DNA from: Gemmatimonadota bacterium
GTDB lineage: Bacteria > Gemmatimonadota > Gemmatimonadetes > JACCXV01
DNA: 44,036 bases
Assembly: GCA_046262075.1 (NCBI GenBank)
Contig: JBHENL010000106.1
Coordinates: 1 to 44,036, forward strand
Direction: 5' to 3'
Part shown: piece by piece, positions 1 to 44,036 of the stretch
Layout of the letters: each line of letters opens with the position of its first letter
Position numbering within the stretch: position 1 is the stretch's first letter
The notes under the pieces: generated by a model
Told to the model about the DNA's origin: nothing
What the model saw: only the letters and a program-made list of their open reading frames with translations
Database searches by the model: none
Made by a program: the position numbers and the translations under genes

Positions 1-209
1 AGCAGGGCCGCGGCATCGGACGGAGGGATGCCGCGATCGCTCGAGCCGGTCAGGAAGCTCTCGGCGAGCCCGGGCTCCAGCACGACCTCCTGGATCGTGT
101 CCGCGGGCGGCGGGAGCTGACCCGCGCCGACGGGGTTGCGCTCGTCCTCGGAACAGCCCGCCACCAGCAGCCAGGCGAGAAGGAACGCGCACGCGCGCAC
201 GGGAATCAT
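1..209 (-). CDS. putative lipoprotein, N-terminal part only (gene runs off the left edge)
   Basis: Open frame with no stop in the window, so it is absent from the ORF track. The ATG at 209..207 overlaps the cdd stop (plus strand tcat = ATGA). Translation MIPVRACAFLLAWLLVAGCSEDERNPVGAG... gives a signal peptide plus lipobox LVAGC. Confidence 0.5.
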   Translation of the reverse strand, partial: MIPVRACAFLLAWLLVAGCSEDERNPVGAGQLPPPADTIQEVVLEPGLAESFLTGSSDRGIPPSDAAAL

Positions 210-667
210 TCGGCTCCTGGTGCGGGGCCTCGCCCGCGGGAGGGAAGGTGGAACGCGTCGGGCAGGAGCTCGTGCAGCGGCCGCACGCGAGCTCCGGTTT
301 CGTCCTGTACGACGATCTCGAGGTCGAGCCCGAACTCGGCCAGCATCTGGCGGCACGCCCCGCACGGGTGGGGCACCCCCGCGCTGCTCGCGATCGCGAT
401 GCGGCGGAAGGCGCGCTCGCCCTCGGACACGGCCTTCACCAGGGCCGCGCGCTCGGCGCAGATCGTGGAGCCGTACGCCGCGTTCTCGACGTTGACGCCG
501 GTGTACGTGCGGCCGCTGGCGGACTCCAGGGCGGCGCCCACGGCGAGGCCCGAGTAGGGCGCGTATGCGTGACGCAACGCCTCGCGCGCGCGCTCGAGGA
601 GCGCCGCCGCCCCCGCGTCGCCCGGAACGTCGCGGCGATCCGCGTCGGGTGAGGAGCCGTCGCTCAC
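206..667 (-). CDS. cdd: cytidine deaminase
   Basis: 153 aa with zinc-ligand motifs CAERAAL and PCGACRQ, typical of small tetrameric cytidine deaminases. Confidence 0.9.
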   Translation of the reverse strand: MSDGSSPDADRRDVPGDAGAAALLERAREALRHAYAPYSGLAVGAALESASGRTYTGVNVENAAYGSTICAERAALVKAVSEGERAFRRIAIASSAGVPHPCGACRQMLAEFGLDLEIVVQDETGARVRPLHELLPDAFHLPSRGRGPAPGAE

Positions 668-673
668 GCCACT

Positions 674-1825
674 CTACCAGTCGCGAGGCGGGGGGTTCCC
701 CGCCTGCCGCGTGCCGGGCTCGGCCTCGGGCTCGCCAAGCAGGTGGCGCCGCTCCACGCGCCGCGCGAGGCCCGTCAGGATCTCGTAGCTGATCGTGTTC
801 GACCGGCCGGCGAGCGCGTCGGCCGAGAGCCCCGGCCGCTCGCCGAGGAGCAGCGCCGCGTCGCCCACCCGGACGTCCGGCACGGCCGTCACGTCCACGG
901 TCGTCAGGTCCATCGATATGCGTCCGAGCACCGGGCACCGGGCGCCCCGCAGCTCGACGAACCCCCCCGCGGCCTGGGAGCGCGGGTAGCCGTCGCCGTA
1001 CCCGACGGCCAGGAGCGCCGCGCGCGTGGGGCGCTCGATGCGCGCGTCACGGCCGTACCCCACGCTGTCACCCGGCTCCAGGTCGCGGACCTGTACGACC
1101 CGCGCCCACCACGTGAGCAGCGGCCGCCAGGCCGCGGTCCCGGAGCGCTCGGCCCCGTACGCGGCCGAGGGCGCATAGGCGGCGATCCCCGCCCGCGCGA
1201 GGTGGGCGTCCATGCGGCCGTGGAGGAGCAGACCGGCGCTGTTCGACAGGTGCACGAGCGGGAAGCGGGTGCCGAGTGCCTCGAGCGCGCCGATCACCGC
1301 GCGGAAGCGGTCGTGCTGCTCGCGCGTGAAGGGCGCGTCGGACTCGGCGGCGGCGAAGTGCGTGTAGGCTCCCTCCAGCGCGAGGCCGGCGACGTCGCGT
1401 AGACGGGCCAGCTCGGCGGCTCGACGCCAGTCGAAGCCCGAGCGGCCCATGCCCGTGTCCACCTCGACGTGCGCGGGGGTCCCGGGGGCCGTCCGCGCCC
1501 AGCGCTCGGCCTCCGCCAGGGAGCAGAGCGTGGGCGTCACCCCGGCGGGGCGCAGGTCGTCGACGCCCTCGGCTGGCAGCGGCCCGAACAGCAGGATGCG
1601 CGCGACGACCCCCGACTCGCGCAGCTCGAGGGCCTCCTCGCGGCAGGCGACGCCGAGCCACCCCACGTCCAGCTCCTCGGCCCAGCGCGCGACCGCGACC
1701 GCGCCATGGCCGTACGCGTCGGCCTTCACCGGCAGCAGCAGCCGGCCGCCGCGCGGCAGCGCCGCCCGCAGCAGGTCGAGGTTCGCCGCCAGGGCCTCGC
1801 GGCTTATGTCCGCCCACGTGCGCAT
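674..1825 (-). CDS. alr: alanine racemase
   Basis: Frame of ORF 674..1960 trimmed to the internal ATG at 1825 (MRTWADISREAL...). PLP-lysine motif LLPVKADAYGHGA. About 383 aa. Confidence 0.9.
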   Translation of the reverse strand: MRTWADISREALAANLDLLRAALPRGGRLLLPVKADAYGHGAVAVARWAEELDVGWLGVACREEALELRESGVVARILLFGPLPAEGVDDLRPAGVTPTLCSLAEAERWARTAPGTPAHVEVDTGMGRSGFDWRRAAELARLRDVAGLALEGAYTHFAAAESDAPFTREQHDRFRAVIGALEALGTRFPLVHLSNSAGLLLHGRMDAHLARAGIAAYAPSAAYGAERSGTAAWRPLLTWWARVVQVRDLEPGDSVGYGRDARIERPTRAALLAVGYGDGYPRSQAAGGFVELRGARCPVLGRISMDLTTVDVTAVPDVRVGDAALLLGERPGLSADALAGRSNTISYEILTGLARRVERRHLLGEPEAEPGTRQAGNPPPRDW

Positions 1826-1916
1826 GCGGGCCCGCGGCTGTCGGAAAGGGCGGGTGAATGTATCATTCGCCGCTCGCGGGGCGCAAACGCGCCCCCCCTT
1901 TCCTCGCGTGGATCCA

Positions 1917-2804
1917 ATGCCGGCGACCACCTTCGAAGACCTCCTGCGGATCGTGCGCACGCTGCTCGGCGAGGGTGGCTGCGCGTGGGACCGCGCGCAG
2001 ACGCCGCGCTCCTTGCTGCCGTACCTGATCGAGGAAGCCTACGAGGTGCGCGAGGCGGTGATCGCGGACGACGAAGGCGCGCTGGCGGAAGAGCTCGGGG
2101 ATCTGGCGCTGCACGTCGCTTTCCAGTCCGTGCTGGCGGAGGGACGCGGAGCCTTCGCGCCGGGCGACGTGTTCGACCACGTCGTCGCCAAGATGGTGCG
2201 CCGCCATCCGCACGTGTTCGGATCCGCGGCCACGGACCCACAGGTCGGTCGCGCCAGCCCCGAGCGGGCGGCGAACGCCCCCGGCCTCCCCGCACCCACC
2301 CTTGCGGACTGGGAGGAGATGAAGCGCCGCGACCGGCGCGGCGCCGACGGCGCGCCGTACTCGCGGGCGCGCACCCTCGAAGGCATCCCCGCCGCGCTGC
2401 CCGCGCTGCACCGGGCGCAGCGCGTGCAGGACCGCGCGGCCGGTGTGGGCTTCGACTGGCCGGACGTGTGCGGCGCCGTCGCCAAGGTGCGCGAGGAGCT
2501 GGGGGAAGTCGAACGCCACCTCGTCGGGGCGCGCGCGGGAGCTGAAGAGCGCCAGGGTCCGATCGTCGAGGCGGGTGGCCCGCTCGAGGAGGAGATCGGC
2601 GACCTGCTCTTCGCGGTCGTCAACGTAGCGCGCAAGTCGGGTGTGTCGGCCGAGGAAGCCCTGGCCCGAGCCGTCGCGAAGTTCACCGGCCGCTTCGCGC
2701 GCGTGGAGGACCTGGCGGCCGAGCGGGGACTCGAGGTGAGGACGGCCGGCCTCGCCACGCTGGACGCGCTCTGGGACCGCGTGAAGGACCTGGAGCGCGC
2801 CTGA
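1917..2804 (+). CDS. mazG: nucleoside triphosphate pyrophosphohydrolase MazG
   Basis: Frame of ORF 1449..2804 trimmed to the ATG at 1917 (MPATTFEDLL...). Two MazG repeats are present (EEAYEVREA..ELGDLALHV and REELGEV..EIGDLLFAVVNVAR). Divergent from alr. Confidence 0.85.
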   Translation: MPATTFEDLLRIVRTLLGEGGCAWDRAQTPRSLLPYLIEEAYEVREAVIADDEGALAEELGDLALHVAFQSVLAEGRGAFAPGDVFDHVVAKMVRRHPHVFGSAATDPQVGRASPERAANAPGLPAPTLADWEEMKRRDRRGADGAPYSRARTLEGIPAALPALHRAQRVQDRAAGVGFDWPDVCGAVAKVREELGEVERHLVGARAGAEERQGPIVEAGGPLEEEIGDLLFAVVNVARKSGVSAEEALARAVAKFTGRFARVEDLAAERGLEVRTAGLATLDALWDRVKDLERA

Positions 2805-2839
2805 GCCGCCTCCTCGCTCCCGGCGCTGCCTTCGCCGCG

Positions 2840-3280
2840 GTGCTGGTCCTGGATCAGCTCACGAAGGCGTGGGCTGCGTCGGCGCTCTGGGACCCGCCCC
2901 GCTCGCTCGAGCCCATCGACGGCTGGCTGCACCTGACGCCGGTCGAGAACCGCGGCATCGCCTTCGGCCTCTTCGCCGAGCACGCGCTCGTGCTGCTCGC
3001 GGGCGTGCTCGTCCTGCTGGTGCTCCTCGCGCTCAAGGGCTGGCGCGACTTCCTGGGCGCCTCCATCGCCGTTCGCACGCTCGTCGGGCTCGTGGCGGTA
3101 GGTGCCGTGGGGAACCTGATCGATCGCGCGCGCTACGGGTACGTCCTCGACTTCGTCACGCTCCCCAAGCTTCCCTTCTTCCAGGTGTTCAACGTCGCCG
3201 ACAGCGCCATCACCGTCGGTGGGGCGTTGCTGGCGATCGTTCTGTTGCGCGGCGAGCGGTCGGATCACGTCCGGGGCTAG
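2840..3280 (+). CDS. lspA: lipoprotein signal peptidase II
   Basis: Motifs VENRGIAFG, NLIDR and FNVADSAI, with hydrophobic TM segments. The true start may lie slightly upstream (in-frame CTG at 2801 overlapping the mazG stop). Confidence 0.85.
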   Translation: MLVLDQLTKAWAASALWDPPRSLEPIDGWLHLTPVENRGIAFGLFAEHALVLLAGVLVLLVLLALKGWRDFLGASIAVRTLVGLVAVGAVGNLIDRARYGYVLDFVTLPKLPFFQVFNVADSAITVGGALLAIVLLRGERSDHVRG

Positions 3281-3386
3281 CGGTCCGCCGGGCGCTTGGC
3301 CCGGAACTTGTAGAAGAAGCCAGGGGACGCTGGGCAAGCCGGGAGTGCTTCCGCGCGGCCTCGCCGCGTGCACCTGGAGGGACGGA

Positions 3387-3635
3387 ATGTCCGTTCCGGA
3401 AGACGCCGCGGAGCCGGCGGACGAGTCGCTCGAGCGCGCCCTGCGGCGCATGGACGCCGCTTACCACGAGGCCCTGGACGACCTGCTGCAGCGCTACGAG
3501 GCCGTGGACCACGCGATCATGGAATGGATCGCCCGTGGCACGGTGACTCCTCGCCAGGAGGTCGACGCCCTGCTGAGAGAGATGCGGATCCGGGTCGTCG
3601 CCGCGCCCGGATCCTCGCAGAACGAGAGGGGCTGA
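3387..3635 (+). CDS. hypothetical small acidic protein
   Basis: Internal ATG of ORF 3219..3635 (MSVPEDAAEPADESLERALRR...). 82 aa, helical-looking, with G/C-rich third codon positions. No motif recognised. Confidence 0.4.
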   Translation: MSVPEDAAEPADESLERALRRMDAAYHEALDDLLQRYEAVDHAIMEWIARGTVTPRQEVDALLREMRIRVVAAPGSSQNERG

Positions 3636-3698
3636 GCGCGCGCGAAGCCCCTCGATCCTCGCGCCGGCATTCGAGAGCTGCGCCGGGCGAGCGGCGCT

Positions 3699-5039
3699 TC
3701 AGGGCGTGATCCGGTTCAGCAGCCGCGCGAAGGGGATCGTCTCGCGCACGTGCGGAAGGCCGCAGATCCAGGCCACCATTCGCTCCAGCCCGAGGCCGAA
3801 GCCCGCGTGCGGCACGGACCCGTAGCGGCGCAGGTCCAGGTACCACTCGTAGGGTCCCCGCGGCAGCCCCTCCTCCTCGAGCCTGCGGACGAGCTCGTCG
3901 TAGTCCTCGATGCGCTGCGAGCCGCCCACGATCTCGCCGTAGCCTTCGGGGGCGAGCAGGTCGTTGCATAGGACGACCTCGGAGCGCTCGGGGTCGGCCT
4001 TCATGTAGAAGGCCTTGGCCGCGCGCGGGTACTTGTAGACGAACAGCGGGCGGTCGTGCAGGCTCGCGAGCCGTGTCTCGTCCTCGGCTCCGAGGTCCGT
4101 CCCCCACTTGACCGGAGAGCCGGCCGCGCGCAGCGTCTCGACCGCCTCGTCGTAGGAGATGCGCGGGAACGGCGGCCGCACGCCTTCCAGCCGTGAGACG
4201 TCCCGGCCCAGCGCCGCCAGGTCCTCGGCGCGTTCACGGAGCACGCCCTGCACGACGTGCGAGACGAGCTCCTCCTGCACCTCCATGTTGCGGCGCCAGT
4301 CGCACCAGGCCATCTCCGGCTCGAGCATCCAGAACTCCGTGAGGTGGCGCCGCGTCTTCGACTTCTCCGCGCGGAACGTGGGTCCGAAGCAATACACGTC
4401 CCCGAAGGCGAAGCAGGCCGCCTCCACGTAGAGCTGCCCGGTCTGAGCCAGGTACGCCTTGCCGAGGTCGAAGTACTCGGTCTCGAAGAGGGTGCCCGCC
4501 GACTCCCCGATGGCGCCCGAGAGGATCGGCGAGTCGATCAGCGTGAAGCCGCGCGCGTCGAGGAAGTCACGCAGCAGGCGCACGATCTCGGCCCGGACGC
4601 GCAGCACGTGCCACTGACGGCTGCTGCGCAGCCACAGGTGGCGATGGTCCATCAGGAACGTCGTCCCGTGCTCCTTGGGCCCGATCGGGAACTCGTCGGC
4701 GATCTGCACCGGCCGCACGTGGGAGAGCTCGAGCTCGTGCCCTCCCGGCGCCCGCGCGTCGGCCCGCACGGTGCCCTCGACCTCCAGCGAGCTCTCCTGG
4801 GTGAGCGCGTCCCACGCCTCCAACGCGGACTCCCCGGCGGCGCTCTTCACCAGCACGCCCTGGACCACGCCACTCCCGTCGCGCACGACGAGGAAGCGGA
4901 TCTTGCCGCTCGAGCGCTTGGTGGCCAGCCAGCCGCGGACGCGCACGCGTCGCCCGACGTGAGCCGCCAGGTCGCGCACGCGGACCGGCGGCGCGGTTCC
5001 TCCCGTGGCCGTGGTCTCGCCCCGAGCCGTCTCGGTCAA
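3699..5039 (-). CDS. asnS: asparagine--tRNA ligase
   Basis: Class II aaRS. FRAEKSKTRRHLTEFWMLEPEMAW is the Asn-type signature (EFWM.EPE). Motif 3 is GFGLGLERMV. N-terminal OB fold (VRVRGWL..KIRFLVVRDGSG). Confidence 0.9.
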   Translation of the reverse strand: MTETARGETTATGGTAPPVRVRDLAAHVGRRVRVRGWLATKRSSGKIRFLVVRDGSGVVQGVLVKSAAGESALEAWDALTQESSLEVEGTVRADARAPGGHELELSHVRPVQIADEFPIGPKEHGTTFLMDHRHLWLRSSRQWHVLRVRAEIVRLLRDFLDARGFTLIDSPILSGAIGESAGTLFETEYFDLGKAYLAQTGQLYVEAACFAFGDVYCFGPTFRAEKSKTRRHLTEFWMLEPEMAWCDWRRNMEVQEELVSHVVQGVLRERAEDLAALGRDVSRLEGVRPPFPRISYDEAVETLRAAGSPVKWGTDLGAEDETRLASLHDRPLFVYKYPRAAKAFYMKADPERSEVVLCNDLLAPEGYGEIVGGSQRIEDYDELVRRLEEEGLPRGPYEWYLDLRRYGSVPHAGFGLGLERMVAWICGLPHVRETIPFARLLNRITP

Positions 5040-5140
5040 GGGACTCTCCTATCAGGCCGTCGCTCGGCGAAGCCTCGCTCCGGCGCTGTCGGCGCGCGCG
5101 GGCGTTGGCGGCTTCTCCTGCGGCTCCGTAGCTTTCGCCG

Positions 5141-6280
5141 GTGCGCTCCGCGTTCGCTTGCCTCGCAGTCCTGCTGCTCGCGCCGCTCCCGGCTGCCCGC
5201 GGCCAATCCGCGCCCGAACCCGCGCACACGACGCCGTCCGCGGCGGCGGTGTCCGTCCCGCCGCTCGAGATCCTGTGGCGCGGGGACATCCGCAACGGCG
5301 CCACCGCGCCGGCTCTCGTCACGCCCGAGCGCGTGTACGTGGCGACGGCGCGACAGGACGTCAAGGCGTTCGACCGTGCCCGACCGCGCGAGCTCTGGTC
5401 GCAGCGGATCGGGCCCGGCTTCAGCGCGCCGCCCGTGCTGGCCGGAGGCGTGCTCGTGGTGGCCTCGCCCCATCCCGACGCAGCGGCCTACGGGCTGGAA
5501 CCGGCCACCGGGCGGCGGCGCTGGGAGAGTCCGGCCGGCGACGTCGCCCAGGCTCCGATCGTCTCCGGCGGGCGAGTGGTGCTGCTCTCGGTGGGCGGAC
5601 GCGTCACCGCGATCGAGGCCGCCTCGGGCGACGAAGCCTGGAACACGCGCGTCGAAGGCGTGCATCCGGGGCCGGCCAGCGCCGCCCTCACGGCCGGGGG
5701 GCTCTTCACGCTCTCGGCGGAAGGGACGCTGGTGCGCCTGGATCCGAGCTCCGGCGACCGCCTCGCCTCGCGCCGTACCGGCCGGAGCTCGGTCGCGGTG
5801 CTCGCCACGCCCGGCGGCGAGTCGGTGCTGGCCGTCGGCCACGACGGCACCGTGCAGGCCTTCGGCCGCGAGGCCGATCCGCTGGGCCCGCCGTTCCCGA
5901 CGGCGGCCATGCTGCACGCTCCGGCGGCGGCGGGAGACCGGCTCGTCGTGCCCGGCTCCGACCGCGTGCTGCGGTCGTTCGCGCTGCCCTCCGGCGAGCC
6001 GCTCTGGGAGCGCGCGTTCGAGGTGGCGTTCGCGGCCCCGCCGGTCTTCTCGCCCGACGCGGCACGAGTCGCCGTCGGCGATCTGGCCGGCGGTCTCTGG
6101 ACGCTGGACGCCGCCGCCGGAACGCTCCTCTCGCGCACGACGGGACCGCGCGCCGCGGTCGTGCCGACCTGGGCGGATGGCGTGCTGGCCACCGTCGCCC
6201 CGGGCGGCGACCTGCTCGTCCTGCATCCGGAGCCGGGCGAGCGCGAGGTCCGCGCGAGCTCGCCCTCGGCGCCTCAGTAG
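5141..6280 (+). CDS. PQQ-like beta-propeller repeat protein (BamB-like), secreted
   Basis: Signal peptide MRSAFACLAVLLLAPLPAARGQ. Repeated units of about 40 aa with a G.V.A.....G...W pattern (for example GGRVTAIEAASGDEAWN and LRSFALPSGEPLWE). Its stop overlaps that of the convergent Omp85-family gene. Confidence 0.6.
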   Translation: MRSAFACLAVLLLAPLPAARGQSAPEPAHTTPSAAAVSVPPLEILWRGDIRNGATAPALVTPERVYVATARQDVKAFDRARPRELWSQRIGPGFSAPPVLAGGVLVVASPHPDAAAYGLEPATGRRRWESPAGDVAQAPIVSGGRVVLLSVGGRVTAIEAASGDEAWNTRVEGVHPGPASAALTAGGLFTLSAEGTLVRLDPSSGDRLASRRTGRSSVAVLATPGGESVLAVGHDGTVQAFGREADPLGPPFPTAAMLHAPAAAGDRLVVPGSDRVLRSFALPSGEPLWERAFEVAFAAPPVFSPDAARVAVGDLAGGLWTLDAAAGTLLSRTTGPRAAVVPTWADGVLATVAPGGDLLVLHPEPGEREVRASSPSAPQ

Positions 6281-9200
6281 TTGAAGCCCACGAAGAAGTC
6301 GACCCGGTTCTTGTCGAACTCGTAGATGCGCAGGTCGCGTTCGTCCTCGATCTCGAAGATCCGCGAGAAGTCCAGCCGCAGGACGACCGGCCCGCCGAGG
6401 CTCATCCTCAGCCCCAGCCCGTAGCTCCCCAGGATCCCGGGGAAACCCAGCCGCTCCTCCTCCACCTCCTCCCAGGCGTTCCCCACGTCGAGGAACAGGG
6501 CGCCCTGCACACCCGGGAATCCGAGCGTGCCGAGGATCGGGGCGCCGATCGCGAGCCCCGACAGCAGCGGGAAGCGGATCTCCTGGTTCACGAGCAGCGA
6601 GCGCGATCCGCGCAGCCCGAAGCGCGGGTAGCCGCGAAGACTGCCCGAGCCGCCCAGCACGAAGCGGGTGGGGAGCAGCCCGTCCGAGTACAGGAATTGG
6701 CCGCGCACGGCGTAGGCGCTCTGCAGGCCGAGCCGGAAATAGCGCCGATAGTCGAGGATCCCGAAGAAGCTCTCGCCCTCGAAGTCCGAGACGTTCCAGG
6801 TGCCGCCGAGCGTCAGGTTGTAGCGCTCGCCGTCGATCGGGCCGGTGGGCAGCCACAGCGTGTTGTCCTTGATGTAGGCGGCGCTGGCGACGCTCACGAC
6901 CCCCTCGCGATCGACGGTGCCGCCTTCGAACGACCCGCCGAACCCGAGGATGTCGCTGCTCTCGAGGTTGATCCGCCCCTCCAGGCGCCGGAACTTCGAG
7001 AACGGGTAGCTGAGGAGCCCGCCCGCGCCGTAGCGGTTGACGCGGTAGACCTCCGGACCCGTGTTCAGCGTCCCGATCGTGCTGAAGGCGGCCTTGAGGC
7101 GATAGCCCGTGCCGCCCCAGTTCAGCCGCTGCTTCAGGTTCAGGTAGGTGACCTGCCCCCCGAAGGAGTCGAACAGGTCGCCTCCGCCCTGTGCGGTGCT
7201 GAAGAGCTCCGCCAGTACCAGGTGGTCGCCGAGGAAGTCGCTGAACACGGCCTGCACCGCCTCCGCGTTCGCGCCTCCTCCGATCGCCGCGCCTCCCTGG
7301 GCGAGGTCGAGGGAGAAGCGGCGGCGGTAGGGCACCGACGCCACGGCGCGGCCGGAGTCCGGCAGGACGGAGGCCCAGTCCCAGTCCAGCGGCGGGATGG
7401 AATCCGGGAGCGCGATCCGCTCCAGCGGCGGGAGGCCGTCGGCGGGCGTCACGGGACCGGCGGGCGCGGGCCCCGTGTCTTCCTCCTGATCCTCCTCGTC
7501 GGCCGCGTCCGTCGGCGCGCGAGGCGCGGGAGCCGACGCCTCGCGTGCCGCCGACGACGTGTCGCCCGGCGCGAACCCGGGGGGAAGGTCCATCCGATAG
7601 ATGCGCGCCGAGGAGCTCTCGTAGCCCGCCAGGAGCACGGCGTCGCGCTCCCGGCCGTCCACGTCCAGGTAGCGAAAGGGCTGCGCGTCGAAGACACCGC
7701 CGGTGATGTCGGTCACGCGGCGGCCGCGCCCGGCCAGGTCCACGGCGTACACGTCGGGCGCGCCCGCGCGATCCGACGTGAAGAGCAGCCAGGCCCCGTC
7801 GCTCGACCACCGCGGGCCGGCGTCGCGCCACGGCCCCGACGTGAGCTGACGCGTCTCGCCGGTGCGCGGCTCGCGCACGAAGAGGTTCGTCCAGCCCAGG
7901 TCTCCACCCTTCACCCGGTCGGTGACGTAGGCGATCCAGCGCCCGTCCGGCGACCACGCGGGGCTCGCCTCGAGGAAGCGGTCGTCGGTCAGGCGCTCGA
8001 GGCCGTCGGACGCCAGGCGATACACGTACAGGTCGGAGAATCCGGCCCGCGAGAGGCCGACGAAAGCGATCGACTCCCCCGCCGGGTCCCAGGTCGGGCT
8101 GGACAGCGAGACGAGGTCCTCGAACTGGCGCCGCAGCCGCACCTCCTCGGACTCGAGGTCGAGCACGTTCAGCGCGTCGCTCTGCCCGTACTTCGAGACG
8201 AAGGCCAGCTCGCCCGCGGCATTGACGTCGAGGTTCGACGTGAAGCCGTGGATCGACTCGAACTCCGGCGTGCGCTCGCTCTCGAGAACGGTGTCGACGT
8301 CCCGCTCGCGGCCCTCCAGCGAGGCGCAGTAGACGTTCGTGAATCCGGTGCGCGGCGAGACGTAGCAGAAGCGTCCCGGCAGGCTGTCGGGTCGCGGGAC
8401 GATCGTGGGCTTGAAACTGGCCCAGGACCGCGCGGTGAGCGCGCGGGCGTCGACCTCCACGGGCCGCGACCGCGTCACGCGGGGGAAGTAGCGACGCTCC
8501 AGGTCGTAGCGCCAGCGCGCGTCCAGCTCCTCGAGCGACACGCCATACACCGCCCGGAACGCCGCATCGAGGCTGTCGTACTTCCAGAGGCTCTCCAGGA
8601 GCAGCACGAGGCGGGCGTCGCCGTACGTGCGCGCCAGGTGGTCGTGCACGGACTCGCCGAGCTTGTAGAGCACGAAGGTCCCGTTGTAGCGCGAGAGCTG
8701 GGTCAGGGGCGGGAGGCTGCCGCTGAGCACGAGGGCGCCCACGAACAGGTCGCCGTCGGAATCCCACTCGCCCGACCAGTGCTCGGCCAGTCCCTCGGTG
8801 AACCACAGCGGAAGGGGCGGGAAGCCGCCTCGCGGGTGCAGCTCGCGCTCGTGCGCGACCTTCCGCAGCTGGAAGACGTGCACCATCTCGTGCTGGATCA
8901 CCTTGCGGAAGTCGCGGAACGAGCCGTTGAACGGGATCGCCACGCGGCCCTTGAGGAACTCGGTGAAGCCGGCCACGCCCTCGGGGATGAACCCCGGGGT
9001 GACGTTGGTCTGCTCGAAGTGCTGGTGCGAGCTGTAGATGATCATCGGGACGCGCTCGGCGGGGTGGAAGTCGAACTTCACCTCCAGCTCGCGATAGGCG
9101 CGCTCCGCCTCCTGCAGCGCCAGCTGGGCCAGCTCCGCCTCGTCGGGATAGAAGTAGAGGTCGACGTGCTCCCCCTGGAGCACGTGCCACTCGAAGTCCT

Positions 9201-9360
9201 CGTACTGGATCTTGTTCTTTCCGAAGGGGATGATCTGGGCCGCGGCGGGCGCGGCGAGGGCGAGCAGGGCGAGGGCCGCGGCCGCCACCGGGGGACGCCA
9301 CCGGAGGCATGGGCGGCCGCAGAGCCGAGCGCCGGACCAGGTCGTCGCGCTGCGAGTCAC
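6274..9360 (-). CDS. outer-membrane protein: HExxH peptidase-like domain + TolB-like (PD40) beta-propeller + Omp85/surface-antigen beta-barrel
   Basis: N-terminal domain has VIQHEMVHVFQ (HExxH). The middle has PD40 repeats (PAWSPDGRWIAYVTDR, PRWSSDGAWLLFTSDR). An acidic linker (DEEDQEEDTG) follows. The C-terminus has Omp85 motifs (GSLRGYP, GALFLDVGNAW, YGLGLRM...LRLDFS, ending ..VGFNY). The start is set at GTG 9360, which overlaps the thioesterase stop (GTGA) and gives a signal peptide ...RWRPPVAAAALALLALAAPAAAQ. GTG 9288 is an alternative start. Confidence 0.8.
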   Translation of the reverse strand: MTRSATTWSGARLCGRPCLRWRPPVAAAALALLALAAPAAAQIIPFGKNKIQYEDFEWHVLQGEHVDLYFYPDEAELAQLALQEAERAYRELEVKFDFHPAERVPMIIYSSHQHFEQTNVTPGFIPEGVAGFTEFLKGRVAIPFNGSFRDFRKVIQHEMVHVFQLRKVAHERELHPRGGFPPLPLWFTEGLAEHWSGEWDSDGDLFVGALVLSGSLPPLTQLSRYNGTFVLYKLGESVHDHLARTYGDARLVLLLESLWKYDSLDAAFRAVYGVSLEELDARWRYDLERRYFPRVTRSRPVEVDARALTARSWASFKPTIVPRPDSLPGRFCYVSPRTGFTNVYCASLEGRERDVDTVLESERTPEFESIHGFTSNLDVNAAGELAFVSKYGQSDALNVLDLESEEVRLRRQFEDLVSLSSPTWDPAGESIAFVGLSRAGFSDLYVYRLASDGLERLTDDRFLEASPAWSPDGRWIAYVTDRVKGGDLGWTNLFVREPRTGETRQLTSGPWRDAGPRWSSDGAWLLFTSDRAGAPDVYAVDLAGRGRRVTDITGGVFDAQPFRYLDVDGRERDAVLLAGYESSSARIYRMDLPPGFAPGDTSSAAREASAPAPRAPTDAADEEDQEEDTGPAPAGPVTPADGLPPLERIALPDSIPPLDWDWASVLPDSGRAVASVPYRRRFSLDLAQGGAAIGGGANAEAVQAVFSDFLGDHLVLAELFSTAQGGGDLFDSFGGQVTYLNLKQRLNWGGTGYRLKAAFSTIGTLNTGPEVYRVNRYGAGGLLSYPFSKFRRLEGRINLESSDILGFGGSFEGGTVDREGVVSVASAAYIKDNTLWLPTGPIDGERYNLTLGGTWNVSDFEGESFFGILDYRRYFRLGLQSAYAVRGQFLYSDGLLPTRFVLGGSGSLRGYPRFGLRGSRSLLVNQEIRFPLLSGLAIGAPILGTLGFPGVQGALFLDVGNAWEEVEEERLGFPGILGSYGLGLRMSLGGPVVLRLDFSRIFEIEDERDLRIYEFDKNRVDFFVGFNY

Positions 9361-9806
9361 GCCAGGAGCGCGACACGCGGCTCGCGCGCGGCCGGCGCGG
9401 AGCGGATCGCCCCCTGCAGGTCGGCGAAGAGCGGTCCCGGGATCCTGCACGGCCGGCGCTCGCGGTCGAGCGCCACGACGCTGACCTCGCCCGTGGCGGC
9501 GCGGGCGCCGTTCTCGACGGCGACGTCGTAGGCGAACGTCACGCGGCGGCTGCGCACCTGGGCCAGCTCGGTCGTGACGACCACCGTGTCGCCGTAGCGC
9601 GCCGAGCCGGGGAAGCGGCAGCGCACGTCCGAGACCGCGAACAGGAGCCCGGCGCGTTCCAGCTCGTCATAGGGATGACCCAGCGTCCGCAGCAGCTCCG
9701 TGCGCCCTACCTCCATCCAGATCAGGTAGTGCGCGTGGTAGACCACGCCCATCTGGTCGGTCTCGGCGTAACGCACGCGGACGTGGAGGCGATGGCGGGC
9801 GCTCAT
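9357..9806 (-). CDS. YbgC/4HBT-family acyl-CoA thioesterase
   Basis: Internal ATG at 9806 (MSARHRLHVRVRYAETDQMGVVYHAHYL...) is a typical hotdog-fold 4HBT N-terminus. 149 aa. Confidence 0.85.
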   Translation of the reverse strand: MSARHRLHVRVRYAETDQMGVVYHAHYLIWMEVGRTELLRTLGHPYDELERAGLLFAVSDVRCRFPGSARYGDTVVVTTELAQVRSRRVTFAYDVAVENGARAATGEVSVVALDRERRPCRIPGPLFADLQGAIRSAPAAREPRVALLA

Positions 9807-10228
9807 GCGCGAGTCCCGTCCGCCCGCCGCAAGCACGCCTCGAGCTCGGCGCGCCGGTCCTGGGGCGCATGCCGCAGCGCCGCTTCGCGAGCGGCGGCGC
9901 ACGCGAGCGCCGGCTCGAGGCCGACCGCGGTGGCGCCGCGCAGGTGCGCCTCGAGCTGGCGCGCCGCCCCGCGGGCGGCGAGTGCCGCCACGGCGCAGAT
10001 CTCGCGCGCCGCGGGGGAGAGCCCGGGGCGGGAGAGCGTCTTGCCGTAGCCTTCGACCACCATCCACTCGTCGAGCGCGGGATGGAGCTCGCGCATGCGG
10101 GCTCGCAGGCGCGGGTAGCGCTCCCCGTAGACGCGCGCGCAGAGCTCCTCGCCTCGTGCACGCCAATCCTCCCATCCGCCGGCGAGCGCGGCCAGACGCG
10201 CGAGGAGACGCAGCGGATCGGGAGCCAT
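9803..10228 (-). CDS. carboxymuconolactone decarboxylase (AhpD-like) family protein
   Basis: Internal ATG at 10228 (MAPDPLRLLARLAAL...). The helical product of about 141 aa resembles CMD-family proteins (..LDEWMVVEGYGKTLSRPGLSPAAREICAVAALAA). ATGA overlap with the thioesterase start. Confidence 0.65.
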   Translation of the reverse strand: MAPDPLRLLARLAALAGGWEDWRARGEELCARVYGERYPRLRARMRELHPALDEWMVVEGYGKTLSRPGLSPAAREICAVAALAARGAARQLEAHLRGATAVGLEPALACAAAREAALRHAPQDRRAELEACLRRADGTRA

Positions 10229-10323
10229 GGCGGGCTCCGGCCCGGGATCGGCGAGGGGCGAGGGGGGGGCGATGGGGAGCACCGGGGTCACCGGCGGAAC
10301 ATAGGCCGCCGCGGGCGAGCCGT

Positions 10324-11337
10324 TCAAGCAGAGCCGGCCAGGCGGAAGCACGCGCGGGACTCGCCGACCGGCGTGCCGGCGTGGTTGCGCACGTCCCCGG
10401 CGCGGAACTCCGCCAGCGCTCGCAGCTCGTCCTCGCGCAGGACGTCGAGCTGCGCCAACGCTTCGAGGAGCGCCTGGCCGGCGGCGCGGGCCGAGCCGTC
10501 CTCGACCTTCAGCGCCACGCCCCATCCGCGCTCGCGCAGGGCGGCGCAGTAGACGCCGGCCGCCCCCACCTTGGCGACCACGCGCTCGCCGGCGACCTCC
10601 GCCAGCCGCGTGCACAGCCGGCCCGTGCCGGCGATGAACCACGGCTCCGCGGCCATGCCCTCCAGGATCGACCGCAGCGGATCGCGCCACTCCTCGGGCG
10701 CGCCCTCGCCTCCCGCCAGCCGGGCGTAGGCCGTCGCCATCCCGCGGAGCGAGAGGTGGAACGCCGGCACGCCGCAGCCGTCGATGCCCAGGCCGATCTC
10801 CTCCGCCCGCTCTCCGGTGAGGCGGGCGACCGCGCCGGCGATGTCGTGCTGGAGCGGGTGCTCGGCGGAGAGGTAGTCGGTGGTGGCCCAGCCGCGGCAC
10901 CGGCAGTGCGCGAGCATCCCGGCGTGCTTTCCCGAGCAGTTGTTCCAGAGCGGCGTCGGTGCGCGGCCGGTGCGTCCCAGCTCCCGCCAGGCCGCCTCGT
11001 TGTCGGGCACGTGCGCCCCGCAGAGCAGGTGGCTTTCGCCCAGACCGGCGGCGGCCAGGATGTCCGCCGCGGCGGCGCGGTGCGCCGCCTCTCCGTTGTG
11101 CGAGGCCGCCATCACCGCGACCGCGCGCGCGCCGAAGCCGTATGCCGCCACGCCGCCGGAGGCCATGAAGGGCAGGAGCTGGAAGGGCTTCGCCGCCGAG
11201 CGCCAGTACGTCCGCTGCGCCGGCTCGCCGCAGGAGGCGACCAGGCTCCCGCGACCGTCGGCGACAGCGATCGAGACGCGATGCACGGTCTCGAGCTCGC
11301 CCCCCCGCCGGACCTCGACACGCGCCGCATTCGTCAT
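10324..11337 (-). CDS. asparaginase family protein (Asparaginase_II type)
   Basis: 337 aa with motifs YWRSAAKPFQ and NNCSGKHAGML, characteristic of the PF06089-type asparaginases. Confidence 0.8.
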   Translation of the reverse strand: MTNAARVEVRRGGELETVHRVSIAVADGRGSLVASCGEPAQRTYWRSAAKPFQLLPFMASGGVAAYGFGARAVAVMAASHNGEAAHRAAAADILAAAGLGESHLLCGAHVPDNEAAWRELGRTGRAPTPLWNNCSGKHAGMLAHCRCRGWATTDYLSAEHPLQHDIAGAVARLTGERAEEIGLGIDGCGVPAFHLSLRGMATAYARLAGGEGAPEEWRDPLRSILEGMAAEPWFIAGTGRLCTRLAEVAGERVVAKVGAAGVYCAALRERGWGVALKVEDGSARAAGQALLEALAQLDVLREDELRALAEFRAGDVRNHAGTPVGESRACFRLAGSA

Positions 11338-12272
11338 GCGCGGGCTCTCGGCGCCCGCGTGCCCCGCGCGCGAGGCGGGACGCCCCAGGCGAGGAGGATG
11401 CCCGCCAGTACGAGCAGCCCTCCCAGGAACACGTGCGGCGAGAGGCGCTCGCCGAAGAGCAGGAGTGCGAGCAGCGTGGCGCCGAGCGGTTCTCCCAGGG
11501 TCGCCACGTTCACCTCGTAGGCCTTCCGGTAGCGCAGCGCCCAGTTGAGCAGGGTGTGGCCGACGACGGTGGGTCCGAGGGCCAGCAGGAAGAAGGCCCC
11601 GTAGCTCGCGGACGCGAACCCTGCCAGCGGCTCGCCGGCCACGGCCGCCGCGCCGAACAGCAGGAGCGCGGCCAGCGGGTTCACGACGCAGACCAGCGGC
11701 AGGAGATCCACGGCGGCCCGGAGGCGACGCACGAGAAGGTAATGCGCGGCCACGGCCGCCGCGCCGCCCAGCGCCAGCAGGTCTCCGCGCCAGGCGCCTC
11801 CCGCGAGCCGCACGTCGCCGCCCGCGATCGTCGCCGACCCCGCCAGAGCCACCGCGATCCCCGCGGCGGCGCTGCGCGGCACGCGCTCACCGAGCACCGC
11901 GTAGCCCAGGACCGCGACGAACACCGGCTGCGTCGCCACGAGCAGGACGGAGCTCGCCACCGTGGTGAGTCCCAGCGAGGCGATCCACAGCCCGAAGTGC
12001 AGGGCCAGGAAGGCCGCGGCCACCGCTCCCTCGGCGAGCCGGCGGGGGGTCCAGCCCGAGAGCGGCGAGACGCGCGCGATCGCCGCGGCGCCCCAGAACA
12101 GGAGCGAGGCCATGCCGAGCCGGTGGGCGCCGGTCACGAGCGGCGGCGCCTGCGCCAGGCGAACGAGGATGGCGGCCCAGCTGATCGCGAGCACGGCGCA
12201 TGCCATGGCGAGCCGGGGACGGACCGCCGGCGCGCCGGGCGCCGGGCGCGCCGTGGCCGGCGCGCGACTCAC
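11334..12272 (-). CDS. EamA/DMT-family transporter
   Basis: About 10 hydrophobic segments in two EamA-like halves. ATGA overlap with the asparaginase start. The start is uncertain (GTG 12272 overlapping the upstream stop, or the internal MACAVLAISW). Confidence 0.75.
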   Translation of the reverse strand: MSRAPATARPAPGAPAVRPRLAMACAVLAISWAAILVRLAQAPPLVTGAHRLGMASLLFWGAAAIARVSPLSGWTPRRLAEGAVAAAFLALHFGLWIASLGLTTVASSVLLVATQPVFVAVLGYAVLGERVPRSAAAGIAVALAGSATIAGGDVRLAGGAWRGDLLALGGAAAVAAHYLLVRRLRAAVDLLPLVCVVNPLAALLLFGAAAVAGEPLAGFASASYGAFFLLALGPTVVGHTLLNWALRYRKAYEVNVATLGEPLGATLLALLLFGERLSPHVFLGGLLVLAGILLAWGVPPRARGTRAPRARA

Positions 12273-13060
12273 CGCCCTTGCGGCGGCCTCGGCCGCTCGG
12301 CCGGCACGTCCGCGGCGGCGGTGGAGCCCTCACGCGATCCCGCCGTCAGGCCACGGCTCCTGCACCATGCGCGCGTGCGCCGGAACGCCGGCACCGGGCG
12401 GCGCGCCCAGTCCAGCAGGTCCTCCAGGACGTCGAGGTCGCGCAGGACGGGGAGCGTCGCGGCCTGGATCCCCGCCTCCGCCAGCCGCTCACGGGTTCGA
12501 AGGGCCACTTCCGGTGTCGACCACGGGATGTCCCGGAAGACGTCCGGCTGGACGCGGGAGAGCCCGAGGCACCAGTAGCCGCCGTCCCGGGCCTCGCCGA
12601 GCGCCGCCCCGCGGCGGGCGAGCGCTCGCAGGGCGTCGCGGACGAGGCCCGGCGTCAGGTCCGGACAGTCCGAGCCCAGCGCCAGGACGCCCGAGTGCGT
12701 CGCCAGCAGCCGCTCGAACACCCGCTCCAGCCGCTCTCCCAACCCGCCGCTCCCCTGCGGGAGGATCCGGAAGGGGGGCGGCAGCGACGGTCCCAGGTGA
12801 TCCGCGTCGTCGGGCTGCGCTGCTGCGCACCACAGCGCCGGCCGCGGGGCGTGCCGGCGTGCGGCGTGCAGCACGACCTCGAGCGTGTCCCCCAGGAGCG
12901 CGGCCTGCAGCGCCGCCGCCTCCGCCGCGCCGATGTGGCGGGCGAGGCGCGTCTTCACCCTGCCCGGCACCGGAGCCTTGGCGAACACGACCACGGCGAG
13001 CCGCCCCGCCACCGCAGCCGGGCCGCGAGCGGCCGGGCTCGCCTCGGGCTCGGGAGTCAC
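12269..13060 (-). CDS. DUF2064 / TIGR04282-type glycosyltransferase-like protein
   Basis: Frame of ORF 12269..13783 trimmed to GTG 13060 (GTGA overlap with the MFS stop). N-terminus ..RLAVVVFAKAPVPGRVKTRL and ..LGSDCPDL..GGYWCLG are typical of DUF2064. Confidence 0.7.
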   Translation of the reverse strand: MTPEPEASPAARGPAAVAGRLAVVVFAKAPVPGRVKTRLARHIGAAEAAALQAALLGDTLEVVLHAARRHAPRPALWCAAAQPDDADHLGPSLPPPFRILPQGSGGLGERLERVFERLLATHSGVLALGSDCPDLTPGLVRDALRALARRGAALGEARDGGYWCLGLSRVQPDVFRDIPWSTPEVALRTRERLAEAGIQAATLPVLRDLDVLEDLLDWARRPVPAFRRTRAWCRSRGLTAGSREGSTAAADVPAERPRPPQGR

Positions 13061-14262
13061 GTGGGGAGGTCGGTCGCCGGCGGCAGCCGCTCCGGGTCCG
13101 GCCCCGCCACGCGCCGCAGGAGCAACCCCACGCCGAGCGCCACGACGGAAACGGCGGCCACCGCGCCGAAGACGGCCGAGGTCCCCTGCGCCTCCGCCAG
13201 TGCCCCGCCCGCGGCTGCAGCGCCCGCGCCCACTCCGAACGAGAGGGCGAACGAGAGCCCGTAGACGCGGCTGCGCACCCGCGGCCGCGAGCTCGCCGCG
13301 AGCAGCGTGTTGGTGAGGGGCTGATGCGAGAAGTGGACGACGACGAAGAGGAACACCACCGCGACCAACGCGGTGCCCTCCAGCAGCGCGATCCCCGCCG
13401 CAAGCGGCACCGCGGCCGCGAGGACGCTCACCAGCACCGTCTCGGCGGGCCAGCGCGCCAGCGACCGGCCGGCGAGGAACTGGCCCGCCATGCCGCCCAG
13501 GAGGGCCGCACTCGTCACGAGCCCCGCTCGCGCCAGGCCATCCCCGGGCTCGGCCGCCAGCCGGTCGAGGAGATGGATCGGCAGGAACGTCATGGTGCCG
13601 CGGTAGACGAGCCCCAGCAGCGTCCCCAGTGCCAGCAGCAGCACGAGGGAGGTGCGCGCGGGGCGCGCCAGCGGCTCCCGATCCGCTGCGGCCACCGCCG
13701 GAGCGGAGGAGCGTTCGAGGGAGAGCAGCGCCAGGGCGAGCGGGAGCGCCACGGCCGAGAGCACGAGGTACGGCGCGCGCCACCCGAACGCTTCCGTGAG
13801 CGCGGCCGCCGCGAAGGGGGTGGCGGCGAGGCCCGCGTTCCCCGCCATTCCGTGGACCGCGAGGGCCGGACCGAGCGGGCGCACGCGGTGCGAGAGGAGT
13901 CCCAGGCCCGCCGGATGGTAGAGGCTGGCGGCCGCGCCGAGCGCGACGTAGCCGGCGGCGACCGCGGCCACGCCGCGGGCGGTCCCGAGGCCGAGCAGGG
14001 CGGCCGTGCTGCCAAGCAGACAGGCAACCAGCACCCGCCGCGCGCCGAAGCGGTCGGCGAGCCAGCCGGCGGCGGGCGCGCCCGCGCCGAAGCAGGCGTA
14101 CGACAGAGTGCCGAGAACGCCGAGCTCACCGAGCGAGAGGCTCAGCTCGCGCGCCAGCGGCGGGAGCACCACCGCGAAGACGAGCATCTCGGCGTGGACG
14201 AGCGCGTGCGCGGCGGAGGTGAGTGCCAGGATGCGCCGCGCGGCGGGCTCGCGGAGCTCCAC
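13057..14262 (-). CDS. MFS transporter
   Basis: Frame of ORF 13057..15294 trimmed to GTG 14262 (VELREPAARRILALTSAAHALVH...). About 12 hydrophobic segments and the MFS loop motif GWLADRFGARRV. Confidence 0.8.
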   Translation of the reverse strand: MELREPAARRILALTSAAHALVHAEMLVFAVVLPPLARELSLSLGELGVLGTLSYACFGAGAPAAGWLADRFGARRVLVACLLGSTAALLGLGTARGVAAVAAGYVALGAAASLYHPAGLGLLSHRVRPLGPALAVHGMAGNAGLAATPFAAAALTEAFGWRAPYLVLSAVALPLALALLSLERSSAPAVAAADREPLARPARTSLVLLLALGTLLGLVYRGTMTFLPIHLLDRLAAEPGDGLARAGLVTSAALLGGMAGQFLAGRSLARWPAETVLVSVLAAAVPLAAGIALLEGTALVAVVFLFVVVHFSHQPLTNTLLAASSRPRVRSRVYGLSFALSFGVGAGAAAAGGALAEAQGTSAVFGAVAAVSVVALGVGLLLRRVAGPDPERLPPATDLPT

Positions 14263-14309
14263 GCGGCGCGGGCCCGCCTCGCCGGCCGGAAGCCTCGCGA
14301 GCCGCGCGC

Positions 14310-15764
14310 TCAGAAGCCGATCAGGCGCGTGATGTCGCTGGTGACCGCCCAGGCCATGAGGAGCCCCACCATGACCCAGCCCGCGAGCGCGATCCGGGTC
14401 TTCAGCTGCAGCGACAGCGGGCGCCCGCGGACGGCCTCGGGAAGCAGGAAGAACACGACGTGCCCCCCGTCGAGCACGGGGATCGGAAGCAGGTTCAGGA
14501 TGGCGAGGTTGATGCTGAAGAGGCCCATCCACCAGAGGAGCTGCTCGAAGCCCTGGCGCTGGTAGTATCCCGTGATCTGGCCGATCGCCACCGGCCCGCC
14601 GATCGAGTCGAACGAGACCTGGCCGGTCACGAGCTGGCCCAGCCCCTCCATGATGAGCCCTCCGGCCCGCAGGGTGGCCTGGGTGCCCTGCTGCACCGCC
14701 TCGCCTAGACCGATCGGCCGCACGTCGAGCCGCGCCGAGACGCCGAGGAAGCCCACCTCGACGAACTTGTTGTCGGCGCCCGGCGCGCGCTCGCGCGCGG
14801 GCACGACCGTCAGGTCGAGAGTGCGCTCGCCACCCCGCTCCCCGGGGGTGGCGTCGCGCTCGACGCGCACGAGGATCCGCTCGCCCGCACGCTTGCGGAC
14901 GTAGTCCGGCACGTCCTCCCAGATCGTCACCGGCCGCCCATCCAGCTCGAGGATGCGGTCGCCGGGCCGGATCCGGGCGCGAGCCGCGGGCCCGCCGTCC
15001 TGCACCCGTCCGACCACTGGGGCGAAGGCGGGCGCGAGACCGGCCGCGAGCGACGAGGGACTCACGGCCCGGTCCACGGCGTCCTCGCCCGCGCCGGCGA
15101 AGCGCACGCGAAGCGGCTCGCCCGCCGCCGCCCCTTCGAGCCGTGTCAGGAGCTCGTCCCAGGTCGAGACCTCCTCGCCGTTCACCGCCTGGACCGTGCG
15201 GCCGCGCCAGGCTTCCAGCTCGGGGTCGAGCCGGACCAGCTCCGGATCGACGCTGCCCAGCGTCGTGGGCACGAGCGGCTCGCCCTGACTCCACGAGAGC
15301 CAGACGAAGACGACGAAGCCGAACACGAAGTTCATCGTCACGCCAGCCAGGATCACGATCAGGCGCACCCAGAGCGGCTTCGTGTCGAAGCCCGCGGACC
15401 GTTCGCGCCCGCGGCGGAGAGCGTCCTCGGGCTCCTCCGCGCCGGCGTCCGGCACCCAGAACCCCGCGACCTCCTCCCGCTCGTGGCCCTCGCCGTCACC
15501 GGGCGGGTGGCCGGCGCGATCTCCCTCCACCCACTCCCCCACCTCGTCCCCCTCGGTTCCGGCCATCTTCACGTAGCCGCCGAAGGGAATTGCCGACAGG
15601 CAGTAGTCCGTCTCGCCGATTCGGAAACCAACCAGCCGCGGGCCCAGCCCCAGCGAGAAGCGCGGCACGCCGATGCCAGCCCACTTGGCGGCCAGGAAGT
15701 GGCCGAGCTCGTGGACGAAGATCAGCACGCCGAGGAGCAGCAGCGTGGTGAGGAAGGTCTCCAT
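14310..15764 (-). CDS. rseP: RIP site-2 metalloprotease RseP
   Basis: Internal ATG at 15764 (METFLTTLLLLGVLIFVHELGHF, HExxH). PDZ region present. C-terminal NLLPIPVLDGGH motif. Confidence 0.9.
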   Translation of the reverse strand: METFLTTLLLLGVLIFVHELGHFLAAKWAGIGVPRFSLGLGPRLVGFRIGETDYCLSAIPFGGYVKMAGTEGDEVGEWVEGDRAGHPPGDGEGHEREEVAGFWVPDAGAEEPEDALRRGRERSAGFDTKPLWVRLIVILAGVTMNFVFGFVVFVWLSWSQGEPLVPTTLGSVDPELVRLDPELEAWRGRTVQAVNGEEVSTWDELLTRLEGAAAGEPLRVRFAGAGEDAVDRAVSPSSLAAGLAPAFAPVVGRVQDGGPAARARIRPGDRILELDGRPVTIWEDVPDYVRKRAGERILVRVERDATPGERGGERTLDLTVVPARERAPGADNKFVEVGFLGVSARLDVRPIGLGEAVQQGTQATLRAGGLIMEGLGQLVTGQVSFDSIGGPVAIGQITGYYQRQGFEQLLWWMGLFSINLAILNLLPIPVLDGGHVVFFLLPEAVRGRPLSLQLKTRIALAGWVMVGLLMAWAVTSDITRLIGF

Positions 15765-15766
15765 GG

Positions 15767-17002
15767 TCAGCTCGTCCGGGCTGCGGTTGCGCCGTCCACC
15801 CGCCGCCACGCCGCGGCGCGCGCGCGCCGGTCGGCGTGGATCACGTCCGCCACCTCTCGCACGGCTTCACGGGGGACCCGCTCGAGCGCGTGCTCGAGCA
15901 CGTCGGGGATGTCGTTGAAGGCGAGCCGGCCCTCGCGGAATGCCTGGTTCGCGACCTCGTTTGCGGCGTTGTAGACCGCGGGTGCCGTGCCTCCCGCCTC
16001 GCCCGCCCGCCGCGCCAGGGTCAGCGCGGGGAACGCCGCCTCGTCGGCGGCCTCGAACGTGAGGCTCCCCAGCTCGCGCAGCGAGAGGCGGCTCCGGCCC
16101 AGCGCCGCGCGGCTCGGATAGGTCAGGGCGTACTGGATCGGGAGCTCCATCGTCGGCGCCCCCAGATGGGCAAGGAACGAGCCATCCACGAGCTCCACGA
16201 GGCCATGGACGACGGACTGCGGATGGATGACGACCGAGATCGCGTCGTACGGGAGGTCGAACAGGACGTGCGCCTCGATGATCTCGAGACCCTTGTTGGC
16301 GAGCGTCGCGGAGTCGACGGTGATCTTCGGGCCCATGCTCCACGTCGGGTGCGCCAGCGCCTCTGCGGGCGTGACGCCCGAGAGCTCCTCGCGCGATCGC
16401 CCGCGGAAGGGTCCGCCGGATGCGGTCAGCACGACCCGCCGGATCTCCGCCCGCGGCCGTCCGTCGAGGAGCTGGAAGAGCGAGCTGTGCTCGCTGTCGA
16501 CGGGCACCAGCTCGGCCCCGCGCCGCTGGAGGGCGCCGCGGACGAGCGAGCCGCCCATGACGAGGGCCTCCTTGTTGGCGAGCGCCACGCGCTTGCCGGC
16601 CTCCAGCGCGCGGAGGGTGGGCAGGAGGCCCACGGAGCCGACGAGCGCGTTCAGCACGACGTCCACCTCGGGCTCCGTCGCCAGGTCCGCCAGGGCGGCC
16701 TCCCCGGCGTCCACCCGCCATCCCCCCGCCCCCGAGGACATCCGCCGCGCGGCCTCGAGGTCGCAGAGCACGACGCGCTCCGGCCCGAACTCGGCGCAGC
16801 AGGCGCGCACGCCGTCCACGCTGCTGTTCGCCGCGACGCCGTAGAGCTCGAACCTCTCACGGAGCGAGCGGAGCACCGCCAGGGCGGCGGCTCCGATCGA
16901 GCCGGTGCAGCCCAGCAGCGCGACGCGCACGGGGCGAGTGCGGGCACCGGCCGCCGGGGCGAAGCCCGTCTCCGGCAGCGGGACGGCTCCGCGCGCGCTC
17001 AC
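15767..17002 (-). CDS. dxr: 1-deoxy-D-xylulose-5-phosphate reductoisomerase
   Basis: VRVALLGCTGSIG NADPH-binding N-terminus, plus LANKEALV, PVDSEHSS and HPTWSMGPKITVDSAT. The start is set at GTG 17002 (GTGA overlap with the cdsA stop) and could instead lie a little downstream. Confidence 0.9.
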   Translation of the reverse strand: MSARGAVPLPETGFAPAAGARTRPVRVALLGCTGSIGAAALAVLRSLRERFELYGVAANSSVDGVRACCAEFGPERVVLCDLEAARRMSSGAGGWRVDAGEAALADLATEPEVDVVLNALVGSVGLLPTLRALEAGKRVALANKEALVMGGSLVRGALQRRGAELVPVDSEHSSLFQLLDGRPRAEIRRVVLTASGGPFRGRSREELSGVTPAEALAHPTWSMGPKITVDSATLANKGLEIIEAHVLFDLPYDAISVVIHPQSVVHGLVELVDGSFLAHLGAPTMELPIQYALTYPSRAALGRSRLSLRELGSLTFEAADEAAFPALTLARRAGEAGGTAPAVYNAANEVANQAFREGRLAFNDIPDVLEHALERVPREAVREVADVIHADRRARAAAWRRVDGATAARTS

Positions 17003-17802
17003 CCGAGCACCCCCAGGAAGAGCGCGTACGCAGCGGGGGCGGTGAACAGCACCGCGTCGAAGCGGTCCAGCACTCCGCCGTGGCCGGGGATGAGCGCGCC
17101 GCTGTCCTTCGCGCCGGCGGCACGCTTCAGCAGCGACTCGGCGAGATCGCCGGCCTGCGCCAGCACGCTGGCCACGGCACCGGCCACGGCCCCGGCAGCC
17201 CATCCAAGGCGGGGCAGCGCACCGGGGGCCCATGCGAAGAGCGCGGCGCCCACGAGTGCGGCACACAGCACCGCCCCGACCGCGCCGGCGAGGGTCTTTC
17301 CCGGGCTGATGTGCGGCAGGAGCCTGCGCCGGCCCCACGCGCGGCCGACGAAGTAGGCCGCCACGTCCGTGGTCCAGGTCAGGAGGAGCGGAGCGAGCAC
17401 GAGGGCCAGCCCTCCGCGATACGGTGTGAGAGGAAGCGCCCGCGGCAGCTCGCGCAACCCGACGAGGAACGAGAAGAGCCATCCCACGTACAGCGCTCCC
17501 AGCAGGGCGAGGGTCGCAGTCCGCAACCCGGCCGCCGGCGAGCCGGCGCGCAGCCCGAGCAGCAGCGCACCCACGGTCGCGGCCGAGACCAGCACCTCCA
17601 CCCACCCGCCTCCCACCGGCGCCGCGTAGCGCCCTCCGACGGCCGCCAGCGCGGCGCCGAGCACCAGCGCCAGGGCCGCGGGCTCGCCCGGCAGGAGCAG
17701 CCGGCAGTACTCTCGCGCCCCCAGCGCGGCCAGCCCGGCCACGACCACGACGAACACCGGTCCCCCGACCCACGCGGCGGCCAGGAAGGCGGGCGCCAGC
17801 AC
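16999..17802 (-). CDS. cdsA: phosphatidate cytidylyltransferase
   Basis: C-terminal signature SLLKRAAGAKDSGALIPGHGGVLDRFD, with multiple TM segments. The start is uncertain (GTG 17802 chosen, CTG 17829 possible). The ORF-track N-terminus up to 18237 overlaps uppS and is rejected. Confidence 0.8.
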   Translation of the reverse strand: MLAPAFLAAAWVGGPVFVVVVAGLAALGAREYCRLLLPGEPAALALVLGAALAAVGGRYAAPVGGGWVEVLVSAATVGALLLGLRAGSPAAGLRTATLALLGALYVGWLFSFLVGLRELPRALPLTPYRGGLALVLAPLLLTWTTDVAAYFVGRAWGRRRLLPHISPGKTLAGAVGAVLCAALVGAALFAWAPGALPRLGWAAGAVAGAVASVLAQAGDLAESLLKRAAGAKDSGALIPGHGGVLDRFDAVLFTAPAAYALFLGVLG

Positions 17803-17843
17803 GGCGGCCGAGAGGACCCGGACCGGCAGCGCGGCGTCCTTCG

Positions 17844-18584
17844 CTATCGCAGGACCTGGCCGAAGCGGCGCTCCCGGCGCTGGAAGTCGGCCACGGCCTC
17901 GTAGAAGTCCTCCTCCGCGAAGTCCGGCCAGAGGACCTCGGTGACGTGGATCTCGGTGTAGGCGATCTGCCAGAGGAGGAAGTTCGAGATCCGCAGCTCG
18001 CCGCTCGTGCGGATCAGGAGATCGGGGTCCGGCAGCCCTTCGGTCGCCAGCGCGGTGGCGAAGCAGGTCTCGTCGATGGAGTCGGGCTCGAGCTCGCCGG
18101 CTGCGACCCGTCGCGCCAGCCGCCGGGCCGCGCGCGCGATCTCCCACCTGCCGCCGTAGCTGATCCCCAGGTTGAGGATCATGCGATCCCCCGAGGCGGT
18201 GGCGTCCAGCAGGTCCTCGAGCGCAGCGCGGGCCCACGCCGCCAGCCGGTCGATCTCGCCCATCACACGCACCTGCACGCCGCGCTCGACGAGCTCCCGG
18301 CGCTCGGACTCGATGTAGCGCGCGAGAAGCTCCATCAAGGCCTCGATCTCGCCGCGCGGGCGGTTCCAGTTCTCCTGCGAGAACGCATAGAGCGAGAGCA
18401 CGCCCACCCCCGTCTCCCCCGCCGCCTGGACGGCGCGCTTCACCGCCTTCATCCCCTCCTGGTGGCCGAACACGCGTGGCTGCCCGCGCTCCTGCGCCCA
18501 GCGCCCGTTGCCGTCCATGATGATCGCGACGTGCTCGGGCACGGCGCCGTGCGCGCGAACCTCCTCCGCGGTTGCGGTCATCAC
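17844..18584 (-). CDS. uppS: isoprenyl transferase (undecaprenyl-diphosphate synthase)
   Basis: HVAIIMDGNGRWA, and ..RTSGELRISNFLLWQIAYTE. Confidence 0.9.
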   Translation of the reverse strand: MMTATAEEVRAHGAVPEHVAIIMDGNGRWAQERGQPRVFGHQEGMKAVKRAVQAAGETGVGVLSLYAFSQENWNRPRGEIEALMELLARYIESERRELVERGVQVRVMGEIDRLAAWARAALEDLLDATASGDRMILNLGISYGGRWEIARAARRLARRVAAGELEPDSIDETCFATALATEGLPDPDLLIRTSGELRISNFLLWQIAYTEIHVTEVLWPDFAEEDFYEAVADFQRRERRFGQVLR

Positions 18585-19153
18585 ACTTCCATGATCTCAG
18601 CTTCCTTGCGTTTCACGACCGCGTCGACGTCCCCGATCGCACCGTCCGTGCGCTCCTGCACGTCCTTCAGCGCGCGGCGCGCGTCGTCGGCCGAGAGCTC
18701 GCCCTTCTTCTCGCGCTCCTTGATCCTGTGGTTCGCCTCCTGGCGCGCATGGCGGATCGCGATGCGCCCGTCCTCCGCCATCTTGTGCGTGAGCTTCACC
18801 AGCTCCCTGCGGCGCTCCTCGGTGAGCGGCGGGATGGGGATCCGCACGACCGAGCCGTCGCTCGAGGGCGTGAGGCCCAGGTCGGAGGTCTGGATCGCGC
18901 GCTCGATCGCGCCGATCGTCGACCGGTCGTAGGGGCTGACCAGGATCAGGCGCGGCTCGGGGGCGCTGACGGTGGCGACCTGGTTGAGCGGCATGAGCGA
19001 CCCGTAGGCCTCGACGCGCACGCGGTCGAGCAGCGCCGTGGACGCCTTCCCGCTGCGGACCGTGGCCAGCTCGTGGCGCACGGCCTCCACCGCCAGCCGC
19101 ATGTGCTCGCCGGCTTCCTTCAGCAGGGGGTCATTCATAGGCGGGGGCTCCAC
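18581..19153 (-). CDS. frr: ribosome recycling factor
   Basis: About 185-190 aa, with ..VRSGKAS..LLDRVRVEAYGS..PLNQVA...LTEERRRELVK. The start is either 19153 or the ATG at 19138. Confidence 0.9.
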   Translation of the reverse strand: MEPPPMNDPLLKEAGEHMRLAVEAVRHELATVRSGKASTALLDRVRVEAYGSLMPLNQVATVSAPEPRLILVSPYDRSTIGAIERAIQTSDLGLTPSSDGSVVRIPIPPLTEERRRELVKLTHKMAEDGRIAIRHARQEANHRIKEREKKGELSADDARRALKDVQERTDGAIGDVDAVVKRKEAEIMEV

Positions 19154-19267
19154 TATGGGCGTGGCCTCGCTCGGGCAGAGCCATCGCTCGGCACGACCGA
19201 CCGTTCACGATGCAGCGGGGGCTCGCTCTCGGGCTACGTCCTCGCTCGACTCGGCTGCCGACCGGGC

Positions 19268-20008
19268 TCACATCGTGCCCACGAGCGAGCCGATCTGCTC
19301 GCCCAGGGCGATTCGGCGGATGGCGTTCTTCTCGTGGATGTTGAACACGACGACGGGCACGTTGTTCTCCATGCAAAGCGTCACGGCGGTCGTGTCCATG
19401 ACGCGCAGCCCGCGCCGCACCATGTCCATGAAGTCGATGCGCTGGATGAACTCCGCGCCCGCGTCCGTCCGCGGGTCGGCGGTGTAGACGCCATCGACGC
19501 CGGTGGCCTTGAGGATCACTTCGGCCTCGATCTCGATGGCGCGCAGCACGGCCGCGGTGTCGGTGGAGAAGTAGGGATTGCCGGTGCCGCCGGCGAAGAA
19601 GACGACGCGGCCCTTCTCGAGGTGGCGCAGCGCCCGGCGGCGGATGTAGGGCTCGGCGAGCTGCTCCATCCGGATCGCGGTGAGGACCCGCGTCTCGACG
19701 CCCTTGCTCTCGAGGCGGTCCTGCAGGGCGAGGGCGTTGATCACGGTGGCGAGCATGCCCATGTAGTCCGCCGTGACCCGCTCCATCCCCTGCTGGCTGG
19801 CGACCGTGCCGCGCACGATGTTGCCGCCCCCCACCACGACGCCCAGGCTCACCCCCAGGCGGGCGACTTCGCGGATCTCCTCCGTGAGACGATCCACCAC
19901 GGGGGGGTCGATCCCGAACTTGCGGTCGCCCGCGAGGGCTTCGCCCGAGAGCTTGAGGAGGATCCGGGAGAAGCGCGGGCGGTCCGGAGCGCCGTCCCCA
20001 CCCGCCAC
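19268..20008 (-). CDS. pyrH: UMP kinase
   Basis: [20 protein letters not shown] and [17 protein letters not shown]. Confidence 0.9.
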
Positions 20009-20009
20009 G

Positions 20010-20600
20010 TCAGGCGCCTACGGCGAAACGGACGAAGCGCCGCACGACGAGATTCTCGCCGAGCTTGGCCGCGGCCTCCTCCACGACGTCGCGCACCTTG
20101 CGGTCCGGATCGCGGATGTAGGGCTGCTCGAGCAGCACCACGTCGGCGTAGTACTTCTCGACTTTCCCGCCGACGATCTTCTCGACGACGGCCTCCGGCT
20201 TGCCCGTCGCACGCGCCTGCTCCTCGTAGATGCCGCGCTCGCGCTGGAGCACCTCGGCGGGAACGGCTTCCCGGTCCACGGAGAGCGGATCGGCCGCGGC
20301 GACCTGCATCGCGAGATGCCGCGCCAGCGACTTGAACTCGTCCGTCTTGGCGACGAAGTCGGTCTCGCAGTTCACCTCGATCAGGACGCCGATCTTGCCG
20401 CCCAGGTGCACGTAGGCCTCGACGACTCCCTCGCTCGCGACGCGGCCCGCGCGCTTGGCCACGCCCGCCGCTCCCTTCTTCCGCAGCACGTCCATCGCCT
20501 TCTCGAGGTCGCCCTCCGACTCCTCGAGCGCGCGCTTGCACTCCATCATCCCCGCGCCGGAGCGCTGGCGGAGCTCCTTCACGACGTCGGCGGTGATCAT
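20010..20600 (-). CDS. tsf: translation elongation factor Ts (short, ~196-aa form)
   Basis: Internal ATG at 20600 ([27 protein letters not shown]..., UBA-like N-terminus), followed by [23 protein letters not shown] overlap with the rpsB stop. Confidence 0.9.
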
Positions 20601-21607
20601 GATCTCCCCTCCACCGACCCCGCCTCGGCCTGCTCCAGGGCCTCCTCGCCGGGCGCCCCGCGCCCCGACATCCCGTCGTTCGCGTCCGCTCCCGCACCCT
20701 CGACCGGCCCTTCGGCGTGCGTGCCGGCCGCCGCCTCCGTGCCGCCCGGCCGTGTGTCGCCGCTCACGCGCCGCGGCTGCGACGGACCGCCGGTCTGGTC
20801 TGCGGGGGCGGCCTCGCGGCTCATCTCGTCCGCGCTCACGCCCCGGTGGCTGCGAACCTTGCGCACCTTCCGCGGCGCCTCTTCGGCGGGTGCCTGTGGC
20901 TCGGGCGCCTCCTCCTTCACCATCTCGCGCCGAGCGTCCTCGACGGCGTCGGCGATCATGCGCAGCAGGAGCCGGACGGACTTGATGGCGTCGTCGTTGC
21001 CCGGGATCGGCACCGTGATCGGATCGGGATCCGCGTTCGTGTCGACGATGGCGATGATGGGAATGCCCAGCCGATCGGCCTCGGCGACGGCGATCTTCTC
21101 CTTCTTGGCGTCCACCACGAACACCGCGCCCGGCAGCTGGTCCATGTCCTTGATGCCGCCGAGGTTGCGGTGGAGCTTCTCGGCCTCGCGCTGCAGCGAG
21201 AGGACCTCCTTCTTGGGGAGCAGGGCGGCGGTCCCGTCCTCGTGGATCCCTTCGAGCTCCTTCAGCCGCTCGAGGTTCTTCCGCATGGTCTGCCAGTTCG
21301 TGAGCGTGCCGCCGAGCCAGCGGTTCACGACGAAGAACTGGCCGCAGCGCTCCGCCTCCTCGCGCACGATCTCCTTCAGCTGCCGCTTCGTGCAGACGAA
21401 GAGGATCTGCTTCCCCTGACGCACCAGGTTCGCGGCGAGGGCCTGTGCCTCCTCCACCTGACGCAGGGTCTTCTTCAGGTCGATGATGTAGATCCCGTTG
21501 CGCTCGGCGAAGATGAACTTGCGCATCTTCGGGTTCCAGCGGCGGGTCTGGTGCCCGAAGTGCACCCCCGCTTCGAGCAGCTCCTTCAGTTGGTCGGTGA
21601 TCGCCAT
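20597..21607 (-). CDS. rpsB: 30S ribosomal protein S2 with a long low-complexity C-terminal extension
   Basis: Internal ATG at 21607 ([28 protein letters not shown]...). The conserved S2 core ends near ..[10 protein letters not shown]. An Ala/Glu/Gly/Pro-rich tail of about 90 aa follows. Confidence 0.9.
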
Positions 21608-21731
21608 TCCGTCTCCCGAACTGCGAGTGGTTGTCCGCCACGCGGCGTCAGCCCCCGCGGCGATCCCGCGGGAGTAGCTCCCCCGAAGGACACCCGCCGC
21701 GAAGTCGGCCGGTGTGTGAGATGTCGTTCGG

Positions 21732-22124
21732 CTAGCGCTTGCTGAACTGGAAGCGCTTGCGCGCCTTGGGGCGCCCGTACTTCTTGCGCTCCACCATCCG
21801 CGCATCCCGCGTCAGCAGGTCGCGCGTCTTGAGCGTGCGCTTGAGGCCTTCGTCCATCACCACCAGAGCGCGCGCGACGCCGAGCTGGATCGCATCGGCC
21901 TGACCCGTCAGGCCGCCGCCCTCGACGTTCACCGTTACGTCCAGGCGACCCGCCTGCTCCGCGGCCGCCAGGGGCTTCTCGCACGCCTGAACGTGGACCA
22001 GCCGCCGGAAGTACTCCTTCAGCGGCCGGCCGTTGATCGACCATTCTCCCCGGCCGGGGCGGAGCACGACGCGCGCCACCGAGGTCTTGCGCCGCCCCAC
22101 GGCGACGGCCTGCTGCTCAGCCAT
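21732..22124 (-). CDS. rpsI: 30S ribosomal protein S9
   Basis: 130 aa, with ..[10 protein letters not shown].. and the C-terminal ..[18 protein letters not shown]. Confidence 0.95.
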
Positions 22125-22587
22125 TCTGCCCTCCTCTCTCGTTCATGCGCATCCCCCGCGGGTCCTCCGGGAGGGGCCGCGGCTGCTGCGCCGAGTGCGG
22201 GTGCTCGGGACCGGCGTAGACCCGCAGGTTCCCGCGGAGCTTTCGGCCGAGCTTCGTCTTGGGGAGCATGCCCCACACCGCGTACTCGACGGCGCGCTCG
22301 GGGTGATCGCGGAGGAGCTTCGAGTACTGCACCTCCTTGAGGCCACCCGGATAGCCGGTGTGATAGCGGTGGAACTTCTGGTCGAGCTTCTTGCCGGTGA
22401 GCCTGACGCGCGAGGCGTTGACCACCACCACGTGGTCTCCGCCCTCGACGTGGGGAGCGTAGTCCGGCCGGTGCTTCCCGCGCAGCACCGTGGCCACCCG
22501 GGTCGCCAGCCGCCCCAGGACCTTGCCGTCCGCGTCCACCGCGTACCACGCGGGCCCCGCCGCCGGCTGCCGTTCCCGGATCGCCAT
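22117..22587 (-). CDS. rplM: 50S ribosomal protein L13
   Basis: Internal ATG at 22587 ([43 protein letters not shown]...). 8-nt overlap with the rpsI start. Confidence 0.9.
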
Positions 22588-22661
22588 GCGCGAATCCTCG
22601 TCGTTCAGGTGTGGCCGCATTCCTGCAAAGTCTGGCATAGTAGGGAGGTCGCCCAGGGGGG

Positions 22662-23342
22662 TCAAGTCGAGGCGGATGATCCACGACCCGGCGCCTGCGC
22701 TGCGCGGCTTTCGCCGTCCCCCCCGGTGCCGCGCTGCGTGAGCATCCCCGAGCCGGGGTCGTAGCCCACGCCCAGCTCCGCCAGGAGCTCCAGCAGCCGA
22801 CCGACGGGCAGCCCCATCACGTTGTAGAAGCATCCCTCCACGCTCCGCACGAGCGCGGCTCCCCGATCCTGGATCCCGTACGCCCCCGCCTTGTCGAGAG
22901 GCGCGCCGGTGGCCACGTACCCGTGGATCGCGCCCGCCGAGAGCGGCCGGAAATTCACGCGCGTGCGATCGAACCCGGCGCGCTCGCGCCCCTCCAGCCC
23001 TACCGCTACCCCCGTGATCACCTCGTGAGTGCGACCCGACAGCTCGCCGAGCATGGCCCGCGCGGCGCCGGCGTCCCCGGGCTTCCCCAGCACCCGGCCG
23101 TCCAGGACGACCACCGTGTCGGCGGCGACCACCACCGCCCCCGGCGCCTCCTCCGCGGCGGGTCGCAGCTTGGCCAGCGCCTGGTCCGTGGCATACGCGG
23201 CAGGATCCTGGAGGCCGTCGTGCGGCCGCTCCGCGTCGATGGGAGCGACGACTCGCGGCGCCAGCCCGAGCATCCCGAGGATGGTCGCGCGGCGCGGGGA
23301 GGCCGACGCGAGGATCAGCTCGACGGCTGGCGGCTCTTGCAT
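22662..23342 (-). CDS. maf: Maf-like nucleoside triphosphate pyrophosphatase
   Basis: [39 protein letters not shown]-terminal tail of about 30 aa extends beyond the usual Maf length, into the rplM upstream region. Confidence 0.85.
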
Positions 23343-23402
23343 GGACCCGCTGGCGCTCTGAGACGACGGGGACGTTTCACCGGCGGCCTCCTGTCCGCGA
23401 CT

Positions 23403-24266
23403 TCAGCGGTCCCAGGCGAAGCTCCGCCCCAGGAGCTGATAGAGCCGCTCGTTCTGTGGGCGGAACTGCTCCACCAGCCGCGCGCGGGTGGCGGGATGCA
23501 TGGGCGGGTAGCTGTAGGCGTGGTGGCGTACCCGCGTCGCGAGCGGGACGGGCCGCAGGCCGAGGAAGCGCTGCACCGCCTCGAACGCGCCCTGCGGATC
23601 GGAGGTGAGCCGCGAGGACTCGAGCACCAGCAGCTGCTCGCGCGGGAAGAGCGCCAGCCAGCGCTCCAGCTGCTCGGCGTAGCGCCCACGTGCCTGATAC
23701 GAGTAGCGCAGCAGGCGCCGCGCGTCGTGATCGGGATCCCGTGCCAGACGCCGCCGCTCTCCGCGCAACCGCTCCGGCTCGCGCTCGAGCGCGGCTTCGA
23801 AGGACAGCGGCTCGTAGCCCCAGCGGACCCCGTGCTGGTAGTGGGAGTACGCCCGGTCCACGGGGTTGCGCAGCAGAGCGATGAGCCGTGCGTCCGGAAG
23901 GGTCTGGCGCACGCGCCCCGGAACCAGCGGGTGGAACACGTAGGAGGGGCTCGCCTCACCCGTCAGCCGTCCCCGCCGGCGGCCGGCCCGCAGCGGGAAG
24001 TGGCCGCGGTACCAGTCGGGACCGCGCGACCAGTTGTGATCGAAGAAATGGACCTCCTTGACGAGGGCGGGCGCCACGTCGGGATGAGCGGCGAGCCAGC
24101 GGAAGACCGAGGTCGTCGCGGACTTCTGCACCCCCACCACCAGGAAGTCGGGGAGCGGTCGCCAGCGGCGGGTCAGCCGCAGGCCGGGCGCCAGCACGGC
24201 CATGCGCGCGCGCTGCAGCGTGGGCCCGTGGCCGTGTCGCCGGAGGATGTCGGCCGGCGACCTCAT
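23403..24266 (-). CDS. sulfotransferase, Sulfotransfer_1-like (ST-A)
   Basis: Frame of ORF 23403..24710 trimmed to the ATG at 24266 (ATGA overlap with the dtd stop). 5'-PSB motif FLVVGVQKSATTS and 3'-PB motif LLRNPVDRAYSHY. Confidence 0.8.
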   Translation of the reverse strand: MRSPADILRRHGHGPTLQRARMAVLAPGLRLTRRWRPLPDFLVVGVQKSATTSVFRWLAAHPDVAPALVKEVHFFDHNWSRGPDWYRGHFPLRAGRRRGRLTGEASPSYVFHPLVPGRVRQTLPDARLIALLRNPVDRAYSHYQHGVRWGYEPLSFEAALEREPERLRGERRRLARDPDHDARRLLRYSYQARGRYAEQLERWLALFPREQLLVLESSRLTSDPQGAFEAVQRFLGLRPVPLATRVRHHAYSYPPMHPATRARLVEQFRPQNERLYQLLGRSFAWDR

Positions 24267-24757
24267 CCGCGCTCGAGCACGAACGTGGCCGGTCCGTCGT
24301 TCACGAGTGCGACCCGCATGCGAACGCCGAAGACACCCTGACGCACGCGCTGGTGCCGGCGTTCCAGCCGCTCGACGAAGCCGTCGTAGAGCGGCCGCGC
24401 GAGCCCGGCCGTGGCCGCGCCCGCGAAGTCGGGACGGCGGCCACGGTACAGCCCCGCGAGCAGCGTGAACTGGCTGACGACGAGGATCTCGCTCTCCATC
24501 TCGACCACCGATCGATCGAACCCTCCCTCCGCGCCGAAGATCCGCAGCGCGAGAACCTTGTCGGCCGCCCAATCCAGGTCCGCCGGCGTCTCGCCCCCGC
24601 CGAAGCCCACCAGCACGAGCAGACCCCGGCCGATGCGGGCGGTCTCGGTCCACGTCCGCGCCTCCCCGGCTGCGCATGCCTCCGCCATCTCCGGCGTGCG
24701 GGGCTCCCACGCCACGGAGACGGAGGCCTCGCGTACGCGCTGCAGGACCGCGCGCAC
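24263..24757 (-). CDS. dtd: D-aminoacyl-tRNA deacylase
   Basis: MRAVLQRV... N-terminus, ..LVVSQFTL.. and ..NDGPATFVLE at the C-terminus. Confidence 0.9.
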   Translation of the reverse strand: MRAVLQRVREASVSVAWEPRTPEMAEACAAGEARTWTETARIGRGLLVLVGFGGGETPADLDWAADKVLALRIFGAEGGFDRSVVEMESEILVVSQFTLLAGLYRGRRPDFAGAATAGLARPLYDGFVERLERRHQRVRQGVFGVRMRVALVNDGPATFVLERG

Positions 24758-24782
24758 GCTCAGGGCCCCACGCCGCCGCGCG

Positions 24783-26609
24783 TCACTCGATCGTGACGCT
24801 CTTGGCGAGGTTGCGCGGGCGGTCCACGTCGCAGCCGCGGAGGACGGCGATGTGGTAGGCGAGCAGCTGCAGGGGGACCGCCGTGAGGACCGGCGTCAGC
24901 AGGTCGAGCGTGGTGGGCACCGTGAAGATGTGGTCGGCGAGCTCGAAGAGCTCGCCGTTGGCGTCGTTCGCGATGGCCAGAATCCGGCCGCGGCGGGCCT
25001 TCACCTCCTGGATGTTCGAGAGCACCTTGCTGTAGACCGCGTCGCGGATCGCGAGCACCACGACCGGCATGTTCTCGTCGATCAGCGCGATCGGACCGTG
25101 CTTCATCTCGGCCGCCGGATATCCCTCCGCGTGGATGTAGGAGATCTCCTTGAGCTTCAGCGCCCCCTCGAGCGCCACCGGGAAGTTGTAGCCCCGTCCC
25201 AGATAGAGCGCGTTCGTCGCCTCGTAGTGGACCCGCGCCATCTCGCGGATCTCCTCCTCCTTGGCGAGGATCTCCCGCACCTGGTCGGGCAGCTTCTCCA
25301 TCGCCAGCACGATCTCGCGCCCGCGCTCGGCCGACATCCGGCTGCGCCGGCCGAGGAAGAGGGTGAGCAGCGCGAGCACCATGATCTGCGAGGTGAAGGC
25401 CTTCGTGGACGCGACTCCGATCTCCGGACCGGCGTGGAGATAGATGCCGCCGTCCGCCTCGCGGGCGATGGTCGAGCCCACGACGTTGATGATTCCCAGC
25501 GCCTTGGCGCCCCGCCGGCGGGCTTCCCGCATCGCCATCTGCGTGTCCGCGGTCTCCCCCGACTGGCTGATCACGATCACCAGCGTGCGGGGGTTCACGA
25601 TGGGATTGCGGTAGCGGAACTCCGAGGCGTACTCCACCTCGACCGGGATCCCCGTCGCGTCCTCCAGCATGTACTCGCCGACGAGCGCGGCGTGCCAGGA
25701 GGTGCCGCAGGCGGTGATCACGATGCGCTCGATCCGCGACAGCTCCTCGTCGCTCAGGTTCAAGCCGCCGAGGTGGGCCGTGCCGTCCTTGCGAACGAGG
25801 CGGCCGCGGATGGCATTCGTGAGGGAGTCCGGCTGCTCGTGGATCTCCTTCAGCATGAAGTGCGGATAGCCGCCCTTCTGGATCTCCTTCACGTCCCACG
25901 AGATCTGCGAGATCGCCTTGTCGACGTGGGTGTTCTGCAAGTCCGTCGTCTTGTATCCGTCGCGCGTCACGACAGCCATCTCGCCGTCCTCGAGGTACAC
26001 CACGCGGCGCGTGTGTCCGACGACGGCGGACGCGTCGGAGGCGACGTACTGCGCGTCGCGGCCCAGTCCGATCAGGAGCGGGCTCCCCATCCGCGCCGCG
26101 ACGATGCGGTCGGGCTCGCCGGCGTGGACCACCGCCAGGCCGTACGTGCCCTCGACACGGGCCAGGGCCGCCCGCACCGCCGTCTCGACGTCGCCGTCGT
26201 AGTGCTCCTCGATGAGGTGCGCGAGCACCTCGGTGTCCGTGGCGCTGCGGAAGCAGTGGCCCTGCTCCAGCAGCCGCTGCTTGAGCGCCCCGGCGTTCTC
26301 GATGATGCCGTTGTGGACGAGGGCGATCCTGCCGTCGCAGGAGACGTGCGGATGCGCGTTGTCCCGCGTGGGCGCTCCGTGCGTGGCCCAGCGCGTATGC
26401 GCGATCCCCAGCTGCCCCGCGGGCATCCGCGTCCCGACCTCGCGCTCGAGGATCGCGAGGTGCCCCGCCTCCTTGGCGACCTCGACCTGCCCGCCGTTGA
26501 CGATCGCGAGACCCGTCGAGTCGTAGCCGCGGTACTCCAGCTTGCGCAGACCCTCGAGGAGGATGGGGGCGGCCGGGTCGGGGCCGACGTAGCCGATGAT
26601 CCCGCACAT
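24783..26609 (-). CDS. glmS: glutamine--fructose-6-phosphate aminotransferase
   Basis: MCGIIGYVG N-terminal nucleophile, two SIS domains, C-terminal ..DRPRNLAKSVTIE. 608 aa. Confidence 0.95.
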   Translation of the reverse strand: MCGIIGYVGPDPAAPILLEGLRKLEYRGYDSTGLAIVNGGQVEVAKEAGHLAILEREVGTRMPAGQLGIAHTRWATHGAPTRDNAHPHVSCDGRIALVHNGIIENAGALKQRLLEQGHCFRSATDTEVLAHLIEEHYDGDVETAVRAALARVEGTYGLAVVHAGEPDRIVAARMGSPLLIGLGRDAQYVASDASAVVGHTRRVVYLEDGEMAVVTRDGYKTTDLQNTHVDKAISQISWDVKEIQKGGYPHFMLKEIHEQPDSLTNAIRGRLVRKDGTAHLGGLNLSDEELSRIERIVITACGTSWHAALVGEYMLEDATGIPVEVEYASEFRYRNPIVNPRTLVIVISQSGETADTQMAMREARRRGAKALGIINVVGSTIAREADGGIYLHAGPEIGVASTKAFTSQIMVLALLTLFLGRRSRMSAERGREIVLAMEKLPDQVREILAKEEEIREMARVHYEATNALYLGRGYNFPVALEGALKLKEISYIHAEGYPAAEMKHGPIALIDENMPVVVLAIRDAVYSKVLSNIQEVKARRGRILAIANDANGELFELADHIFTVPTTLDLLTPVLTAVPLQLLAYHIAVLRGCDVDRPRNLAKSVTIE

Positions 26610-26631
26610 GTCTCGCCCTCCGGTGCGCGTG

Positions 26632-28086
26632 TCAGCCGCGCGCGGCGGCGGCCCCCGTGGGCCGCGGTTCGAGGATCTGGCGGGCGCGCGCGACGAGCTG
26701 CTGCGCCCGCTCCCGCGACGGCGCCTCGGCGATGAGGCGCGCGATGGGCTCGGTCCCGGAGCGGCGGACGTGCAGCCACGCGCGCTCCGCCTCCCACGCG
26801 AAGCGCATCCCGTCCTGGACGTCCACGCTCGCGTCCGCGAAGGCCTGCCCGAGGGCGGCCGCGTCGAGGGCGCGGTCAGCTTCCAGCCCCAGCGTCTCCT
26901 TCACGATGCCGTACGAAGGATACCCCGCCACGGCCTCCACGAGCCCCGTGCCCTTGGCGGCCAGGAGCGAGAGCACGAGGGCCGCCGCCGCTCCCGCGTC
27001 CCGCGTCGGGTGGACCTCCGGGTAAATCACGCCCCCGTTTCCCTCGCCGCCGACCACGCTGCCGAGATCGAGCATCCGCTGCGCCACGTGGATCTCACCC
27101 ACCGGCGTGCGTACGACTTCGGCCCCATGAGCCGCGGCGACGTCCTCCACGATCCGGCTGGTGGAGAGGTTGGTGACCACCGGCGGCGGAGGCGACGCCG
27201 CCTCGCCGCGATGCGTCAGCACGCGCTCCACCGCCAGCGTGAGCGTGAGGTCCTCCCCCACCGCACGTCCCTGCTCGGAGACCAGGGCGAGACGGTCGCC
27301 GTCGGGATCCAGGGCCAGCCCCACGTCGGCGCGGCACCCGCGCACCCGGGCCTCGAGCTCTCCCAGGTTCGCCGGCGCCGGGTCGGGGTTGCGCGGGAAG
27401 AGGCCGCTCGGCTCGGAGTGCAGGGATTCGACCCTGCAGCCCAGCCGCCGGAGCAGCGGCTCGAGGAGCAGGCCGGCCACCCCGTGGCAGACGTCCAGGA
27501 CAACGCGGAAGCCCCGCGCCTCCACGGCGGGCGGGTCCACGGCCGGAGAGCGGAGGATGCGCTCCACGTGGTGCTCGAGGTAACCGTCCAGTGGACGGAG
27601 CCGCCCCACGTCCCTCCAGCCGACCCGCGGCGGCCCCCCCGACTCGAACACGGCGAGGGTTCGGAGGCTTTCCTCGCGCGTGAGAAAGAGGCCCCGTCCG
27701 GATACGAGCTTGGCGGCGTTCCACTCCACGGGGTTGTGGCTGGCCGTGATCACGATGCCTCCGAGCGCACCCAGGAGTCTGACCGTCAGGAGGACCGTGG
27801 GCGTGGGAGCGAGGCCCAGATCGAGCACGTCGCAGCCGACGGAGAGCAGCCCCGCGACGGCGGCATCCCTGAACATCGGGCCCGAGGTGCGTGAATCGCG
27901 TCCGAGGACGACGGCAGGGCTGACCGAGCGGCCGCCGGAAGCCTCCGCCCGGGCACGCTCCAGGAGAGCGGCTCCGTGCGCGGCGGCGAGGCACGTCATC
28001 ACCTCCGGCGTGAGGCCCTCGCCGACGCGCCCGCGGACGCCCGAGACGCCCGACATCAGCTTCCCCGAGGGAGCGCTCGCCGTCAT
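26632..28086 (-). CDS. glmM: phosphohexomutase family (phosphoglucosamine mutase / phosphomannomutase type)
   Basis: SGVSGVRG, active-site loop GIVITASHNP, and metal loop LALDPDGDRL. The glmM symbol is suggested by adjacency to glmS. Substrate specificity cannot be read from the sequence alone. Confidence 0.75.
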   Translation of the reverse strand: MTASAPSGKLMSGVSGVRGRVGEGLTPEVMTCLAAAHGAALLERARAEASGGRSVSPAVVLGRDSRTSGPMFRDAAVAGLLSVGCDVLDLGLAPTPTVLLTVRLLGALGGIVITASHNPVEWNAAKLVSGRGLFLTREESLRTLAVFESGGPPRVGWRDVGRLRPLDGYLEHHVERILRSPAVDPPAVEARGFRVVLDVCHGVAGLLLEPLLRRLGCRVESLHSEPSGLFPRNPDPAPANLGELEARVRGCRADVGLALDPDGDRLALVSEQGRAVGEDLTLTLAVERVLTHRGEAASPPPPVVTNLSTSRIVEDVAAAHGAEVVRTPVGEIHVAQRMLDLGSVVGGEGNGGVIYPEVHPTRDAGAAAALVLSLLAAKGTGLVEAVAGYPSYGIVKETLGLEADRALDAAALGQAFADASVDVQDGMRFAWEAERAWLHVRRSGTEPIARLIAEAPSRERAQQLVARARQILEPRPTGAAAARG

Positions 28087-28147
28087 GGTGGGGAAGAGTG
28101 GCCGCGCGCAATCCGGATCACAGAGCAGTTCAGGGGCATTCCGAGGG

Positions 28148-28222
28148 TGGAGCCACCGAGCGGACTTGAACCTCTAACCTGCTGATTACGAATCAGCTGC
28201 TCTACCATTGAGCTACGGTGGC
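28148..28222 (-). tRNA. tRNA-Thr (anticodon CGU), CCA encoded
   Basis: The reverse complement folds by hand as a cloverleaf: acceptor GCCACCG/CGGTGGC, D arm GCTC-AATGGTA-GAGC, anticodon arm GCTGA-TTCGTAA-TCAGC (anticodon CGT), variable loop AGGTT, T arm AGAGG-TTCAAGT-CCGCT (one A.G mismatch), discriminator T, then CCA. Confidence 0.9.
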
Positions 28223-28402
28223 TCGAGGCGCCGGGCAAGGAACCCCGTCTGGCGGCTGGACGCGGGCCCAGGGGCGCTCGGGGGGACCCCGAAGCTAAGG
28301 CGCAACTTGCGACTCTACAAGGGCCCGGGCCCCTCGCTTCGCGCCCGAGCGGCAGCTCGGCGCCTCTCGCCAGCCGACGGCCGGAGGGCGGAAGGTTTTT
28401 GC

Positions 28403-28431
28403 TTTACAGGCCTTCGGCCCACGGCTACATT
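28403..28431 (+). promoter_or_regulatory. sigma-70-like promoter candidate (TTTACA-N17-TACATT)
   Basis: TTTACA at 28403..28408, a 17-nt spacer, then TACATT at 28426..28431, in an otherwise GC-rich intergenic region. Hand-matched to the consensus only. Confidence 0.25.
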
Positions 28432-28450
28432 GCCTCTCGGGTGGCGGATG

Positions 28451-28477
28451 AGCTCGGGGTCGGAACCCGAGCTTTTT
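28451..28477 (+). terminator. intrinsic (Rho-independent) terminator-like hairpin
   Basis: Perfect 8-bp stem AGCTCGGG (28451..28458) / CCCGAGCT (28466..28473), a 7-nt loop, running into TTTTT (28473..28477). It is functional only in the plus orientation. Confidence 0.5.
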
Positions 28478-28643
28478 CATTGGTGCCGCTCCGTCCGCCA
28501 CGCGGTTGTACCGGGCGGGAAGGAACTTCCGCCCGCCACCGTAGTAGTAAGCGAACCCGCGTCCGTCCCTGTGGCGGACGCCCGAGAGCAAGACCTTCGA
28601 CCATAAAGCAAGTTACGAACCTCTTCGTAAAGGTAGTCGAGCG

Positions 28644-28841
28644 ATGAGATACCACATCGAGGGAGACCGGGTCGTGCTGGATCTCTCCTGGGAAGAGCTC
28701 GAGAAGATCCCGGAGGATCTGCCGGTCCATTGGGAGGTCGGCACCGGCTACGTCATGCCGAACGATCCCGAGGTCCTCGCTCGGGTCAAGGACGCCGTGC
28801 GGCGGCCGCTGCAGCCGCGCGTGCGCGAGCTCATCCGCTGA
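28644..28841 (+). CDS. hypothetical small acidic protein (65 aa)
   Basis: ATG-initiated ORF preceded by a locally AT-richer stretch (..cgtaaaggtagtcgagcgATG). MRYHIEGDRVVLDLSWEELEKIPEDLPVHWEV... No motif recognised. Confidence 0.4.
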   Translation: MRYHIEGDRVVLDLSWEELEKIPEDLPVHWEVGTGYVMPNDPEVLARVKDAVRRPLQPRVRELIR

Positions 28842-28982
28842 CTCCGCCGGCAGGCGGCTTCGGCCGCTGCCGGGTCAGCAGACCGTGACGACGAGCGCTC
28901 CGCCACCGCGGGGCGCTTCCGTTTTCCTCCGGCTCGCACGTTCGCGCTTCCCTGCCGCGCTCCCGGCGCCTAAGCTCCGTGC

Positions 28983-29126
28983 GTGGACGTCCTCGCGCTC
29001 GGCATCCTGCTGCCTCTCGTTCCGCTCTTCCTGGCCCCGCTCGTCCTCGTGGCCGCCGTGTGGATGAACCGCCGGCGCCGCGTTCACGGCGCGGGGCGTC
29101 CTCGAGCCAAACGCACCCGGAGCTGA
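28983..29126 (+). CDS. possible 47-aa single-pass membrane peptide
   Basis: Not in the ORF track (under 60 aa). GTG at 28983 is the first start after an in-frame TAA at 28971. VDVLALGILLPLVPLFLAPLVLVAAVWMNRRRRVHGAGRPRAKRTRS is one hydrophobic helix followed by an Arg/Lys-rich tail. No obvious RBS. Confidence 0.25.
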   Translation: MDVLALGILLPLVPLFLAPLVLVAAVWMNRRRRVHGAGRPRAKRTRS

Positions 29127-29175
29127 GGCTCGCGCGTGTCGGCCGATCGCCGGGACGGCGCACGCGGTGTCCTTC

Positions 29176-30738
29176 TCACGTCGTGCCCGGTGACGCCGTA
29201 CCGCTCGTCTCCTGCGCGAGACGCTCGAGCCGCCGCGCGACGCCCGGAGGAAACCGCTTCGACCCCACCAGGCTCCCCAGCAGGAGCACCGCCCGGCTGC
29301 CGTCGGCTCCCAGCACGAACGCCGGGCGTAGGAGCAGCGCCGCCGCCAGGGCCACGCCTGTGACGCCGAACGTCAGCAGGAGAAGCGGCGCGGGCGGCAG
29401 GACCTCGACCAGAGCGGAACGCACGGGCCATGCACAGGCGATGGCCAGCCCGGCGAGCGTCAGGCCCGGGAGCTGAGACCGCAGGTAGTCGCCCCAGCCG
29501 CACTCGAGCGGCCGCAGGCTCATGGCCGCCGCCAGGACGTAGTTGACCAGCACCGCGCCGAGGATGCCCACGGAGACGCCCGGGAGCCCCCAGCGCAGCC
29601 CGGCGAGGCTGCCGGCCAGCACCAGACCGGCGTAGACCGCCTCGCGCTTGCTGCGCTCGTACATGATGCCCAGCGCGCGAGCCAGCGAGTCGCCCGTCAT
29701 GTAGCCGGCGCGAAACAGAATGCCCACCGAGAGGATCTGGAAGGGCAGCACGGCGGCGTCCCAACCGGGCCCGAGGAGCACGCGCACGAGCTCCGGAGCG
29801 GTGATCACGAGGAGCGCGCTGAGCGGCGCCGTCACGAGCGCGATGATCGCGGAGCCGGTCAGGTACGTCGTTCGCAACCGTCCCGGCTGGTCCTGCATCC
29901 GCGCCATCACCGGGAAGAGTACCTTCGTCAGCACGCGCGCGAAGTAGGCGACGGGGAGCATCATCAGGCGGTACGCGCGCGTGTAGAGACCCAGCGCGCC
30001 GGCGCCCAGGACCCGGCCCACCACGAGGTAGTCGCCCTGGTTGCCGACGTAGTTGAAGACGCGCGCGAGGGTGAAGCCTCCCGCCAGCGACAGGAGCTCG
30101 CCCGCTTCCTTGCGCGCCACGAGCGGGCGGCGCGGATGCGGGCGCAGGGTGCAGACCACGGCCGAGCGGATCAGGTGCTGCCCCCAGGACCCGCCCACGA
30201 GGGCCCAGGGCCCGAAGCCCAGCGCCGCCAGGACGATCGCCGTCAGGCTGGTGCCGAGCGAGAGCGCCGCCACGTCCGCCCAGAGCAGCTTGCCGTACTC
30301 CAGCTCGCGCTCGAGCAGCGCCTGAGCGACGACCCCCAGGCTCACGAGCACGAAGTTGAAGCTGAGCGCGCGGATGATCGGGATCACGGCTTCGGTCCGG
30401 AAGAACCGCCCCATCCACGGAGCGATCCCCCATCCGACCAGCGTCATCAGGACGCCCATCGCGAGCGAGAGCGTGACCGCGACGCGGACGTGCTCGGGGC
30501 TCAGCTCCCGCCGCTGGATGAGTGCGGGGGCGACCCCCATCTGCGAGAGCAGCGCCGCGAAGCCCACGAAGACGGTGGCCATGCCGATCAGCCCGAAGTC
30601 CTCCGGGCGCAGCAGCCGCGAGAGGACCGCCAGCGTGACCACGCCGAGCACGGCCTGCACCAGCACGAACGTGTACTGAGAGGCGAGACCCAGGAAGGTG
30701 GAGCGGAGGAGCGCCCGGCGCGGGGGGGCGCTGCTCAC
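29176..30738 (-). CDS. Wzx-like polysaccharide/oligosaccharide flippase (MOP superfamily)
   Basis: Frame of ORF 29176..31773 trimmed to GTG 30738 (GTGA overlap with the GT4 stop). ..ALLRSTFLGLASQYTFVLVQAVLGVVTLAVLSRLLRPEDFGL.. About 12-14 TM segments, typical of the 'polysaccharide biosynthesis protein' family. Confidence 0.8.
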   Translation of the reverse strand: MSSAPPRRALLRSTFLGLASQYTFVLVQAVLGVVTLAVLSRLLRPEDFGLIGMATVFVGFAALLSQMGVAPALIQRRELSPEHVRVAVTLSLAMGVLMTLVGWGIAPWMGRFFRTEAVIPIIRALSFNFVLVSLGVVAQALLERELEYGKLLWADVAALSLGTSLTAIVLAALGFGPWALVGGSWGQHLIRSAVVCTLRPHPRRPLVARKEAGELLSLAGGFTLARVFNYVGNQGDYLVVGRVLGAGALGLYTRAYRLMMLPVAYFARVLTKVLFPVMARMQDQPGRLRTTYLTGSAIIALVTAPLSALLVITAPELVRVLLGPGWDAAVLPFQILSVGILFRAGYMTGDSLARALGIMYERSKREAVYAGLVLAGSLAGLRWGLPGVSVGILGAVLVNYVLAAAMSLRPLECGWGDYLRSQLPGLTLAGLAIACAWPVRSALVEVLPPAPLLLLTFGVTGVALAAALLLRPAFVLGADGSRAVLLLGSLVGSKRFPPGVARRLERLAQETSGTASPGTT

Positions 30739-31886
30739 CGAGCCGAAAGCTCCTCGTAGATCTCCTGCAGCGCATCGACCGTGCGGCGCACGTCGTAGGC
30801 TGCGCTCCGTGCGTAAGCCTGCGCGGCGAGCCGTTGCGCCAGCGGCCGGTCGTCGAGGAGCCGCACGAGCGCGCCCGAGAGGGCGGCGGGGTCTCGGGGC
30901 GGCACCAGCAGCGCGGTCGCTTCGTGACTCAGGACCTCCGCCAACCCGTCGATGCGCGTGGCGACGATCGGCCGCCCCATGGCCATCGCCTCGAAGACCG
31001 TCAGCGGCGTGCCTTCCCAGATCGACGGGAAGGCCTGGACCTCCATGACCGATTGGAGGAGCGGGATCTCCGTCGCGAACCCCGCGAAGAGGACCCGGTC
31101 GGACACGCCCAGGCGCCGGCACTCGAGGCGGTGCCGTTCCATCAGCTCCCCTTCCCCGACGAGCAGCAGCCTGGCCTCGGGGTGTCGCTCGAGGACTGCC
31201 GGCCACGCGGCGATCAGGAACTCGACGCCCTTCTGCGCGTCGAGACGCCCCACGACCCCGACGATCCGGTCCTCGGGCCGCAGCCCCCACCGCCGGCGTG
31301 CCTCGGCGACCTCTGCCTGCGACCGCGGCCGGAACTCGTCGAGAGGCGCACCATTGAATACCACGCGGATCCGATCCGGGCGCATGAAGCGGCGCCGCAC
31401 CATGAACTCGCGCGTGGACTCCGAGACGGCGATCCCGACGTCGAGGATGGGCGCCATCAGCCGGTCCACGGCCGCCTGGTAGGCCGGGACGTGCGGGAAC
31501 GCCGCATGCTCGTGCAGGACGAGCTTCACGCGCTCGAGTCGCGCGATCGGCCGGCCGTAGTTGGCGCCCACGTAGCCGTGCACGTGGAGCACGTGCGGCC
31601 GGTGCCGCCGGACGAGCCGATGCAGCGCCGTCCAGGTCGTGGGATCGAACTTCCGCTTCCCCAGGGAGATCGAGTCGACGCCTTGGGAGGCGAGGAGGCG
31701 GGCCGACTCGTCCCGTCCCTTCAGATGAACGAGCTGCACGTCGAAGCGCGCGGCATCGAACCGGGGCATCCACCAGGAGAAGAGTCGGGAGACGCCGTGC
31801 ATCCGCGAGCCGCGTACCCCGAACTTGTCGCAGACGTGCATCACGCGGATTCGCCCGTCGCCGCCGGATCCGGGACGCGCGCTCAC
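30735..31886 (-). CDS. glycosyltransferase family 4 (GT-B, retaining type)
   Basis: Frame of ORF 30735..32678 trimmed to GTG 31886 (GTGA overlap with the ST-B stop; the ATG at 31841 is an alternative). GRLDAQKG, and the E-x7-E motif EGTPLTVFEAMAMGRPIVAT. Confidence 0.85.
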   Translation of the reverse strand: MSARPGSGGDGRIRVMHVCDKFGVRGSRMHGVSRLFSWWMPRFDAARFDVQLVHLKGRDESARLLASQGVDSISLGKRKFDPTTWTALHRLVRRHRPHVLHVHGYVGANYGRPIARLERVKLVLHEHAAFPHVPAYQAAVDRLMAPILDVGIAVSESTREFMVRRRFMRPDRIRVVFNGAPLDEFRPRSQAEVAEARRRWGLRPEDRIVGVVGRLDAQKGVEFLIAAWPAVLERHPEARLLLVGEGELMERHRLECRRLGVSDRVLFAGFATEIPLLQSVMEVQAFPSIWEGTPLTVFEAMAMGRPIVATRIDGLAEVLSHEATALLVPPRDPAALSGALVRLLDDRPLAQRLAAQAYARSAAYDVRRTVDALQEIYEELSAR

Positions 31887-32818
31887 GCCACCTCCCGCCG
31901 CAGCGCGAAGCCGTAGGCCAGGAGCAGGGGCCAGGTCAGCGCCGTCACGAGCGTCCGCTGCCCGGCGGGCATGGCCTGCCGCCATTCGGTGTCCGCGCTG
32001 ACCGGCGTCCAGCCGCGCGTGAACCGCACCGGATTGCCGGCCACGAGGTGGTTCTCCGCCAGCTCGAGTCCGCCGTCGCGCAGGAAAGCCACGTCGGGTG
32101 ACGGCTCGCCGGTAGCGGAGATCACCCGCCGCAGCGCCTCGGCGGGGCGGCGCACGACGTCCTCGTAGCGCAGGCGCACGTAGCTCCGGGCACGCGACGC
32201 GAGGAGTCCGATCGCGGCGTTCTCCCGTGCCCAGTGAAACGCGCTTCGCGCCGGACTCTTCCGGGGCATGTGCTCCACCTTCCAGTGGACTTCCGGCAGG
32301 CGCTTCACACGCTGCCACGAGTGGGCGACGGCCCGGCTGTCGCGGACGACGTGCACGACGTGGAGCTCCACGTCGTGGGCGCTCGCCAGCGCGAGACCGT
32401 GCGTGGCGTACTTCGACGAGTCGACGACCAGGCGCGCTCCCGAGACGTCTGCCGCGGCGTGGAGGACACGTCCCAGCGCGTCCGCATAGGCCGCCAGCTC
32501 CCCGCGCGCCCGCTGCCCGCGGGACGCCCGCAGCAGGCGGGGCAAGGCGGCCGGGCGTGAGAGACGCTCCCGCACGGCGAGCATCGCACCCGCGTCGGGC
32601 ACGGCGCCCTCGCGGGCGAGGCGGTCGAGCACGCCACCCCAGAAGGGACAGTTCGAGAACGGCCGGAGGCAGCCGCACAGCTGGTTCTCCAGCATTCCCC
32701 GGTCCCAGAGGTAGCGCACCTCTCCGAGGGATCGGACGCCCGCGACATGGCCGAGCAAGAGGTCGAGCAGGGTGCTGCCGCTGCGGCTCCAGCTCGCGAC
32801 GAAGATCACGCGCGTCAC
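31883..32818 (-). CDS. sulfotransferase family protein (ST-B)
   Basis: 5'-PSB-like IFVASWSRSGSTLL at the extreme N-terminus, and 3'-PB-like HVVRDSRAVAHS. The GTG start at 32818 overlaps the ST-C stop (GTGA). Confidence 0.8.
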   Translation of the reverse strand: MTRVIFVASWSRSGSTLLDLLLGHVAGVRSLGEVRYLWDRGMLENQLCGCLRPFSNCPFWGGVLDRLAREGAVPDAGAMLAVRERLSRPAALPRLLRASRGQRARGELAAYADALGRVLHAAADVSGARLVVDSSKYATHGLALASAHDVELHVVHVVRDSRAVAHSWQRVKRLPEVHWKVEHMPRKSPARSAFHWARENAAIGLLASRARSYVRLRYEDVVRRPAEALRRVISATGEPSPDVAFLRDGGLELAENHLVAGNPVRFTRGWTPVSADTEWRQAMPAGQRTLVTALTWPLLLAYGFALRREVA

Positions 32819-33645
32819 GGCGACTCCGCGGGCGGGATCTCGAGCGCGGTGCCGGCGCAGAGGGGCGTCTCCGTCGGCAGGGCGGCCGGCGGCCTAAGCC
32901 GCTCGGGCTCGAGCAGGCTGTAGCCCCAGCGCCGCGCGTCGGCCTCCGAGCGACGCCCCACCCAGTGTGCGTAGGGGGCCCGCAGGGGGTTTTGCCGACG
33001 TCGTGCCCAGCGTTCGAAGTAGCGGGCGTTCGCGTCGCGGATGGGCAGGTCCGGCGTGTGCCGCGGCAGCCCCAGGAAGCGCAGCAGCTCGCGATGGATC
33101 TCCCGCGGCTCGGCCAGCCAGCACTCGTAGCGGACCACGAAGAGGCGGCGCAGCCGGGGCGCGTCTGCGCGCAGCGCCTCGTGACAGACGAACCAGTGGT
33201 CGAGGAGGCGATGGATCGGACGGTGCGACCACTTCCACGTCGCCAGCGACACCGCGAGGGGATGGCGGACGATCATGACGAACGCCGAGTCGGGGAACAA
33301 AGCCTGGAGGAAGCCCGCTCGCATGAGGTTCGGCGGTGATTTTTCCAGCAGGATCCTGCGCGAGAGGTCCCAATGCGGCGTCCACGCCGAGAGCAGACGG
33401 CGCGTCGCGTCGCGCGAGACGAGCGCGGAGTCCTCCGTCAGGTGCGCCTCCTCGTGGAACCCGAACCGGCCGGGCCCGCCCAGCGCGCGCGCCGTGGGAT
33501 AGACGTCCTGCAGGTGCTGGCCCTCGTCCTCGGGCGCACCGGTGCCGCGAAGGCCGCTCACGTCCGGATGCTCGGCCAGGACGCGGGCGAGCAGCGACGT
33601 GCCGCTCCGGTGCAGCCCGCCTACGAAGACGTATCGCGGAGACAC
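32815..33645 (-). CDS. sulfotransferase family protein (ST-C)
   Basis: Frame of ORF 32815..34230 trimmed to GTG 33645 (VSPRYVFVGGLHRSGTSLLARVL...). 5'-PSB GGLHRSGTS. The 3'-PB region deviates (MIVRHPLAVSLA). Confidence 0.75.
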   Translation of the reverse strand: MSPRYVFVGGLHRSGTSLLARVLAEHPDVSGLRGTGAPEDEGQHLQDVYPTARALGGPGRFGFHEEAHLTEDSALVSRDATRRLLSAWTPHWDLSRRILLEKSPPNLMRAGFLQALFPDSAFVMIVRHPLAVSLATWKWSHRPIHRLLDHWFVCHEALRADAPRLRRLFVVRYECWLAEPREIHRELLRFLGLPRHTPDLPIRDANARYFERWARRRQNPLRAPYAHWVGRRSEADARRWGYSLLEPERLRPPAALPTETPLCAGTALEIPPAESP

Positions 33646-33761
33646 GCGGGTCAGCGAAGCCTGAGCTCCTGCAAGGAAGTGACCCGCGGCTCGGGGTGGG
33701 CACGAGACGTCACGCGCCGGGACTGCGCGAGCAACACGCCCGGAGCGGGAAATCCCGCGGC

Positions 33762-34100
33762 CTAGGCCGGACCCTCGGTGAGACGGCTGTAGGAGCTGAA
33801 CGGGAGCAGGTCGCGGAAGCGGCGCTCCCACGTCTCGAGCTCGTGGTCGTCTCGCCGGAAACGGGGACGGCCGTCGAGATAGTAGCGCCATCCCGGCGGC
33901 GTGATGCGTACGGCCGGCGAGATGCCGCCTTCGGAGCGGCAACGCAGCATTTCGAGGAGCCCCAATCCCTGAAGCGCCACGAGCTGCCGAGTGAGCGTGA
34001 TCCGATCCGTGGAGAAGATCTGGCCCAGGCGTTCGAGCGAAACGGCGCTCGTGCTCTGGGCACATATCTCCAGGATCAGTTGGACGAAATCGGCCAACAC
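33762..34100 (-). CDS. small winged-helix (MarR-like) DNA-binding protein candidate
   Basis: 112 aa. SLERLGQIFSTDRITLTRQLVALQGLGLLE resembles the recognition helix and wing of the MarR/wHTH family. The region is locally less GC-rich. It sits upstream of, and co-directional with, ST-C/ST-B/GT4/Wzx, and is divergent from GT2. Confidence 0.45.
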   Translation of the reverse strand: MLADFVQLILEICAQSTSAVSLERLGQIFSTDRITLTRQLVALQGLGLLEMLRCRSEGGISPAVRITPPGWRYYLDGRPRFRRDDHELETWERRFRDLLPFSSYSRLTEGPA

Positions 34101-34250
34101 GTCTCTCGCGTCGGAGTGGGGTGTCCAATGTGCTCCCCCGCTTCGAGGGCCGCAAGCACGGGACGTCCTCCGGGAGTGCCGAGGAGCGGGAAGACGCGCT
34201 CCGCCGCGGGGATCGCGCGGCTCGCGCCACGGAGGTAATCTCCCTCCGCC

Positions 34251-35312
34251 ATGCAGCGACGCCCGACAGCGACTCCCGAGTCCCTACCGCCCGTCACGAT
34301 CGGCGTCGTCTCGCACAACACCGAAGCGGTGATCGGCGACTGCCTGGATTCCTTGACACGTCTCGACTATCCCCGTTACGAGCTCCTGTTCGTCGACAAC
34401 GCCTCGAGCGACGGCACCCCGCACCGAATCCGCGAGCGTTTCCCCGGAGCACGCCTGATCCGGCTTGCGAAGAACGAGGGGCCGAACCCGGCCCGGAACC
34501 TGATCCTGCGGACCGCGGCGCACCGGCACGTCCTGCTGGTCGAGGACGATGTCCTCTTCGAGCCGGGGGCGCTGCGCGGTCTCGTTGCAGCCATGACCGC
34601 TGACCCTCGATGCGGCATCGCCATGGGACGCATCCTCTTCGCGGATTCCGGCGCGATCCAGTACAGCGACATCCACCCGCACTTCCTCGGCGAGGTCACG
34701 ATCCGGAACCAGGGAAAGCCGCCGGCAGCCTGCACGTCGGCGACTCGCCCGACGACGCTCGCGCCCGGCTGCTTTCTACTCGTCGACAGAGTCAAGGCGA
34801 GCGAGATCGGCGGGTTCGACGAGTACTACGTGTTCGGCAAGGAGGACAGCGACTTCGCCTTCCGCATGACCCTGGCCGGGTACACGAACCTGGAGGTCCC
34901 CGCGACCCTGGTCCGGCACAAGGTCAAGCCGCGCGGCTTCACGCGCTCCTACCATCAGCTCCGAAACCGCTGGTACTGGATCCTGAAGCTCTTCTCGACC
35001 CGCACGCTCCTGCTGACGGCACCCGCGCTACTCGTCCACGAGCTGGTCACCCTGGCTTTCTTCGTGAGAGCGCGCCAGCTCGGGGATTATTCGAGGGCCC
35101 TCGCCGCGTTTCCCGCGAGTCTGCCCGAGGCGCTGCGCGCGCGGCGGCGCACGCTGGCTCTCAAGTGCGTGCCGGACCGGGCCGTCCTCACGGCGGAGGC
35201 CATGCAAGTGCGGAGCGATGTCCTGCGACCCGGCTCGACCGCGTGGAAGCTGAAGCGGAATTACGATGCGGGGATGGCGCTGTACTGGCGGTTGGTGCGC
35301 CGGTTGCTTTGA
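34251..35312 (+). CDS. glycosyltransferase family 2
   Basis: ITIGVVSHNTEAVIGDCLDSL..LLFVDNASSDGT..LLVEDDVLF (GT-A fold with DxD). GGAGG lies 16 nt upstream of the ATG. Confidence 0.85.
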   Translation: MQRRPTATPESLPPVTIGVVSHNTEAVIGDCLDSLTRLDYPRYELLFVDNASSDGTPHRIRERFPGARLIRLAKNEGPNPARNLILRTAAHRHVLLVEDDVLFEPGALRGLVAAMTADPRCGIAMGRILFADSGAIQYSDIHPHFLGEVTIRNQGKPPAACTSATRPTTLAPGCFLLVDRVKASEIGGFDEYYVFGKEDSDFAFRMTLAGYTNLEVPATLVRHKVKPRGFTRSYHQLRNRWYWILKLFSTRTLLLTAPALLVHELVTLAFFVRARQLGDYSRALAAFPASLPEALRARRRTLALKCVPDRAVLTAEAMQVRSDVLRPGSTAWKLKRNYDAGMALYWRLVRRLL

Positions 35313-35353
35313 CCGCCCGAGTCTCGGGCGAGCGTCCCCCGGGACTGGCGAGA

Positions 35354-36442
35354 CTACGGCGAACGCTTCGGGAGAGACCTCTTCATTCTGCCGAGGCGGC
35401 GCACGAGATTGCCGGCCGTGTGGAGGCCGTCCCCGACGTGCGATCGCAGCTCTTCCGTGCGGGTGGGGGCCGCCGCGGCGACCCCGAAGAGTCTTTCGTA
35501 CCCGAGATAGCCGAGGAGGTCTCCCGTGAGCCCCTCGAAGATCTCGATCTCGCGCGCCGTCAGCGTCTGGCGCCAGGCCTCGGCTCGCCCGCGTTGCGGC
35601 TCCCCGCCGATGAGGGCGTGATGCGCCGCGGTGTAGCGCGGGACTCGGAAACCCGTGGGGTTCCGCATCTCCGGCACGAAATCCAGCTCGAGAAAGTCGC
35701 AGAGGCTGCGTAGCGGAGCCTCCGAATCCACGAGCAGATCCTCGAAGCGCACTCTGCGGACGCGCGCTTCGCTCCAGCGGGCCTCCGCGGCGAGGCCGTA
35801 GGCCAGGTTCTTGGGCCACCAGGCGGCGGCATGTAGGATCGAGTTGGGCCCCCAATCCAGGGGAAGGACGGACGCCGCCACTCCACGTCCGTCGCGGACG
35901 AGATGGATCATCTTGGCCGTCTCGAAGCGCTCGAACAGCGTGTGGGCGTAGCGCGTATTCCCGGGCGTGTGATCCACCCACACGTCAGCCTGGGGCTTTC
36001 CGACGGCGGCGGCGTAGCCGCGCACCAGGCTCTCCAGCGTGAGGCGATACCTCTCCGGCGCTGCACCGTGGCCGGTCTCCGGCAGGTCCTCGAGATCGAC
36101 GTTCCAGAATCGATACCGCCAGTGGCGCTGGAGCGCCGCCGCGATTTCGGAGCGCGGGGGACCGCCTCCGGCCCAGGAGCACTCGCGCAGCAGCTCGATC
36201 TTGAAGGGCATCTCCGGCACACAGACGCACGCCGGGTGAGCGCCGAGCATGGCACCCAGCATCGTCGTCCCGCTCCGCGGGCAGCCCCCGATGAAGACCG
36301 CCTTCAAGGGACCTCCCGTCACCTCGGTCGGCCCGCTCGTGGAAGGCGCCGACTCGGGGTCGACGCTCTGGGCCAGGGAGCGCTCTTCATCTGGCGCGTC
36401 GGAACGACCCAGCCAGCCTCCTGCGCGCGGCGAACGCCACAT
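35354..36442 (-). CDS. sulfotransferase family protein (ST-D)
   Basis: 5'-PSB AVFIGGCPRSGTTML and 3'-PB HLVRDGRGVAAS. The start is ambiguous. The ATG at 36442 overlaps the ST-E 3' end by 56 nt. GTG 36322 (VTGGPLKAVFIGG...) gives an N-terminus like those of the paralogues. Confidence 0.75.
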   Translation of the reverse strand: MWRSPRAGGWLGRSDAPDEERSLAQSVDPESAPSTSGPTEVTGGPLKAVFIGGCPRSGTTMLGAMLGAHPACVCVPEMPFKIELLRECSWAGGGPPRSEIAAALQRHWRYRFWNVDLEDLPETGHGAAPERYRLTLESLVRGYAAAVGKPQADVWVDHTPGNTRYAHTLFERFETAKMIHLVRDGRGVAASVLPLDWGPNSILHAAAWWPKNLAYGLAAEARWSEARVRRVRFEDLLVDSEAPLRSLCDFLELDFVPEMRNPTGFRVPRYTAAHHALIGGEPQRGRAEAWRQTLTAREIEIFEGLTGDLLGYLGYERLFGVAAAAPTRTEELRSHVGDGLHTAGNLVRRLGRMKRSLPKRSP

Positions 36443-37424
36443 GGTCGAGGCTCTTGACGAGGTGCACCGGGTCCGCCGCCACGGAACGCGCCTTACGAAG
36501 TGGGGCTTCGACCCTCCGGCGGAAGAACTCCTCCATCGGCGAAAGCGTGGCCTGCGGCACCACGCGCTCATAGCCGTAGCGCTCCAGCGTGCGCCCTGCC
36601 ACGGCCTCGAAGATGCGCATCTCCCCCACGCTCATCGCCGTGCGCCACTTCTCCACGTTTCCGCGGAGCAGCGGCCGCCGCAGGTTCGCGGCGTTCACCT
36701 CCTCCCGGCGATACCGCCCCTCGTCCCGGTGGTACTCGAGCATGTCGGGGACGAACGTCTCCCCCAGGAACTCGCAGACCCGGGTCAGCTCTCGCTCCGG
36801 GTTCGCCAGCAGATCTTCGTAGCGCAGCACGAAAGCGCCGGCACTGCCACCGGCGACGTCGAGCCGCTCCACGCGCTGGACGTACGCTGCCCAGCGCCCG
36901 GCCGCGGCGTACACGCTCTTGGGGCCGAAGGATGCGCGCAGCGTGGAGAGTGCGACATCACGCCCGTCGCGGATGATGTGGACCGCCTTGGCTCCCGGAA
37001 AACACGTGCGGATCTGCCGCCAGTACCGGACGTGCTGCGGGGTCTTCTCGCCCCACCGCGCCTTGCCGCGGTCGCGTGCCCACGTTCCCAGGAGCGCGCC
37101 GACGATTCCGCCGAAATCGTGCTCGCCGATCGAGGCCAACACACGATCGCGGTCGGGCCGAGGAGACCAGAACGCCACGGGGCGCCGATGCAGCATGTCG
37201 GTGACCATGCGCTCACGGCACGCGCGGTGGCTCAGATCGCCATAGTGGTTTCGCAGCGGGTAGAAGCGGGTGAAGAGATGCGACTCGTTGGGAATCGCGA
37301 TGCGCGGATGCTGGTCCAGCATGCGTGACAGGAGCGACGTGCCCGAACGCGGGCAGCCGAACACGAAGAACGGTGGCTCCCCGGCCTCGTGCAGGGTCTG
37401 GCGAGTCGCATCGGGAGCGTTCAT
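36387..37424 (-). CDS. sulfotransferase family protein (ST-E)
   Basis: 5'-PSB FFVFGCPRSGTSLL and 3'-PB HIIRDGRDVALS. 345 aa. Confidence 0.8.
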   Translation of the reverse strand: MNAPDATRQTLHEAGEPPFFVFGCPRSGTSLLSRMLDQHPRIAIPNESHLFTRFYPLRNHYGDLSHRACRERMVTDMLHRRPVAFWSPRPDRDRVLASIGEHDFGGIVGALLGTWARDRGKARWGEKTPQHVRYWRQIRTCFPGAKAVHIIRDGRDVALSTLRASFGPKSVYAAAGRWAAYVQRVERLDVAGGSAGAFVLRYEDLLANPERELTRVCEFLGETFVPDMLEYHRDEGRYRREEVNAANLRRPLLRGNVEKWRTAMSVGEMRIFEAVAGRTLERYGYERVVPQATLSPMEEFFRRRVEAPLRKARSVAADPVHLVKSLDHVAFAARRRLAGSFRRAR

Positions 37425-37525
37425 GGACTGGAACGCAGCGTCAGGGTAGCCGCCGGCGCGTCAGCGGAGTCAGTCCGCGAGCCGAACCCAGGGATTCCCT
37501 CCGCCGACGAAACCCGAGCCCGTCC

Positions 37526-38416
37526 TCAAGGTTGGTATCCCAGCTCGAGGAGCAGGTCCTGCTGGAGCGCGGTGACGCGCTCGATCTGCTCGGGGGTGAA
37601 CCGGCTGCGCCATTTGTCGTTCCTGCTCTCGAGCCGTTCGGGGAAGCGCTCGATCACGGCGGGTCCCGCCGGCAGCTCCGCGAACGAGAACGCCCTACCC
37701 AGGACCCCGCGGCAATCACGGCAGAGGTCCTCGTAGCGGAATTCATGATAGCGCCCGTCCAGCGCGTCACGCGTGGCGCGCACGTGGCTCACGATCCTGA
37801 CCCAATCCAATGCCGCGTGCTCCAACGGATCCGCCGGTCCGCGCGGGTCCCCACCTTCCGGGGGCTTCACGAACTTCATCCCGAATTCCTCGCGCAGGCG
37901 CCACATCGACTCGGCGACCGCGCGGCCATCCCGGATCACGTGCACGAATACGGCATCCGGGAACACGGCGCGAACGAAGTCGATGCGGATTGAGTTGAAG
38001 GGCGACTTGTTGAAGAAGCGCTTGGCGTGGTGGAGCCACTGGTGGAACGCGAAGCGCGAGTGCAGCCGCTCGACCTCCTCGGGAGTGGCGTCGTGCGCCG
38101 TTCGGACGTCGCTCTTCGGCAGCCGACCCTGCAGCAGGCCCGGATCCCACACCGCGCGAGCCTCCGAGAGATTCGCGACGTCCGGATGTGCGGCGAAGAG
38201 TCGCGTCGCGATCGTGGTGCCCGATCGCGGCGAGCCGATCATGAAGATGGGCCGGTCGAGCCGCTTGCCGCGTCCGAGCGTGCGGCGCCACACCTGGTAG
38301 AGCGGATATTGGAGGGCCCACCGCGCCTGGGGCCCGAGCTCCTTTCCGCGCAGGGCGGACGGCGCGAGACGCTTGAGCGTCTCGTTCATCGCAGTCCGGC
38401 GGAAGTCGGCGCTCAT
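37526..38416 (-). CDS. sulfotransferase family protein (ST-F)
   Basis: Frame of ORF 37526..38989 trimmed to the ATG at 38416 (MSADFRRTAMNETLKRL...). 5'-PSB IFMIGSPRSGTTI and 3'-PB HVIRDGRAVAES. Confidence 0.8.
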   Translation of the reverse strand: MSADFRRTAMNETLKRLAPSALRGKELGPQARWALQYPLYQVWRRTLGRGKRLDRPIFMIGSPRSGTTIATRLFAAHPDVANLSEARAVWDPGLLQGRLPKSDVRTAHDATPEEVERLHSRFAFHQWLHHAKRFFNKSPFNSIRIDFVRAVFPDAVFVHVIRDGRAVAESMWRLREEFGMKFVKPPEGGDPRGPADPLEHAALDWVRIVSHVRATRDALDGRYHEFRYEDLCRDCRGVLGRAFSFAELPAGPAVIERFPERLESRNDKWRSRFTPEQIERVTALQQDLLLELGYQP

Positions 38417-38442
38417 CGGCTCGACCCCGGGCAGGAGTTCCG

Positions 38443-39114
38443 TCAAACCAGCGCCGGGGCCGACACCTCGCGCGCCGACTGGAGCCATCCTTCGGCCTGC
38501 AGGTACTCGAGCACCCGCAGCGCGCTCTGCTCCGGGCTGTCGGGATGCGTGGTCAGGACGAGGCTCGCCTCCACCGGCGCCTCGTAGGGATCGCTCACGC
38601 CGGTGAAGTTCTTGATCTCCCCCGCCAGCGCCTTGGCGTAGAGGCCCTTCACGTCCCGCTCGATGCACACCTCCAGCGGACAGTCCACGAACACCTCGAT
38701 GAACCGCTCCGCGCCGACGATCGAGCGGGCCAGATCGCGCTCCTCGCGGTAGGGCGAGATCGCGGCGACCATCACCGGCACCCCATTCCTCACGAGCAGC
38801 TGCGAGACGAAGGCGATGCGGCGGATGTTCAGGTCCCGGTCCTGCTTGGTGAACCCGAGCTCGGGCGAGAGGTTCGCGCGCACCACGTCGCCGTCCAGGA
38901 TCTCGATGGACGTCCCCGACTCGCGGAACTGCCGCGCGAGGATCCGCGTGATCGTGGACTTGCCCGCGCCCGAGAGTCCCGTGAACCACAGCGCGAAACC
39001 ACCCCGCCCCGTCCCGCCGTGGCGTCCGTTCATGCCTGCCGTCCCGGTGGAGGTTGCGGCCGTGCCCGCGCCGTCCCGCGCGGCGGCCTGAATGTCGATT
39101 CGCCCCGCGTTCAC
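38443..39114 (-). CDS. cysC: adenylyl-sulfate (APS) kinase
   Basis: P-loop FTGLSGAGKST, LDGDVVR, and ..FTGVSDPYEAP. The start is either GTG 39114 (GTGA overlap with the sat stop) or the ATG at 39033 (MNGRHGG...). Confidence 0.9.
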   Translation of the reverse strand: MNAGRIDIQAAARDGAGTAATSTGTAGMNGRHGGTGRGGFALWFTGLSGAGKSTITRILARQFRESGTSIEILDGDVVRANLSPELGFTKQDRDLNIRRIAFVSQLLVRNGVPVMVAAISPYREERDLARSIVGAERFIEVFVDCPLEVCIERDVKGLYAKALAGEIKNFTGVSDPYEAPVEASLVLTTHPDSPEQSALRVLEYLQAEGWLQSAREVSAPALV

Positions 39115-40334
39115 GAGGCGGCCCCCGCGGCGCGGTAGTGACGGCCGAGGATCTCGGCGATCTCCACGCGCGTGAACTCCAGCGGCAGCGGCTCGCCCGC
39201 GGCCAGGTTCTCCCGTACCTGCGTGCCGCTCAGCATGACCCGCTGCTGAGACGGGTGTGGGCAGGTCTTCTCGGAGGCCATGTGGCCGCAGCTGCGGCAC
39301 CAGAACGTGTTGTCGAAGAAGAGCGGCGTGATTCCCAGGTCCGCGGCCGGAATGTCGCGCAGCAGCTCCTGCGCGGCGTACGTCCCGTAGTAGCCCCCCA
39401 CGCCCGCGTGGTCGCGGCCAACGATGAAGTGCGTGCAGCCGTAGTTCTTCCGCGCCAGCGCGTGGAACACTGCCTCGCGCGGACCGGCATAGCGCATGGC
39501 CGCCGGATAGACGCCCATCAGCGTCCGCCGCGCGGGATAGTAGTTCTCGAGCAAGGCCTCGTAGCAGCGCATGCGCACCTCGGCGGGCACGTCCTCCGAG
39601 CGCGTCTCCCCCACCAGCGGGTGCAGGAAGAGCCCGTCCACGATCTCGAGCGCGCACTTCTGGATGTACTCGTGCGCGCGATGGATCGGATTGCGGGTCT
39701 GGAACGCCACGACCGTCCGCCAACCGCGCTCCGCGAAGAGCGCGCGGGACTCGAGCGGACGGCTGGGGTAGCCGGGATACGGCGCGGGGATCGCATCGGG
39801 GATGAGCGTGATGGCGCCCGCCAGGTTCAGCGTGCCTCCGGACACCAGGCGCGCGACGCCGGGATGCTTCGTCTCTTCGGTGCCGTAGACCCGCCGCGCC
39901 TCGCGGAGCGGATCGATGCGGTAGCGCTCCTCGATCTCGATCCAGCCCACCGGCTTCCCCTCGGGGCTTTCGAGGACCAGCACGTGGGGCGTGCGCCCCG
40001 CCGCGTGCTCCTCGTCCGTGACGGTGAGCGTCACCGGGATCGGCCACAGCGTGCCGTCCTCCAGCCGCATGTCCTCGACGACCGTCTGCCAATCGCGGGA
40101 GCCTAGGAACCCCGTCAGCGGACTGAACGCGCCGCAGGCGATGAGGACCGCGTCGGAGAGCTGGTGGGCGGTGAGCCGCACGCGGCCGGCGCCGCGCCAG
40201 TTCTCGAGCACCTGTGCCGTCTCCTCAGCTGTGGCCCAGCGCTGGACCAGCGCGCCGCCGTGGGCTGGACGAGGCGTCGTCTTACCGGCGCTCGCCGGCT
40301 CCATGTCGGTGACTTGGGACGATATGGCAGGCAT
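39111..40334 (-). CDS. sat: sulfate adenylyltransferase (ATP sulfurylase, homo-oligomeric Sat type)
   Basis: FQTRNPIHRAHE and HFIVGRDHAGVG motifs, with a PUA-like N-terminal domain. 407 aa. Confidence 0.9.
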   Translation of the reverse strand: MPAISSQVTDMEPASAGKTTPRPAHGGALVQRWATAEETAQVLENWRGAGRVRLTAHQLSDAVLIACGAFSPLTGFLGSRDWQTVVEDMRLEDGTLWPIPVTLTVTDEEHAAGRTPHVLVLESPEGKPVGWIEIEERYRIDPLREARRVYGTEETKHPGVARLVSGGTLNLAGAITLIPDAIPAPYPGYPSRPLESRALFAERGWRTVVAFQTRNPIHRAHEYIQKCALEIVDGLFLHPLVGETRSEDVPAEVRMRCYEALLENYYPARRTLMGVYPAAMRYAGPREAVFHALARKNYGCTHFIVGRDHAGVGGYYGTYAAQELLRDIPAADLGITPLFFDNTFWCRSCGHMASEKTCPHPSQQRVMLSGTQVRENLAAGEPLPLEFTRVEIAEILGRHYRAAGAAS

Positions 40335-40627
40335 AACCCTCGATCTGGGCAGTGGTTGGGTCTCGATGGGCAGGACGGGCGTCAGCGTATACCCGCAGGC
40401 TCGGGCAAGGTGCCACGACGGCGGGAACGCCAGAATCGGCCATGGGATGTAGATCGCCGGTCCGCCGGGCTACCCCATCCGGTCCGAGACTGCTGCGAGC
40501 GGCGCGGCCACGGAATTTAGGCTTGCGTCCGCCAGATTCCAGCGGGCAGCGGTGTGCTCGACGTGGAAACGCTGCCGTGCCGTGGAATCGGCGGTGGCCG
40601 AGGGAGGACTGCGGTGGCGGGGCCCGG

Positions 40628-43321
40628 CTACTTCACGTTGATGATGACCGCGGGCGAGTACCGGGACGCTTTACCGTTGGAGAGCTTTCTCAACCTCGCG
40701 CGGAACTGATACTTGCCGATTCCTATATCCGGCGTGAAGCTCGTACCGAGGACGGTCTGGGCCGTCAACCAGGGGGAGAACACGGTGGCTCCCGGGCGGC
40801 GGATCTGCACGTCGACGACATATCCGGAAGGCAGACTCGACGCCCACACGAGCTGGAAGGTGGTCGTGGTCTTTCCCGAGGTGGGCGTCACGCGGACCGG
40901 CAGCTTCACGCTGCCGTAGACCGACGTGTGCTTGGCGCAGTTGTACAGGTAGGAGCCGGCCACCGTGAACGGGAACGAATACTTCGCGCCTGACGCCTGA
41001 ACTCCCGAATCGAACAGCGCCATGCCGGATTTATCCTTGATTCCGTGCAGACCTGACCCGTCGAAGCTCCACTGTACGATTATCCCGAACGCTGCCCGCA
41101 GAGCGCTCGGTGAGAATTGGGTGTCGAGCACCGACACGATCGAGGTCGGCATGGACGAGACGGTGATGCTGGCGTTCGTGCCCGCGCTGGCCCCGTCGTC
41201 GTCGGTCACCGTCAGGCGCACGGTGTAGGTGCCGCCCGTGGCGTAGCTGTGCGATGGGTTGCGAAGGGCCGAGACGGCGCTGTCGCCGAAGTCCCAGCTC
41301 CAGGCCGCCAGCGTCCCGTCGCTGTCGGAGCTGCCGTCCGTGAAGCTGCACGAGAGCCCCGAGCAGGCGGACGTGAACGCCGCCGTCGGCGGATTGTTCG
41401 CCGCCGAGACGGTGATCGACTGGTTCGTCATGGCGCTCGCGCCGTCGTCGTCCGTCACCGTCAGCCGCACCGTGTACGTCCCGCCCGTGGCGTAGCTGTG
41501 CGAGGGGTTGCGCACGCTAGAGGTGCCACCGTCGCCGAAGTCCCAGCTCCAGGCCGCCAGCGTCCCGTCGCTGTCGGAGCTGCCGTCGGTGAAGCTGCAC
41601 GAGAGCCCCGTGCAGGCCGGGGTGAACGCCGCCGTCGGCGCCGCGTTCGCGGCCTGCACCGTCACGGCCTGGCTCGTCACGGCGTTCGCCCCATCGTCGT
41701 CGGTGACCGTCAGCCGCACCGTGTACGTGCCCCCCACGGCGTATGTGTGCGATGGATTGCGCACGCTCGACGTCGCACCGTCGCCGAAGTCCCAGCTCCA
41801 GCTCGCCAGCGTCCCGTCGCTGTCGCTGCTGCCGTCGGTGAAGCTGCACGAGAGCCCCGTGCAGGCCGAGGTGAACGCCGCCGTCGGTGCGGCGTTTGCG
41901 GCCGAGCTGTCACCCTGCAGGACCGCGAGGCGTTGATCCAGGTCCGTTCGAGTTCCCGCGTAGGCAGGGTCGTTCACGGCGTTCGTCAGCTGCCACGGGT
42001 CCGCCGCCAAATCGTAGAGCTCACGGTCTCCGTTGTCGTACTCCACATAGACGTACCGTTGTGTGCGGATCGCGCTGAACTGTCGCTTCACATCCAGGTT
42101 CCCGCTCGCGTCACCGACCATTTGCTCCAGAAGCGCATCGTCGCGCCAGCTAAGCTGCGGGTTCTGCAGCATCGCGACCATGCTCTGGCCGTCGACGCTC
42201 GCGGGCACCGGGAGCCCCGCCCAAGTGGCGATCGAGGGCGCGAGGTCCACGTTGAGCAGCACCCGGTCCTCGACGCGCGGGAGGACGCCCGGTGCCTTCA
42301 CCACGAACGGCACCCGCGTGCAATCCTCGTAGACGCAGGCCTTCGGCTTCCAGCGGTGCGCGCCGAGTGCTAGGCCATTGTCGGACGTGAAGATCACCAC
42401 GGCGTTGTTCCACCGGCCGGTGCGCTGGAGCGCATCCGCGATCGCCGCCACCCCCCGATCCACGGGCTGCAGGGACCGGAGCATCTTGCGATACAGCACG
42501 TCCAGGGCGCTGATCGAGTCGGCGGGCAGCTGGGGACGCTGCTGGACCCACTGTGGCTTGTCCGATACGTCCGCCTCGTTGAAATTCGGCGGACGCCAGA
42601 TGTCGCTCGGGAACTTGTCTTTGTCCTCCGCGACGAAATCCGCCGGCTCATGGGGTGCGAACGGCGTGTACATCAGGAACAGGGGCGTGCCCGCGGGGGT
42701 GGACTCGATGAACTCGACCGCCTTGTCCGTCAGCACGTCCGTCGAATAGATGCCCGCGCCGCCGTAATACACTTCCACTCCGTCCTCCACGAGCGTGAAC
42801 GGCCGGTAGTCCGGGGTGTGGAACGCCACCCAGCGATCCCATCCCGGAGGGACGTACGGCCATGGGAGGATCCGCTTGTACTCGTTCATGTACTTGCCGA
42901 TGAGAGCCGTGCGGTAGCCGGCGGCGTCGAGCCAGGTCGCGAGGGTCGAGGTGTCGTTGAACTTCGTGGCCCCGCCTCTCGGCGCGTCGTTGCTGAGCAC
43001 GCCGTGGGTGTGGACGAACTGGCCGGTGAGGATCGAGGCGCGGCTCGGGCAGCAGATGGCCGTCGAGACGAGGAAATTCGTGCCACTGACGCCCGTGCGG
43101 GCCAGCAGGGAATCCACCGCCGGCATGACGTCCAGCGTGTAATGCGGCTGATCGTCGGTGAGGATGAGCACGACGTCGTGCCGGGTCTGCGCGTGGGTCG
43201 GGGCGACGGACAGCGCGAGGGCGATCAGCGCCGTCAGGACGGATGGCAACCCGCTCCGGGCGCCGGGCCGAAACTCCAGCGGTGGCCTCGGCGCCGGGCG
43301 CACGCGCCGGCAGCCCCTCAT
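40628..43321 (-). CDS. secreted Cys-type (formylglycine) sulfatase fused to 3 PKD repeats and a cupredoxin-like/Ig-like C-terminal module
   Basis: Frame of ORF 40628..43495 trimmed to the ATG at 43321 (MRGCRRVRPAPR...LIALALSVAPTHAQ signal peptide). Metal site VVLILTDDQ. FGly motif STAICCPSRASILTGQ. Three 83-aa repeats (..SCSFTDGSSDSDGTLA.WSWDFGD...GTYTVRLTVTDDDGA..). The tail contains ..FDSG...AGSYLYNCAKHTSVYGSVKL. Confidence 0.85.
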   Translation of the reverse strand: MRGCRRVRPAPRPPLEFRPGARSGLPSVLTALIALALSVAPTHAQTRHDVVLILTDDQPHYTLDVMPAVDSLLARTGVSGTNFLVSTAICCPSRASILTGQFVHTHGVLSNDAPRGGATKFNDTSTLATWLDAAGYRTALIGKYMNEYKRILPWPYVPPGWDRWVAFHTPDYRPFTLVEDGVEVYYGGAGIYSTDVLTDKAVEFIESTPAGTPLFLMYTPFAPHEPADFVAEDKDKFPSDIWRPPNFNEADVSDKPQWVQQRPQLPADSISALDVLYRKMLRSLQPVDRGVAAIADALQRTGRWNNAVVIFTSDNGLALGAHRWKPKACVYEDCTRVPFVVKAPGVLPRVEDRVLLNVDLAPSIATWAGLPVPASVDGQSMVAMLQNPQLSWRDDALLEQMVGDASGNLDVKRQFSAIRTQRYVYVEYDNGDRELYDLAADPWQLTNAVNDPAYAGTRTDLDQRLAVLQGDSSAANAAPTAAFTSACTGLSCSFTDGSSDSDGTLASWSWDFGDGATSSVRNPSHTYAVGGTYTVRLTVTDDDGANAVTSQAVTVQAANAAPTAAFTPACTGLSCSFTDGSSDSDGTLAAWSWDFGDGGTSSVRNPSHSYATGGTYTVRLTVTDDDGASAMTNQSITVSAANNPPTAAFTSACSGLSCSFTDGSSDSDGTLAAWSWDFGDSAVSALRNPSHSYATGGTYTVRLTVTDDDGASAGTNASITVSSMPTSIVSVLDTQFSPSALRAAFGIIVQWSFDGSGLHGIKDKSGMALFDSGVQASGAKYSFPFTVAGSYLYNCAKHTSVYGSVKLPVRVTPTSGKTTTTFQLVWASSLPSGYVVDVQIRRPGATVFSPWLTAQTVLGTSFTPDIGIGKYQFRARLRKLSNGKASRYSPAVIINVK
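41159..41905. repeat. three tandem 249-bp near-identical repeats (encode the PKD domains)
   Basis: Period of 249 bp, read from the anchor gtcccagctcca at 41291, 41540 and 41789. A 48-nt string (gtcccagctccaggccgccagcgtcccgtcgctgtcggagctgccgtc) is identical at 41291 and 41540. Confidence 0.85.
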
Positions 43322-43716
43322 GGCGGATTCTTGCGGAGGAGGATTCGCAGCGGCTCCACGTGCCGCAGACCCGTGGGGTTCGGAGCTTCCCCCGCCGAAT
43401 CGAGACCGTCTCGGCGAGGGAGGCGTCCAACGCTTGGAGGACGGAAAAGAGAGTGGGATTCCGCCCATCGGCGCACCATCGGCCAGAGGACTCAAACCAA
43501 CTCGGTCGCAGGGCGTATGTCGAGGGCTGTGGAGACCGGGGTTCCAGGCCAGCCTTCGTCCCTAGCTCGGGCGCGGGCGACGTACAACCGTTCCAACGTG
43601 AGGCTGCGGTCCTCTGGCCTGTCCCTATCCCAGCCGGAGCGACCAGCGGCTGGAGGTGTACTGGCGAGCAGCCGGCGACCTACCGGGCACCTGAGGCCCC
43701 GCTCCGACAGGATGAC

Positions 43717-44036
43717 ATGACGGACCCGCGAGCGAGGGGCTATCTGCACGAGGCGTACGTCGAGGCCCTGCGTGAGTTCGGGACTCCGCGGCGACTCCCC
43801 GCCAGCGGAGGCTGGATCCTCGAGCGCGAGATTCCGGGTACCCGGCACCGCGACGCCATCGGCTGCTATCCCCTGTTTACGTGCCTGAATTGGCAGCGAT
43901 TGCGCGAGGATCTCGAGCAACTCCAAGGCGAGCTCGTTTCGCTCACCATTGTGGCCGACCCGCTCGCCGCTCCCGACAGGAGCGAGCTTGTGCGCGCCTT
44001 TCCCGACCTCGCGCGGCCCTTCAAGGAGCACTACAT
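43717..44036 (+). CDS. hypothetical protein, N-terminal part only (runs off the right edge)
   Basis: Not in the ORF track because there is no stop in the window. ATG at 43717. MTDPRARGYLHEAYVEALREFGTPRRLPASGGWILEREIPGTRHRDAIGCYPLFTCLNWQRLREDLEQLQGELVSLTIVADPL... has G/C-dominated third positions and a protein-like composition, unlike the overlapping minus-strand ORF 43492..44031. Confidence 0.5.
   Translation, partial: MTDPRARGYLHEAYVEALREFGTPRRLPASGGWILEREIPGTRHRDAIGCYPLFTCLNWQRLREDLEQLQGELVSLTIVADPLAAPDRSELVRAFPDLARPFKEHY

Follow-up and report, generated by a model that had tools for sequence, protein, structure and literature searches.

The synechan (xss) cluster of Synechocystis sp. PCC 6803, which has been characterised genetically, encodes a Wzx/Wzy-dependent sulfated exopolysaccharide; in the accepted model sulfation takes place in the cytoplasm before flipping, and the OPX gene sits away from the cluster (PMC8205485). 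The wps-1 cluster of Actinoplanes missouriensis is a predicted sulfated-EPS cluster of the non-cyanobacterial Wzx type with sulfotransferases (STs) of two families; the sulfation itself is a prediction (PMC13390465). Carbohydrate STs described from rhizobia include NodH and NoeE (Nod factor) and KpsS of Mesorhizobium loti (PMC11625862). They resemble the STs described here in being PAPS-dependent, in the R-x-G type 5'-PSB of PF13469 and in acting on sugars, as is proposed below, but their substrates are lipo-chitooligosaccharides or capsule, in plant symbionts. By contrast, TPST and RaxST sulfate peptide tyrosine, and the TPSTs are Golgi enzymes with peptide substrates.

The window analysed here spans an entire 44-kb contig from the MAG of an uncultured, soil-type Gemmatimonadota bacterium. 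HMM searches confirmed Sat, CysC, five STs, a GT2, a GT4, a MOP/Wzx-type flippase and an adjacent secreted sulfatase, and every gene named by an earlier sequence-only reading was found at the coordinates and on the strand given below. Each reading frame was backed by third-position GC frame plots. Pfam values for the flippase, the glycosyltransferases (GTs), ST-B to ST-F and CysC come from one Pfam search, and that for Sat from NCBIfam model NF003166. On the minus strand, the ATP sulfurylase Sat (39111..40334; NF003166 1.6e-155, 517 bits versus a cut-off of 387) is followed by the APS kinase CysC (38443..39114; PF01583 8.5e-61), ST-F (37526..38416; PF13469 1.2e-26, PF00685 1e-9), ST-E (36387..37424; PF13469 1.3e-35, PF00685 1.2e-12) and ST-D (35354..36307; PF13469 3.2e-30). 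ST-F starts at ATG 38416, or at TTG 38446 overlapping the cysC stop, and ST-D at TTG 36307 or GTG 36322. The GT2 gene (34251..35312, plus strand; PF00535 4.6e-21, PF13641 5e-15), with a single C-terminal hydrophobic segment by hydropathy scan, converges on this ST block as had been read, the GT2 and ST-D stops lying at 35312 and 35354. A second minus-strand series consists of ST-C (32815..33645; PF13469 3.4e-27), ST-B (31883..32818; PF13469 7e-10, 39.9 bits versus a gathering cut-off of 27, the weakest ST call), the GT4 (30735..31886; PF13692 8e-37, PF00534 2e-34) and the Wzx-like MOP/PST-family flippase (29176..30738; PF13440 2.7e-74, PF01943 1.4e-31), a protein of 520 aa with about 12 hydrophobic segments in the hydropathy scan.

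The GTGA stop-start overlaps from which coupled gene chains had been read are present at 39111, 32815, 31883 and 30735. The GT4 start is a GTG overlapping the ST-B stop, with an alternative ATG at 31841; for both GT4 and cysC the alternative starts lie a few codons downstream and would leave the genes at these junctions at most about 80 nt apart. Throughout sat-cysC-STF-STE-STD and STC-STB-GT4-flippase, genes are linked by such overlaps or by gaps no longer than about 100 nt, and each series is a putative operon. The five STs that had been counted are accompanied by a sixth, ST-A (23403..24266, minus strand; PF00685 1.2e-17), a heparan-sulfate-ST-like protein with motifs QKSATT and KEVHFF, located 5 kb away beyond glmS and outside the interval read earlier. 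The presence of five STs within 11 kb cannot be attributed to chance.

The motif RSG[ST][ST] occurs in ST-B to ST-F (5/5) and RD[GS]RxVxxS in ST-B, D, E and F (4/5; the ST-C variant is RHPLAVSLA), in agreement with the earlier description of a 5'-PSB loop in every ST and a 3'-PB motif in most. ST-B (motifs SRSGST and RDSRAVAHS) has a Cys-rich insert behind the 5'-PSB loop. A check of the residues found both PAPS-binding motifs retained, together with a Glu aligned with the catalytic base Glu of TPST, and in ST-E residues R26, S27, G28, E47, R152 and S160 were invariant across 30 homologues. Hydropathy scanning detected no hydrophobic segment or signal peptide in the STs, which should therefore be cytoplasmic, consistent with the location proposed before. 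Pairwise identity between the STs is below 30%, except for ST-C versus ST-F (31% over 140 residues), and this divergence indicates distinct specificities and speaks against recent duplication. Their sole NCBIfam match was to NoeE, at motif level (22-43 bits versus a cut-off of 500).

The STs, like those of the synechan cluster, lie among GT2, GT4 and Wzx genes. Identity is 27% between ST-A and XssA (E 3e-21), about 25% between each of ST-D, ST-E and ST-F and XssE (ST-D 25%, E 4e-16), and 27% between the flippase and XssH; judged by sequence similarity, ST-A is distantly related to XssA, and ST-D/E/F to XssE. The xss cluster differs in having 2 STs and 8 GTs, compared with five to six STs and just two GTs here, and its Wzy, PCP, priming GT and XssQ/R/S regulators are without a homologue in the present locus, which belongs to a different phylum and is adjoined by sat-cysC and a sulfatase. 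The wps-1 cluster differs in its 2 STs, in having its own Wzx, Wzy and Wzz and in its genetic phenotypes in sporangium formation, and the available part of the report mentions no adjacent PAPS genes or sulfatase (PMC13390465).

The order ST-B, ST-C, ST-A is repeated in about 20 Gaiellales/Actinomycetes MAG loci, and in many Actinomycetes MAG loci ST-A homologues adjoin those of ST-C and come after those of ST-B. The one of these approximately 20 loci that was examined, L001 from an Actinomycetes MAG, reads Wzz-Alg14-Alg13-STB-Wzy-STC-STA-Wzx-GH5 and shares with the present locus homologues of ST-A (42-52%), ST-B (35-41%) and ST-C (49-57%) and a flippase. It differs in encoding a polymerase, a regulator of chain length and a glycoside hydrolase, in having three STs instead of five to six, and in lacking sat/cysC within the 20 kb examined. 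The closest ST-E homologues (49-50%) are found amid genes for NDP-sugar epimerases, an amidotransferase, an acetyltransferase and GT2/GT4 enzymes. The STs are best read as acting on a glycan, because ST-A/B/C homologues lie inside a Wzz-Wzy-Wzx cluster in a recurrent order, because the nearest ST-E homologues are surrounded by sugar-nucleotide and glycosyltransferase genes, and because of the resemblance to XssA and XssE. The most likely function of the locus, which we favour with some confidence, would be synthesis of a multiply O-sulfated, lipid-linked glycan, the organism probably having a heavily sulfated surface sugar as product. GT4 and GT2 would extend a sugar carried on polyprenyl diphosphate, for which the priming transferase would be encoded at another site. 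Five mutually divergent PAPS-dependent STs would sulfate it in the cytoplasm at multiple positions, using PAPS from the neighbouring, co-oriented Sat and CysC; the MOP flippase would then carry the sulfated lipid-linked glycan across the inner membrane, and the secreted sulfatase may trim or recycle sulfate esters. Polymerisation or ligation, and export, would require genes outside the 44-kb contig.

The earlier proposal of a sulfated lipid-linked glycan thus gains from ST subfamilies that are tied to lipid-linked glycan assembly elsewhere, but the complete system is not in the contig: no Wzy, initiating phosphoglycosyltransferase, PCP or OPX was found in the 44 kb, and the product could consequently be an EPS, an O-antigen, a protein glycan or a glycolipid. 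With only two GTs in the window, the product might be non-polymeric, namely a short lipid-linked oligosaccharide that is decorated and ends on LPS/lipooligosaccharide or protein, or a sulfated glycolipid, with the GT4, the flippase and two STs acting as a self-contained decoration unit. The four genes recur in the acidobacterial MAG locus L022, where GT4-flippase-STC-STB (57-63% identity; 63% for GT4 and 57% for ST-B) forms a stand-alone module flanked by housekeeping genes, with an amino-acid kinase and an E1 dehydrogenase on its upstream side and HflX and PyrF on its downstream side. The GT4 (best NCBIfam match TIGR03088, 2e-46, below cut-off) also has further weak matches to glycolipid synthases, and the flippase (PRK10459, 5e-60, below the equivalog cut-off) a weak match to an O-glycosylation Wzx model. 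However, MOP flippases normally move polyprenyl-PP-linked units that are later polymerised or ligated, the ST-A/B/C homologues of L001 occur together with Wzy and Wzz, and the missing genes may be elsewhere, as is the synechan OPX gene (PMC8205485). We regard a non-polymeric product as unlikely.

The AlphaFold model of ST-E (pLDDT 86.8) has a sulfotransferase fold, and among solved structures it comes nearest to TPST1/2 and the CurM ST domain. That these are tyrosylprotein STs and polyketide ST domains, not glycan STs, was counted against the glycan reading, as were the two GTs for five to six STs and the missing Wzy, initiating transferase, PCP and OPX. Some or all of the STs could act on non-glycan acceptors (tyrosine in secreted peptides, lipids or small metabolites), the GT and flippase neighbourhood being coincidental. 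The best PDB matches by sequence and structure are TPST1/2 and the CurM/OLS ST domains, PF13469 includes tyrosine sulfotransferases too, and some Gemmatimonadales ST-E homologues are lone genes among housekeeping genes. The likeness to TPST1/2 extends to fold, PRSGT(T/S) loop, RDGR...S motif and the Glu at the catalytic-base position, but amounts to about 20% identity and a TM of 0.6-0.7, and a comparison without any PF13469 glycan ST among the PDB matches cannot discriminate acceptor types. The carbohydrate ST NodH belongs to PF13469 as well (PMC11625862). Moreover, a peptide substrate is not suggested by the gene context, genes for a precursor peptide, type I secretion, a PKS or an NRPS were not found in the window, stop-start overlaps couple ST-B and ST-C to GT4 and flippase, and the homologues are placed in glycan clusters, making non-glycan acceptors quite improbable.

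The locus is a mosaic of a conserved lineage backbone and two acquired accessory blocks. In five related metagenome contigs (L084-L088), sat-cysC-orf111-orf65-tRNA-Thr-glmM(-glmS) are contiguous, with no STs, GTs or flippase between them, from which the ST, GT and flippase genes here can be recognised as two inserted blocks. Sat is 75-87% identical in relatives, and CysC 76-79% in L084-L088. The tRNA-Thr(CGT) (28148..28222, minus strand; ARAGORN and Rfam), a landmark between glmM and orf65, is in the same position in L084 and L086-L088. The small protein orf111 (33762..34097, minus strand; ten homologues, 64-74% identity) lies directly after cysC in relatives without STs; it had been read as a winged-helix protein, and while the gene is real and conserved, Pfam and NCBIfam searches gave no match and a structure model (pLDDT 62) no significant structural match in support of that assignment. 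Block 1 (34101..38442; GT2, ST-D, ST-E and ST-F) is inserted between cysC and orf111, about 100-180 nt apart in L084-L088, and block 2 (28842..33761; ST-C, ST-B, GT4 and flippase) between orf111 and orf65, about 220 nt apart there. The accessory genes were added beside sat-cysC and did not arrive together with it. Since sat-cysC is conserved without STs in relatives, it is tied to the cluster by position alone, and the description as a dedicated PAPS factory does not hold.

Alternatively, the locus could be an accretion hotspot and not one system, with sat-cysC working for sulfur assimilation in general or for other STs, the sulfatase foraging for external sulfated glycans and the two blocks belonging to separate pathways. 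Apart from the block-free backbone, two ST-A-like genes straight after glmS in another relative suggest repeated independent ST gains in this neighbourhood, and third-position GC is lower in block 1 (0.85-0.86, versus 0.90-0.96 for backbone genes) and the sulfatase than in block 2, so that their histories may differ. The S1-type sulfatase (40628..43321, minus strand; PF00884 1.3e-38, PF16347 5e-21, PF18911 x3), adjacent as claimed, has a signal peptide, a CCPSR motif, SGSH_C, three PKD repeats and, at the C-terminus, a domain of about 170 aa that has no assignment, and signal peptide and PKD domains are typical of secreted degradative enzymes. Its best solved relatives are all carbohydrate sulfatases (best, GlcNAc-6-sulfatase 5g2v, 4e-43); it lies upstream of sat here but not in relative L085. 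On the other hand, block 1 directly follows cysC, co-oriented and with a minimal gap, which makes read-through coupling to PAPS synthesis likely, a sulfatase, ST-C and cysC-sat are likewise together in L060, and sat/cysC lie at most 10 kb from ST-C in 5 of 80 loci. Mere accretion is possible but somewhat unlikely, and we infer that both blocks are coupled in a single pathway for the sulfated glycan.

According to the earlier reading, no locus with five STs, its own PAPS supply and an adjacent sulfatase was known from this kind of organism. ST-C has 401 genomic relatives (best, 59% identity), and Actinomycetota, Acidobacteriota and other phyla also contain loci with 3-5 STs, as well as ST loci beside sat/cysC or a sulfatase, so that the rarity is one of the experimental literature and not of genomes. 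The present locus is an unusually ST-dense representative of a known kind of locus, and comparable gene sets are frequent among other uncultured bacteria.

Since mechanical ORF lists are crowded at the 72% G+C of the window, genes were called from third-position GC and then checked against Pfam and NCBIfam. The left 28 kb was ordinary housekeeping DNA (alr, an aspS/lysS-type tRNA synthetase, rseP, dxr, cdsA, uppS, frr, pyrH, tsf, rpsB, rpsI, rplM, maf, dtd, glmS and a glmM-type mutase), the sole exception being a sulfotransferase (ST) gene, ST-A (23403-24266, minus strand), which was located between dtd and maf, outside the interval of the sequence-only reading, and was both heparan-sulfate-ST-like and XssA-like. 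To the right of this region, profile searches (Pfam and NCBIfam) recovered every element listed by the sequence-only reading: Sat (NF003166, 517 bits relative to a cut-off of 387), CysC (PF01583, 8.5e-61, 205 bits), the five sulfotransferases ST-F, ST-E, ST-D, ST-C and ST-B (PF13469, with E-values between 1e-35 and 7e-10, each exceeding the gathering score), a plus-strand GT2 gene that converges on ST-D, a GT4 gene, and a MOP flippase of 520 amino acids (PF13440, 2.7e-74, 250 bits) with approximately 12 hydrophobic segments. The motifs QTRNPIHRAHE, HFIVGRDHAG and GLSGAGKST were found in the Sat and CysC translations, and GTGA overlaps were confirmed in the sequence at 39111, 32815, 31883 and 30735, where alternative starts would leave gaps of at most ~80 nucleotides. 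The observation was confirmed, and its interpretation was partly supported.

All six STs exceeded the PF13469 or PF00685 gathering score (the weakest, ST-B, with 39.9 bits relative to 27), and a hydropathy scan gave zero hydrophobic segments in these proteins. The 5'-PSB loop of ST-A read QKSATT and that of the other five STs RSG[ST][ST]; the 3'-PB R-x7-S motif occurred in every ST except ST-C, which had the variant RHPLAVSLA. Residues R26, S27, G28, E47, R152 and S160 of ST-E were invariant in an alignment of 30 homologues, and a Glu of ST-E aligned with the EET Glu of tyrosylprotein sulfotransferase (TPST), as was the case for all six STs by MAFFT. The EET Glu is the catalytic base of TPST, and the aligned Glu is thus a candidate catalytic base of the putatively active STs. 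The AlphaFold model of ST-E (pLDDT 86.8) displayed a sulfotransferase fold, and gave 88 PDB matches at E<=1e-3 by Foldseek, the top ones with a probability of 1.00; 50 out of the 50 PDB matches listed were PAPS/PAP-binding sulfotransferase-fold proteins. With the PAPS motifs, the aligned Glu and the ST-E fold all retained, the loss of catalytic residues that the sequence-only reading had considered as evidence against itself was not observed. A recent tandem duplication of STs was ruled out, as pairwise identity was below 30% and often undetectable (bar one local match of 31%), and the STs are therefore six different enzymes rather than one amplified gene. Just past its 5'-PSB loop, ST-B contained a Cys-rich insert, LCGCLRPFSNCPFW (window 32650-32740, residues ~45-60), which was missing from the other STs and might bind a metal or form disulfides.

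The history of the locus was traced by comparison with related metagenomic contigs. The small gene orf111 (33762-34097, minus strand) had ten homologues with 64-74% identity, and the contigs of two of these ten were looked up. One arrangement was shared by five related metagenomic contigs, L084-L088, whose nucleotide identity to the window was 70-87%. In these, sat, cysC, orf111, orf65 (on the other strand), tRNA-Thr and glmM were contiguous, with glmS following where the contig extended, and ST, GT or flippase genes were found in none of the five. In the window, this backbone is interrupted twice, by block 1 (GT2/ST-D/ST-E/ST-F, 34101-38442) between cysC and orf111, and by block 2 (ST-C/ST-B/GT4/flippase, 28842-33761) between orf111 and orf65. 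By this comparison, blocks 1 and 2 would each have been inserted into a conserved backbone, which is more parsimonious than the loss of both from every relative sampled. As sat-cysC belong to the backbone also in relatives devoid of STs, the pair is not a PAPS factory that arrived with the cluster, and its earlier description as a dedicated one was abandoned; rather, the STs appear to have been added next to sulfate-activation genes that were already in place. Block 1 shares the orientation of cysC and follows it immediately on the downstream side. The third-position GC of block 1 and of the sulfatase gene farther right was 0.85-0.87, relative to 0.90-0.96 for the backbone genes, and block 2 was backbone-like. 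Upstream of sat, contig L085 carried a tRNA-Phe and DNA matching nothing in the window, so that the sulfatase is not part of the shared backbone. Another related contig (L093) harboured two ST-A-like genes directly after glmS, and the neighbourhood thus seems to collect STs. No close relative carrying the accessory genes or the whole cluster was found, the best non-self matches being at 54% for ST-E, 59% for ST-C and 64% for ST-A.

A genomic island at tRNA-Thr (28148-28222) was ruled out, since the tRNA is conserved backbone in the relatives and its 3' end faces glmM and not the cluster; neither an integrase nor flanking direct repeats were found. The neighbouring orf65 (window 28644-28841, plus strand; 65 amino acids, no Pfam match) was 82-89% identical in the five related contigs, above the conservation of its neighbours, and was always positioned between orf111 and tRNA-Thr. 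The assignment of orf111 as a wHTH protein gained no support, as neither profile searches (Pfam, NCBIfam and the PDB) nor a Foldseek comparison of its AlphaFold model gave anything significant (MarR at E 0.8-0.9 only in the PDB profile search, a model pLDDT of 62, and a best Foldseek E of 6.6).

The acceptor of the STs cannot be read from sequence and structure alone. The closest solved proteins were tyrosylprotein sulfotransferases and the CurM/OLS polyketide ST domains (~20% identity), and the NCBIfam matches were only motif-level, to the Nod-factor sulfotransferase NoeE. A structure-based acceptor assignment was attempted for ST-E, for which TPST and the CurM ST were nearest; no PF13469 glycan ST was among the matches listed, and the comparison therefore does not discriminate between acceptors. 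The likeness to TPST concerned fold and motif only, and no candidate genes for a peptide substrate (TPST/RaxST type) were seen in the window. The contexts of homologues in other genomes are more informative and, taken together with the likeness of the STs to those of synechan described below, speak for a lipid-carried saccharide as the acceptor. ST-C had 401 genomic relatives across many phyla, and homologues of ST-B, ST-C and ST-A were identified by tblastn, in that order, in approximately 20 Gaiellales/Actinomycetes MAG loci (among L001-L075) from soil Actinomycetota, ST-A homologues adjoining those of ST-C and following those of ST-B in many Actinomycetes MAG loci. The only one of these ~20 loci that was annotated (L001, 5102-14486, an Actinomycetes MAG) encoded, in a textbook order, Wzz, Alg14-like and Alg13-like proteins, ST-B, Wzy, ST-C, ST-A, Wzx and GH5, and is probably a sulfated polysaccharide locus, seemingly an undescribed one. 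The closest ST-E homologues (49-50% identity, in a Calditrichota MAG and others) were surrounded by genes for NDP-sugar epimerases/dehydratases, an Asn-synthase-type amidotransferase, an acetyltransferase, and GT2/GT4 enzymes, and some ST-E homologues in Gemmatimonadales were lone genes. In an acidobacterial MAG (Ca. Polarisedimenticolaceae; L022, 7576-11712), a GT4-flippase-STC-STB module encoding proteins 57-63% identical to those of block 2 was flanked by housekeeping genes only, which suggests that this type of four-gene module may be a mobile functional unit.

Among bacterial systems for sulfated EPS, synechan (xss) from Synechocystis sp. PCC 6803 is alone in having been characterised genetically, and XssA and XssE are its two sulfotransferases (PMC8205485). 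The window likewise contains XssA/XssE-homologous STs clustered with GTs and Wzx, but the homology is distant only (ST-A 27% identical to XssA, and ST-D, ST-E and ST-F ~25% identical to XssE; E 1e-13 to 3e-21), and the regulators XssQ, XssR and XssS had no window homologue (tblastn, E<=1e-3). Of the proposed lipid-linked sulfated glycan, the saccharide on a lipid carrier gained support from the homologue contexts, while the complete Wzx/Wzy set was missing from the contig. None of the predicted contig genes that were run against Pfam matched PF04932 (Wzy), and tblastn gave no XssF homologue; a Wzy gene could lie elsewhere. The 44-kb contig similarly gave no match to PF02397, PF00953, PF02706 or PF02563 (initiating phosphoglycosyltransferase, PCP and OPX), and XssP and XssK homologues were absent from the window. 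As only 44 kb of the genome were covered, absence here does not equal absence from the organism. The locus would work like a Wzx-type sulfated-glycan cluster, yet it falls short of a complete Wzx/Wzy system and of the Xss unit. In the model that we consider the best, and hold to be somewhat probable, a multiply sulfated lipid-linked glycan would be made by accessory blocks recruited beside the backbone PAPS genes. A live alternative is that the product is not an exopolysaccharide but a short sulfated decoration (LPS/O-unit, protein glycan or glycolipid), as could be reflected in the presence of two GTs versus five to six STs in the contig, and in the stand-alone four-gene module of the acidobacterial MAG.

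The adjoining sulfatase reported from the sequence was borne out as a secreted S1-type enzyme (40628-43321, minus strand; PF00884, 1.3e-38) with a CCPSR motif, three PKD repeats and a further C-terminal domain. Its CCPSR aligned with SGPSR of a GlcNAc-6-sulfatase (5g2v), and its best solved relatives were carbohydrate sulfatases throughout, topped by this same Bacteroides enzyme (4e-43). No match to PF03781 or radical-SAM profiles, indicative of a sulfatase maturase (FGE or anSME), was obtained among the window genes scanned, and a maturase may be encoded elsewhere. The possibility that the 955-amino acid minus-strand ORF comprised two genes, raised by a shift in second-position GC, was rejected, the ORF encoding one sulfatase-PKD protein. 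The three PKD domains are encoded by three tandem 249-nucleotide repeats (window 41156-41902) that are 79-85% identical, and the C-terminal ~170 residues (40628-41150) form a separate domain with a cupredoxin-like 'YNCAKHTSVYG' motif. A more far-reaching reading, which we regard as improbable, is that small modules for sulfo-decoration, composed either of two STs with one GT and a MOP flippase or of three STs with a GT, move horizontally and have been repeatedly recruited beside the PAPS genes of soil bacteria, and jointly build a hypersulfated short glycan (more sulfates than sugars), the pattern of which is edited extracellularly by the co-located secreted GlcNAc-6-sulfatase-like enzyme. If true, bacteria would have a counterpart of the 'sulfation code' of animal glycosaminoglycans, Sulf-type editing included, and sulfated envelope glycans would be widespread in Gemmatimonadota, Actinomycetota and Acidobacteriota, and not a cyanobacterial speciality.

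All parts of the locus belong to known families, and its rarity was estimated from 80 ST-C-anchored loci that were re-scanned with the STs of the window as queries (~20 kb span; counts are approximate). One ST was found in 38 loci, two in 30, three in 8, four in 3, and five in a single locus, from the cultured actinomycete Angustibacter sp. McL0619. The window is consequently at the top of the ST-density distribution, but it has many genomic parallels and is not one of a kind. In 5 of the 80 loci (L004, L021, L035, L057 and L060), sat and/or cysC were situated within 10 kb. The last of these (2-11040, an Actinomycetes MAG) carried a sulfatase, a gene with no assigned function, an ST-C-like gene, a methyltransferase, a radical-SAM enzyme and cysC-sat, and provided a second example of sulfatase, ST and PAPS genes occurring together; its radical-SAM enzyme, near the sulfatase, is possibly an anSME-type maturase. 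Papers from 2021-2026 still describe bacterial sulfated polysaccharides as essentially cyanobacterial, along with a few marine bacteria (PMC8205485, PMC13390465, PMC13125312). A 2026 paper, starting from a Wzx/Wzy cluster with two STs and without chemistry, raises a possible sulfated polysaccharide in actinomycetes (PMC13390465). A 2024 review gave six bacterial genera with sulfated polysaccharides and placed NodH in PF13469 (PMC11625862). No paper meaningfully tying Gemmatimonadota to sulfotransferases was found in the literature searched. The locus is ST-dense, comes from an unexpected phylum and displays a clear insertion history; as a sulfated-glycan locus it is predicted only, from a MAG contig of an uncultured organism. 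Together with the related loci, it suggests that uncultured soil phyla possess glycan clusters of the flippase type with STs, and that such clusters can be assembled piecemeal beside a PAPS supply. Should the chemistry be confirmed, the range of bacterial surface polymers known to be sulfated would be extended, six divergent and probably regiospecific carbohydrate sulfotransferases would become usable for designer sulfated glycans, and PAPS supply and sulfation would be on record as genetically linked in nature, the point that forms the main bottleneck when production is engineered.

For the remainder of the window, an Rfam scan gave nothing besides the tRNA, and a promoter and terminator scan was uninformative, as the counts equalled the shuffle expectation. 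A 179-amino acid ORF at the contig end (window 43492-44031, minus strand) had no Pfam match and a weak coding signal. At 6274-9288 (minus strand), a protein of 1004 amino acids combined a peptidase-MA-like region, PD40/WD40-like beta-propeller repeats and a C-terminal Omp85-type domain, an architecture unusual among outer-membrane proteins.

Follow-up and report, generated by a model that had tools for sequence, protein, structure and literature searches.

The gene at positions 40628–43321 (minus strand) of the window, a 44,036-nucleotide contig of the metagenome-assembled genome (MAG) of a soil-type Gemmatimonadota bacterium, encodes a predicted secreted sulfatase fused to three PKD repeats and a C-terminal cupredoxin–Fn3 module, a new domain architecture for a known kind of enzyme. 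It heads an array of genes for glycan sulfation and has a gene of glycan-locus type on its other side, which makes trimming of the locus's own polymer its most likely role. To the full reading, that an exported S1 sulfatase resembling human GNS and the SULFs trims or turns over this sulfated polymer, we give an even chance.

A predicted exported S1 sulfatase

The reading frame is open as far as position 43495, and translation from the ATG at 43321 yields 897 aa, whereas the NCBI annotation (P0001) has 873 aa from a TTG at 43249; the coding signal (GC3 of ~0.9) sets in near 43285, which fits either start. Because the NCBI start differs, an exact look-up of the 897-aa product returned no match, and P0001 was recovered by homology search. 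Residues 1–44 (43190–43321, minus strand) form a putative signal peptide, judged from sequence and hydropathy, with an Arg-rich n-region, the h-region LPSVLTALIALALSVA at residues 25–42 and a THA↓Q-type cleavage site. The protein is thus predicted to be exported by the Sec route, in line with the initial annotation of an exported protein of about 900 aa.

Pfam matches, alignments and motifs delimit an S1 sulfatase catalytic domain with its SGSH_C subdomain at residues 47–470 (41912–43183, minus strand). The Sulfatase model PF00884 matches residues 49–369 (E 1.2e-38; 133.6 bits against a cut-off of 25) and SGSH_C matches residues 320–469 (E 4.9e-21). The sequence and its alignments to BT4656 and GNS provide a full set of metal and catalytic residues, D55, D56, K143, H224, D314, N315 and K325/K327, and include the motifs LTDDQ (D55, D56) and STAICCPSRASILTGQFVHTHGV, with C90-x-P-x-R94. 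The formylglycine motif C90-C-P-S-R94 (43040–43054, minus strand) is of the Cys type and is followed by ASILTG, the pattern of the S1 rule (C/S-x-P-x-R plus xxxLTG). Of 120 homologues, 94 contain CCPSR and most carry a GKY-N-Y-type motif (GKYLNGY, GKYLNDY, GKYLNEY, GKYMNEY and similar); CCPSR and GKY(L/M)NxY are motifs of the family as a whole. Both the DDQ metal site with its CCPSR motif and the assignment to Cys-type S1 sulfatases, proposed from the letters alone, hold up, and we predict a Cys-type, formylglycine-dependent S1 sulfatase.

The proposed kinship with GlcNAc-6-sulfatases is likewise borne out: the best match in the PDB is the GlcNAc-6-sulfatase BT4656 of Bacteroides thetaiotaomicron (5G2V; E 4e-43), many homologues bear the JGI name N-acetylglucosamine-6-sulfatase, and human GNS can be aligned. 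BT4656 and the mucin-desulfating sulfatases (7P24) share the fold, the catalytic residues and SGSH_C with the window enzyme. However, BT4656, a member of S1_11, has a Ser-type motif (SGPSR), aligns in two stretches (151 bits) that leave the middle region unmatched, lacks accessory domains and belongs to a catabolic PUL, whereas a human GNS sequence not drawn from a database aligns colinearly over ~390 residues (10–401) in a single stretch of 173 bits. GNS and SULF1/SULF2 further share with the window sulfatase the Cys-type CCPSRASILTG and have, as it does, GKY(L/M)NEY where other S1 clades have GKWH. In SulfAtlas, GNS and SULF1/2 fall in S1_6, the sister of S1_11, and the GlcNAc-6-sulfatases described in the two subfamilies all act on GlcNAc-6-sulfate (PMC5066984). 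The catalytic domain looks GNS/SULF-like (S1_6), a tentative placement that derives from this GNS sequence and third-party names rather than from SulfAtlas.

In the proposed mechanism, a maturase from another part of the genome would oxidise Cys90 to formylglycine, a divalent metal would be bound at the Asp55/Asp56/Asp314/Asn315 site, and the enzyme would cleave O-sulfate esters, most likely hexosamine or hexose 6-O-sulfate, on a glycan outside the cytoplasm. Neither an FGE (PF03781) nor a radical-SAM maturase was found in any of the ORFs scanned on the contig, consistent with the earlier remark that the window encodes no FGE or anSME; since the window is the entire 44-kb contig of a MAG, this absence says nothing about the remaining genome.

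The neighbouring sulfation locus

Directly downstream of the sulfatase and on the same strand, as the initial annotation had noted, lie the genes for PAPS synthesis, encoding ATP sulfurylase (Sat; 39111–40334) and APS kinase (CysC; 38443–39033). Beyond them the array continues with sulfotransferase 6 (Sulfotransfer_3; 37526–38416), sulfotransferase 5 (36387–37424), sulfotransferase 4 (ORF limits 35354–36571, the true start probably being further downstream), a GT2 glycosyltransferase (34251–35312), sulfotransferase 3 (ORF limits 32815–34230, with the domain in the C-terminal half), sulfotransferase 2 (31883–32818), a GT4 glycosyltransferase (30735–31830, start approximate) and a Wzx-type polysaccharide flippase (29176–30700, start approximate). 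A tRNA-Thr(CGT) gene (28148–28222) separates the flippase from a pair of genes for hexosamine precursor supply (24783–28086), a glmM-like PGM/PMM gene (26632–28086) and glmS (24783–26609), after which comes sulfotransferase 1 (Sulfotransfer_1 type; ORF limits 23403–24710). All of these are on the minus strand except the GT2 gene, which is on the plus strand. Its six sulfotransferase genes and glmS/glmM bear out the notion of a locus for a sulfated product; the array would supply PAPS and build a glycan that is sulfated at several places and probably contains hexosamine.

The first genes downstream of the sulfatase are tightly packed, with 77 bp between sat and cysC and 26 bp between cysC and sulfotransferase 6. 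The spacer between the sulfatase and sat (40335–40627, minus strand) measures 293 bp, compared with 26–101 bp among the downstream genes, so that co-transcription of the sulfatase with sat is only a possibility. Neither a terminator nor a promoter was called in this spacer or elsewhere near the sulfatase gene, and Rfam matched nothing in it; the intergenic regions share no repeat or regulatory motif, and the tRNA is the sole Rfam element. Beyond the other end of the sulfatase gene, a divergent, partial ORF (43717–44036, plus strand; 106 aa) encodes a hypothetical protein with a homologue of 60% identity that is located in a glycan locus beside WbqC, GT2s and DegT; an identification of this ORF as FemAB-like was rejected on testing.

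Loci for sulfated exopolysaccharides (EPS) in the cyanobacterial synechan (xss) system and in Pontiella also combine sulfotransferases, glycosyltransferases and Wzx-type export, and as described they include no sulfatase (PMC8205485, PMC7356697). The window locus differs from them in having six sulfotransferases together with sat/cysC and in having no Wzy, Wza or Wzc within the contig.

Conservation of the pairing and alternative roles

A functional link between the sulfatase and the sulfation locus is plausible from gene position. The sulfatase would trim or turn over the locus's own sulfated polymer, in the periplasm or extracellularly, and the suggestion in the initial annotation that it remodels the product of its neighbours is made plausible by the gene order and by an independent recurrence in one further locus (L167), in which the gene for a sulfatase of 52% identity extends 1 nt into the start codon of a sulfotransferase gene. 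There the downstream genes encode UDP-glucose dehydrogenase, Wza, Wzc, a flippase and a GT4, without sat/cysC, and the sulfatase is predicted to be translationally coupled to the sulfotransferase inside an EPS locus. The same suggestion fares less well in broader comparisons. L167 is the one instance of a sulfotransferase pairing among 11 distinct homologue loci, a rate of about 1 in 11 from too small a sample; the remaining 10 have no sulfotransferase or PAPS genes, and at 80 Sat loci of GTDB species representatives no member of this sulfatase family lies within 10 kb.

Two apparent cases of conservation were rejected. The single sulfatase-like neighbour among the 80 Sat loci, beside Sat, CysC and a sulfotransferase (L028), lacks the C/S-x-P-x-R motif, and the locus of a sulfatase–PKD gene near rplM-rpsI-glmM-glmS (L002), which resembled conserved synteny, belongs to a distant organism of 62% GC, where GlmS is only 49% identical and the housekeeping gene order is a widespread one. 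Scanning genomes with Sat turned up no close orthologue of the locus; with the best Sat only 57% identical and matches across many phyla, the species of the MAG is not usefully represented. When metagenomes were scanned with the full protein, matches to the PKD repeats dominated, and the catalytic domain was recovered in one locus (L091) with almost no context.

The strongest competing explanation, which we hold to be possible though unlikely, is that the enzyme strips sulfate from environmental glycans of plant, algal, animal or microbial origin for carbon and that its place beside the array is coincidental. The homologues mostly occur singly amid unrelated genes, and those in the 10 loci without sulfation genes look like scavengers that are secreted and vary in their binding domains; the C-terminal domains of the homologues (Big_7, Laminin_G_3, fn3, F5/8-type C, PKD) are typical of extracellular degradative enzymes. 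The 293-bp spacer fits such a role as well, and a look-elsewhere effect has to be reckoned with, because the first-stage scan would flag any adjacency of this sort. Against coincidence, however, glycan-locus genes bracket the sulfatase on both sides, the L167 homologue appears to be coupled to a sulfotransferase, and no glycoside hydrolase, TonB receptor or sugar transporter adjoins the sulfatase in the window.

Alternatively, the sulfatase could free sulfate from external organosulfates for uptake and conversion by Sat and CysC to PAPS, the donor for the sulfotransferases, which would make the three genes a unit for sulfur acquisition. The succession of sulfatase, sat and cysC on one strand would suit this supply route, as would the classical induction of bacterial sulfatases by sulfate limitation (ats/cys regulons), but the window encodes no sulfate transporter, the 80 Sat loci lack the pairing, and in L167 the partners of the sulfatase are a sulfotransferase and EPS export genes rather than sat/cysC; we consider this explanation improbable. 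That the protein is in practice no sulfatase, but either a promiscuous member of the alkaline phosphatase superfamily (a phosphodiesterase or phosphonate monoester hydrolase) or a binding protein without activity, is very improbable indeed. In its favour, the NCBIfam matches, all far below curated cut-offs, include PehA, and phosphonate monoester hydrolases are among the weaker PDB matches; against it, these hydrolases score about half as high as the carbohydrate sulfatases that match best, and the S1 catalytic set is complete, including C-x-P-x-R.

Proposed trimming of a self-made polymer

It is well known that operons for EPS synthesis can include genes for polymer-degrading enzymes, examples being AlgL, PslG, BcsZ and PelA. 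In this respect the juxtaposition of synthesis and desulfation genes is less unusual than the initial annotation had it; what would be new is a sulfatase in that role. The four enzymes are exported, undo or trim the product and share an operon with the genes for its synthesis, and they act by cleaving or deacetylating the backbone; the gene positions in the window and in L167 fit the same scheme, and a sulfatase so employed was not found in our literature searches, which likewise returned no description of a sulfatase within a bacterial sulfated-EPS synthesis locus.

More tentatively, trimming of the polymer could amount to SULF-like editing, in which the repeat unit would first receive an excess of sulfate from cytoplasmic sulfotransferases and would then be trimmed of 6-O-sulfates by the exported S1_6-like sulfatase, a scheme to which we attach low confidence. 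It is with similar reserve that we suggest, from the window locus and L167 taken together, that removal of specific 6-O-sulfates after export may set the final sulfation pattern. Like the SULFs, the window sulfatase is predicted to act outside the cytoplasm, and it would edit a polymer after synthesis if the locus link is real; unlike them, it is bacterial and lacks the hydrophilic domain, having three PKD repeats and the cupredoxin/Fn3 module instead.

Little is understood about the sulfated exopolysaccharides of bacteria, and next to nothing about what determines their sulfation patterns. If confirmed, an exported sulfatase encoded by the locus would parallel in bacteria the editing that heparan sulfate undergoes after its synthesis in animals, and the presence of synthesis and trimming enzymes in one locus would lend itself directly to the engineering of defined sulfated polymers. 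Should the locus link be false, the protein would simply be another carbohydrate sulfatase that is secreted and carries decorative domains.

PKD repeats and the cupredoxin–Fn3 module

Downstream of the catalytic domain, residues 476–723 (41153–41896, minus strand) comprise three PKD repeats, the number given in the initial annotation: the models PKD_4 (E 1.4e-61) and PKD (E 5.5e-36) each match in three stretches, and the underlying DNA is a tandem array of 2.9 copies of a 249-bp unit with 86% identity. The repeats may serve as a spacer or as a glycan- or surface-binding stalk.

The remaining C-terminal tail (residues 724–897) had been described as a cupredoxin-like module of about 190 aa; the cupredoxin part of that description is supported by AF2 and Foldseek, and the length is 174 aa. 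The first half (~residues 724–810; 40892–41152, minus strand) is, judging from its structural model (AF2 pLDDT 95.8), a genuine cupredoxin fold of the plastocyanin/amicyanin type. Foldseek matched the model to amicyanin, plastocyanin, pseudoazurin and a cupredoxin of N. maritimus (TM 0.68–0.79 on the target), with a probability of 1.00 for 5fc9, amicyanin, plastocyanin and pseudoazurin. The second half (~residues 811–897; 40631–40891, minus strand) is an Fn3/Ig-like beta-sandwich.

Among 456 copies of the cupredoxin domain, the ligand columns hold His (425), Cys (362), His (365) and Met (361), and the family consensus, His...Cys-x2-His-x2-Met, matches amicyanin. In the window protein the type-1 copper set His-Cys-His-Met is incomplete, the three equatorial ligands being kept (H759, C795, H798) and the axial Met replaced by V801. 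With His-Cys-His retained, the domain probably still binds copper. Aerobic formylglycine generation is copper-dependent. More speculatively, the fused cupredoxin might be a functional copper site through which the sulfatase is linked to copper or redox status. Unlike free cupredoxins, the domain is fused to a hydrolase, is always followed by the Fn3-like domain and has no evident redox partner.

Relatives of the tail came from a full HMMER profile scan, a word-indexed search with the tail alone having given one match. Our literature searches found neither a described cupredoxin–sulfatase fusion nor a study dedicated to the cupredoxin–Fn3 module. The Fn3-like domain is always coupled to the cupredoxin, and this two-domain module, with thousands of representatives at 50% identity fused to many secreted enzymes, is a widespread and promiscuous accessory that mostly has His-Cys-His-Met where the window protein has His-Cys-His-Val. 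Stand-alone members of the cupredoxin family carry the JGI name 'plastocyanin'.

Genomic context of the sulfatase gene

The window, at ~72% GC, comprises the whole of a 44,036-bp contig from a Gemmatimonadota metagenome-assembled genome (MAG). It carries a sulfatase gene on its minus strand (43321-40628), and the neighbourhood was annotated by Pfam scans of all sizeable ORFs. Past a 293-bp spacer, and in agreement with the initial annotation, which placed the sulfatase upstream of the PAPS genes, lie Sat (40334-39111), CysC (39033-38443), and three sulfotransferases (38416-35354), all on the minus strand. A plus-strand GT2 (34251-35312) is followed, again on the minus strand, by two further sulfotransferases (34230-31883), a GT4 and a Wzx flippase (reaching 29176), tRNA-Thr(CGT) (28148-28222), a glmM-like mutase, glmS, and a sixth sulfotransferase (ST1, 24710-23403), beyond which are housekeeping genes (maf, rplM, rpsI, rpsB, tsf, pyrH, frr, uppS, cdsA, dxr, rseP, and others). 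Judged from its gene content, this array serves to make a multiply sulfated glycan and has its own PAPS supply, and glmS and glmM, with sulfotransferases on both sides, hint at hexosamine in that glycan. The six sulfotransferase paralogues within 23403-38416 are of the Sulfotransfer_3 (five) and Sulfotransfer_1 (one) types; set against two glycosyltransferases and one flippase, their number is unusually high. Wzy, Wza, Wzc, and a priming transferase were not detected by Pfam on the 44-kb contig.

The ~950 bp between the tRNA and the flippase contain no convincing ORF and no Rfam match, and this stretch together with the tRNA (28148-29175) could mark an island boundary or integration site of the sulfation locus. 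Over the locus, GC content is 0.67-0.72, slightly lower than the 0.72-0.78 seen across the first 18 kb. A divergent partial ORF upstream of the sulfatase (43717-44036, plus strand; ABR599_05105) encodes a hypothetical protein with no Pfam match and with homologues of 101-184 aa. Its 60%-identical homologue in the comparison loci L173/L174 is flanked by GT2s, a PMT_2 protein, WbqC, a methyltransferase, and DegT; given this glycan-locus setting, the sulfatase gene probably lies within the glycan locus rather than at its border. Elsewhere on the contig, a 1058-aa minus-strand ORF (6274-9450) combines Peptidase_MA_2, PD40 beta-propeller repeats, and a C-terminal Omp85-type barrel, an unusual outer-membrane-protein fusion.

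Architecture and affiliation of the sulfatase

The sulfatase ORF ends at 40628 and is open to 43495, with third-position GC of ~0.9 only from ~43285 onward. This onset of the coding signal places the start at either ATG 43321 (897 aa), chosen in the initial annotation, or TTG 43249 (873 aa), which is preceded by GGAG a few bases upstream and was chosen by NCBI, whose 873-aa entry, retrieved in our homology search (P0001), is named 'PKD domain-containing protein'. With either start, the N-terminus contains the hydrophobic core LPSVLTALIALALSVA followed by THA|Q, a predicted Sec-type signal; inspection of the sequence revealed neither a lipobox at the N-terminus nor a convincing twin-arginine motif beside the h-region. 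The catalytic part (Pfam Sulfatase, residues 49-369, E = 1.2e-38; SGSH_C, residues 320-469, E = 4.9e-21) contains the formylglycine-type motif C90-C-P-S-R94 followed by ASILTG. Three PKD_4/PKD repeats (Pfam; 41156-41902, minus strand) are encoded by a 249-bp tandem array of 2.9 copies at 86% DNA identity (79-86% across the three repeats), a similarity that points to recent duplication within the gene. The number of PKD repeats varies among sulfatase homologues. Collectively, the motifs, Pfam domains, and tail model indicate that every element of the initial observation is real, including the signal peptide, the DDQ metal site (D55/D56), the CCPSRASILTG motif, the three PKD repeats, and the ~900-aa size of the exported protein.

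The best solved relative is BT4656, a Bacteroides GlcNAc-6-O-sulfatase (5G2V; E = 4e-43, aligned in two pieces), which has a Ser-type motif, whereas that of the window sulfatase is Cys-type. The next PDB matches were unnamed sulfatases, the mucin-desulfating sulfatase 7P24, and the exo-L-galactose-6-sulfatase 7LHA, with human GNS absent among them. With program and database size unchanged, an unverified version of the human GNS sequence yielded one continuous alignment (173 bits, query residues 10-401). This alignment spans GKYMNEY/GKYLNEY, PPGW, APH, SVD, and TSDNG, a stretch outside the coverage of BT4656; because the reference is unverified, we treat it as a lead only. The same direction is indicated by CCPSR, present in 94 of the 120 homologues, by a GKY-N-Y-type motif in most, and by the JGI label N-acetylglucosamine-6-sulfatase given to many. 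In SulfAtlas, S1_6 holds GNS and SULF1/2, as well as a Volvox arylsulfatase, and its sister clade S1_11 holds MdsA and a Pedobacter HS 6-O-sulfatase; MdsA, GNS, SULF1, and SULF2 are all described there as GlcNAc-6-sulfate-specific (PMC5066984). We conclude that the window protein is a putative S1_6-like carbohydrate 6-O-sulfatase, at least of the S1_6/S1_11 group. The enzyme itself would be a new member of an already known clade; its architecture, an S1_6-like sulfatase with three PKD repeats and a plastocyanin-like cupredoxin/Fn3 module, and its arrangement inside a sulfated-glycan synthesis locus are novel variations on known themes.

Proposed association with the sulfation locus

The sulfatase would be exported in a Sec-dependent manner, an unlinked maturase would oxidise its Cys90 to formylglycine, and the enzyme would remove O-sulfate, most likely hexosamine or hexose 6-O-sulfate, from a periplasmic or extracellular glycan, with the PKD stalk and cupredoxin-Fn3 module positioning or tethering the enzyme. 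We consider this generic enzymology highly probable. As the initial annotation had stated, the ORFs scanned on this one MAG contig include no FGE or radical-SAM maturase, an absence without weight, since it is based on one contig and not on a whole genome. That the substrate is the locus's own sulfated glycan, subject to trimming, quality control, or turnover, is an evenly balanced proposition. The pairing of synthesis and desulfation had been called unusual. This would hold for the sulfatase, for which a self-acting role in an EPS operon was not found in the literature searched (among it work on the sulfated-EPS loci of synechan and Pontiella and a metagenome study of sulfated EPS at Shark Bay), but not for the general principle, given that EPS operons are well known to encode degradative enzymes (AlgL, PslG, BcsZ, and PelA).

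Among 11 distinct loci with catalytic-domain homologues (35-52% identity, tblastn), 10 have unrelated neighbourhoods and very diverse accessory domains (Big_7, Laminin_G_3, fn3, F5/8-type C, and T9SS tails), a pattern that appears to be that of free-standing secreted degradative enzymes. A scavenging role unrelated to the locus, which this pattern would fit, is the strongest rival, albeit a less likely one. In locus L167 (7779-10492; GC 64%, JGI sample 3300051851), the stop codon (TAG) of a 52%-identical sulfatase overlaps the start codon (GTG) of a sulfotransferase 32% identical to ST1; UDP-glucose dehydrogenase, Wza, Wzc, a MurJ-like flippase, and GT4 come next. Independently of the window, a member of the same sulfatase family is here coupled in translation to genes for sulfation and EPS export. 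The in-locus position and this one recurrence render a functional link to the sulfation locus suggestive, not established.

The proximity to Sat and CysC would also suit a sulfatase that supplies them with sulfate, a role we regard as quite improbable. Viewed from the Sat side, the pairing of this sulfatase with sulfation genes did not recur: no sulfatase of this family occurs within 10 kb of Sat in any of 80 Sat loci (GTDB species representatives of many phyla, 50-57% Sat identity). The sat, cysC, and ST6 genes, the last encoding the nearest sulfotransferase, are tightly packed (gaps of 77 and 26 bp), and the sulfatase is set apart by its 293-bp spacer, in which no promoter, terminator, or Rfam element was called; no motif common to the intergenic regions of the locus was found. 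The single sulfatase-like neighbour of Sat, in the actinobacterial Sat/CysC/TauE/sulfotransferase locus L028 (13651-14847), was rejected as a recurrence: this sulfatase-fold protein reads ISAAPRTS, lacks C/S-x-P-x-R, and may be a non-FGly member of the alkaline phosphatase superfamily in a sulfation context. Finally, non-sulfatase chemistry is hardly credible for the window protein, in which the S1 catalytic residues are complete (D55, D56, K143, H224, D314, N315, and K325/K327).

The cupredoxin-Fn3 tail

The C-terminal tail (residues 724-897; 40631-41152) was described initially as a cupredoxin-like module of ~190 aa; the fold holds for its first half, but the measured length is 174 residues. 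Its sole model match is a weak one to halocyanin (26 bits versus a cut-off of 94). In the AlphaFold2 model (pLDDT 95.8, pTM 0.88; 12 aligned tails), the first half resembles type-1 copper cupredoxins (Foldseek, target-normalised TM 0.68-0.79), including N. maritimus cupredoxin 5fc9, amicyanin, plastocyanin, pseudoazurin, and B. anthracis Cupredoxin_1, and the second half is modelled as an Fn3/Ig-like sandwich.

The two-domain tail (~175 residues) recurs on sulfatases of this family, C-terminally or, in homologues P0017 and P0023, N-terminally; our search found no literature tying cupredoxins to sulfatases. That the module is not sulfatase-specific emerged from a profile search against 1.84 billion representatives, which retrieved 924 proteins at E<=1e-30 and 4362 at E<=1e-10. 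Among the matches listed, the full module is C-terminal in 55, stand-alone (<300 aa; labelled 'plastocyanin' by JGI) in 21, internal in 11, and N-terminal in 6, and the cupredoxin half alone forms 5-17 tandem copies in some proteins of up to 3670 aa. Partners in 81 representatives include PD40/DPPIV propellers (13), sulfatases (5-6), FG-GAP, PQQ_2, and Vgb_lyase. Such a wide range of partners favours a general accessory or anchoring role outside the cell over one tied to sulfatases. In this very large family (proteins P0122-P0266), the module lies C-terminal to beta-propellers, sulfatases, and lyases. No Pfam model spans the whole module, and few of the 81 representatives reach Copper-bind (only 7) or Cupredoxin_1 (only 5).

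Across 456 aligned domain copies, the type-1 copper ligand columns hold His (425), Cys (362), His (365), and Met (361), with His-Cys-His-Met kept in ~80% of copies; the consensus, C-x2-H-P-x-M, is likewise that of amicyanin. The window protein retains H759, C795, and H798 and has V801 as the axial residue. In cupredoxins, losing the axial Met is not in itself enough to end copper binding, as illustrated by laccases with Leu/Phe and by amicyanin M98 variants, the latter present among the PDB matches of the tail model (Foldseek); by analogy, a copper site in the window tail is plausible.
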